Both the position numbers and the translations under genes were made by a program. A model generated the notes under the pieces. The model saw only the letters and a list, made by a program, of their open reading frames with translations. It had not been told where the DNA came from and searched no databases. From Catajapyx aquilonaris (lineage: Eukaryota), in assembly GCA_000934665.2 (NCBI GenBank), contig KZ538068.1, positions 1-64,000 on the forward strand: a stretch of 64,000 bases of DNA, written 5' to 3'. How positions within the stretch are numbered: position 1 is the stretch's first letter; each line of letters begins with the position of its first letter. This document shows, piece after piece, positions 1 to 64,000 of the stretch.

Positions 1-1074
1 CTAAGATTAGACGACTTTTCAGTTCTTAATCATTCCGGAGGGCAATTCGCCAACCTGCTAACAAGGAACCGTGTCGTATAACCCATTGTTATCGAATCGC
101 ACAATTATTTTGTTTCGCGGTTGCTGTTATTTCCAAGGTCCAAGTCCTTGGCCTGTCCTTGACTTTTATTGTCAGCTTAGTATGTACAAAAAAAAAAAAT
201 AGAAAGCTTGTGCAGTTACCTCCCTTCCATGAAAATGGATCGGAAGCAGCTAATCGACTATGAAACCGGGCCCGACGCTGTTTCGCGCTCGAATTTCCTT
301 TACTCCTCTTTTACATGCTGATTAAAACGCATTTTCGCACCAGAACAGCTGCAAACATTTTTTTGGACACCCCTTACCACTCACTTCCGCTTTTTTTTTT
401 TAACCTACATGCCCTACATCAGCCTACCATTTTGTTTAAAAAAAATCGGCAACCCCCACAGCTGCCCCCGAGTTAAGTTACCCCTTCCCGGAACACTCAA
501 CCCTTTCCTAGCAATCGTAAACACAAATCGTCCTTGCATTTTACAGCCTGCGTCACACACACACGCATGGCAACCTAAAAATTTTCGAATCCCCATGTTG
601 AACGTTCGGCACGTATACCCTACACCCCCTCTAGCTAAACAGTGTGTGTTCATTATAATAGCCCAAACCTACTTTGCCATCATCAGCATAATTCCGCCAG
701 CCAAATGTTTACCCTACCATCCATTTGTGAGAAAGTGTACACGTATTGTTTTCCTTTAATTGCAAATTCATTGAAATATAATTGCCCTCCTGATTACTGA
801 CCTCCTCGTTACACAAATTATTATGCCAGTATTGTCCGTATGTAACACAATACACCTTCTTAACATTATCGCACTTAAAATCTTGCATGTCATGAACCCT
901 AGCAAAAATCCACCGGATCGTAATTTTCTCCCTGACCCCTGACCCGATTCCGCCTGGGTGTTGCCCCAGGAAGACTTTCACATCGCACGTGTAAGCACAC
1001 ACTCAAATCATTTTTTTATTTTTTTTAACCACCCATAATCTACTCCCCATATCTGAACGTAAACTTCCACTTAC
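1..1074 (-). other. mbl: 5' part of the intron following the first coding exon
   Basis: Begins with consensus GTAAGT; no continuation of the Muscleblind sequence (expected GRC...) is visible in 1-1074. Confidence 0.88.
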
Positions 1075-1260
1075 TTTGATACTGTCGTAGCAAGCCGTGA
1101 CGCGGCCGTTCTGCACTTCCACGTTGGCCGGCGGGTGCGCGAATTTGCACTCCGTGTCAGGTCGAGTGCATTTGTTGCGCTGGAACTCCCGGCACACCTC
1201 CAGCTGCAGCCAACGCGAGTCCTTCACGTTGAGTATATTATTCACATTGACCATGGCCAT
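1075..1260 (-). CDS. mbl: Muscleblind (MBNL family) first coding exon, 62 codons, partial CDS continuing beyond the window start
   Basis: Translation [62 protein letters not shown] matches the Muscleblind N-terminus: [10 protein letters not shown] and C-x7-C-x6-C-x3-H zinc finger 1, then the start of finger 2. ATG at 1258-1260 is in strong context (GAGATGG) with an in-frame TAG upstream. Phase-0 donor AAA|GTAAGT at 1074-1069. Confidence 0.97.
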
Positions 1261-1340
1261 CTCGGAATTAAAAATCACACTATATGAGGGGTCTCTCTCA
1301 GAACTCTAGTTTCACAAGAGGTATGTTCGATATAAGTCTG

Positions 1341-1394
1341 TCACTGGTTCCCGCCGAGACTGGGCGTGGGTCTGCCGATGCAAGACTGCTCCAT
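1341..1394 (-). other. uORF in the mbl 5'UTR (MEQSCIGRPTPSLGGNQ*)
   Basis: ATG at 1392-1394 (GGAATGG context), TGA at 1341-1343, inside the predicted exon; translation not shown. Confidence 0.5.
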
Positions 1395-1550
1395 TCCTGG
1401 GGTATGGCGCCGTCGCCTCGGGGAGGGTTACTGAGCGGGCGGTGGCGGCGAGGTGGCTCCCAACCCAACTGCTAGGTGGCAGGCAGCGCGATGGTGGCGC
1501 CCGGCGAAAGTGTGACACTCCCCCCTTGCCTAAACCGGTACTGCGACTTT

Positions 1551-1571
1551 TCACTTTCGCAAACTGGACAT
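1551..1571 (-). other. Short uORF in the mbl 5'UTR (MSSLRK*)
   Basis: ATG at 1569-1571, TGA at 1551-1553, inside the predicted exon. Confidence 0.45.
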
Positions 1572-4245
1572 GAGGAGAGGGACACCTAAGCTCTCAAGGC
1601 AGCGGGGGTTTATCAAGCCAAGCGTGTGTAGAGAAGGGGGAGGAAGGGCTGCTCGCTGTAGCAATCTGTGAAGAAAAAAGGTTGACAAAAAGTTACAACC
1701 AAAGCTACATGGCAACAAGCGGTGGTCATCACTCCTGGTTCATTCAACCCCACCAGGCTCTTTTAGCGGATGCAACGCATCATGCTAGTAAAGCTACAAG
1801 ACAACTATTGGACAACCCTGCCGAATTTTGTTCCAAAAAAAAAAATCATTTACAACCCATAATCGCCGGATAACACAAAAAAAACCTGCATTCCACAGAA
1901 TGCACGTGACCACGCCGATGCACCAACAGGCCCTTGCACTTTTGCAGCCCTCAAGCCCTGGAAATAACCCGCTCACCTTGAATGCAACGGTCATTCTATA
2001 CTGTTCGGTTACATGAAACGCAGACTCTCTACTTCAATGCACCTGCATGCATGTTATAGCCAATGCCAGACATTTGGCACTTTTTTTTTCTTTCTTCTTT
2101 TACGAGTGGGTTTGACCGCCGGTTAATTCCAAGCGTATTGGCAACTGCAACGCTGCCATGGCATAATCGCAAGGTGAAGGTAAAACTAGTCACGCGTGCC
2201 TACCGAGTGGTTGACCCCAACCCAAATGTGCTGTAAAACCTAAGCCGCGCCGACACCCATCCTGTTCTGGAACAACCTGGCCAATATGCACTATCCGAAA
2301 AATTTTATTCACTACACACCACCTGTACCTATCCGACATTATTCCATGCATGTAAAATATTTCTTTTATTGCAGCGTCGGCCATCACACCTAACATGCTC
2401 ACCATCCTTGACTTTCACATTCTCAGCCAGAAATGGTCACCCATGACGTCACACATGCATTAACTATTCGTGACTCGTGTGTGGGCCGGACTTTGAAAAG
2501 ACCCTTTTCAGAGATGCCAATGACAAAAACACACACGCACCCCCAAAAAAATCCTATTCGCAGTTGCGGAGAGAGAGAAAAAAAATCCCCGCTGGCTTTA
2601 AAAGTTCGCGGCGATGCAAAACAGCAATATCCGTCACGGAGTTTTCAAAGGTCTCTATGTTGCGCTATCCCCTCCCACACCCACCCATCCGTTTCTATAT
2701 CCCCCCCTACCGGAGCACGTCTACCGAATATTCCCAAAAGCAATCAATACGATGACTAATGCTGCACTTCAAACACTTGCATGGGTTCCATTATTTGCCC
2801 ACAAGCGCTCTGAAACATTTCAAACGAAAGCCACCCCCCACCCCCCTCTTTTTTAGACCCAGACTCCACCGTGAGGAGAATTAAGTATGAACCCCCCAAT
2901 TTCCACAGAAAGCGTTACTCATTACCGGATTATAAATTTATTCCCCTTCTCTAGCATTTCGAGCACAAAGATGGCGGCCGCCACTGGGGGCAGCCATGTT
3001 GGGCAGTCGACATGTGAATTATATTTAAAAATTCGGGGTGTTTTAAATCGCCTTGATGCCGACCGGTCTGCCAAATTGTCGCCAGGTCGACCTCATTCGG
3101 TGGTGGCAGGAACATGCAACCAGGCACAACCATCGCGGGGAAACAGCTGCTTCGTGGTGACAGGAAACAACTGCTTCCAGACATATCGATTCCATCCATC
3201 CCCTGGTATTACTTTTTTGGGACCCACCAAAAAACAGGCTGTTCATTGCAAATATTGATGTTGCGCCATGAAAGGTAAACACTAAATTTGCACATTTCCC
3301 TATGTCACCCCCGGACAGTATTGTTGGCGAGGTTGGTGCACTGCTGCACTAATCTACTAATCGAATAAGGAGGGGTCTGTTGCAGCGGGTGGGGCCCCGG
3401 GTGGCGCCAGAGTGGCGCCGGGATGTCTAATCCCCTTCCTGCACGCAAGGGCGCCCTGGACCCTCCGACGCCGACGCCGACGCTGCGTGCCCAGGACTTA
3501 CCTACCTGCGCAAGTCCCCCCTTAACAAAAATAGCCTAAATGATAACCCCCCTCGATACACACGCATACAAAAAAAAATACAGGTCAAAAGAGGCATCGG
3601 CGTGTTTGGCGGTTGCTGCGGGTGAAACCGGCAATCCCCCTACCTGCAATCATTAAATTCATCCGCACAAGGCTGCTGATTCATGCACAACAGTTGCCTG
3701 CGGCTGATTGCCATCGCACGACAGGTCAGGCACCGACTGCCAATGACAAAAGGCTCGAATTTCGCATTTATTTTTGGGTGGGGAACCGCAGTCGGCAGGT
3801 CGCGACGCCCGATTGGAAATCGAAGGTAGTTTCATATCAAACCCAGGAGACCTGATGTATTAATAATGCGATCGCTGTTATTTTGCTCCGTACCCTGATA
3901 CTGTGATCCTGCCAGTTATGCAACCGAACTCTTTTGTCTTGCCCTCCCAATTTGTTGCTACTCTCTTAAATTCAAGTGGTTTCCTCCCCTAGAGCTTGAT
4001 TATCGGGAGCAAACTCTTCGGAAATTGTCCTGCACCCCGGAGGCACGTACATCTCCAGGTTTCTTTCAGGTCCTGTCAAACCCCCCCAGATCCCAGCTCG
4101 GATACCAAAGAAACTTACTACATCAGTTTGACCCAACCGAACAGGCCCCAAATTTTCACGCCTAGAACGTCCAATAACAATCAGAACAATACAATAAATA
4201 TTTGCTATAGATTCAGCACGAATAAAATTATTTAGAATCTCTACA

Positions 4246-4386
4246 TACAGGGTGTTCAAGATTCGTGGGTCACTTTTTGATAACTGATATCGCCCGAAGG
4301 TGGGTCGAATGTAGCAGGTGCTTTAGAATGAAGAACAACATGCTACAAAAATAACTGCTATCCGGCGATATCAGTTATCAAAAAGT
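4246..4386. mobile_element. Tc1/mariner-type MITE fragment with internal 23-bp perfect inverted repeat
   Basis: TA-CAGGGTGTTC at 4246-4257 is a typical Tc1/mariner end. ACTTTTTGATAACTGATATCGCC (4272-4294) is the exact reverse complement of 4364-4386, with an inner pair TGTAGCA/TGCTACA. Confidence 0.55.
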
Positions 4387-4414
4387 CAGTACAGTATGTT
4401 TGTCCCACGTACCT

Positions 4415-4591
4415 TACAGTACCCACAGCAGTGGGGGGGGGGGGGGGCTGCTCCACCAATCAGATCGGTGAATACAGTGCGGTACAAAAGAAATGCTCTT
4501 TTGAAACCCTACCGTGTATGGTCGCAATATTTAGGACACGCCTTTTTTGAGAGAGAGAGAGAGAGAGAAGTTAGGCTGTGGATATACTGTA
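4415..4591. mobile_element. Internally deleted copy of a palindromic TA-flanked MITE (same family as 57845-58073)
   Basis: Ends TACAGTACCCACAGC and GCTGTGGATATACTGTA are imperfect TIRs. 4451-4512 is 57/62 identical to 57957-58018, and the GAGAAGTTAGG(C/A)TGTGG segment is shared. Contains poly-G (4433-4447) and (GA)n (about 4549-4568). Confidence 0.65.
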
Positions 4592-7500
4592 ACCCACTTT
4601 CAGACTACTGAGAGTGCTGGAACTTGGCACACCGCTGTCTTATGATTAATATATCCGCTACTTGAGATAGTTCAACCCTTACGCACATTCACGGCGCAAG
4701 AAGCCGCACTACCCTCTATTTTCATAACGTTCCTTCTTCCAAATTGAGCCTTGCATAGTTCGTTATAATTTTGTTAACTTCGGGGTGCTTCCCCCCTGGT
4801 TTTTGCACGGCTATTCACATAAATTACCTATACAGATAAGAAACAGCGCATATTTTACAGTGCAAGATAAGGGACTTTAGTGCCTTATGCCTTAATTATA
4901 CGGAGCTCCAGCATTAGAGCCCCAGAGTTTGGAAAGCCCTCCGCAGCGAAACAACGTTAAAAAGTGTTTTGTTTGCAGAAAAGTTTTCCATAACCCCCCC
5001 TGCGGTATATCGGAAATCCGCTGGCCGGTCCCGGACTGATGCGAGTCTCGCATAGTTCCCTCCTATCACTAGTGTAGGAAAAATGCACTTGTTGGGAGTG
5101 GGGGTGCCGGCGGTTTATCCGGCACCGAGCCAGCATCATCCATTAGACTATTCCTCACACCGCCGCCGGCCACGTATCTATCCGCCTGCTGAAGAAGCTA
5201 TTTTTTACACACCCACCCCCCACCCCACCCCATTGCATTGTATCGCCTCACCCTCCAAACAGGGTGTCACAATATTCACGTAACAGCAAAACGTTCCAAG
5301 CAAACACACGTGCTCCACACATTCTTAAAAAAAAATCTGGCGAGGACCACCCTTAAATTTTCCGTCCCCTCGCAAGTTGTCGACATCTCGCAGCTGTTTT
5401 TCCGCGCCTGCTCAGGACCTAGGAACACCGGGGTAAAAATTCCTGCACTCAATTAGAGCCGCATTTAGCACGTCAAGAGTAAGTCGACAGGGTCCACCTC
5501 ACCCCATTTCCTCCGCGAAATTTTTTTCCCCTTCCTAACATACCAGGTAAGCCCTGCAAAAATTCTGCACATTGTTGTCCCCTTTTAATGTCAAGTGTAC
5601 AAAAATTCAATCCCTCCCCAAGTTTTTGAGAAATGCGCTCCCCCAAAATTCCGTCAGGTGGCATTATACGGGTGTGGGCAGCCCGGCAGAAAATGATGTC
5701 AGCGGACATTCCCCGTCCCCTTTTCCGTGCGATGACACTATTACCGCGAATAACTGCGCGGGGGCCCCCCCTGGTATAAAGGCGCCCCCTCGAAATGCGC
5801 GAGTTATGTTCATGTCTACTGCAAACTGGGAGAGGCCCATATATTCACCACTTATTTCGGTAGGATGACACCCCCCAACAACAACAACAAAAAATGCTGC
5901 ATTAGCCCTAATCCGACCCCCACACAGTTTGAAACCCCTAGTTCCTAACGAGCCGAATTACGCCTCGTTTACATCCCAAAAAAAATCCGGCCAATAGATG
6001 TCACCCATACGATATTCCCCTTCCCAAGCCTGAATTCTCAAACAACAACAACAAAAAGCACCACACACTGTCCTGAGGGGTCTGATGTATACGACATCAG
6101 GGCACGAATAACAAATTCATCGCTACGAAAAAACTGACTTCTTGGCCAAATCCGCTTCTTTCTGCGGGTGCAGCACTACACCGGAAGTGGATAAGACGGT
6201 GGAGGAGAGGGTAGATGTGGTGAGCAGGAGAGGGGGGGGGGACAGAGAGAGAAACCTACAGGGATATTTGCAAGGCAAGCCGGATATCCGCGGCTGTGAG
6301 ACGAGATCGATATGACTACAAAGCTCCCCCGCCAGATACACGGCCTTTTCTTTACAAATGCCACTGGGCATAGGGGATCGAGGGAAAAAGTGTGGGTGGG
6401 TCGACTCCCTAGTTCTAGAGGGGGGTAGTTATCTGCAGACGGAAAAATCAACAAAGTGGCCCTCATGAAAATGAGCCTGTCGCAATTACGGACCGTTTGT
6501 GAATTAACCACGGGTACGCCACGCCTCTTTCCTAACGATTATTCGGGTTACCTCTCCGTCAATTACACGTCGCATGCTTGCCGGGGCATCTCCACGCCCT
6601 AATTATAAAGTACTCTGAATAAATGTTACGCCAGTTGTAAATATTGATTAGCTCTATTGCAACAATCGAGGCCATGGTGAATGCTATGTTTAGTATATTC
6701 ATCCCGATCGCATACCATACACACGGGACATGCGGACAATACTCCCGAAATGAGTCAGTAGCACTTAGGCTGAATCGCAGTGCTGTGGGAGGGTATGAGT
6801 GGACAGTTGCAACGAGAGGAATCGATCCTCTCCGCCAGCAAATAACACCGTTCAAGTGTACCTTTTCGGCGAATGTGTCCAACTTTCAAGTCCATTTTTG
6901 GGTCTAATCCTAGCACGAAATAACTCCGACGGATGACACTTTGTAGGCATGAGGCCACTTCCCCATGGGTGCCGCACCAGTAGAGTGCGAAACCCGTCGA
7001 GACTTCCAAATCCCCAGTTTTCAATCCCGAAGAAGCAATTTCGTCGGCATTACTCTACCTATATGACACCGTGATTGGATACGCAGGACAGCATGGTCAA
7101 CTGCTTACAAGCACGCTAGATGCCAGTAGTGGCTCCCCCCATTCAACCACCGCGCCATCTAGCACAATCTACTCGACGCTTCAAAATGCTACATACTACC
7201 TATAGGACGCCCAGGGAAGGCTCCGGGGCCACAATCTCGTTTGTGGCAGGCTGCTGTTCACTTACAGCCGCCATGCAAATGCAATTCCTCCCATCCCGGC
7301 CGCTCGCAAATGGGAAAGGACAACACTTGCTTCTCCTTGGGATGCTGGATGCAGCAGGCGCCTCCATCTCTAAACGCCCATCACTATATACCCCCCAGTC
7401 CCCTCCCTCTTATTCATTTCCAGTATCTGGCCCCCTTCCAAATACGGCCTAATGTTTCCCTCTGAAATCTGAATTTTATCACAGGATTACACAGTCAATG

Positions 7501-8766
7501 AAAAGAGCGGCACTTTATACCAGACAAGATTGTCCGGCCCTTTTGCGACATTACATATCCCGATCCCGTAGGGGTTAAAAGGGCTAGGGATTTGGTTAAG
7601 ATCCGCCTGGATATCCAGATCACACGGAGTGTCTGCATTGCAGGTGGGGTTCTTCATCTTTCCCCCCCGATACACTGTCAACAAGAACTGCCAAGCTGTT
7701 ATTATCACTCTTGCCAGAGCAAACTACGCCAGCCAGTAGATCTAGGCTTATTTCTAAGCTGCAATATCCGATGAGTCAGCCGGAGCAAATGGGTCCCATG
7801 GGCCTGGAGTGTATGATAGGGAATCAATTGTACGCCAGGCTTTATTCCTGCACTGCATGAGGAAATAGCCTTGTCATAAATGGCAACGTTCATTAGTTGG
7901 CATGCATGTAATAACGGATGTGGCTCGATACTGTACATGCGGAATCACAGTCAGAAAATCACACCCGTCATTTCCTATCGTTCCGTACAGCCTCCAGTGC
8001 CAATGTAACACCGCATACTGTATGGCAATAAGCCGCTTACCATTTCTCCCTGAGGATACTGTGCGTGTCTTACATAACAAATGCATATCACACCATTCTG
8101 AAAAAAAATACCGATCTCACTTTCTAAAAAAGCACAATCTGGCTGCATTTGATCCACCTTAACTCCACGACATTGCGTGTTTCCAGGCGCCTTCCTAAGA
8201 CAAACAATGAATTAAGTAGCTTACACAGAAAACAGAATCTGGAGCAATAATGCTCGCTTACAATTCAAATCGCCCACGAACGATATAGCGCCATGATTTA
8301 TTATGAGACATAACTCAGCCTGCAAATACCCCTGATTTACTCCCGATTTGCGCCAAAAAATCCGCATATTTTTTTTTACGGCCAACTCCCAAGAATAATA
8401 ACTCAGCCCCCCAAAAAGCATCTAGGCACATACTCATGATTTATGTCCGTGACAACTCCGACGTAAAGCCAACGCTCATTTTTAAATGCGGTCTGGCAAA
8501 TGACGTGACAGACCACAAGAGTAGCGCGCGGGGGGGGGGGGGNGGGGGGTTGTAGAGTTTTGCAGTCTTTGAAAGTGGGCTAATGCCAGGAGGTGGTTGG
8601 GGAGGGCTTTGCAGAACCCCGAAGGCGGCGTCAGTGTCCGTGTTATGACGCTGCGTCGGCGACGTCCGCCATAGTCGGGCCAGGCAGGCGCCTCCGGCCC
8701 ATCGATATTTTCCCACGCCGTCTCCGTTTCCATCCGCAATACTGGATTGTGCCAAAGATGGCCGCC

Positions 8767-8814
8767 GCACACAGATGCCGCCTGTGTATACCACATAGAT
8801 GGCGCCTGTGCATA
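8767..8814. repeat. Tandem duplication, 2 x 24 bp, each unit self-complementary
   Basis: GCACACAGATGCCGCCTGTGTATA and CCACATAGATGGCGCCTGTGCATA, 20/24 identical. Confidence 0.75.
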
Positions 8815-11036
8815 GCCATTTGCAGTACACGCATCCTGGAATTTTTTTTAAAACCCCCTCCGGCTCGTTTACATAATTCGAGTGACATTTTCGCAAGCGT
8901 CACGCCAAGTTTGGGCGTCATTTTCCAAAATCGCCGCTCCCGGATAAAGGGCGGCCAGTTCCAAGCCCGGAGAGAAATTCGCCGCCATAATCAGCGAAAT
9001 AAACTGTCTGTGATGGAATAACACCTCATTGCCAACCACCATTAACCCGGGGCCTAATTTAAGATATGTCTTACAGCCGGGCCCGGTTACGACTCCGATT
9101 GTGACCAGTGTGCATCCCAAATTTAAGCGCTAATCACCTGCCCTTAGATAAGACGTCCCCCCTATTCGCAACTTACACGATACCGACGATTTGTCTCATC
9201 CGCGCGATTAACATGTTGATGGAGCCCACTCGTAGCACAAATATCCCCGCTCGTATGGTCCCTGTGCAAAAACTACATATCGACCGTCACATACACACAC
9301 GCTCTCTCCCCAAAAATTGGAAATTATACGGCCGGCGCTAACAAGCCGCGCGAATTTAACCTTTGGGTCATTCCGCCAAATTGAGCTACAAAACCTTCGG
9401 TCGCGGCCGCTAGCTTATATAATTATTACGCCGTCGTCTTGGGCCGGGGAAACGATCGTTCTGATTGCACGCCCGCAAATTCAAACTTGAGGGGATTAGG
9501 CCGCTCTTCATGTTTACGGTACTATAACAGTGTCACATCAGAAAGGTCGTATCGACTTGCGCCAACTCTAGCGTCGCAATCCAAATTTACTCGGTAAATG
9601 TTATGTACCAAAATTTCCTTACGAATAGATGGATCAAAATCTTATAAGGTTGGAGGTCACCTATATAGTAGACACAAATTGATTTTTGCTCTTTTGCTTG
9701 CCCACCCACCCATCCATCCATCAGTTCACGGCCAACTCAAAACCCCTCAAGCCATATTCGTCTTTGCTCTCTCCCAACCCTCCCAATTAACTAATTTTGG
9801 CATAGATTTTCACCACCTACAAGAACATCGATAATAAACTTTCACTACTCCCTTACTTTACGTCATCGGAAATCCAATTCCGGATGGAGACAGTAATTCG
9901 CAGCAGCCTGCGGGACAAACTTCCGACGAAACTTGGCCGCCCCAATTCTCCCCACTAACATTATAGGCAAATCGACGCTCTCTACTAAATTAATCGACGT
10001 TATACCGCCCCCCCCCCCCAAAAAAAAAAGTGTCATTGGTACGGGTCCTGAATATCGGACGCGATCCAGGTCACTCCAATTCCGAGATGCCATCATCAGG
10101 CTGGGGTGGAATCACGAGTAGTGCCCTATGTGGTAATGTTCTGGATTATAGGTAATAATTCAGTCACCATTTTTGTTTGGAGACATTTCGACACAAACGT
10201 GCCAGATTCACCTGCAGCAATTTACTTAATTATGACAATACATTCACAATATTTAATTGTGAATGCCTCGTATAGATACCGGGTGTCCAACCTAACCTAA
10301 ACATGACCCAGCCATCTTGCACTCAACATCCCCCTGGACGGCATGGTAACAGATTCTAATTCCGGAGACGAGACTCTGCGCCTGGGTTTATTCATCACTC
10401 TAGCTCTGTGGCATGCCAGGATATGGCCGACATGCGAGTTGGCAAAAAGACCCGGGGTCCTGCAGACTACAGACCGCCATGGAAAGCCTAGCCTTTCCCC
10501 CGCGACAAACACTGATCTAATTAGAGATCGATTCCCAGCGTCACTCTGCCAGGCCTTGTTAGGAAGCTGCGTCGTCCGAGGTGTCGTGACTAGGCGCCTC
10601 CCTCTTCATCAGCCTCTTATCCCGAGGACAATGACGGGGGTGGTGGAGGAGGGTGGTCTAGCATCATATGGAAGAGAGAGGCTTACACACCCTGACCCCT
10701 GCCCCCCTTACAGCTCTCCCCATTCCAGGGGCCAGGCCTTTTGTCTCGCACAAAAGTGCCCACACATTTCCCGGGATTACCCGTCCATGCAATGGGTCGG
10801 ATTATTGCATGTGACGCCTTCAAGTGCTCCAGGGTTTCTGGATTTAGCCCACTCCACGGTTTTCTTCCTCTCATCACACGCTTCATTTTCCCTCCCGCAG
10901 AGTGTGTAGATTGGGGCATAACGTGCGTAATATCATATACGGAAAGGGAGCGAGGGCTGGGTTAAAACCTGGCAATTATTCTATGGGTACGTGTCGACCG
11001 CGCCCATATTCGAGAAGGCTTACCCCTGCAGGATAT

Positions 11037-11329
11037 TTATTTTATTTATTTTATATATTTTACCCCGTGATATGCCTACATAGGTCTTTTTGGGGGGTGG
11101 TACACCACCATCAAATTTCTTGTACTTTTTCTTCAATCTCCGGTGCAAGGAAACAGGACAATGGGAGATGATAGGGCTTTTTGGGGAGGTGAGGTTGCCA
11201 GACCTCCAAAGGTGCAGGTCAGAGACTCTCCCGACGCAGGTGAGGGGAACTCCCAGGCAGGGATCGAACCTAGGACCTTTCCCTCAGCAAGCCGAGACGT
11301 TACCATCTCGGCCACCACACCTCCCCCCA
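11037..11329 (-). mobile_element. Full-length tRNA-derived SINE (family B) with 17-bp target-site duplication
   Basis: Minus-strand Pol III A box TGGCCGAGATGG (11314-11303) and B box GGTTCGATCCC (11270-11260); AAAT-rich tail at about 11037-11060; flanking direct repeats TTACCCCTGC(A/G)GGATAT at 11020-11036 and 11330-11346. Confidence 0.88.
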
Positions 11330-12726
11330 TTACCCCTGCGGGATATGCTGGCCGGAGAGCAAGAGAGGCGCTTGGGTTGCGTGGCTGCCAGGATGAAACT
11401 GATAGATTCAAGGACAATCAACGTGATGATGAAATATTCAGACTTTAACTGTTAGTTTACAAGGTTGAATCGTTATTACCCATTGTGACGTCATTTTATA
11501 AAGCTCAATGTGGCATGCGTGAATGTCAACTTGGAAGACATACATTTCTTCGAAGAGGGCTCGCCACGAATGACAACATAATTAAATGAAAGCAGGTTAC
11601 GTCACAGTACCGCATGCATAGCTATATAGCCTCCCATGTGACACATTCATTTCAGCGAATCTCATTTACTTGCGAACTAAAAACATGACATATGCTAGGC
11701 TACGTTCATATACACATTACTTAAGAGAAATTTAATGCAATTTTGCCTAAGGAAACCAACAACAAGTAGTAGGTTCTACAGCAGCATGCAATATACTTAG
11801 CACGAGGTTCCAGGCGAAATGCCGCATGAACACGCAACGCATCTTTTCTTTAAAATACCATAGCAAATTGCACTTACAATGATTTTATATACAGGTCTAG
11901 TGCGTCATAATTACGTGCCCATTCCTCAAAAACACGTTGTATCAGTCGTAACTTCTTGTTTCGAACGAGGTTAAGGGTCGGTTGCATAAACGCAAATTAG
12001 GGAAAGTCTTCAATTATGTGTAGGTATTGACAAGGCATATTCTGACACATCGTGCTGCACCCCTTACAATATTCGTGTGCTGAAAAGTCACTCAAAAACT
12101 GTTATATCACTTTTCCGACGCAAACAGGATGGTCATATAAAAAAAAAATTAACATCCTATTAATGCTGCTTACGTGATGCAGTATGCGGAAGAAATTTGA
12201 AACTTTCCTGCATATCACTCCCCGTTTACAGACAGACCCACATCCTGCTGTGCGAAACAGCCTTCAATAAAAATGGCACATTTAGGCCTAATCGGTTATC
12301 ACGATGTGGTCGACAACTCATGCTGATAGTGTCACACGGTCAGTTTCACAACCCAACATTTTAAAATCACTCTTCTGGACATCTGATGATCTGACAGCAA
12401 AATGCGGGTCAGTTTCCTCATTCTTGAACAAACAGACGTGTTGCCATGAACTAACGTCAGGATAATGAACAGCCGCCGGACACGCAACGTACAATCCTTA
12501 AAGAATGGCTCATAATTTAGCAAAAAAAAATCGCTAACACAATAATGAAGAATAAACAGAAAATCTCTGAATTATTTGAACAATTGTCGACAGCTGTCGC
12601 CACAAATCGTTTTATGCAAACCCTCCGTTTGCAAACGTAGCTGAGAAACTGGTAGTTAGTTGAGTACTAGGGTAACGCACGACTGCAATCTCTCTCCTCC
12701 CACACACACTTTCAAGATGAGTTTTT

Positions 12727-12747
12727 TCTCTCTCTCTCTCTCTCTCT
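12727..12747. repeat. (CT)n microsatellite
   Basis: Direct reading. Confidence 0.9.
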
Positions 12748-15700
12748 CACCACGTCGCAGATTCATGGTCTGCCATGATAAGTGCGTGGGAGTACAGAGT
12801 GCGAAAATGGCAATTTCCATGACGCTATCAGCACTGACCTTGGCCACTGTCATAAATATATGCATTATCATAATATGTGCGTAGCGCATCAGACCATGCC
12901 ATGTCTGCAAGCCAAGACCGTTATGTTTATGATCCGCCCTAACATTAAAACATGGTGCACGCTAAATCCTGCGCATCAACTATAAACACACCAAGCTCTG
13001 AAAAATGGCACGTCTTCACATCAGGCTATTTTCATCCTCTAAGTAAGCAGATCCACCCTGGCAAATCCTATTAGGGCCCTAGCATTGCTACGACTTCCCA
13101 ATATTTATAAGACTTTTTTTTAAACTGTCCATATACAGTAGGTAAGTACTATCGATTTATTTTTCAACCCACCATAAATAGTTCAACCTGTACAAAAAAT
13201 TTGATTCAAAAAATTAACAAAATTCAGACCGTCAAATCATTCAAAAAAACCTGCCAAAAATTCCGCCGAAAATTTACCTGCTAATTAAGCACGCACAAAA
13301 TAACGAGCCGAGAACTAATTAAACTATTTCCCGAATGAATCGTAGGCCCCCGCCGCTTGGCCTGCGAGAGGAATTTAATTAATTTCATTTATGTTTCATT
13401 ATTTTCCAACCGGTAGGTCTAATTACAAATGGTACAAATGGCGTTCGGAATAATTACGCCTAATATAATTACCCCAGTTCGCAGGCTGGAATTTCGAACT
13501 GTGTCCCTATACCCCCGAAAATTCATATATTATTACCCGAAACTGACCTTTTCCCCCCCGATATATGTTACCCATTTTTTAAAAACAAAATCCAACTTTA
13601 TGACTGTATAGTTGCACGACTTCGTGATCTATCACGGTGACACAGTTCCATCATTACATAGACCAGCGCTTACACGCTCATTAATTTCATCGCCGAGCGC
13701 TGAATGGTTGCCAATTTATTGCGCGGTACGCAGCCCCGACCAAGATTAAAATTGGTGATGACCCGCATTAATAAGTCCGGTCTTAACGTCAGCCTGTGTC
13801 AGCTCGCCTAAAAAAAAGGTCATCACCACTTTGTTAGAAATAATCCGGACGCAATTAGTATTTTCCGCACCAATTACAACCCCAGATTTTACTACAAAAA
13901 AAAACCCCCCATAATATATGTCCACTCGCAACCTTGGTAGAGGTCTATCATATACATACCCTCCAGCCAATATCCTTGAGAAAAACACCTATCGTCCACT
14001 TGGGGACAAGCACGAGTGCGTTGGCCGCATCCTAGACAAAAGAACCCCGACTGCAACTCCCCCTTTCACACCTGAAAGATGCAAGCAAACCTCAAGACAT
14101 TGTGCGGTTGCACTTCTTTTGTGGTCCAGGGTCCTCCAAAGCCACACGAAGCATGTCCTAACCCTAGTTTTTTTTTTTTTTTTTTGCCCCGTTTTGTCTC
14201 ACTACACGCCCTTCTCGTGATGAAACGTTCGAGTGGGCACCACCAACGTTGCCGAAATGTTGCGAGAGAAAAAAATCGCGCGCTAATTGTTCTGAATTAT
14301 TAAAAGAGGTCTCTGAACATGCCAGTTTTTAATGTAAACGTAGCCAAATGCTATTAACATGAGAGAAATGGGAGGGGTTAAAAATGCGCTGGAGGTTACG
14401 TTTAAAAATGAGTGCATCGCGGTTATTAAATTTTAAACTAATATCGCCACACAATTCGAGGGGGGGCCCCCAAACCTAGTTCAAAGACAGCCGGTATGCA
14501 CGGTAATCGAGAGTTTCAATCTTGTCAGGCAGTAAAAATTAATCAGTAAGGTTTTATCATCTAACGAAATTCTGGTGTGTTGACATTGTTGGCAGCAATA
14601 CGGCAGGGTGAACTGTCAACTCATAACGTGGAACCGGCGCGAGGGCTATTCGGAACACCCCTACGTACTATGTACACAAGCGCACAAAAAATGAGCGCGA
14701 TACATGCTCATAAAAATACCTGCACGTTGTCACGACTTTCTTTTGTAATTAGCACACAACATTAAGGCTAAGTGCCGTAACGAACATATTAAAAAGAGAT
14801 ACATTGTGGTACTTACTACGCTCTAAAATATTTTCGCATCTCAATTTCTCACTCTTAACACTGAACGATATTTGCATATATTTTTTTCGATTAATTTTAC
14901 CTCAATTTTAATTCATTTACAGTGTAAGTCACTCTGTACTTTGTACTGCGACTGAAAGCCGATCCACATTGCTACAGGACATATTAATTGTGCTCTAGAA
15001 AGAAACAAATACAGACACGGCATGCATTAAATTCCGCAGCAACCCCCGCACCAACCTGCGGCTATAAAACCGACCGTATCTCCTCATGTAGCGTGACCTT
15101 TTATGCACCTCTATAAAATACGTTTCTGCGACGTACAGTATGCTACTAGCTGCATGTAATTCTGCATTCGCTTCCATGCCACGCCCAGCGTGCAATAACT
15201 ATTTCCCTATAAATCGGGAATTTCTGCTTTCCATTACGGCAAAGAGTTTTTTCTGTCTCATTTTTTACTCCCCCTTCCCCTCCCCCCTCCCCCATGAAAG
15301 TCATGCGATATTCTAGTATCAGTATCGTACCAGGAACCCGTTCAAAACTATTCACTGTCTGCAATAATAAAAAACTGCGACTCAAGACAGGTTCCATTTG
15401 GCTAGGTACCTTGATTACGTTAAAAAATTGCAATGGGCGTTGCCTTCCCAAGCCTAATGGAAAGGGTGCAGGTAATGCCCCGGTGGTACGTTCCGACGAT
15501 GCAAAACCAGCCATGTTATGAACGATTCTGTGCCCTTGATTCCACTTTTTTTTTTCTTCACTTTCCCAAGGCGCCTTGCTTGCACCAAACTTTCCAATTA
15601 CGAGCGGTCGAAGCACTTTACACCATCTCCCACCAGAGGCCATTAACCCCTTTTTCCTTGATTAACCCATACAAGACCGAAAACACATTTTGACGCGAAA

Positions 15701-18221
15701 AATTCATTGAAATTACCTTTTTCCGTTGTTACTATAGAAGCCACGATCAAGCAGCCATCATACTGGACATCTGAAAGGGAGACGATCACTTTTAGTTTTT
15801 ATGTACCGTAAAAAAAATAGACGGGCTAGACATGTTAATGAGACAGTAGAAAGTGGGCCAAGGTAAGGCATGTTCGATTGCGTAATTTCACGTTGGAGGT
15901 TATACATCGGCCAATTCTTAAAACCACACGACCCACTTTTTCTATAAGAATTTTTATTATAGGTACAATTTTTGTTGCTGGGGGGTAGGTTTATTCACTT
16001 TCATATAAACCGGACAGCGGGAGGGGGGGTGGTCACAACAACCGCATTTTAATTAGTCCGCCGTAATGAGCTCGACTCATCATGCAAAACCGAAACCTTC
16101 GGTACAAAAGCCGCAATTTGGAGGGTCGGGCACAACTGTACGGGCAATACGCAGTGCGTACATCCGTGCCAAAATGTTAAACATCCTTTCGGGCAAACAC
16201 GCACAAGGCCTCGGGGAGTCACGAGTTGAAGTTTGCACACAAAAAAATATGAAAGAACCAAAAAAAAAAAATGTATACTGCAGAGGCCTGCGCCGTTTGT
16301 TTCAAACTGCAGTACAGGGTCACATGTCGCCCCCTCATGCAATTTCACGCCCCAACTCAGATTTGTGGGAATTAACTACTATACCGATTTTTACGTGCTA
16401 ACACAGATTGACATCACAGATTAGCCTTCTATCCGCATAATTGCTCATCCACACCGAAGAACCGACCTGCCTTATTAAACGCCTCCCCCTGAAGAAACGG
16501 GCCACGATTTTTCCACCATTACCCCCATAATGAGGTCATGTGTAGCGTAATAAAACAGCCCCCGTTCGATAACCCAAGCGCCGTGTAATTATGACTCACC
16601 CACCTGCACCTTTTAGGTAATCAACCCCCCAATTTCTTCTTAATTCCACCTAACCTACCATCAAGCATATGACATGTCACACCTGAAATTTCGCTACTCT
16701 CTGAGAATTCCGTATCTTTCCCTTATATTCTCCTCCGTTTTACATTGGCACTGTGATCAAAAGAAGGTCACATTCTCCAGGCCCGGAATGCAACATCAAA
16801 GCATCCCTTTCCATCTTCTCCCCACTCCAAAGATAACCCACCCACCCACCCACCCAGCTCTCTCAAATAAGTTCTGATACGAAAGGGATTCTCCTTGTGC
16901 GCTACACTACCATTTCCATCACAAAGACAACAGACGTCAACCTAGATTATTTCTTCTTTCGACAATATCTCTCCCTAGTCCCTGGAAGCGGATTATCCCT
17001 ACATTGTGGCAGCAGATGTGGACTGTTTGTAGATCAGAATCGTAGGTCAACGCTCTCAGTATATGCAACAAAAGTGCATCTCAGCCCTTTAAAACCGCCA
17101 TGTTTTTGGTAATCGGCGTCGTAATTACTCTGCCAGACTCCATGCTGTTCATCTTCCCACTCATTACAACAGTCCTTCCCTTTCTGTCATGTCCTAAATA
17201 TTCCACTCCAGATAGGGCGGGTTTGTTGTCGCTACCCTAAAGCCAGAGGGTACCGTCGGGAATACTGGCTACGAAGAAGAAAAACGCCTACGGTCCTGCA
17301 GAGGGCGCGGTGGAAAAATATATATAAAAACACCAGGATGAGAAATAAAATCAATAACTGTAGCCAGGATTTATCACCTCCTGGAAATAAGACGGATCCA
17401 CCCCAAAAATGTGCAATTAATCCTATAGCAAGAGGCTAGTCTGTTCCTATAGCCCGGATGTAACCTGGATCGAGGCTAGCTAAGTTGATGCCACCTATAA
17501 CCGACAACCGAGCCAAATAGTCCCAGTAGATATCTCCAGACCTAACCGCTCGTGAAAATCAGTTTTGTCACCTCCCAGCCAAACTAATTTCCCTCAGGTC
17601 ACTAATTTAACGTCGGGTGGCGCCAAAGGACCTCCCTTTGCCCAAATACCAAAATCGAGTGTCCCACACTTTAGGTACCCTCTCCCATGCCTGAAGGCAT
17701 ACCTACCACTCACTACTCCGCACGAATTACTTTGGCATGAGTTCAGCTCCCGGACTCACTTCCCTCCTTTGAACCCCTAGATTGCCGGCATAATGAGACC
17801 ACCCCCGCCCTCCCATCCATTTTTTCGCCTCCACGGAAGGTACAAAAATTCTTATGGATTCTTGTCGGAATTGACGCGATCACCATTTTTCCCCCCCTCC
17901 TCTCTCTCCCTTAATGAAAGAAATAGATCGGTTCCTCCAAGTCGAACCTATTATTCTTAGGAGGTAGATGGTGGGTGGAGGAGAAAGACGGGAAGGGGAG
18001 GGAAAGATTGCCCGGGGGAAATCCAGAAACTCCTCCGAAGCTCATCGGCCTTCAGGAAAAGGTAGGCTCGGAATTGCAAGTCGACGGGAACCTGTGCAAG
18101 TTTAATCCTAATCAACATAGCCGCTCCGAGACCTCATTTCTCCACTCCCGCCCGCCCTTTCCGACTTACGGAGCTCGGTTTCGGGGTTTTCCAACCAAGT
18201 TCTACCCCGCTCCATACACTA

Positions 18222-18410
18222 CACAGGGTGTCTCAGACGCTACATCAAGCAATCCGAATAATAAGGCTGAACCAGCCATAATTATCAATTGCATACACTA
18301 CAAATTGAGTATTACACTATGAATGTGTGAATCAACACTTATGCGTTAGTTCTACCGGAATATTCCTATTCCTCGTGTGTATGCACGAATCGTTGATGTA
18401 CCACCCTGTA
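18222..18410. mobile_element. Degenerate Tc1/mariner-type MITE remnant
   Basis: CAGGGTG at 18224-18230 and CACCCTG-TA at 18402-18410; both ends share TACATCAA when read inward; the right end resembles the 4248 end (CAGGGTG..TCAA(C)GATTCGTG). Confidence 0.4.
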
Positions 18411-21400
18411 GTGTAAACCCGCAGTCTGCTGGAATTATGGCTACTTCACTGCATCAATAATCGCCTCGCAGCAGCCGCTGCAAGCCCGTATATGGAAATG
18501 AACGTGGTGTCCGCCCTTGCTCAGACCGCCCGCAAAACATGTCTCAAAGCCAGGGGTCAAGCTAACAAACCACCTGTGACCATTACGCAGTCCCAGTCGC
18601 CCGGATTGATCAACATTTCCACACTCCAGCTGATGCAATATTATCCAAACCTGTGGGTGTGTATACGTCCATTACACTACGCATGCAGAGGGTAGGGGGG
18701 GTAGGTACGGACCGGATAGTTGCATGTTATTAACCGGCAGGTTAACCACGAATGCGTGTTTGCGCAGGCACTCTGCATTCCTCCAACATTGCAGAGAATT
18801 CCGGTCAGCCGCATGTCGGACGTAATCGTGTTCGTGGGGCTTCGGTACAACACTGATTTGCCCCTCTACAAAATGTCGTCTGCCCAGGTGACATCTACTG
18901 CACCACCAGCTACGTTTGAACTTGCAGCACATACATGGACCCCCAGATTACAAGCTACACGCTCCTGATTTTATGCTGGTATTCATCACCGGTTTTACGA
19001 TCGTATTGCGGGGTCTGTCTGGAAGCAATAAACGAACAACTGCCGCAGGAGCAAGGACAAAGTCTCATGGACTTGGGGAGCATTCTCTCCTATAGCCCCT
19101 GCATTCATTGTAATCATCACGTAGCCGCGATATTAATTATCCGGGGCATACCATGCACCAAGTCTGCAGGCCCTCCAGCATCCTCGTCCTTTACCGTCAA
19201 AATATCGACTTTGGGATAAGGAATTAATTGCGCACTGTAACGCAGTAAATCAAGCGATGTACCCAAGTATTTCCTAATGAAGTTACGCCAAGCTGCTAAC
19301 TTTTTTTTCTCTCTCTCTCCTGCTACTTTAAATTTTCATTATGCATCAAGGGGGCTTTCCCCTCTTTTGTTAAAGGTTAATCTCAAAATTCTCCTCGCAG
19401 GAGCTTCAAAAAATGGTATGCGTTTGAAATCATGCCGCGCACTTATTAACGCCCTGTTTAAATATGAAATTGTAGTGACCTACATGATTTTCTTTTCTCC
19501 AAAATAGTGCATGTTTCCAGCACGTTGCCAACCAATAAAAAAAACCGGCCTTCAACCGACGCACCAGACAGGAACCGGACTCAAAACCAGACGCCCACCC
19601 ACTCCTTTGCAAACCTTCATTGCTCTGCCTATTCGCCAAAATACAGCCGGATATCTCCATAGCAGCCACCTCATCCGAAAACCTACACAAGTGGCGGCAA
19701 GTGTCACTGACTTCCAGACGCCTCCATGTATGAAATATATCTGAGAAAAAATGTTGCGACAGAGAGTGCAGAACAATGCCATAAATCCAGCCGCAAAAAA
19801 TATATATATGTATAAAAAGGGAAAGGGAAAAGCACACTTCAAATCCACTTGTTCTATAGCTATGCACATGGAAAGAGAAAAAATCCTACGATAAAACTGG
19901 CTTATGATGGATCGAACCGGCGGCAGAGAGCCTACATTACTAGAATATTTTTTGTGCGAATTCTCCATCCACTTGGTGGGTAGCCCCCGACGCAGGACAT
20001 CGCGAATATCGCGTTACAAATTATTGCCGCATACTGTCCCGTATTTCAATTGTCGGCTTTAGTCGTGTCTCCACTTACCGGATTTTACAAAAAAATATTT
20101 CAACCCTGTTAAATATGAATGCGGTTATTAATGGCAAAGAGTGTGGAATAAATACTTGACGTTACGAGCATTGCGTCGGATTTTGGCTACTTTGTAATTA
20201 CTCCTGCCCACTGCTCTCTCGCAGATATCACGGATGCTTTCAAAATTCTCCGCGTGGAAATGCAGCCAACTGACCCCATCAATGAAACCACATTTTGAAT
20301 GCAATTACAAAGAGTACTGTACACCATCACACTGCATTTCGCCTCCTTCTGAGCGTGACTTTCCTCCCTGAACACCACTGTTATTTTTATAGCCAGCATT
20401 ACACACTCGGAATCTATTGTCGTCAGGACAACCGCAGGCTGTGATTATCCTCAAGGAACGCCTTTAAAAGTCCCGAACAATTGAACGCGACCATGGCAAA
20501 TTACCTATTCGGCCGGAATCTCAGGTGACAAAACCGGCTACGTTCCACTAAACACCTCAGGAGTTCAGGGCAACATTCTGCCCATGATGTGGGCTTGAAC
20601 TTTATGCTCATCGGAGCCTAAACAAAGTACTTGACATTTCCTCCCCTTTTTTTCGACCACACCCACCAATCTCAATGTCACTGGGTGAGGCAGAAAATTC
20701 TGTTCATGTGCACAACATGCAGGTCAGTGATTGCATTTCCTACAAGGATGCTTAAAATTCCGACTGCATCTTCCTTTCTGAGATGGCCGAAAGGGGGGAA
20801 AATAGGACTGCAGACTTTTTTTTTCTTTTTTTCTTTTTTGCCTTTTGCAACCTTCGGGTTGGGCCTCGCCTTCCGACCCAGGAAAAAAGCGCCATTCGAT
20901 TTACAATAAATCCGCTTTCATATCGCAGTAACGTCAGCGTCTGATTTGCTCTATCTCAATGAGGACGCGAGTTCAATTTCGTTTGAGATGGCCCCACTCC
21001 TCACGAACAGCCCAGTTTCCCTAAGAAACGACCGCGTTACACAAACTGCTGCATCCTTTTCCGATATGGACAATTCCCCATCAAATGCCCATTTTCTACC
21101 TCCACCCATTTTCCTTGGCCACCAAAATGCGCTCCTCCTCCTATACCCCCCCGGGCTAAGGCCTGTAAATCATTGTTGCTCGCCCACAAGGATGCAACAA
21201 AACACTTGCCTTTATCCCTCCAACAGCAAGGAGTTTCATCCCCTCTTCTCAGCAAGGTCACTTCCATATAAGATTGGTTCTTATACGATATTTTCATACC
21301 CACAACAAGTATATAGCCAATCAGTAAAATAAGTAGAAACTTCCCCTATAAGAGTTAGCTTATTTTTGAAAAAACTAGTGCACAATTTTCTGAAGAAAAT

Positions 21401-21519
21401 GAATGAAAATCACATAATTATGTGGTTTAGGCATACGAGCAAATTGAGCTCAAATATTGGGTTAAAATGGCAAGAAGCTTGAAAAAATCACAAAAATACA
21501 GCAAAAATCGCTGAAAATA

Positions 21520-21630
21520 TTTTCGATACACTGGACACATTCATCGATATTTAGATGCATTCGATATTCTCATCGATATTTCCATACATTAGATATTCTC
21601 ATCGCTACTTCGATATATCGAACATCCTTA
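21520..21630. mobile_element. hAT-like transposon end with about 29-bp CGATA-rich subterminal repeats
   Basis: Three degenerate 29-bp units starting (T/C)TCATCG at about 21540, 21569 and 21598; terminus reads TAAGGATGTTCGATATATCG on the minus strand, resembling TAGGGATG-type hAT TIRs; partner end not found. Confidence 0.4.
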
Positions 21631-22451
21631 GCAACGACCCTCTGTCGTCACCACTACTGACAAGTGCCAAGATGGCCTCGGGCACCCCTGCCAAGCTGGG
21701 TATTTCGATTTCGATGGCGATCAAAATTTAGGCGGATCCAAAATGACTGCGGCTTAAAAAATTGTCTATTTCGGTATCACGCTGAACTTGTGCAGCTGGC
21801 AGGGGGTTTCCTGTCGGGGTGGATAGTGGCAAAGATTCCGTGAAATGTAATTATACCGCCTCGCACAACCACAAATCTTTGATGGTAGAGTCGCACTTTA
21901 GCCCGTTGCAAATGTTAAATTTATCATCCCAACGCAGCTGCTTCCGTATCTAATACTGTAAGCTATACTTAGACACCTTGGAATTTCTAAATCGACATCC
22001 TTTCAGCTCCTCGCACGCTGCATCTCCGTTGGGCTCATAATCGTCTCAAGCCCTTCCCTCCCTCAGGTGCGCAATTACTTTCAATCATTAGATTTGCCCA
22101 GACACCAACGCCCTCCAGGGAGTAAGCCGCGAAAAAAAAAATGCATTTCTAGCTGGAAGGAAACGATTTTTCATCTTTTGCCGGAGCAGATAAAAGTAGC
22201 CCTTGAGACCTAAACAAGATGCTATCCGAGACCATTACAGTGAAAAGCAGTCTTTTCCCTCCTTTTTCTGTGACCGTGCAGGAAAAGAACTCGTGAGTAA
22301 TCTCCGCACCGCCAACAAATTTGCCACGATTTGAAAATAAGTAGCGACCTCTTTTGTAAGTGGATTCAATGCAGGCCTGGATCTGAAGCTAGTTCTAAGG
22401 CTAGGAGAAAAATTGTTGACGACAATATACAGTCTAGCCCGATATAAAAGT

Positions 22452-22570
22452 GCGTTTACATGTGAGAGATTTGACGAGCGAAATCTTCGCCCCATGTAAC
22501 CAATATTGTTTGCGGCGAAAATCGATTGTCAATTTCAGCATCGGCGAAGATTTCGCTCGTCACATGTTAA
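22452..22570. mobile_element. Palindromic MITE-like remnant, possibly PIF/Harbinger
   Basis: Perfect 20-bp inverted repeat TGACGAGCGAAATCTTCGCC (22472-22491) and 22543-22562; ACATGTGA/TCACATGT outer pair; left flank GTGCGTTTACATG resembles Harbinger-type TIR starts. Confidence 0.5.
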
Positions 22571-23908
22571 TAATTCAAGCTGCTGTGTACAAAAATTGCA
22601 ATTAACAGTTGGCAATGTAGCGAATCCAGAAATACAAATAACTCATTTCAACATTTTGTGTTGGCCAGGTTTCACCTGGGACCAAGTTCTATATGTTCTA
22701 TCCTAGCTGAAGAGCCCTGGCAACAGGATATTTGAGAGATGCACCCTTGTCCTGTGAGGATACAACTCTTCGGTAAACACGCCGAGGTTGTAAAGCGCTT
22801 TATGCAACTGCTTTTCCGGAGTATGCCCTGCCAGCTATTTACTTGCGTGAAGGCAGCTACTGTACTGCCAAGAGCTCTTTGACCGGCCGCCAAACCAACC
22901 TCTTATTTTATATAGACACAAAGTAACTTTCTTCCCTTGTAACTTACTTGCTACTACAGGTACCCATACACTTTAGGGGGCGTGATGATCAGATACTTTT
23001 CATGGATCATAATCGAAAAGCGGAAAATCCCAGATATTATGGCATAAATTAGTCACGAGCCCCTCCGACAGCACTCGTATTTTCCATATTGCGATATCGC
23101 TTTTCGGGTCGATCCAGAAAATCTTGTTACGGACGGCGATATATTCGGATAAAATTAATATTCAATCCAGCTTGCATTGTGACCCTTTTAAGAGCTGAGC
23201 AAATATTTGTACCCCACAAATTGAATTAAAGCCGAGTCTCTCTTTAAAATGTGGAGGGAAACCCAGCAACATCACTTTCCGTTGTCGAGACGTGGCTAAT
23301 CCTGGATACAGCAACTCTAATGTTCCGGCCTACCTTTGAAAGCTCCAAATATCCGCCGAGAACAGATGAAATTCTAATCTTCAGAAACCCGGATTGCTTT
23401 TTTTTTTCTATAGTGTCTCTCTCTCAGAAAGTAAAAAGGTTGCATTAATTCATCAGACCGCAGCTATTGTAGTGTTCCTACCGGACCCCAAGGTAAACGC
23501 ACAGCAAACTCGGAAAAGGATACATTAAGAATTTAAACATCATTTTCCGAGCTTAAATGTACCTGGCCCATTTCCCCCGGCCTGGGTTACAGTACTGTAC
23601 TATAGGACCATTTCCATTATTCTCCTCTGTCCCTCTGGCAGTTTCACCTTTCCGGTCTTTCACGCATGTGTGGCTGGGGAACAGCGATTATTCATCGCAT
23701 ATCCATCATGAATCACAATCTGGTTGGATGACGGGGGTGGTGGAAAGGTGGGGGGGCGTGGTGGGGGTAGAGCTTTATCACGCGCCGGCTATTGACTGCC
23801 ATTCAATGATTTAATATTGTGGAAACTCATACACAACAAAACACCAGTGGCCTAAACCTATTGATTAACTTTGCCTTTTAGCAGCTTTCGGCCCGTGAAA
23901 AAAAAAAA

Positions 23909-24241
23909 NNNNNNNNNNNNNNNNNNNNNNNNNNNNNNNNNNNNNNNNNNNNNNNNNNNNNNNNNNNNNNNNNNNNNNNNNNNNNNNNNNNNNNNNNNNN
24001 NNNNNNNNNNNNNNNNNNNNNNNNNNNNNNNNNNNNNNNNNNNNNNNNNNNNNNNNNNNNNNNNNNNNNNNNNNNNNNNNNNNNNNNNNNNNNNNNNNNN
24101 NNNNNNNNNNNNNNNNNNNNNNNNNNNNNNNNNNNNNNNNNNNNNNNNNNNNNNNNNNNNNNNNNNNNNNNNNNNNNNNNNNNNNNNNNNNNNNNNNNNN
24201 NNNNNNNNNNNNNNNNNNNNNNNNNNNNNNNNNNNNNNNNN
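23909..24241. other. Assembly gap (333 N) flanked by poly-A
   Basis: Run of N. Confidence 0.99.
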
Positions 24242-24273
<32 letters not shown>

Positions 24274-27200
24274 GGGCCCGGGAATTTTCTTCTCGCCCGG
24301 AGGGAAATGAATTTATGTTCTAACTACAATACGGTAGAATTAACGCGGATAGACCCTATATCAAAGCATGAACTTAAATGAGCCTGCTGGCTGAGCGTTT
24401 ATCGCAGGGAGGAGTTTCCCGCCGTGCTTTAATGAGCTTACAGATTATCCCCAGTGTTGCCAATTTAGTCCGTCAAGTATCAACTGACCACCCTTGACGT
24501 CACTCAAAAATTCCTAACCCGCAGGTTATGACACGGTCAGCCGAACTAAATTGGACGGCCTCATTCTATTCCAGGCCTTCCAGTGGGCGCACCATCGAGT
24601 GCTCTTCGCCTTACCCACCGAGAGCTGTCCAAACTCCTCATGCCCTACTCTAAAACCTGACACCTCATGCCAGCAGCATAGGCCAAATATTCCGTAAATG
24701 GGGATTCAAAATGGCCGCCTTTTTTGGCGCAGTGGGGTTGACCCATCTCAAATTTTCCCTTCCATAATATATACGATTACTTCGCATTCCTTCTCCTCCT
24801 AGTGAAGAGGTCTGCCCCAGTAACAGTCTCATTAAACCCGGCAGTTCATTCCACAAACTGACAGACTTAGGGCTCCCAGACGTTATTTTACAGCGCTATT
24901 AAAAGCTTCATTGGATTTATTTTAAGACACTGCAGTTTAGAATGCGGGGTTTCAGACCTCTGCAATCCAGACACGTTGTTCCTTGGCAAAATTCGCCATT
25001 CCTTTGCACCCTATCAGATGCGCGATGTGAATCCCCGTCACACTACACAATGTCCGCTTGGTATTCCACCCTCGACCTTCTTTTAGTTGCCTTTTCCCCC
25101 AAAAAATTTGCTGCGACCGAGCCCTCCCACCCTCTGAAATGACCATTTTCACGCTACGACCGAGCCCCAGATCCCTACTTATTCTCCCTAGAAGCAACTT
25201 AACTCGAAAGGACACTTTTAGAAGACTGCTGTCACAGTTAGTCAACGCGACTTCCGTTGGACCATTAGCACGGCTTGACAGCAGGGCCCGGTTCCTTCTG
25301 ATTCTCTTTCACGGCACAACCAAAGAGACAACAAAAGTTTGAGCCCACTAGTCCGCCTCTTTCCTCTTCCACTGAGAGAAGCTGATGGAACACAAAAAAA
25401 AATTCTCCCAAAAAAAAATCCGCTATCGTCTGCACTTGCCCATATTTCCTTTTTTTTTCGGAAATAAAAATGATTGCCACACGCTTACAATAGGACATCC
25501 TATAAGTTTTTCACATAAAAAAATTAGGACCAGGTCCACGCGCGTAAACACTAAAGGCCAGATTCTATTTAAAGAAGTGGGTATAGCCCCGGTTTGGCAC
25601 TGCGGGTTTCCTCCCCACGGCCTTTTCGACTGCTCTCAACGAAGGCCCCAAAGCACCTGCCCGACCAACCACAGCATTTGTAGTCCTTTTCATGGAAACC
25701 TTACACCCGTGCCTAACACTAACGCCACATGCTGCGAAACATCTCCATTATACGCCCCATTTACAAAAGCATATGCTATAGGAGTGCAATTCTTTCAGCT
25801 CAATACCTGTACCGGACTGTACGCGACTATATGTCCTTTAAACATCCAGTCTGCTCAATGCGCGCAAAGGAATGCCACAAGTTTAATTACAGCACTTACT
25901 TCAACTGCGCACATTCCAAGGAGCACGCAAGAACCCCGCATTTATTCCACCTCACGACTTTCAAAGTGCTGTTTCAACACCTCCAAACGCGGAAGCGTGA
26001 AAAGGGAATTTTCGCAGACGCCCTTCTTCCCCTCTCCCTTTTTTTCATCCTCCTCTTCTTCTTCCCTCTCACCTAACATCTCCCATTCCGTCACTCTTCC
26101 TAGAAAGGCATCCCAAGAAAGCAGCCGATTCCTGCACACACAAAAAAGGCCCGAAAGAGGGACGGACATACTCTTTTTCTCCCCCTTTTCTCCAAACTTC
26201 TTTTTTCTTCTTCTTCTTCTAGCTGGCATCCCTCCTCCAATCCAAATGCGCGGAAAATCAATCTGGCCGAAGGTAGTGACAGGGTGGCAAGGCACGTCGA
26301 TGATGGGAACCGATGCAGGCACTAGCCCTAAGGCACCTATTCCCCCAAAAATCTGCAATTCCCCCCCCCCCCCCCCCTCCCAAAAAAANAAATAATCTGC
26401 ATTTAGTCCCATCCCAGTCTTTTACATGCACTTCCGATGACGTGATGCACGATGCAATTAAGTCAGGTGCTGCACCACCAGCCTTCAGGGAGTAGTGTAG
26501 AGCTGTCAATTGCTGGATAATCAATCAATGTGCCCTCTAAACATGGCAGGTACTGTGACGCCAAATAACGACTGTTTTGTCCAGCGTGATAAGCGTACAA
26601 TGCACAATCCACGTGCGTCAACCGTTGGATATACACCCTAATTACTCAAGCAAAATCCTCGTGACCACACAAGTGCACTATATCTGAAGAGCTCTTCAGC
26701 ATCAGCTCTAGTTAGAAGACTCTTCTGAAAGCCATTAAACCTCCTCAGAAATACTGTGGAAAAAAAAGTCTATAGGTGGTGGAAACTGCAGTCATGCACG
26801 TGCCTAGAGGTGTAAGGTAGGGGGTGGAGCGGCCGGGGGGAATGAAATTATCCCGCAGATGGAACCGGGAAGAAAAGGCGGAACGTTTCCAATCAGGCAT
26901 TTATAGCAAGAAACAGGTCTCTTCTCCCAGGAGGGAAAATCCCCCCGAGTCCCGTGTTCCCTTCACAGCCCACCAACCTGTATTCGCTCGTGGGAGATTG
27001 GCTTGTAACGAAGCCTATTTAGCGATCAGACGTGGAAGATCGCGGCGGGGTTCAGAATTCCCAACTACGCCTAGAGAACAGAGAGAACTCGCGAAGGTCC
27101 TACCCTTCAACCTCACTACTGCCCCTTTTTCCCCCCCTCAAACTTTCGCCCCCCAAGACTAACGAGGTTTCCTGCCAGATTTCCATTTCAGATCCCTATC

Positions 27201-27863
27201 AAAAATGAAAACTCTGCAGGAAAAAAAAATTGAATCGAACAATGTACTAGCTCATATCAAGTTCCGCCAGCAAACAGATGTTTAACCTCTGTAAACGATT
27301 TCCATGTCTCTGCACAAAGACTCAACTTGACACTCGCACAACTTCCTCCTTCAGGCATTCAAGCCAGGTTTGCTAAGACATCCCCCCATCCCAACTCCTT
27401 ACCGTACCTCCCAGCCATCCAAGTTCTGTCCCCGCAGATAATAATGCAAACTTATTATTCTACGTCACTCCCAGCGAGCGTCGGGGACCTTGTTGTTCAG
27501 CGCGGAGCATGTGGCAAGACTTCAAATGGACTTCATTTCGAATCTCCCAAGTTGTCTTTCAAGGGACGAGGGGGCTTCTTCCCCTGGGGGGAGAACCGCT
27601 GCTAGAATAGGCCCGAATACCCTGGGCCCAGGGAAAACCATCAGCTCCGCACAATACCCCTAGCCCCCGAGCTGCACGTATGACTCTGACAGCTGTGAGC
27701 CATAAACGCCATGCACTCGCCCAGAATTATCCGCCTGTACTTGTTCATGCACCTAATGCACATCGCTCCATTCATAGCGCGATACGCCGACACCTTCCTC
27801 TATAATAATCTGCAGCATCAATTTCATAAATTATGGATGGGGGATGTGCAGAAGGACATATGT

Positions 27864-27962
27864 ACTAGCCGCGATACCCGTTCTTCGAACGGCGCGGCGC
27901 GCGGTGTTCAGAATCCCGTTCTTCGCATGGCGCGGCGTTCAGAATCCCGTTCGTCGCACAGC
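27864..27962 (+). mobile_element. Helitron/Helentron-like non-autonomous element end with 31-bp minisatellite
   Basis: ACTAGCCGCGATACCCGTTCTTCGAACGG resembles the ACTAGC..CCCG..TTCG..CGG ends of arthropod non-autonomous rolling-circle elements; followed by about 2.5 copies of GTTCAGAATCCCGTTCTTCGCATGGCGCGGC. Confidence 0.42.
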
Positions 27963-30900
27963 CCCTTTCCGTGGTTTGATTTTTGCTGCAGTCGCCATGG
28001 ACAAACAATGTTCCTCTGGAAGAAGTGCATACAGGTGAGGCTACACTACTTGTATGAAGCCTGGATTGAGGCTACAATCGAATGACCTACAAGGTGTTAG
28101 AAATCCCATAGCGCGGCATCCAGCGAAAAGGCTCGTCTGTAAATGGGGCAAAGGCCTCGTCCCAGCCCCAGCCATCGCTCTCCCATGCAGATTGCAGGCG
28201 GTCACACCCGCGTCCGATCGATACCCGGTCATGGTCAGGTATACCCCAGCCAGAAGAGCCTCCTTTGCTTCCAGTCTGTGCAAAATTCACCATCTCTCCA
28301 CCCCACTCTCCTTCCTTTTCCCTTTGCTGCCTGGGCTCAAACCGTGTTTGTTATTCCTCACTTCATTGTTTTGCACACGAAAGCGTCATGAATATTTTAC
28401 TCGCAGCCGAGGTTTCGTTTACAGAATGGCCCTTTTCCTCCTGCCGCCCCTGCAAAGCTCAAGATGGATTTGCAACCATAGACTCTGGGACCCCGGATCG
28501 GTTGTAGCCGCCGCCCTTTCTGATATACACCGCTCGTAATTACACGTCCTAACAATTAGGCCTTCATCAAAATTGCACCGGGTTGACGCTGACTCCCGGT
28601 TAATGTTTTATCAGGGCTTCCACTTCATCTTTATGCAAATGCAAACATGATTCCATCCTCGGCCCGCCTAATCCGTTTGCGGCTCTTCCCCTTCTCTTAA
28701 GCAAGATCCCTGTAGTATAGACAATGCATTGGAATTGTGCGCTTTATTTTGGGACGTGTTGCCCAAAACCCCGGGCCACAAATTTTCCAACAAGTTCGGG
28801 GGAAGGCCCTCCGTGGACTTGGCGACAAAGGACTACAAATGAACCGGTCGGCAAAACCGCCACGGCATATGAATGCTCCCGTTATCATCGTGATTTACAT
28901 TCGGAAAAGGGGGAGGCCCTTCCTGTACCAATCGTCATTTGCGACTACAACCTTCCATCATAGTTCAATTAATTCGCAAAGCATGTTTCAAAAACCGGAC
29001 AAACACCGGAATTCCTGAGTTACAAGCCATTACGTAACATGGAGAGTATCCAAACATCGTGACAAGTATTACGTCATTCTTGGCATAACAGGTTCGTTCA
29101 TTTCGAGGGATTTTCATGTATCGCGAATAACATGAGCGGTACAAGGCCGTGTAACTATTGTAATAAATGTTATAGCCCATACAACTACTGTATTTATAAT
29201 GCATTCAGTAATGAACATTTTCAATCAAATATAGGCTATACCCCGTATCGCCTCCAAGTCACATAACAAGCCGTTTGTACTTCTCCATAAAGATTTAATA
29301 TCAATGAAAGCTTGATATGCGTATTATTGCACACTCCATGCATAAACACGAATAAAGTACCCTTAATGTGTACGTAGTTACACTTCAATGACTAAAACGG
29401 TGTACCAATACGACCATTACACGTGCAGTGATGTTACGTAGTGTCGTATGATACACATACGAAAGTGTGTAATATTGCGCATACCAAGTTTTGATGACAT
29501 TACAAATGATGAACCCTGAACTGCCCAAATTCCATCATTTCACCACAGCTTCTAACCATCGATTTCCTCACTTCTTCCCCCCCGGATTCCGCCGGATTAT
29601 TGCAGATCCCCAAGTTCTGGACACAGCCAATGCCAGTACGCACTTTCTTGTTTTTTTGGCTCGAACACCCCGCGACGCATTTTAATTTGCAGCGTCAACT
29701 ACAACTGCATTGCAGGGTCTATCCAGCAAACCTGCAAAGCTCCCCCCCCCCCCTTTCCTAACACCCTCTATTAGGCCATTACCATGCAGAATAACCTGAA
29801 CTCACGAAGACCTACAGTGCCTGAGAACTGCGACCGGACTACCCCCGACAGCAATACCCTTCGATTTAAGTAATTCCTTCGTTCTGCATACCAATTTTTT
29901 TTCTCTCTCTATCTCTTCCCCATCCGGATTTTCCGCAGTGCATTAAATCCACCACCTCCGGAACCCTTAGGGACCAAAGGCGTGTCATCATCCGTCGTGT
30001 CTTGACCGGCGTTATCAGGCCCCCGGATCCCAATATGAAGAAGTGCACTTTTGTGTTCTCCTCCGAAATGACCGTCTCACGTCCACACGGAGAGCATCAT
30101 CCTGATGAATTTGACTCGCGTAAAAGCTGCATCCAGGCCTGGGGAGGTAGGAGGGGGAGGGGGGAGGGGGATCCAGATAAACGAGCCCCAAACTGAACTG
30201 ATTCCCCCTAGTTGGTTAAATTGAGGAAGCGAGGTCAAGGCGGCGCCTGCTCTCCATCTCCCGACGACGTAAATGTGCGCAAAATGGCCTCGAGATGCGC
30301 TACCGCCATATACATCAGCATTACCATCGCCCTTTTGTACACATAGCCTCCTCCGCAGACCATCCCTCTATACCAGCTAGCCTCCTCCCAGGTCCCAGCC
30401 ACAACTCGCCTCAACTCCATCTAGCGAATCCTGCAGGTGTCACAATGCAAATATATCCGGCTATTGAGCTTGACTAAAACGAGCCAACCCATTAGCCCGT
30501 CGACGGAACAAAAGGCGAAACAAACTGGGCCTAGGCGCCGTCGTCCTTAGCAGACATCGACACAAACCGGCTCTGGAGCTGGCACAAAAGCATGGGGGGT
30601 CCCATTTCTCCTGCTCCTTCCTTGGCAATTATGCTCCCGTTCGTAACCAACACGGAGCATTTAGATAAAAGGGAATCCGTGTCGCCAAAGCTCTCCAAGC
30701 CGGTGATTTATTCCAAATTAAACACTTCCTGCACACTAATGCCCTGAGAAAAAATTCGCAGCAACCCGGGTTCACACTGGCATCGTTGAGATCCACCAAT
30801 CATCAGGTAAGCTACATCCTCCAGGGGCGCCATCTCCAGGTTCACCCATGTCAGCCACGATAAGACCCCAGCTAACGCTCCAATGGCTTCACACTGGCAC

Positions 30901-31010
30901 GGGCCCCATGGTACTGCTTTGCAATGCAAGTACCCGAGTTCTACATGCTCCTTCTCCTAGATAATACCCTCCAGCCTCCTCTCCGTCTGCACCGGGAGGC
31001 GGCTGAGGGA

Positions 31011-31076
31011 GAAGAGGCGTTGGGGGGACGAAGAGGCGTTGGGGGGACGAAGAGGCGTTGGGGGGACGAAGAGGCG
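31011..31076. repeat. Perfect minisatellite, 3.5 x 19 bp (GAAGAGGCGTTGGGGGGAC)
   Basis: Identical units at 31011, 31030 and 31049, partial unit at 31068. Confidence 0.95.
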
Positions 31077-34000
31077 CGGCTGTGGGAGGTATAAGGATGA
31101 GTACGGGTGGGGTCCATTTTGCGTCCTCGGAGGCGGAATGTCACCTTGGAAGTCGAGCGAAATGGGAGCATACAAATGACGGTAATCCGAGGGAGCGTGT
31201 GAGGGTGCAGAGAGAGCCCATCCACGCCAGTATTTATGGGTCCTCTCGCACCACGCGCTTCATTTTTGAAATTCCTCTACCCGCTGGGATATTATACCCG
31301 GACCGAACCTCACTTCGTCCCCTACATTTTTTTTTTAGTGGGGAGGAAAAGTCCCTCGTGTCAAAGGATTGCCGGAACTCTGTCCCCCCTTTTCGCCTTA
31401 TGAAGTCCGTCCGTGAAGTCGCATTTCCTCGACACAGGAAGTATGGAAGTCCGCCTGGAAACGCTGCGGGTCTTCGCCACATAAAAAGGGTGGATGGGAC
31501 CAGGGCCAGCCAGTCTTTTTGTACTGCGACACAGTGCTGCAACCTCCCAAATATTGCAAATTTTATTCCACAAAAATTTCATTCTATAAAATAATCATCA
31601 TCGCCGGACATCAACTGTCCACTTCATAAAAAACCGTGCCCACTGTGCATATTACCGGTTGCAAGGCTTCTGGGATAAAAGATACATGACTCGCGACTTG
31701 CCACATGCGGCAACGTCCAGCATTCATTTGCTATGCACATGACCGCCGCCCAGTAGTGCTACTTTTTTATGGCGCTATTTTGGCCACGATAGTCTCCCTC
31801 TGCAAGGGCTGTTAGTTGAAACCAAACATACGCTCTCCTAGCCCTTATTCCTAGAGGCCTCGTCCTATGAGATCCCAACATTATCAGCGTCTGCCAACAC
31901 GACCGCAGCCCCGATTCAACCACGCGTTCTCATTAAAATTCGATGCTATTCTGAGTAAACGGTCATGAAATTCCTGCATCCTCTCTCACTTTCCAACCCA
32001 CGTTCTACAGATGGTCAACCATGCAGACAAAAAGCCTCTCAATAATTGATAGCTTCGAGTATGATTTACGCTGCCTATCAAGTCCTCCCGGGCTGGGCAA
32101 TATGCCATATAGGCCTTCACATATCTGATGCCAATCACATCCATCCTTCTTGCCTGATGTACCCTGACTATTTTTGCCGCCCGCAAATTCAATGCCAAAT
32201 GGCACGACACCACACATAAATTTCATCTTAACGGGCTATATCTCCCTGAAATACGTGGCAGCCATAGTAACTACCACAAAAATTTACTCCAATTAAATTT
32301 TTTTCCGCCTCTTCATCTCCAGTAACACCGCAGTTTCCCAGGGCGAAGAACTTGCACCGCTCAACCGCTCCAGGGCCTCATTTCCGCCCAACGTCCAAGC
32401 CAAAAACGGCCCCAAGATGGCCGAAGAGAATGGCCAATCCCTCCACCACCGCCACCCTTTATTTGTACAGCGCACTGCATTCCCGCCCACTCATATTACC
32501 TTCCTCAGTCACGGACGACTTGACATTATCTCCCCTCCTATATACCCTCCCATTCGCCATCCAACCAGGCTCATCCTCCAGATTGTTTCATCATTTCGAT
32601 CATCTCGGATAACCCACTCTTTCGGAGAAGTGGGCACGACCACCGATGATCGTGGCCGGTGCATATACTGCGCAGGGTGGTCCACGATCAACTCGACCAT
32701 GGCTTTAACCCAATATTGGAAACACAGTCTGTGAAATTTGCGTAATTAGGTTTAATACGAATCTAAGACGGTTCACGCTGTATTAGCATCGTTCGGGCAA
32801 AAATTTAATCACATCTGAAGGTTAGTAATAAATTCCTCCAGTTCCCTGCCCACCCTTCTGGAGTGGTCAAATCCACTTTAGCACCCTTCAAAAACCGACT
32901 TGTTTATTACTGGCAGCATCCACCCTTGACACACCGCTTGAAAAAACACTATCCATACAATACCATATGAGACGCAGCATACCACCCGAAATAAATAACT
33001 TAATCCCAAACGGGCCGTATAACTCCCCGTAATTTATCGACCCATCCAATTAATCCACGAGGTAATATACGGTCCTTTCTAAAATCCCGGGCATGACGCA
33101 CTTGCATTGTCCATATCACACACCTACTGGCACTATCAGCAAGGTGACGCAAGTATAAACTTACGTCAAGTACACACAGCCTTGACCTCCCTGACCCCCC
33201 AACTTGACCTCCTGTGACATCCCCAAACAAAACACAACCGCTCTTTTACATTCAAGTGGTCCCACCCACTCCGGAAAAAAACCCCTCCCATTATCAAATT
33301 ACCACTCCAATATTCCACTTGTTGCCCAGCTCCGCGCCATCTTAAATCACAATTTCAAGCTTTCCAATTTTTTTCCCTCTCTGTAACTCAGCCTATACGA
33401 TTAGCCTCCTTTTTCATCCGGAAGATTCACTATATGAAACCCTCCCATCGTGCTCCCCTCCCAGTTAACTCAATTCCCCTACCCTCTCTCCTAAATTGAA
33501 TCCCTTCATGCAGTGCTCATTATTCTGTCGAAATTGATACACCGCTCCCAAGTTTTGGCGTGAAAGCACTAGATTTTGGTGGGAGGAAATAGGTAGGAAA
33601 AGGCTTCCTACCCATCTTACTAAAACTTCACGATGGGCCCAAATCTGTCCTAACATAATTGTAGTCTGCTCTTCGACAACCACAGAGTTAATCACTCCAG
33701 GCGATGTAACTAAGCGGTAAAAAAAATCGAAAAAAAGGTAGCAAATTGAATTGTCCTATAGCTTTTTTCTATTGAATTACTGGGGGTATGGATCGAAACT
33801 TGCTAATCAATATTTCAGATTCGCATATTCGCCCATTATGTCTATTATTATTGTGGTTTTTCAAATCGACTTGGACGGTAATTAAACCCCATTTTTTCCC
33901 GAAAAAAATCTCGCTTCACATGCCATTAAGCGTAAAATTTCCCTCCCGTTTGATCGCACAAAACAAAAATGGGGCCAGGCAGCATGGGGGGGAAAACATA

Positions 34001-36117
34001 GCCTAGGGTCTTGACGGATTGTTGTAAATGCAACGCGTGCGCTCGCAGACAAATCACTATAGTCAACTTTGATCACATTTTACTGATGGGGGCCACCCTC
34101 ACCCCACTGCAAAAGCGCGGGAGCTGGCAGGCATATCGCATATGCCCCTAGGGTTAGCAAATGGGATACGCGGGTGTAGCACAGTAACATGGGCGACGAG
34201 TACACCTGCCTTTGTCCCTAGGGATCAAGTTGTATCCCACCTCAGTGCCACGTTTCGCACGCTGCCTACCCACCCGTTAAAAAAAAATGCAATGTACAAA
34301 CTGACCAGCTGGGTACGCCACTATAGTGGATATCAGTACACACATCTACGAAAGCATTTTCTGCTGAGCTTATTCCCCAATGAGACATCCTCAAATGAAA
34401 ACCAGTCAACAAAAGCCTTTTTTTCTGAGAGTCATGTATCGCCCACGTAGCGAAGACAAGCTTTATCATCGTTGGAACAATTGCATTTTTCCTCCGCCCT
34501 TCTTTTAAACTACTTTTCACGTCACAAGATAACGCCCACTTAGTACTCTTCCGTTCCTATTACCCCTGAACAAAAGCGGCTCGGATATTAATAATACTCT
34601 CATGATAATAGTTTTTTACACACACAAAAAGTTTCGCAATTTCGCCTAGGAAATGCAGCGCACCTTCTGCTTCTGACGCACATTACCCCTGCAGCGATGC
34701 TGTAACTTACATTAGATATCGGAGCGTTCAAAAATACACCCAGGTGTTGCGACCCACTTCGCCGAATGCCACTTCTGCGAGCAAATCTGGAATCGATAAC
34801 TGATTTTCCTTTCCGTTTTTTTTTTCGGCCAACTCGACCTTTCACTTCCAGGTTTTACGTCACGTGTCTTGACACTTCACATACACAAGTACTTGAGACT
34901 CTGTAACCAACACCTGCTCCGACTCGGTTCACGTGCTCGACTAGTGCAGATCGCGAAAAATGCATGGCCGCCTATCGCCTTCAAGGCCATATTCATACTG
35001 CACATGGTTCCAAGACCTGATTAGACCCCCGCAATCATGCCTGCCAACATTCCTCCGGTCCAATGTCAACATGCAATCCCCATGTATTCTAGAATATCTA
35101 ATACCCTGACTCTAGACCGGGGCATGAGTCAATACCAAAAATGGGCAGAATTTAATATCCCGGCGCAGCTGCGTTATCGTCAACCCTAACAAGTTGTGCA
35201 AAGGGATGGGTTAACGAGGACAAAGTACACACCGCCAGATACAGTACGTCTGCGGAAAATCGTTCATGTTCATAATTTCTGCTACCAGAACTGGTAATCA
35301 CATTAAATGTACAGTCTAGCCTCGACTCAGACTGTCACACAACTAGGCATCTCCTGGCAAAACTCGCAATTCTCCCATTGACATTACTTCCCCTCTTCCC
35401 CTTCATATTATCACCTACTGACAAATTGATGCCATTTGTAAACCCCTCCAGTATCGGCCTGGGCAGCGGTCTCTGATAATTCCCAAACTAATCAGGATCG
35501 GCCAGACAAATGCTTGCGGAGCGTGCTCCAAGACGGAACCCGACTCCTTAGCTTCGGCTACTTTCGGATCTGGCCCTACCTAAACACATAACGTCTGAAA
35601 GGAGCCATAATTTCTCGCTTTGATCTCAGTAAATTCCCCTCGGTGTTAGTGGGGACGTCGAACTGGCTCCCCCACATTCTTCGGTTCAGATCTCACGAGA
35701 ATGCTTCAAAAATCGAGAGTTCCCATCAGTACACAAACAAGGCTGTAAATGCTATTTTCGGTACGGTTTACATTGCTCCTCGAAAATAAACATGTCAATT
35801 TTCTTATACACCGCTGCGCTCGAGTTGCACTTCCTTGAGACGTCTGCTATTCGGGAGCTGAGAAAGGCAACAGATGTCCAGAAGTGGGACAATGCTGGGT
35901 GTCGAAAAGAGAGGGTGGTTTTCGCCACAGTTACCGAATTTATGCGCCGCTTTGTAGTTCCCCCGCCTTCACACTACATACGTTTGGCGACGAACGTTAC
36001 TTTCGAAACGATGCAATTCGCCAATCAGCGCTTCATATACTTTGTCGTCACTATCTTCAACCGATATTCGGACAATTTACCATCATTGGACACGACTTCT
36101 ATTATTTGTGACGGATA

Positions 36118-36352
36118 GGCGTCACCATGGTCTTAGAATACTAAGGTCTGGACACTCCCACTTACCGCCTGCCGGGGCGTTTTGCACGCCGGCGGCCATG
36201 AAGCGCTTCCCTTTTGTACCTATAAAGTTCAGCGTAGTCCGGTAGGGTCGCCACATAATAGCTCCGTGAAAGGTCTCATGGCGCTCTCAGGTGAGCACCT
36301 CATGCAAAACGCCCCGGCAGGCGATTAGATCCTAGGGGCTGGGCGTCACCAT
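36118..36352. mobile_element. MITE-like element with 21-bp perfect inverted repeat and 11-bp flanking direct repeat (Mutator-like?)
   Basis: CGCCTGCCGGGGCGTTTTGCA (36166-36186) is the reverse complement of 36303-36323; direct repeat GGCGTCACCAT at 36118-36128 and 36342-36352. Confidence 0.55.
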
Positions 36353-38878
36353 CAGGCGTCGTGGTCCAACAAAAATCGGATTCCGGCGCGTGTCAAACGA
36401 GGCTACCACTCTACTCATTACAAATCTCCTAGCCTCTCACAGGCAGCGATGGCAATCCCAACGGGTGTCCATGACATTTTACAAACCTAACAATCATGAA
36501 GCCGTTTTACTCAACAACCGTGCCTTTCTCCCAACTCTCATGCTTGAGAATCGCCCCATCCCNCAGATAACACCCATCCCGTGCGAATCTTCCAACACGA
36601 CGTGAAGACGAGTCTCTAGCGCAACCACCAGAAAAGCACTGTTTTTCGTGGTTGGTCGGCGGACGTGCACAGTGCTCCTACCCACAATTTCACGCTCCGA
36701 CATTCGCCTTACAGCAAGTCACGTTCTGGCCATACCAGCACGTAACTATGACACAGCATCCCAAAAAAATAATTATCCTACAACTGCAATGAACTTTTTT
36801 TTTTTGTAGTATGCTGACCCACTGAACTGTTCTAAACATCAATCACGCCTTGGTCAGCAATGTCCCCTGTGCACAAGTTGGCCATCACCCACCCACTTTC
36901 CCACCCATCCCTCGTCATTATCCGTTGGATCTGTAAACAAGTGCTTGCAGGACCCTCTCCCACACCATATATACCCTCAGCCTACCCACCCTGTGCTCAT
37001 TCACCGTGCAAACGGATTCCGGTTACTGGCGTGCGAATAAATTCCCCAGTCCACCCAAACGTTTGATTTAGGATTTGGAGTGCTGAACACCATCAGTTTG
37101 GGTTTCGGTGGGAGGGAGATAACGTGGGAGGGTTTGTTGTTTGGCTTGGAATGCTACGAATTTACGTTCGGATATTGGATGGGAATGGCAGAGAGAGGGG
37201 CTCGCGGAAACTGTTTAAAACCGTAAGATTCTGGTGGGAAACTGCCGAGTCGACGTCGGCCATTATTCATTAATGCCTGGAAAGTTCGCCCAGGAGAAAC
37301 CGGCAGAAATTAGGGTTCATGCCCGAGTCACCATTTCCCAAAACGTGTTGTCATACTCAAAGCTTCAAATGCACGGATTGTAATAGTTTTTTGAGAGCGT
37401 TCCTCTTAAACTGTGAGTTGAACAGTGAAGTTACTTTTTGCCTAGTCGGATCATATCACAATTTTCAATTATTTCCAACTTCAAATGGTCACAAAAAAAG
37501 GTTAGGCGAATTTGTAGAGAATTTTTCGGCAATTTTGCTCAATTTTTTTAGCGGCTTATTGGTCGTGAAAAGTAAAATTTCATAAAATAAATCATGTTCG
37601 TACAATCTGGCAATGTGGTAGAAGCCAGTAATTCACATAGTGTACATTAACTCAATTAATATCAATTTTAGGCAAGAGTATGCAACTCTAAAAATTGAGC
37701 ATTACCTATAACATTTCCAGCAAAATTCATAGAGAAAATATAAGTTAGGAAAAATTACAAAATGGTTATTTTCACATTCCTCGGTTGAGAATCTAATTAC
37801 GCGAAAACTCTCACTTTTTCATCTAAATTATTAACAAAACCAACCTCATTAAAAGTTATCGCGATCAGTACAGCAATATCCTGGTTGGTGCAGTATTTAG
37901 AAAGGGTGGATAATTTTACATCCTGGTTGCCTGCCTAGACTCACATAAAGCCCAATTCGTCCCAACGCCATTCGGTCGAAAACCTTAAGTCCTCCAAAAT
38001 TAGCAACCCAGAGATGAAGAAGGTCCCTGGTGAAACTTGGTACAGACGAACCACATTTTAACAACCGACTTGCTCATAAATAACACCGAGGCTTGGATGA
38101 ATGCATACAGAATTGCAATTTGGCGTGGGTGGAAGGCTGCAGCTCCCGAAAACCTTGGTACCCCTAATCCTACCCATGCCTCCCTCAAAGCCTAGCCCAC
38201 CCCCTGGGTTCATTTGAGTCCGGATTTTGAGCTCGGAGGGGAACGAATTCATCCTGTTGTTTTAGCTACCCTCGATAGTGCCGCTTAAAACATACCCACC
38301 AGATATGAGTTTTGCTCNCCCCCCCATAAAAAAAGTACACCGATTGAACCCCAATTATTTAAATGGGCAGACCTTGGTGTTGATGCAACACGTTAGCGCC
38401 CTTGTATAATGCCACCCGCAGAAATTATATCGCCAACCATTATGCGGAGTGTATAGCCGGTGGGCTCCCATCACATCCTGTCATGCGTGAATGGCCTTGT
38501 CAAGTCTGACAAAATTACTAAATCTGGAAAAGCGGCATTGTTACGTGTCAACCCATGACGTGCCAATGAGCGGAGTTTGTTATTCACACATATGACGGCA
38601 GGGTTGCACAACATCACGCCTTGACACTGGACCACACACGCCAACTGCCCAACCCTACGCTTGTTTTATTTACATATCCTCTCCGCCGTGATGCCAGCTT
38701 CGGGTATTGAGCACTTCTATTAACAAAATCAATGCCAGCGGACGGGTCCGGTCAGCAAATCCACCCAACCTTTCCATTATGATACATTAATCTAATCCGG
38801 GGCTATTTGGGCGGCCGGAAGCAGCTCCTCCCAACACCCAGCCCTTGGCTACGTGATATCAACCCATCCTCTCGACAT

Positions 38879-38898
38879 NNNNNNNNNNNNNNNNNNNN
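38879..38898. other. Assembly gap (20 N) next to poly-C
   Basis: Run of N. Confidence 0.99.
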
Positions 38899-41800
38899 CC
38901 CCCCCCCCCACCAACCTTTCTATCGCCTGCCCCTTCCGGGTCGCACCATCGATATATACCACACTCTGCCAGGAAAACCTATGCCCTAATTTAATTTTCA
39001 AACCAGCCAGTTCTCGCTCACGCTTTTCTCGCCAGAAATATGTTATCTACTTCCTCCAGGTCAGTTTCAGATCCGCCAGCAAGAATCCTAGTGAGGTTTC
39101 AGGTGGCGGTTGGCAAATGTGCCAGCCGCAGCAGCCATGCGAGACCTCGAGTGTAACAGCCATCCTTCCTTCTTATCGCTGCATAGGCCTATTTTGTCGC
39201 AGTCCCCACCGCCTGCCTGGCCTTTTCTTCCACTTGCAGGCTATGAGAAGATGAGCGCTGGGAACAGCGTAATGACAGTGGCAGGGGGGCAAAACCCAAA
39301 TGGCCCGTGGTAACTCGTCTGCGCGTTATCTCCGGGAGCTGAGGTTGGCACAGGAAATGGAACTTTTTACCATTGAAGGCATTGCAGATACACACAAGTG
39401 CCCATGAAAAGCCTTTGTACTTTGCTTCGCCAAGGCAGATATGGATCCGAACACTGAGACTACCCCCAGTAACAATCTGGGGCGAGCAAAAGTTCCTGGT
39501 GATGATGATGACGAGGGCTCTTCTCCTCCCCCATGCTGCAGAGGCTCTTTTCTCACACACATTCCCAGAGGTCCTAACCCACTAATGTCCACTAGCCTGC
39601 ATCGAAAAGCATGCGCAGACGACTTGCCGCATGCCTACACAAGTCATTGCGGCATGAAGCGTATTACAACCAAATTGAAGCACATCATGTGATATGTCAG
39701 ATGTCTATCACACTCTATATTCTTGGACAGCCAATACCTGGTGTGTGCAAGTCCATTAACTCCTGCCAAAGGTCTCTGCACCACAGCGCATTGCACCTGG
39801 CCAGGACATCGATTCGGTGGAGGACAAATAAAAGAAATACGTGGCTTATCTGCCCGTTGAGGTCAATAACAAACACGTCACTTCAGCTATCATACTGAGA
39901 ATCGTCAAGACCCTTGCAGTCACATTTAGCACCGGCAATTTCACATTATTTTGGGATTTTGACAGACATCAAAAATAGCACGGGTAATCAAGTATTTACA
40001 ATGGTAATACTGTAAGGTGGAGGACGCCATGATAAATTAACGGCGTGGCTCAATTTGTAGGCTAATGTGCAGTACCTCGTGTAATGATACCATCGCGTAA
40101 TTAAAACCTAAATATATAATACACATGGCAGGACAACAGACAAACAATACGTATCAATAAAACCACTCTCTGGCGGAAAGCCACACAAAATAAGTCACGC
40201 CTAATTTAGCCTCGTCATCAACACTAACTGCATACCTCCGACATTCCTCCTAGTAATGCCACACAAATTGTCCTAAAAACGCACGATATCCCAGTATTCT
40301 GATGTCATAACCCCCAAGAAACCCCCTGCAATCCGGTTAAGTCCCCTATTAATCCCTCCTGCACATCTCGCCCCCTTCATTTCCACATTGCGATACGTAA
40401 TTACCCAAGCGGTTTTTGCTGTCGCGTCCCGAATCTCGACCACCTCCGTATCCTTTCCCCCAGAGAATCGTCCCGGACGCTTGGCATTATTGTTCCTAGC
40501 TCGTTTCCCCAAACCCATCTAATTCCCCATCCCCCCCACATTGTGTGTCCCCCCCCAAAAAAGTAAGAGCCCAGGGGCCGCCCTGTAGAAAAAGGTGAAA
40601 AGGAAAAGTGCTGCCCAGCCCACAAATTCCCTCGCACTTTCCTTGAGCTGGTAATTTTCTTTCCAGGCGAGGACCTTGGGGGTCGCATCATGCAGTCTGC
40701 GCAACTCTTTCGCACCGGTGGGACCATCGCAATCTGCAGGCGAGCACTGTGGTCGCCGCCATTGTCCTTACCCAAACTTCCCGGCGGCAAAACGATTGGA
40801 GCGGGGGAGGTCGTCGAGAGGATGGGGGTCCAGAACCGCAAACTTTCTGCCTGATGAGGAATCTGTAGCGACGCCTTCAATCATGGGGACCCCGGGTATT
40901 AAAACGAGTCGATGAAAAGGTGGAGGGCTAATAAACATCCCCGCGGCGTTTTAGCCCAATTATTTCTGGGTCCCCTCTTGTTCCGTGCGAACCGTTTATG
41001 CATAATCCATCAGGAAATTAAAACCGCTTCATCTTTTACCAACGCAACGCCTGGACAACCCTACCATTAGTGACCAGCTGTGTCCTGAATAATATTTTCG
41101 CCAAATTTGTGCTGTGGACCTGTATGTGGAGGCTAGTACTATACTAGTTGATTACTAAAAGGCTAGTTACACTATACCTTCGTAACAAATTAAGCATCCA
41201 CTTTTGCACAAGTTGAGGCTCTTAAATATTCCCCCCCTCATTACAGCAAGCCTGGAATTTACCCGTGGACCAGCAGGTATATATGCAACGATCGCGCACT
41301 GTTAATTAAGAAAGACCTATTAGTACAAGCTTTGGAAGCCAGCATGGGAAGAGGAAAACCACCACTCGTCACAGTCGTGCTTTCAATCTCACTTTGAAAC
41401 CAGAACCCCCATTACGTCACGGCCCTACCTATCCACGGCAATTCATCCGGATGTCGAAGCGTCCCCATGCTCGTTTACCCGAAACAACCACCTTGGCCCC
41501 CCTTTAAAAAAAACTCTCTCCCTTTTCCCGGATACTAATTTACTTTCCCCAACTAATCATGTACAGAACGATCAATTTACAACCGTACTGGAGGCCACTA
41601 TCACTTTACACACCTGTCAGCCAAGAAGCATCTCAAGGCAAAATGACGCAATTGCACAACCCGCACCCATATATTCCTCCCAAAAAATTTATGTCGCCCC
41701 AACCTGCTTCCGGCACCTCACGCTAAGCACTACCAGTTGCCTGCATGTTCAGATATGGCCCGCATGTGATTCCACACTCGGAAATAAAATCGAATAATCC

Positions 41801-44800
41801 GACGGGCACAAAAGCCAAAAGCCGGCTCTTCATCACCCGGTCCCTGCCTGCTTGCATTCGTCGTATATTGATTATCAAACTCCCGGTACTTTCCTCTGTG
41901 TTCCGCAGATTAACGACCCAGAGGCGTAATTGCGCACAACATTACTAATATACTACAAGGAACGCCTGTTTTAACCCAGTGTCAAGATAGCCCATCCTAT
42001 ATTTGTTGACACATCTCTTTGAAAGCTCAGCCATTTTTCTTCCTCTTAAAACCCCCGTCCCATACGCACATAGACTTCAAAGGGTGTGCAGAGGATACGC
42101 TAATTTCAACAAGGCCACCTGCTGCATTTACACTCGACACACGCGACTGCGCATGATTCGGGTAATCTGCACTATTCCCTCTGAAACGCACGTGACTGTA
42201 ATGCCTAATTAGCAGTCATGTACCGACTCTAGGGGCTCTAGGCTCCCTACAAGGATGCATTACAAATATGCGAAACCAGATGACATCACCTTGTTCGTAT
42301 AGTTTGGGTATAAGTTTCCCAACACCGCCCAAGGATTCACAGTTCACAAACAAAAATAATGAACTTCCGCCATTTATGGCTTTGTATAGTGACCGAGAAA
42401 GGTGCGGGATGGTGCATAAACCTGTGGTGGCAAATGTCACGTGTATGCCTCCGAGTTCAATCGCAGTCAACCTTCGCATTTTTTTTTAATAAAATAAAAA
42501 AACGGGGACACGCATAGGGATCCTTTGACATAACTGCTTCTTAGCTCCAGGCTACTGCAACAAACCATGCCAATTTTTGCGCATATGAAAGCGCTTGTCC
42601 ATGGGGCAGCAGACAATGTCAAAGCCCGTTCCCTCACTACTAGCCCCCCCAAAAAAATTCTCATTAAAATTTTAATTTTTTTTTCTCGAATAGAGGGCAG
42701 GGAGGGACATTCCCTAAATGCACAGAGTCCGCAGAGGCTCCTGATAATGATGGCATCAGCCGCATCGAACTCTGACGTAATGCAAAGTACATTATGCACA
42801 TATTCGCAACGGAGAATGCTGGTCGGAATATACAGCGCTCTAATTGGAGCCATTTAAAGTCACACCTAACCATGGGGGAAAAGCTCGCCAAATCTAATTT
42901 CCACCCCTCCTATCCCTCCCACCCCCCACCCCACCCCCGCTACTCCAGGGGGAAATGGGGGGTAAAACACAGCTCTAATGCAGCCTGCATGCTGGCATAC
43001 TCCCTACGACTCTTCTATTTCAGATTAGGGCGAGTCCGGCTTTTGCTATCAACAGTGATAAATATTTGAGCAGCCCTCCTGAATTATAAATGTTGTGGCA
43101 TACTTTACCACCTCCGCCATTGAAACTCGGGGAGCATTTCAGAGTAAATTAAATGTCACCCGGTGCGAAAAGGGAGGTGCCATGTCCATCAAGATGCATC
43201 GCTAGCCCTTGTGATAGCCAAGCTAGCCTCACCCCAGGACTAATTACAAACCGTGTAGTCTCGCCCCAGGCCCCGCTACATTTTCGCCGGAAGCTCCTGC
43301 CCTCTGGCTGATTACCAGCACACTCAGCGGTCCTACAGCCTCCCTGGTCATGCATATTCCATAAGACAGCACTTACAAGGTTTACCACAGCTCCACAGGA
43401 TGCCTTGGCACGCTCTTTGCTAAACTTTGCCCAATCATGGTAAGGTCACAAGGGCCGTCATTTCAGTATACTTTTTTGGCGGGGCTCGACTGCACCTCGG
43501 GGCATTTATGAGCCACCCCTCCATTTTTTGCAACCGATATTTCCTTTTTTTTAAAAATTCATAAACCCCCACCTTCCTCACTAACGGCTGGCAGCAGTTT
43601 CCGACAGCATGTACCGCCATAACTCGGGCCGGTCTTAAGATACGCCGCGGAAATTTATATTAAGACGGATATGCATAAACCATAAAGCGACATTATAAGA
43701 CTAGCACGGTGCCGGAATTTTATTAGGGTTGTTACCGCGACGGGGGTACGTAATGAAATATCCTAATTAGAAGGGGGCTGGACTGCCAAGTCTTCTCACA
43801 CTTCCCCCCTTAGTTTTCTCTGGACTTTGTTCCAGATCACTATACCATTATATGGGCGAAGAAAAAAAAAATCCGGGCGTTGGCCCAGAATACCCCGCCC
43901 ATCTCCTCTTCTTCATCAGCGCCTTTAATCCCACGGTAATTTCCCGCTGCCTATCGCACGGCTAACAAGCTTCGTTTCACACTTTGCCCTTTCCACCCAA
44001 GCCTTCGCGAAAAATCTCTCGGTCCCAAACACCAAGAATCGCGCCATCGTAAAAAGAAGCCACTTTTTTCATGAATTATTCAGCGCGCAACCAACTGTTC
44101 GACCTATGATAATGGAGCCATCCCAAGAGTTTCTTCCATGCTCCTCTTTTCCGTTCCTTCCATCTTTTTTTTTTTTCCTTCCCCTACCTCCGTCTCCTTC
44201 TCCAATACTGCATCTCGTCGAATCATCTCCAAAGACCGGATTTTCTGCATCCTCCCTTCTCAAATGCATCCACCACATGTGAACTGAATATATTTCCAGA
44301 AGGAATCGCTAATTCAACTATTTTGGGTGCAATAATACCAGCCTACAACTTGTACGAAAGACACTGCCGTCTATAGTGAGAAGGATCACAATGTGTTAAT
44401 TTCATGTCGTCTTGCTGGTATAGGTATCAAAATGTCGCCTTTAAAGAAATCCATAAGGCCCGCCCTGGTGATTCCCAGGCATTTCCCATCCCTCTCCCTA
44501 CTTCCTTCCTTCCTTCCTTCCTTCCATCTTGTTGGTCGTTTCCAGGGCTCTCCTCTTCGAGCCCAGTGGCCCGTGCTAAACGAGCTTTTACAAGTGCCAC
44601 CCCAGACACATGATTTACTTTCCGAACCTTCGAACGTCCCCTACTGCAGAATATCCCCTTACACACGTTTTAAAAACTCTTCTTCTTTTTTTTTCTACCA
44701 CATAATTTGTAGCCCCTTTTGCAAATAGGAAAAATAACTCTCGAAGGTCTAGAAAATTGGCGTAGCTACAGGATGACGCGCGACACTTTTTAAACCTACT

Positions 44801-47800
44801 TGCGAGAATTACGCTTCGGGGTCATTCCCGTCTGACTCAGCCCCAACAGACGTCAGGACATTCTTGGCACAATTAAGCCTCCTTCAACAGCTGTGTACAG
44901 TGTCGTACGCACTGAACCGTACAGTGTAATGTTTTTCAACACTGTAGGCAACATCGCTTCGATAGACAATTACAGACCCGCCATTTCCTGGCAATGAAGG
45001 ACATCCCAACCAGGCAACACCGCCTGCTGTTCCAAATGAATAAATATATCACTCCTCACTAAGCCCTTCCAAACATTCCTGACGGTTACGCCCGTAAGTG
45101 CTTGTTTGCCGCGCCAATCACATAATTGCCTCACACTATGAATTGTATACCCCCATTGTTGCAAAATACTCATTCATGGCACACTGATGGCAGAAAATTC
45201 CTAGTCACACGCCCTTGCCGCCCTGGTACTCCCGGCTCCCTAAAATAAGATGGTCCTATGTCAAGCTCTGGACCGGATCCAACCGATACTTTGGGGCGGT
45301 CCTTACGCAGGTGGCGCCCCCCCGCACCCCCAACCACAAATGACTCCGTTTTCCACGAACCCTTCCTTCTTCCCGATCATATAAACCCATCAGGTCTCAT
45401 ATTGCTTCCCGGCGCCGCTTGGCAGCGATAATGGCGCCGGGGAGGAAACACCTCAGAGCCTATTTATTGCTTATTATGAGGGAAACAATGGAAGCGGGGA
45501 GGGAAGGGGGGGGAGGGAGGGGGGGAATGTTCCTGTCATCCTGCAAACTGTGTAAATCCAGAAATGAAGCCTCGCAGTAAAATCGATGTGGCAGAGCGTG
45601 GAACAAGCATGGGATGGACCGATATTGTGCAGCCCTTCGTGCTCTATCTCTGGGTCCAGCCGGAGCTCCCAATTTTTTGTCACTATTCAACTGCCACTTT
45701 GGTCATGTTCCTTAACTTCAACAATGCTCTCCTGCCCAGCCGCACAAAACCGCCGGAACTAGGCCGGTACAGTACTGAGCAAAAATGATGCGAACGGACC
45801 ATATCGGGCAAGGTTGAAAAGATATGCGCGGTACAGTTGGCCCACTTGCATTTTCAGCTGTCGGTTTGACACGGTGCCAATACAAACAATCAGCAGGTCC
45901 CTAGACAATGGCCCCAAGGATTTAAAAGACTGTTCGACGATTTATCTATAAGTCGGGTGTCTACTAATACGCTTGTCCGACATCGTGTCCTTCGAGAGGC
46001 TTAAATATTGATTTTTTTGCGTGCCTGTACACTACTTTCAAAAATAGCCCCGGGAAGCAGCGCCACATGCGGGCGTGGGTGGAACCGATGCTTCCGTCAG
46101 CGCCCGCATGTGCGCTGTTTGCCTGGGTACGTTTTTTTCCCCAGCAACATACCGATGCGGGGGATGTTCGCGAAAAAGGCGTTACAAATTCAATCCCACC
46201 CCGTTATTGCTGACTGGTTCATAATCCATGCCAAGTCAAACAAGTTCGCAAAAAAAGAATCGGATTATCCGCAATTCATCGCGCAATAAAACCCAATACA
46301 ATGCACAGCACCGCTTCCAACCAGATAATCTATAAAAGTCATTAATGGCGAACGGTTGCAGTCACTGACGTCATACCCTGCGGACGGCATATTGAGAACT
46401 TCGGTGCTTGTAAATACGCACTTCTGCGCATAAACAGCAACAACATGCAATCAGTATGCAGTTACGTACAGTACACGTAATTGACTAAAAATTTACAAAG
46501 TAATAAATATGCGTAAAACATTATTTAAAACTATTCGGTACACATTATCACGCACACAATATTTTTTACTATTTTAAATATTTTATATTTTACATATTTA
46601 ACATTCTTATAGTTTAACCGACAAATTTTTGGGGATATTAAAATTTTTCGCCATGACTAAATATGCCATATGCACACCCAAGTTTGAGTGTACACAAATT
46701 TCATGAAACTATTTCGTCAGGGTCGTACTGACGTCACCACCGACGTTCACTCCCCAATAAATTTTCCGGACTAAAAAAGCATAATCCCAACATAGCGCAA
46801 AAGAGCAAAACTAATCTTGGCATCCCGCACGTACACACTCCCATCAACAAAAGTACACAGTTGTGCGCCTTGCAACGGTTGCAATGCAAATTGGTTCCTT
46901 CGCTGAAAAGTGTGTGCACAGCATGGGCCACCAGCACACAAGAATGGTCAACTTACCTCGCAGAAACAACAAATATTAATTAAGGACAGCAAATATTGAC
47001 AATGCAATCAGTCGGGCAACAACTTTAGCACGGACACTTGCTATCATTTCACATGGTGTAATTTAGGTTTTGGACGCTAATTACACACCCGGATACCACA
47101 TTGCTTGAATTAAGAGCTTATGATCCAATTAATGCATAAAAAACAAAACCTACAAAAAACACACATGGGCATACAGGATCCAAAGGCCCTCCTAGTTTTG
47201 TCAAACAACAAATTATGGTATTCACAAACTTCAACCAGTCCATGTTCAAATTGTTTGTGAGGTTGCAAGCTGAGCCCTTCAAAACCATGCATGGCACATA
47301 AATCCAATAAAAACTATTCATCCTTTTGTGGTGTAGGTCCAAAAACTAGTTATCATAATTACACTATCACTCAATAATAATAATGATAATAATGATAATA
47401 ATTATATAATGTGTCTATTAAAATTTATTATATTATTACTCGATCATATTCAGCCATTGTAGTTTACAAAATAAAAAATGTAGTGCATGTAGCACTGCTA
47501 ATTATTAGTTTATAATAGTTACATTTAAAATATATAACTGACCTAATTTCAATAGCTTTACAAAAATTTACATAATTTACAAGACTTCATATTCACTTTT
47601 TAAAATCAGAAACTACTAAAAGTTATAATAATGCATTCAAATTCATTGAAAATTGCATTTTACAACCACTAAGTGCTGCGGCTGCAGCTGTGGCTGCATG
47701 AGTTGTATGAAAGTATCATGTCTGATGCACTTACAATTTGCTTCCGTTCTGGAGCCCTGTGAGTGCTCATGATATAGCTATAGCTTGCATACATTGAATT

Positions 47801-50164
47801 CACAATGTTTAAAAGTAAAATACCCACAATCACAGAGGCAGAAGAAAAAGTCTTTTAAATTATACCATCAGATTACCATGACTCAACTTCATACAACTGC
47901 ATAAACTTTTACCTAAAAAAATTCACTTGCAGTGAAAATTGCTGCCAGGTTTAGTTCAAACCAAGTTGATGTTAAACAGTGCCGCAGACCACTATAGACC
48001 TTTGTAACCACATCTGAGCAGTCTTTGGCTTACAATAACTTAATAATACCCTGGCTCCCGACTAACTGCATGCCTCACATAACAAAGTATGAGTTGTTGT
48101 TGTTAATACAGGAGAAACGTTTCCCTCCAACTTATTTCTGACTAGGACCTGACACTTGCAGAAAACAACAAGGTATTACAAAGATATATTTAGCTTGTGT
48201 CTTTGAAGTGTGCTATGACCATTTGTCAAATGTTATTTCTAACCCTAATATCAATATATATCTCAACAAATATTTCTAACCAAGGAGCTTCTAAGCAAGA
48301 GTGCCAACATACACACCTGTCAACTAGTATATAATGCATGGTAAGTCATAGCTCATCCAACTGCAATAAATTTACCATCCCTCAATAGTAATGGTTGCAG
48401 CATTAGCCCAGCCTACAGTGCAAGAGTAGTTGTTAGCCTCAATCACATAACCTCTTTCATTGCCACAGCATTTGGCACATGGTGTAGATGGATATTTTAA
48501 AAATTATGTAGGCTACATATTGTAGATCAATTGAACAATTAGAAATACAATCCATAAACCGGTCACATTGTTCCAAAAGGAGGTATCGATACAATATTTA
48601 AAATTTAGTAATTGTGAGAATTAACCCAGCTTGTTGAATTGGATTACTATTGACCAACTGCCTAAAATATCAGTTAATTAGTTTCACAGTGGCTCGTTCC
48701 ATTCCAGTATGTTCTACCAACTAATCCACTCAGACTGGTTTTATGATTTGTAGTAACTTTGTCAAAACATATGCACTAGTAAATTGGTCGCCGTTTGTTC
48801 AATTTGTATTACGTAAGCCTGTAGAGCTTACATAACACTTACAATACAGGCACTATTCATTCAGCCTGGCTCATAGTACAGTGATTTGAAGTGCTCAATT
48901 AAAGGTATCCCATAAGACCATGTGGCTGGACACTACTTAAATCTAGTTAACCTAACACATGTGTGCAGGGAGTTTTACAGCTGTCTCCTCCTACTGGTAT
49001 TCATTGAGGCTTGCACAAGACTAGCCCACTTTGGTAATAGTTTTAAAATAATTGATTTTAAAAACCTGCATAATTACAAGCCAGAGGCTAACTAGAAACT
49101 AGGCAAATGGATGCACTTTCATAAATAATTGGTTCATTTGTTCAGATGCAGTGCAACACCCGCAATGTACAGTATTCCTGTAATTAGGTGCAAATGTCAC
49201 ACCAGCTGTAGTTACAAAGTTTACATGAATGTTCAGCAATGCACAATGCAAGCTCTGCCATTTATAATAATTTTGGGTGATAGTCCATACACCTGTTAGT
49301 TGGTATGGCTTGTATCTTACCAACCTCCAACATGCATAAGTAGCACTTAAAATCAGATATGGAAACCACTGCTTCAAATTGCAATGGAATAGCCATAACA
49401 TGTTACGAAATAGTCACAACTCAAGCAATTGACTAATAGAGTTTCGTGCGCATTTACGATAAGAGGGTTATTCCTACACCTAAGTACACAACAGGACAAG
49501 TGCAAAATTGCAGCACCCATTGCTCACATGTCACTCGTTTGATCAACCCATTTTTAAAGCGAACGCATATGTTAATTATAAGAAAAGGTTCCAGATAATT
49601 TTTAAGTTGGCTCATACATTTCAAGTGCGGAGGCATCGTGCACCTCTGCAATGTTATAAACTGTCACTACGGTACCACTTTTGCCATATTCCAAAATTGT
49701 CTACAGTAAAATATACCACCAATAATACTGCGAACAGTACAGAATTTACTACCCCTGCACGATATACGGGTACAATAACCAAAAAAATTCTGGCTTATTA
49801 CACTAGTTCCTAGAACCACCAACGTACAAAATTCCACCAACTTGCAACATTCCAAAACTGGTCTGAATGCCTTCAGGCAACAATACTGATAACATTGAAC
49901 CTTGGAACATATGTGCTGGCTTGCCGCATATTATTGCGATTTTTGCATGTTACAACTGGCTGTGAGCAATGTCACCCATGCAGACCAACATATTTGACAG
50001 AACATGAGCTGTCATCCCACCTGACCATACCGTGCGTGGGTGTGCCTGCCTCCCCGATGCAACACCACCAACCTGTCACCGATCCGCCCCCCAAACCAGC
50101 CCCAGGCCTTCGCCAGCAGGGCTCGAACACCCTCCCCGACTCTGAATGGAACGTGTGTACTCAC

Positions 50165-50315
50165 CCGGTGTTGGGTCAGCCGAAGCAAGGAGGTCAGCAG
50201 AGTGGGGGGGAGCGCGATGTGTGTGTGTATGCAGGAGGTGGGAGGTCAGCAGGGAGGTAGGAGACACCGAGAGAGAAGGCTTCACACGAGCAGCAAGCAG
50301 GATTCCGCCATGACT
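50165..50315 (-). other. mbl: Candidate non-coding first exon of mbl (5' end approximate)
   Basis: Donor CGG|GTGAGT at 50164-50159; Inr-like CAGTC followed by ATGGCGG at about 50316-50305; lies in a GC/CpG-rich island; no good acceptor upstream. Confidence 0.55.
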
Positions 50316-50480
50316 GTGCGCTAGCGATGGAGTCTGGGGCGTATCTCCGGCCGCCGCTCCTGCCCTGCCCCCACCCACCCTCCCTTCCCCCCTCCCTCTG
50401 TGACGTAACAGAAAAAGCGGCGCGGCTGCGCCACACCGATTCTTCCAGTTCTGGAAGGATGCGCCGCCGCCGCCGATCTT
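50316..50480 (-). promoter_or_regulatory. Candidate GC-rich mbl promoter
   Basis: CpG-rich; minus-strand G-tract array at 50363-50396 (GC/GT boxes, G4-capable); CRE-like TGACGTAA at 50401-50408; (GCC)n at about 50463-50474; skew appears to flip here. Confidence 0.55.
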
Positions 50481-51837
50481 GCGAATACCTTTAGCGAATA
50501 CTTCGCACCCACCACCACCCTACAACATTTCTTAGTATTCACACATATGGGTGGTCAACAACAGGATTGTTCATTTGGCAATCTTACCGATTGTTTTGAC
50601 AGCAGGGTTTCACAGTTGATTTGTTTATTTTGGAACATCGTGAGGAATTTTCCTCACCAGGGTGGTCGTGTTGTTAACAATCCAGATGGCTATTGGTTGA
50701 TTATGAAACTCTATGATAATGTGAACTAGATCTAGGAGCCTTCCTCCGGATCGATAGGTAGCATCCGATTCGCTAATTGGAAGGTGACTCTTGCTAATTG
50801 GATGATGGGCGGGGTCATAAACATTGATACCTGCACGTGTTCATTCAACAACATGCAAAACGTAATTTTGCTGTAATAAATGTTAATTTGTCACATTTTC
50901 CTAGCGGTTCAGCCACTTTAGGATTGAGCTTCTGAGGAATGCTGACGAATTAATTTTTTTAATGGCCTGCTGTTTTTAATAAATCATTTATTCTGTTTTT
51001 TGTACGCAATTGGTAGCTAAATACTATACAAAAATCAACTGCATTGCTGCTAATCTACGAACAATCTGTATTTTTTTACGCTCTAAATAATTTCGGGATT
51101 ACCTTTTCTGTGAAAATTCGTTTTCAACTCTCAATTTCTTGAGCAACTTCTACCGCATCAACAGAAATGAAAATGTCACTCCAAAGGAATTAACAGTTTT
51201 TCGTGCATTTACATATTGAAATTCGCAATAATGAGGGTCGTTGCAATTAATCTACAAAACCATCAGTTACATTCCCCTTATGATTTTTTTCCCCCCAGGT
51301 CTCCCACAGCAAATGACATGAGGTGTTCCCAGGACTTGTCATCTTCCCCCTGTTAATTCACGCCAGGCATACCATGCACTGCGACAATACGTGCACAGTT
51401 GTGTGACGGATTCCACCCTGGCATGATGTATACAGCCGACTGATACAGTGTGCATCCGGATGTGCAAACAGCATCCCGTCTCTAGGATTTATATGGAGAC
51501 CCGTCTCCCGAGTTGATTTCACGTGATGGCAACAAGAGCGTCGAGAATTAAGCCGCAAATCTAGCAAAGAATATTGATCACAGGGAGGGCCAAAATCTCC
51601 ATGACAATGCTGCTCAACCCCCCTATATACCCCCATACCCCCCGAAATTCGCAATTGCGAGCAGGAATGCAATATCGCTCGTGCAGAAAACCGGATAATG
51701 ACATTTACAAGAGCAGTCGTCAAAAGTTTGTGCGGGATGAGGAAATGAGTTTAGTTGGTGACTGATACCAAGCGAGACGCCATTCGAGTTTGGCTGCTGT
51801 TGGATGCATTCTATCACTCATCCACTTGTAGACTCAC

Positions 51838-52113
51838 CCTAGCTTCCAACCCCTAGCCCTAGCTCTTTTTCTTCAAATTTTCTTCGTCTTTCATTTTCTG
51901 ACGCCGAAACTCGATTCCGAAGCATAGGAGGAAATCTTCCACCCACTCTCGCCATCACAACAATTTCACACACAATGCTTAGGTTACAGTCCAATGCTCT
52001 CTTCACGAAATCGATTCCGGCGCTTCTCCGGGTACTGGAGGCGGAAAATTCAGTGGCCACCGCGAATCTTAGCCACGTCTCGTCACTAGACAATGAAGCT
52101 GGTGAGGGGAGAT
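51838..52113 (-). other. Candidate additional upstream 5' exon (276 nt)
   Basis: Donor AGG|GTGAGT (51837-51832) and acceptor TTCCCCCTCTTTTTAAAACAG| (AG at 52115-52114); motif evidence only. Confidence 0.35.
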
Positions 52114-52369
52114 CTGTTTTAAAAAGAGGGGGAATTTTCAGAGTGGATTGGCTCTATGGTGGGATAGACGCCAACAATGGTCGCGCCTGGCCTCGAAAAG
52201 GAGAAGGTATTGAGGGGGTAAGTGTGAGGATTAGAGGGTTACAAAAGAGCAGCAGTTTCATTCTTGCTGTATCTTCATCTCTATCATCTTTACATGTACC
52301 GTATACAGGCCTATAAAGTAGAAAGCCTTTCCTTCTGGTTGTCTGTCAGAAGAAATGGGAGGGATGAAG

Positions 52370-52450
52370 TTATAATGAGCCAATCACGGCCTATATGACA
52401 TCACACCGCCTCAGTCAATTGCAGCCAATTTTGGGTCTCCGGACGTGACC
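52370..52450. promoter_or_regulatory. CCAAT/CRE-like motif cluster, possible second promoter
   Basis: AGCCAATCA 52378-52386, TGACATCA 52396-52403, AGCCAATT 52423-52430, GGACGTGAC 52441-52449. Confidence 0.3.
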
Positions 52451-55400
52451 CAGGAATATCGATATGTATCAAGAAGCGTAGTTTTGAAATTATGGCGTAG
52501 TGTTTCCCTATAAGAAAGGGGCTCTCAAGCAGGAAACAAATATTCACAAACATGGTCTACTAAACGATGAACACACTTTTTATTGTATGAGTGATATGTG
52601 GAGGATATAAATTTCTGACCTTGACATCCTTCTTGTAACACCGGCTTTAATTCTGCTTAAACTGAAGTAATATGTAAATTATACATCTGCATGCCAAGCG
52701 GCAAATGCTAAATGCAAACACTTGGTATGTTTGCACATTGTTTGCACGGTGGCTGTATGGTTTGAGAGCGTGTAAAGAATGGGTTGTTGAGATTGGAGAA
52801 GAAAGGACCTTTCCACATATATCAAGTTGGTCCGTGGAAATATAAAAATAAAGCACAGTTTATTCAACTACTGACAATGCAGTAGGGAAAACCCATCAGC
52901 ATTGCCAACACCCATAGGCCTCATACACTAAATATTCATTGAGAAATATGTCCATTGTGTACAGGTCATCAAGTGACCTTCAAATTTTTTTTGCAATATT
53001 ATAATGGCAATGGCACGACATTTAGAGGATGTAGAAATCTGAACCAGCACAGCTTTCACATATGAGAGTTAGCTCTCCAGATCTGGCGAATAATATTCAT
53101 ATGCTCACATGAGTTTTCTGAAGGTCACGGTCATTTTCTTCCATATTATTCCTTCCTCGTAGGAGGCATTAGTTGCCCCAGCTCATCCAATGAAACCAAA
53201 CTGCACCACTATATGGGACTATTAATGCAATGTACAGTAATTCAATAATATATTAATTCTTAGTAGAAAATGTGAAAAGTTCATCATCAAGGTTGGTTGA
53301 AATATTTTACCTTTTCTAACTGTACACGACATGTGGATGTATGTTACAAAAAAAATCACGCCTGCCATATTACTCAGGCATGTCATATTGGAACAGACAT
53401 GTAAACTTGAATTGCACTGCAAATGTTGGCATCGGATCGGATCCAAAGAATAGTTTCCACTTTGTGTGGAAAAATATTGATAAAATGTTCCCACATCAAT
53501 GAGCGGCGGCACTCTTTGAGCACAATTGGAGCTCTGCCGCGCGTGCATGTGTGGCCATCACCAAAGTTTCAAAAAAAAAAGAAGCAGTGAGAAATCGATC
53601 ACACGTCCAATTAATTAAAAAACTTTGTTAGCAAAAGTTTAGAATGTGAAACCCACATTCGTAAGATGTGGTATGTAGATCCTGGGATTGCCTAATAGTG
53701 TACACATTCTCAGGTTTCAAGCCCAGGCCTAAGGACCTCCGATTTGCCCAATTCCGTTAATAATGTAAGCTGCAATGGTCCCACTCGAGCTGCTGAATTC
53801 ACATATGGACTCTAGTTTCCTGTTTCCGCCTGTTGATAAGGCGAAATTGTCTTTGCAACGCATTCCATTTGCAGATCCCGCTTTTCCCCGAGCTCTTCAT
53901 TCCATTTCGGCTGGTGTTTTTGGGGGGAGGCTAGCACAGTTTTGCTGGTCCCTGATACAGGGCTAGCTATCGCAACGGAATGAACAAAATGTTACCTGCA
54001 ATTTTCATCCAATCTGGTCACGGAAAGCCTCATCCCATTCGTCCCGCAGCGAAAAACTGTGCCACGTTGAATATTGAAAACAAATGACCACGCTGCCACT
54101 CGGTTCTGGCAAAATGCACTCCATATTCGCGATATAAAAGAAGCACCAAAATTGAATTATGCTATTCATGCTATCACAAAATAAATTTTTGGCTGTCGTC
54201 ACTCAATAGAGTGTACCTGATTTTATCAGTATTCGATGCAGCTGTGTCACATGTTGTGTACTATTTCCTTTGTCGGCTTTCATATGTTACAATTACATGT
54301 ACAGGTTACACATGTGGGATTATTCACTACGGTATTGAGATATATTATGTGCAATGTATCTGTTGTTAAATTTGAAAGCTTGTTAATTATGAATTTTAAA
54401 TGTTATGTAAGTTAATTACGAATATGGCAACAACTTTATTCTACGGTATGCAATTATTTGATTGATTCTGAGCTAAATGTGCACCAGTATCATTGTCAGG
54501 CTTGTTTCACTTTGACGTGATAAATCAAGTGGAAAAAAGCGAGAGTAAGAATTGCAGACGTCTTCATATCGGACATTTTCATTATCGCCTCTTCCATTAG
54601 CCACGTCCACGATTGTCGAGATGATTTTTTACCCCACTTTTTACAACAGAACTATAAATCCTGCCTCAAGTTAAGTCTAAAAATACAATTTAAGATAGAA
54701 TGGAAGGGGTTGTAGTGTATTGCTGGTGGGTTAGAAGAAGAAAAAACAGCACTTTCATCTTCTGAGGTTGCTGAGGGCTGCCCGAAGAGGCGGTTCCGGA
54801 GGTCTGTGGCAATTGAAACCGCTCACTAACTTGATCGATCTTCGGAAGTGGGGAAACTCACAGGTAAGCCCGCATCATTTAATCCTCTTAAGTCTATAAA
54901 TGATACGAACGCTACCTCGGCTTTTCCTTATGGACATATTTGGATATGTGACTTTACTAAGTTTGCAAGCCCAACTCGGTGATCCGCTAGATGTCAGGAT
55001 ACGCCACAGTGACATCTAGCGGATTACATCAAATTTCACGCTTTCTGATCGTCAGCACAATGTTAGTACACATATTCTCCAAATGCAGTCTAATTAAAGC
55101 CAATCTCATCAGCATTTTTTTTTTCCTAAGGCGGAAGTGTGACAAAACAAGTCACGCTCGACGCGATAAGCGCAGCGTGGTATCCAAGAGGAAGTCTCTG
55201 CTTTCCATTTGGGGGAGCAAGGGGGGAGAGCTTGAAGGGGAAATCTGTCGAAGGCAGAAACGTTGGTTTGTGTCATGTCGAGCGCCTCCAGAGACGATTT
55301 CGCTGCTGCTCCTCATCACGATGTGACACTCACCGCCGCACGTTGCCAAGTCTATTGTCATACCGGAGCACCGTTGCTGGCATTTATCATCCGATTTCTC

Positions 55401-56110
55401 TGCCACTATCCGCCAAAAACAATGGGTGTTCTCCAAATCAAATAACGTCGTTTATCCCGCCGCGTCTGTTCGCGATTCGGCAATTTTTGTGCCATGCTGA
55501 ACATCACGATATATCTGATATAATGTTTCCAGGCTGTCACGATCGAGGAATGGACTGCCTGCAGGGGAAGCGCCTGACGACACATCCAAATGCAATCTTT
55601 GCTGGTTTGGAAAGCTGTTCCAACAGGTCGTACAAAGTACGAGTGTATCTATCAATCACCGGTTTTATCTATGGCGTTACCTTTCGATGGTTTTTTTGTG
55701 AAGTAGTATTTAATAGACTAATATTATGGCGTGACATTTGTGCAATGAATACAAGCGAAAATATAAACAAGTACGCAACACTCTTAAATACTGCACATGT
55801 ATACAAACATTGCAATAATGCGTTATTTTAAATATTTTGATAGATCTTCAATACAATTTGAGCGAATTGTCACTAGCTTCTCCTGAAAATTGAACTTCGC
55901 CGTTTTCCGAAATGTTAGTTCCAATCGTTCAAAATATTGATAAATTTGCTCCAGTCATTTTTGCAATTATTTCAAGAAACGCCGATTAAAATGTTAACTG
56001 ATTTCACCATTGCAGCTAGAAATTTGCTCGGAATATTTTAGTATACCGTACGTATAGACTATGAACTAAATAAGCTAAAATTAATGCAGAATCTTGAATA
56101 CTGACCAGCC

Positions 56111-56358
56111 TACTGACCAGCCAAGCGGGAGGTACGGGGTTCAAATCCCGTCTCCGTCACCTTCACTTGTTCAGGTTTTTTTCCACCATATCCGGGCAGA
56201 CTTGCATTCCCTTCTCTGCCCAGGGCCAAGAAAAAAGGTCTGGTATTTAAGAGGGTCAGAAATGACTAGAAACTAATTAAGAGCGCCCTTCCTTGGGAAC
56301 CTCCCCCCCCCCCAAAAAAAGGGCCCAAGGCCCTATCATGGGGTATTACAAAGAAAAA
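56111..56358 (+). mobile_element. 5'-truncated tRNA-Gly-like SINE (family A)
   Basis: Collinear similarity with about 60073-60300; B box GGTTCAAATCC; 3' end GCCCTATCATGGGGTATTACA followed by an A-rich stretch; A box missing. Confidence 0.85.
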
Positions 56359-57844
56359 TGGCAGCACACATTTTGTTTGTCGGTATCGTTGCTTTGTTAT
56401 TCTTTGAAAATTTGCATCCTTCCGAGACATCCTCTTCTCTACCATCTTCTCTCTCCCTATGCTAAAAACACAATGGAAAATCCACCCCCAGCATCAAGTT
56501 CTTCGATATTTTCTCTCAGCATTTGCAACGGCACCCGGGTAACCTGATGCTAATTACAAATTAGCTAGTCCGCAACGAGCAAAACTTTTGCAAAAATTGG
56601 AGACGTCGAGTGTAAATAGGCACCAGCGCAGCAGTTGGCCCTACGGACGTCATATGTAGCCTACACCAACCGCACAACCCCTGCAAGCACCTCTTATTAT
56701 TAGCCTGGGACCACTCTTGTCCCTGTTGCAATATCGTCCACATTCCTGCCCAGATTGGTCTTCTAATCGAACCTAATACATCATAAAGGAGAAGCGAAGT
56801 GGCTTCAAATCTGATTCATCCTGTTTCTATGGTGACATAGTCGCAATCCCTTAAAAATAGGTGGCTTAATGAAGCACCTTAGCTTTTTCTTCGACGACAA
56901 AGCTAGTCGGCAATAATTTGGATGGCTTCTTTTTATTCACGGTTTTTTTTATATTCCAAGAAGGCCTGTCCATTCCCGCTTTGTGGAGGCGGATTAGTTT
57001 CCATTTCCAAAATAACATTAGGCTTCCAAACCATCGCGGAAATAAGGCGGAGGCTCCTCCGTCTCCCGTCGGTCGCTCTTAATGAGGGACATGAACTCAA
57101 TCTGGCCCCCCAAGCTCCCAGGCCGCCTCGGCTGAAAGCAAATGAAATGAGACGCAACTGAAAGGGAAGGGGGGAGACAGAGGGGGAAGGAGGGGAGATG
57201 GAGCAAATGCTCAACTTGTCCTCAAGGACGGAAGAAACGCGACCGAGGAAGGAAGGGTGTAAGACATGGGTGGGACCAAGTGCAAATAGATGCCCAGAGG
57301 TGAATGTAAGCAGTGGGTCCAAATGTTGACTAATTACATGATAAAAGCAAAAAAAACAATTGGTCAGATATTGAACAAAACCTATAGAGCAAGTACAAAT
57401 GGTTCATTTCATTTCGCTCCATACATCATCAATATTAATAAATATTAAACTGTTGGTGAGATGTGAAAGATATTTTTCTTCTCATGAAACGTTTATGTTT
57501 TGACACGTGTTGTCGAAAAAAACTCTTCAAACGTGCAGTGTTCCACAGTCTGGTCCACACGAGGCAGCCACTCATTTAAATATAGCCCCCCATTTAATAT
57601 TTGACTCTACAGGCTGTCGCGTCCATCCGTGTGAGCCAACATTGGACATGAAACATTACTGACAGTATGTAATGGGCGGAATGATGGAAAATTTCAGGTC
57701 TAATTTTTCAAATCTGCTTCATGTTATATTATGCTCGCGTTAAGCTACGGCTCATCTAACATGCTAGCATAGGCAGACCATGCACAATATTACTAATAGA
57801 ATCCGTTAAAATTTCAATATGTTTAGTAAATGAGGCTACATAGT

Positions 57845-58073
57845 TACAGAGTACCCACTGTATAACTACTAAAAAAACACAGTAGGGTTTCAAAATAGCA
57901 TTTCTTTTGTACCGCACTGAACCAACCGATCTGATTGGTAGAGAATTGGGTAGTGGCTCCACCAATCAGATCTGTTGGTACAGTGCGGTACAAAAGAAAT
58001 GCTATTTTGAAACCCTACCATGTATTATTATTAGTATTTTTTGGAGAAGTTAGGATGTGGGTAGCCTACTGTA
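57845..58073. mobile_element. Palindromic MITE with 62-bp inverted arms
   Basis: 57882-57943 and 57957-58018 are reverse complements with 3 mismatches and a 13-nt loop; outer ends TACAGAGTACCCAC and GTGGGTAGCCTACTGTA match the 4415-4591 copy. Confidence 0.8.
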
Positions 58074-60045
58074 CTCTCGTACAGATTGTTTGCCCTAACC
58101 TTTTTTACTAACAAATGAAGAATCCGAAATGATCGTACCCATTCTGCGACATCACCCTTGAAACATAATTCACCTCCAATTTTGTCCCTCTCACCAGCCA
58201 TATTAGCGTACCAACCCATACAAAATTGGGTGTCGTTTGTACTCGTCGCACAGGCTGGCCCCCCAGGCTCATCAAACTGAAATTGCCGGGTCCATCCCTC
58301 TAGAAAACCCTTGCTCATCCCACCTGCAACCACGGGGCTAAAGAGGTCTTGCGGGCCTGATGAAACTTTAACTAGCAGCAACGTTTTCCGCCGAATTATT
58401 CAGCAGCCGTGGTCATTGCATAACGAGCGCGACAATGCACTTCATCCGGTCACAATGCCGCCATTCATGTTGCATGTCTGCAGCCTTCTCTTATATGGCA
58501 GCACCGAGGGTACAGAGCGAAGCTTTTGTGAGGTGGACTCAAGTTCCATGTCGGGATTGGAAGGTTTAAAGGTGACCCGGTTCCCTGCTCTCTGGCTTTT
58601 GTAACTCTTTTTTGTTCCAAGACAAATGGTCCGAACTGGACTTTATCGACTGCGGAGTCCGGTCTGTGTCCTAATTGTGCTTGCGATAAATTTGAGGGAA
58701 AAAAGAAGACAACTTGCAGCTTCGATTTACCCTGTGGCAATCAGTGGGATACAAATTGCTGGACAACTCTGGACATTCCAAGAGGTGGCTGGACTTTTCG
58801 CCCCCGGAATTTTCGCCCCCCGGTGTATCAAGAGATGGCGCTGCTTGGACCAACAGGCATTTCTGGCCATTATCTACATTTCCCCTCTCTTCACAAAAAA
58901 AAGGATCTCTTTGGCAAGCAGGAGCTTCCCAGACTACAAAACAGCGTCTCCATTATTTTATAGCGCATCCCTAGCCCCCCCGCCATTATGGCCCAGCCAA
59001 CCCCCTTCCCTGCCTTAATTTGCCTTCTTGATTAAAAACTACACCCAGACTTAGTGCGGACCAGGGGGCATGCCTATTTCCATGTTCCTGCCTGCTGCTT
59101 ATCTCCAAATTGCCCTTTTCCAAGACTTGTTATGCTCCTCAGCCGTACGTTTGGCTCGGGGCGGGCGGAGCGGGCAGGGGCGGGCATAGGGGGCGGGTGG
59201 GCCGCAGAGGAAATGAAAAATTCGGCAACTGCTGTCAACACAAGTGAAGCGGAAGAGACAATAGGCAGGGGACTGAAAAATGTTCGGGGAAGACCCACTG
59301 ACAGGGGGTTGTAAAAAAAAACTTTCAGGAACATGCCGATATGAGTCAGTGCCAGGGGCGTAGCTTCACATAAGGGAGGGAAAAATAAACATAGGGGGGG
59401 ATCTGGCAAAAAGGCAATTTCCATCCCTTGCAACTTCCTTCGCCCTAATCTCTTCTTCAGCCAGGAGAGGGCCAAGGCGCTCCGCAAACATGCTCTAATT
59501 AAGCTAGATCTTTATGGTATACCGAGGTCTGCAGGGTTCTCATCTGGAGATGCCATGCAGCAAAGTTTGTAATACGCGTGCAACGGATTAACAAAACTTG
59601 AGTTCCAAGTATTGAGAAATGCGACGACGACTTGACGGCTTTCACCGACACAACCAGCAAATAAACAATAGCGCAAGTGTGGAGAACCGGCTGCACTATG
59701 ATCTTTCCGGATGGGGAGGGAAGGAGGCCCTTTTCCTACTTCCCCCATTTTGTTTTATGCGCCTCTAGCATACATTCTCCTAATTAACGAAAGAGCTTGT
59801 TTGCAGACTTCCAGATGCCGATGTCTAACGCTGCGCTCTAAAGACGTTACAGTTCTCCTTTGTAATGACGACCTGCGATGTACAGTGCACTACTTGGATT
59901 TGTCCTGTAATTTTAGGAGGTGTGAAAGCTCTAATATTATGTCAAAATGGTATTTTTTTAAAAGACTGACTTAATTTCTTACTAATGATTTGTTATTTTT
60001 AATGTTTGGATACGTTTTTGTCAGTTAAAATTATTTGTTTTAAAT

Positions 60046-60311
60046 GGGGCGGGGTGGTCTAGTGGCTACGCTCTGGCCAGCCAAGCGGGAGGTCTGGGTT
60101 GCAAATCCCGTCCCCGTCACCTTCGCTTGGTCGGGTCTTTTTCAGATAATCCCCCGACATGTCCCTTCTCTGCCCAGGGCGAAGAGAAAAGGTATGGTAT
60201 TCAAGAGGGTCATAAATGACTGCCGTACTTACGAGCGCCCTCCATTGGGAACCTCCCTCTCCTCGCTAAGAGGGCCCCTGGCCCTATCACGGGGTATTAC
60301 AATTTTTTTTT
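60046..60311 (+). mobile_element. Full-length tRNA-Gly(GCC)-like SINE (family A)
   Basis: A box TGGTCTAGTGG, B-box variant GGTTGCAAATCC, and a head resembling eukaryotic tRNA-Gly(GCC) (GCCAGCCAAGCGGGAGG versus GCCTGCCACGCGGGAGG), followed by an about 180-nt non-tRNA body shared with 56111-56358. Confidence 0.87.
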
Positions 60312-63300
60312 AAAAATTCATTGGGTTCAATTGGGTGTTTAAATTTTAATTATTGCAGTATTCAGTTGGTATTACATCCCAATAAAGCATTATCAACATC
60401 GACCTTTAGATACGGTATCGCATGGACTCAGTGTACCAGTAAGAGACATAAGTGGAGTGTATCAGCCGTGATATGCGATTCGTAATGAGTCATGCTTAGA
60501 CAGTGTCCATTGCGCATTAAGGCAGTGTCATGTGCATTGCGTAATCATGAATATTCAGGCTGATATTACTTCCAGAATCAACACTGCAGGTATTTCCAAG
60601 GGGCTCCCTAAGCACGTAAATTCGAAACGCACCACTGTGCGTAATAATCCTCAAACAGTCCCTAGAGAGGGTGACAAGTAAGATGATTAATGAGCCCTTA
60701 ATGCGTCAACTGTCCTTAATGAGCACACAATAAAGGTGTGTCGTAGACAGCAAACTCGCCAACCCCATCTGCAGACAGGAAGCGTATTTGATTACAGTCG
60801 ACACCTTACACACTTGACCTTTGGACCGCCCCTTATCACCAGGAGATAGGAGTTTGGCTGACTTTAAAAAAATGTAAAATAGGTTAATGATGGTGTGACT
60901 CATCTGGGGTGTCCTATTCAGGCACTTAAAACATGATATATATTTTTTTGAAAAACCATATGTGCATACCTACATGCATGGTCTTCTATACAGAGAAAAT
61001 GACCCTTAAGGCGTTACTACCCTCCCTGGTCCCCTCAGAAAAACACCATAAGTGATGACCATCGATCCAGATTTTTAGCAGTCAGGCCCTCTCGCGGACA
61101 TATTGCGGTTCATCAGCGGCCCTCCCCAGTTCCCTGTAGCATGCAGTTAGGTATATGGGGAGATTTTCCCAGCAGCGCATAGCGGCTATCCTCATCTTGC
61201 AGTGGGATCATGTGTGCGTGGTTTATCTTGCACGGGCAAAAATTCACACGATGAATGGGATGGCAGGACATGTTTTGCCATCCAGACTTTGCGCTCGGGC
61301 CTTCTCCTCTCATGTTGCCTACCATTATGGAAATGAGACTCTACATGGATTTTGAATGACGATAGATACGGTACTCCAGGGCCAAGTCTCAACACCACCT
61401 CTTTAGCAAACATCTCCCTCCCCTTTCGTTCAAGCTATACACGTGTTCTAGGGATCAGCTTCGAGAACGTCCTGCTCTTAATTCCACGCCGCGCCCTCCC
61501 AACAATGCTAATAAAACCGGTAATAACATGAAAGATAGGCTGCCAGATAATAAAGCCCGGTAATGACTAACGAGGGGGAAATTAATGTTCAGAATGAAAC
61601 AATAATCCAATAACTACCTAAACGTTCTCGCTCATGAAAATGAAATAATAATCAGAATGTTAATCTTACATTAGGCGTCTGCGTGCTCTGGGGTTTGCTG
61701 GTTTTTTTAATTCGCCTATAATTCGAGAAACTATATGATTGGATATACCATATGTGGAGTGTCAGTACTCGTATATGCTAAAATGAGGCTTAAAATGTGT
61801 TTAAAAATATTATCGGCTAAAAATTATTTGTCTCTTTTTGATAAATGTTACATGCCTTGAGGTACACGAAATGCAATTACTTGGTATAACTCAAAGTATT
61901 TTATTTTTGCACTTTTGTCCATTTACTCAGATGGTATATGTCTATAGGACACACTTCGGAAAAGTAAGCAAAGTTTCCTGAAGAGATTTCTTGGCCCACA
62001 CTCAGGGCAGGCCCCAAAATCGATGCAACGAAGCAGTCTAAACGTCTTAAAATAAACCTCCCATCAAGACCTGCGAATTGAACCGGATATCCTCAGAGAC
62101 AATAAATTAGTCGTTACAGTTGATTCAAGTCTGTTCACGTCAATTTCTCCCCCCAATTTTCCCGATCTCAATTAGAAAAAAAACTTGATTTGACAAGAAA
62201 GCACGTCAGCCCGATAGGGGTTCTTCGAAGCAATTGGCCACGACTTTCAACCAGCTTTGGGCCTCTTGTTGGAAATGCAAACAGACAGCCAACTCTGATT
62301 GCCAATTACGTCCTCCGATTGTTGCCAGATATTCTAATGGGGCGTATAATACCATTTGAATTCGGCATTTTTTCTGTGTGGGGTTGGTGGTACATCACGC
62401 TTGGTGGTAACTGTTGCCCCCTCTAGAGTCCGGATAAGAAGCACCATTCACAGCACGTGCCTTTTCCTTCGAGCGAAATTTTAGTCGCCAACTTGGTTCT
62501 TCCTCCGTAGCCCCCCTAGAAGTAAAGCTCCATCTGAGAGGTCGTCTGGGTCTGCTCAGCACGTCCAAACCCCAGTAACATTGTTAGGAAATTTACGCTG
62601 CTTCTGTCTTTGGAGTTTTGCACGCGGACCCCTCCCACCATGTCCCAATTCTCTCATTTCGTTGTCTTTCAGAGCCTGCCTGCAAACTCCCGAACCCCAC
62701 TTTCCTGCAGAATGACTGCAGCCTTCCATCTGATGGAAGAATAAAAAGGCTCCAATTCGCCTAATCCAATCCAAACGCTACTACGTGTACTACCGTTTCT
62801 ATACCCTATACTGCTGGCCTATAGATCTGCTGCTTTTTGAAGGAGGGATGTTCCAACATAGCTTAGAACAGCAGTAGAATGAATCGTTCTCTAAGAAAAT
62901 AATTATTTTATTTGCGAATTTGCAGAAGAAAACACTATATTACACAATATCGCTGAAAATTTCTGGATAACTTCAGGCAGTTTGCCGATAGGTGGTGGGG
63001 TAATCGCATAAAGCGCCCTCTTCCAGCCAGACCTCCGAACTAACGGTAAGGCAATCATTTCCGCGTTTTTGGATCATTGATTGTAGGATACAAAAGTGTC
63101 GAAGAGTTCCACCCTTCCGTTTCCAAACTGCACCCTTTCCTGTGCGAGGTTGGTCAAGCGGTTCTTATCTGTCAGTCACAGTCATTGCCGCCGAAAAACA
63201 ATGGGAAACCCCGAACCGGTGTCAATGGTCTTGGGAAAATGGCTTCTTCCACTGGGTGGAACTCTGAATCGTGACAAATTCTTCTTATATTCAACCTCGA

Positions 63301-64000
63301 TTTCAATTGCGTGTAACTGTTGCTGTGATTTATAATCGTTTGTTTTTATACAGGTGAGGCCAAGGTTGCGCACCTGAGGAAAAGTAGCATTTACGCTTGA
63401 TCGGCATACAAATGACGTCATGTGCATAAGGTCATGAACGTGACACTCTGACGCGCCTGGACAAACACCTACATTATTTATGCTATTATAAACATGCCAA
63501 AAAAGGACATATTAGTCATTAAAAGAAACCTTGCTTATTTCCTGTATGTAGTTGGCGTATTGCGTTATTTACACCACCATGTTCTGCTCTATCACCTAGT
63601 GAAGTCCATTTAGTTCATATGATTTTATGCATTACATGAATTTTTTCTTCATGCTTTTGGCTACTTATATGCATACACTTGGCCCCGTTTCAAAAACAAT
63701 CCGCAAGAACACTGCCAGCCTCTCATTACTTTAGTCTCCAAATCCGTGTAGGTACCTCCCATCCCCTTAAATCCTAAACAGTACTTTGGAGACCAAGCAG
63801 ACATGGGGTGGGAGTCGACAAACGACTCCAAGTCTCCTGATTTAATTTAACGCCACAATTCATTTCGATTTTTGAGATAATTGGGCTAATTATCTGAAGA
63901 AACCCCCGCCATAAACTTTGAGGACCCTTCTGCGTCCTCTACTACAACTCCGGGCCATCATCCCCGCGTTGCCAAATTCAGGCTAAATACACAGGACCCA

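Follow-up and report, generated by a model that had tools for sequence, protein, structure and literature searches.

The start-codon exon of muscleblind in Catajapyx aquilonaris: linear splicing in assembled contigs and a plausible circular RNA

The window, a 64,000-nt stretch of DNA from Catajapyx aquilonaris, carries at 1075..1665 on its minus strand the start-codon exon of an arthropod muscleblind (mbl/MBNL) gene, an ordinary, conserved exon that comprises 5'UTR, the start codon and the first CCCH finger. The explanation that we favor, and consider probably correct as a whole, combines this identity with linear splicing that is observed in assembled contigs and with a circular RNA that would be formed from the same exon by homology. 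The original prediction, made from the sequence, had gone further and proposed that the exon may be back-spliced under the control of MBL and that the circle may be translated into an 85-aa protein with one zinc finger and a lineage-specific tail.

The exon is 591 nt long (3 x 197), is read from 1665 to 1075, and lies between a pyrimidine-rich acceptor (CAACCTTTTTTCTTCACAG before the cut and ATTGCTACAG after it) and the donor ATCAAA/GTAAGT, both read from the sequence. The acceptor, the perfect donor, the 5'UTR, the ATG and the first finger were all found at the predicted coordinates. The coding part (1075..1260, minus strand) has 62 codons from the ATG at 1260 to the residues YDSIK, and its translation contains one whole CCCH finger and the first Cys of the second finger. 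The whole finger corresponds to the Pfam family PF22628, which matched residues 22-49 with 42 bits against a cut-off of 27 (E 6.2e-11), and the 62-aa N-terminus shares 97% identity with the annotated muscleblind proteins of Panulirus, Macrobrachium, Penaeus, Procambarus, Eriocheir, Portunus, Oratosquilla and Xylocopa. Since the identity is this high and the Pfam match is above its cut-off, the exon and its coding part are beyond chance. The closest N-termini belong to malacostracan crustaceans and one bee; the 97% identities are spread over several decapods, a stomatopod and that bee, which by itself would place the gene in an arthropod, probably a pancrustacean. In an alignment of 10 sequences, 45 columns are invariant; the decapod proteins start with an N-terminal MVSxGVPN extension, whereas the Catajapyx gene is without it. 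The 5'UTR part of the exon (1261..1665, minus strand, 405 nt, 57.5% G+C) includes two uORFs on the same strand, one of six codons and a stop at 1551..1571 (MSSLRK) and one of 17 codons and a stop at 1341..1394. An Rfam search of the whole 64-kb window gave 0 matches.

The RNA evidence comes from assembled Logan contigs, not single reads, of two public runs: X1, from a related organism and guessed to be RNA (0.10 of words), and X2, of unknown kind (0.92 of words). A 1193-nt X2 contig matches 1074-1665 without a differing letter, apart from 2 one-base gaps, and joins 1665 to 15717, skipping 14,051 nt whose borders read CT..AC on the plus strand and GT..AG on the sense strand; the shorter side of this joint has 55 letters. 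The joint delimits an upstream intron (1666..15716, minus strand, with the donor AAAAAG/gtaatt seen in the sequence) and a 54-nt 5'UTR mini-exon (15717..15770, minus strand), which is flanked by an acceptor ending in tccctttcag and by the gtaatt donor. A piece of X1 also lies on the mini-exon, at 15750-15768, with a loose end at 15768. At the other border, the contigs of both runs part from the window sequence at 1074. Beyond this point the X2 contig has 381 further letters and the X1 contig reads the codons of GRCNREKPPC, the start of the next muscleblind exon; the first 1,074 nt of the downstream intron thus occupy 1..1074 (minus strand), and its remainder lies beyond the window edge, as do the presumed downstream exons for fingers 2-4. 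The exon is therefore internal, and both of its splice sites are used in linear RNA. Two outcomes named beforehand as contrary to the prediction did not occur: the X2 contig uses the acceptor at 1665 and no different one, and the start-codon exon is not the first exon, because 15717..15770 is spliced upstream of it. The linear mRNA runs from the 54-nt 5'UTR exon 14 kb upstream through the start-codon exon into the coding exon that begins with GRCNRE.

The downstream border of the exon recurs in related sequences. A search for short proteins returned 356 proteins, of which 120 were listed, from a collection clustered at 90% and reduced to representatives, in which a member from the same species may be hidden. 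Among the 120 listed, the residue after DSIK is V in 99, encoded by GTN where the frame reads into the intron at the same place; one has an empty tail, and 20 continue with other residues. The junction motif was present in 63 of 80 metagenome or metatranscriptome loci of relatives and was followed by GRC, GKC or ARC in 39 of these 63. As judged from these sequences, the phase-0 boundary after DSIK is common to the relatives. One locus, L015, shows an unexplained continuation after the junction motif that is neither GT nor GRC. The contig that encodes P0023, a protein with a non-V tail, was not among the 80 loci.

Circularisation of the Catajapyx exon is plausible by homology. Drosophila and mammals form a circle from the same exon, and we therefore lean slightly towards some 591-nt circular RNA being made from it in nerve or muscle of Catajapyx. 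The main effect of such a circle would be exerted in cis, as less mbl mRNA, since back-splicing uses up pre-mRNA that otherwise becomes mbl mRNA. The alternative that survives best is a purely linear, constitutive coding exon, for which any circle would be rare splicing noise without a regulatory role; we regard it as possible, though distinctly less than probable. It agrees with the two joints listed for the X1 and X2 contigs, neither of which goes backward, in a listing that leaves out 52 pieces and 34 loose ends, and with the single X2 contig that runs linearly through both exon borders, so that no abundant alternative branch split the contig; contigs, however, drop rare forms and cannot show absence. 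A circular signature, defined as recurrence upstream of the 20 nt that follow the junction, was found in 0 of the 63 metagenome or metatranscriptome loci with the junction motif. A comparison of the upstream intron with the 1,074 nt of downstream intron inside the window showed no complementary repeats beyond A/T runs, and the best complementarity (25 nt at 84%, E = 0.044) was no better than a same-strand control. Against this purely linear account stands the circularisation of the equivalent exon reported for flies and mammals in the accessible text of PMC9352392, by which a loss in Catajapyx would be the exception; the downstream intron, moreover, is visible for no more than 1,074 nt.

Binding sites for MBL were assessed as a simple count of the MBL/MBNL core motif YGCY. 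The 5'UTR contains a dense cluster at 1409..1506 (minus strand), mostly CGCC with CGCT and TGCC at 1488-1478, whose density of 9 per 100 nt is tied for the highest in the 64-kb window (mean 1.24, SD 1.18). The 5'UTR maximum of 10 per 100 nt compares with 4.6 +/- 1.3 in shuffles and was reached in 0 of 1000 mononucleotide shuffles; over the whole exon the count reaches only z = 1.5 in dinucleotide shuffles, and the cluster consists mostly of CGCC in a GC-rich patch. The flanks are not enriched: YGCY occurs 11.7 times per kb in the upstream intron, below the 13.7 of dinucleotide shuffles (z = -2.45); for the proximal 1 kb of this intron z is -1.1, and for the 1,074 nt visible downstream z is 0.6, most of the downstream intron being beyond the window. 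A circle might bind MBL through the putative sites of the 1409-1506 cluster.

The frame of the would-be circle was obtained by joining the exon ends with a script. With the donor at 1075 joined to the acceptor at 1665, the frame continues for 23 codons to a TGA at 1594-1596, which gives 62 + 23 = 85 aa as had been predicted; the tail stretch (1594..1665, minus strand, 23 codons and the TGA) would be read only after back-splicing. An alternative acceptor, the CAG 10 nt further in, gives 62 + 34 = 96 aa ending in residues of the uORF that starts at 1571, so that the predicted addition of 34 aa was reproduced as well. The 85-aa product is a matter of arithmetic, because the exon ends in phase 0 and the 5'UTR brings the next in-frame stop after 23 codons. 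Of the triplets in the exon's 5'UTR, 3.7% are stop codons, from which a mean of ~26 codons is expected; the tail is chance-like, since the probability of a tail of at least 23 codons is 0.42. The other two frames of this 5'UTR stay open for 37 and 16 codons. Pamudurti et al. 2017 describe the distances of circRNA-ORF stops from the junction as roughly geometric, in the accessible text of PMC5387669.

These results bear on the complete predicted reading, namely back-splicing under MBL control, translation of the circle from the host ATG and a functional 23-residue tail specific to the lineage, which we regard as improbable. The structure that it requires is all there, since the exon is internal and ends in phase 0 and a stop follows the junction after 23 codons; the 5'UTR has its YGCY cluster, and translation of fly circMbl is a precedent in what is accessible of PMC5387669. 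Weighing against it are the lack of a back-splice junction among the listed contig joints of X1 and X2, the lack of MBL motif enrichment in the visible flanks, the chance-like tail length and the sequence of the tail itself. The tail stretch 1597-1665 has no alignment at 88% likeness or more in the X1 contig that covers the relative's 5'UTR, unlike 1482-1518 and 1532-1570, of which the latter overlaps the uORF 1551..1571. The tail was found in none of the 120 listed short relatives. In a blastn comparison of the sense strand of window positions 1-2000 with the 80 loci, the best 60 of 72 alignments all fell within 1262-1069, which is the coding part only, so that the loci offer no comparison of the tail between species. 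Also against the reading, the A+U content stays below 70% in every 30-nt window of the exon; according to the accessible part of a 2025 preprint (10.1101/2025.10.31.685782), ribosomes land on fly circMbl in regions that are AU-rich. The idea that the same circuit operates in Catajapyx thus fared unevenly: the positional equivalence and the internal position of the exon stand in its favor, and the flanks without YGCY enrichment or complementarity and the chance-like tail length speak against it. A real and functional 85-aa protein is, in our estimate, unlikely.

A short protein with one finger could also arise linearly, by read-through of the donor followed by polyadenylation within the downstream intron. 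The frame then stays open for 23 more codons and a stop (1003..1074, minus strand, within ORF 1003..1260), so that the product would likewise be 62 + 23 = 85 aa, ending at 1003. Shortly before the read-through stop, 54 nt beyond the donor, comes an AATAAA (1020-1015). Relatives often have read-through models of 71-109 aa, as seen in the V-start tails of the 99 listed proteins, and these models include short NCBI muscleblind isoform entries of bees and ants as well as proteins of Penaeus indicus and Oratosquilla; many such models may nevertheless simply reflect pre-mRNA or artefacts of annotation. Positions 1-1073 are covered by no contig of X1 or X2, from which absence does not follow, a collection of 15 billion proteins does not contain the exact 85-aa read-through protein, and both a 23-codon open stretch and an AATAAA are likely by chance in an A-rich intron. 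We give little credence to this linear product. Weakest of all is the claim that an arthropod outside the insects, or at least outside the Diptera, makes circMbl and translates from it an 85-aa one-finger protein with a circle-only C-terminus, which is very improbable.

The favored explanation, a linearly spliced start-codon exon that would also circularise, has consequences at two levels. Established now are the annotation of the first coding exon of muscleblind, together with its upstream mini-exon and 14-kb intron, and a record of which hallmarks of circMbl are present and which are absent in cis. Should back-splicing be shown, the few cases of position-conserved circRNAs would gain a lineage that lies between flies and mammals, and it could be tested whether evolution keeps the reading frame of the circle as well as the circle. 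If translation of the circle were true, circRNA-encoded muscleblind peptides would be an ancient arthropod trait with fast-evolving tails, and read-through to the intronic AATAAA would offer a protein of equal size by a second route, a linear one.

The source study for Drosophila circMbl is reportedly Ashwal-Fluss et al. 2014, known to us via citing papers. The Catajapyx exon resembles Drosophila circMbl (exon 2, circMbl(2)) in several respects. First, the exons are orthologous and share the layout of 5'UTR, host ATG and first CCCH finger with a phase-0 end after DSIK. Second, both are internal exons behind a long upstream intron, and the circular ORF, predicted for Catajapyx, stops in both soon after the junction, inside the 5'UTR. 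Third, a YGCY cluster of putative MBL sites lies in the exon. They differ in that the Catajapyx exon is known from its sequence and from linear contigs, and its back-splicing, RNase R resistance, MBL dependence and translation would all be predictions; in addition, the tail sequence of the Catajapyx exon is unrelated to anything comparable, and the exon is without an AU-rich stretch. The equivalence of the Catajapyx exon to the MBNL1 exon is presumed from the descriptions in PMC9352392 and 10.1101/2025.10.31.685782 and from the gene structure of MBNL1.

According to the accessible parts of PMC9352392 (Pamudurti et al. 2022) and PMC5387669, fly circMbl derives from mbl's second exon and its conservation is said to extend from flies to humans, circMbl is promoted by MBL in cell culture, and translation of circMbl is reported, which agrees with the literature on which the original prediction drew (circularisation of the equivalent exon in fly and human under MBL control, and translation in the fly). 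For the translation, what is accessible of PMC5387669 describes footprints of ribosomes that extend over the junction stop, together with a ~10 kDa band. In the literature text available, circMbl is also said to contain multiple MBL sites and the fly mbl introns several, in contrast to the visible flanks of the Catajapyx exon. CircMBNL1, and a circle of MBNL2, are described as conserved counterparts from the equivalent exon in the accessible parts of PMC9352392 and 10.1101/2025.10.31.685782; we found no literature that joins circRNA, muscleblind and crustaceans. The short linear isoforms of other arthropods (NCBI 'protein muscleblind isoform X13-X18' of bees and ants, and 'muscleblind-like' of Penaeus indicus and Oratosquilla oratoria) are similar in form: after the 62-aa N-terminus comes a short tail of unrelated sequence, to a total of 71-109 aa. 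They differ in that their tails mostly start with V, as expected from read-through of the GT donor, and in that they are linear gene models and not products of back-splicing. Taken by its sequence and layout, the Catajapyx exon is supported as the positional counterpart of exon 2 in fly mbl and, likely, of the exon in MBNL1.

The 591-nt exon (1665 to 1075 on the minus strand; 3 × 197 nt, as read from the sequence) is an ordinary, deeply conserved muscleblind start-codon exon. Its start at 1665 is preceded by an acceptor consisting of a pyrimidine-rich tract and CAG/AG (…CAACCTTTTTTCTTCACAG), and its end at 1075 is directly followed by the donor GTAAGT. The first 405 nt are 5'UTR and contain two short uORFs on the minus strand, of 6 codons (ATG at 1571) and 17 codons (ATG at 1394); the main ATG at 1260, with G at both −3 and +4, opens 62 codons whose last residues, …YDSIK, end exactly at the donor. 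The 62 residues match the Pfam CCCH zinc finger PF22628 over residues 22–49 (42 bits versus a cut-off of 27), and are 97% identical to annotated muscleblind or muscleblind-like proteins of Panulirus, Macrobrachium, Penaeus, Procambarus, Eriocheir, Portunus, Oratosquilla and the bee Xylocopa, and 87% identical to a Drosophila montana isoform; no 100% identical protein was among the matches found. In the protein alignment, GRCNREKPPCKYFHPP, the second finger, comes next after …DSIK in the relatives; the exon thus encodes finger 1 in full and no more than the first Cys of finger 2, and the earlier label 'single zinc finger' is a fair one.

Comparison of sequences indicates that the exon boundary after DSIK is conserved among relatives. 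DSIK is followed by V in 99 of the 120 short relatives listed (34–109 aa); V corresponds to GTN, so these models run into an intron at the same spot. Among 63 metagenome loci of relatives with the motif, 23 continue with GT and 39 with GRC, GKC or ARC. At one locus (L015), the codons past DSIK, just after position 1746, are AATAAAAAATAAAG..., reading NKK and then stop, neither GT nor GRC; the 20 nt after DSIK are absent upstream in the same contig, and this continuation may represent either a different joint or an alternative terminal exon.

The linear splicing of the exon was read from the assembled contigs of two public runs returned by a run search, X1 (a related organism) and X2, neither of which is on record as RNA; the contigs are spliced and therefore RNA-derived. 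A 1193-nt X2 contig covers 1074–1665 with no other letters and two one-base gaps, is continuous through both exon borders, and jumps from 1665 to 15717, skipping 14,051 nt that end in CT..AC on the plus strand, that is, GT..AG on the sense strand. The exon reached is 54 nt long (15770–15717, minus strand), flanked by …tccctttcag and gtaatt, and the ~165 further letters of the contig imply at least one more exon upstream. A 575-nt X1 contig differs at 3 of 188 coding nucleotides and departs from the window at 1074, where its next 30 letters (sense, after a shared G) translate to GRCNREKPPC. The 591-nt exon is internal and its observed acceptor is 1665, not 1655; hence neither outcome named beforehand as speaking against the original prediction, another acceptor or a first-exon position, occurred. 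The muscleblind start-codon exon is now annotated together with its upstream mini-exon and the 14-kb intron.

The 54-nt exon starts with ATGTCCAGT and contains a 7-codon uORF, MSSMMAA followed by a stop, and the uORF of the main exon (1551–1571, minus strand) has the same nine starting letters. Both sites fall within or next to the few stretches of 5'UTR that align in the X1 contig (15750–15768 and 1532–1570), and the two uORFs may be conserved and regulatory. Within the 14-kb intron, two unspliced X2 contigs without other letters, 14198–14805 (depth 4.6) and 15045–15228 (depth 2.4, versus 34.6 for the mRNA contig), are not exon-like; the former stops right at a genomic run of ~20 A (14167–14186), and they look like oligo-dT priming on pre-mRNA or a low-complexity assembly break.

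By homology, the exon probably yields some circular RNA, a view we hold with moderate confidence. The two joints listed in the X1 and X2 contigs include no back-going one; such contigs drop rare forms and cannot show absence. Support for the same MBL circuit at this locus is thin and in part negative, and the cis hallmarks are mixed: an exonic YGCY cluster is present, whereas flank enrichment and intron pairing are absent. First, the 5'UTR patch at 1409–1506 has 9–10 YGCY per 100 nt versus a window mean of 1.24, the densest of the 64-kb window, tied with a patch at ~59.2 kb, and its density was matched by 0 of 1000 mononucleotide shuffles of the 5'UTR. Only two 5'UTR blocks of the exon align in the X1 contig, and one of them (1482–1518) is part of this patch. 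The patch would be compatible with an MBL-binding exon. However, CGCC from a GC-rich patch accounts for 8 of the 18 motifs in the exon, which as a whole reaches only z = 1.5 against dinucleotide shuffles. Second, sense-strand YGCY is not enriched over dinucleotide shuffles in the upstream 14-kb intron (11.7 versus 13.7 per kb; z = −2.45), its proximal 1 kb (z = −1.1) or the visible 1,074 nt of the downstream intron (z = 0.6). Third, no exon-bridging complementary repeats were found between the upstream intron and the in-window part of the downstream intron: the best pairing was 25 nt at 84% (E = 0.044), which did not exceed the same-strand control, and the others were A-run/T-run matches. Within the upstream intron, a (GA)n tract (4548–4569) and a (TC)n tract (12722–12749) separated by 8.2 kb show perfect complementarity over 21 nt, and are unable to bridge the exon because both lie upstream of it.

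Scripted joining of donor 1075 to acceptor 1665 adds 23 codons (1665–1597) before TGA at 1596–1594, giving 62+23 = 85 aa, and joining to the alternative CAG 10 nt further in adds 34 codons, giving 96 aa; sequence and script thereby bear out the exon coordinates and all numbers of the original prediction. The longest stop-free runs of the circle are 100, 87 and 57 codons, and stops in all three frames exclude rolling translation. The 85-aa product follows from arithmetic, and its tail has the length expected by chance: stops make up 3.7% of 5'UTR triplets, so that P(tail ≥ 23 codons) = 0.42, and the other two frames give tails of 37 and 16 codons. PMC5387669 cautions that the stop codons of circRNA ORFs are close to the junction, at roughly geometrically distributed distances. 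No alignment of the tail-coding stretch (1597–1665) was found in the X1 contig at ≥88% likeness. With 80 more distant loci, each of the best 60 of 72 alignments was confined to coding sequence and showed no similarity in the 5'UTR. That the 85-aa product is a real protein is very unlikely. We consider equally improbable a one-finger protein made by donor read-through, also of 62+23 = 85 aa (ORF 1003..1260): an AATAAA lies at 1020–1015, 54 nt beyond the donor, and 'isoforms' of this short read-through type have been annotated in two crustaceans and in many bees and ants, but no X1 or X2 contig covers the read-through intron stretch and the exact protein was not found among 15 billion proteins.

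Several features were observed in the wider window. The plus strand has a steady C-over-G excess from 1 to 52000 (GC skew between about −0.05 and −0.29 per 2 kb), so that the gene's sense strand is richer in G than in C; the skew fades to ~0 beyond 52 kb and may mark how far the transcription unit extends, with the promoter near 50–52 kb. The highest G+C (0.524) is at 30001–32000, which includes a GC-rich 19-nt tandem repeat (31007–31076; 3.7 copies, 98% matching) and may be an alternative promoter or other regulatory island within the gene. A second YGCY patch on the minus strand (59161–59260; 9 per 100 nt) lies beside a GC-rich 19-nt repeat (59158–59194). At 11063–11330, many X2 contigs match only partially (~88–95% likeness; summed depth 72.8) with loose ends on both sides, a pattern suggestive of a transposon fragment or dispersed repeat whose expression comes from elsewhere in the genome. 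The assembly has a gap of 333 N (23909–24241) with 30 consecutive A after it, and five more N runs lie at 8543, 26389, 36563, 38318 and 38879–38898.

The gene lacks the extra N-terminal MVSxGVPN of decapod muscleblind proteins; the organism is placed as an arthropod and probably a pancrustacean. No paper joining circRNA, muscleblind and crustaceans was found in the literature searched. The background cited for circularization in fly and human, MBL control and translation of fly circMbl is correct according to PMC9352392 and PMC5387669. The former describes promotion of circMbl formation by MBL, at least in cell culture, multiple MBL sites inside circMbl and several in mbl introns, and >70% of the exon-2 signal in fly heads coming from circMbl; the latter describes ribosome footprints marking a circle-only stop codon, a band slightly <10 kDa assigned to circMbl1 and, for the longer circMbl3, a peptide detected by mass spectrometry. 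According to a 2025 preprint (10.1101/2025.10.31.685782), circMbl initiation is scanning-dependent, with landing in AU-rich regions; in the exon here, A+U stays below 70% in every 30-nt stretch. By position, this exon is the circMbl exon, and a positive wet-lab result on its circle, if obtained, would be a further case of a known phenomenon, not a new one.
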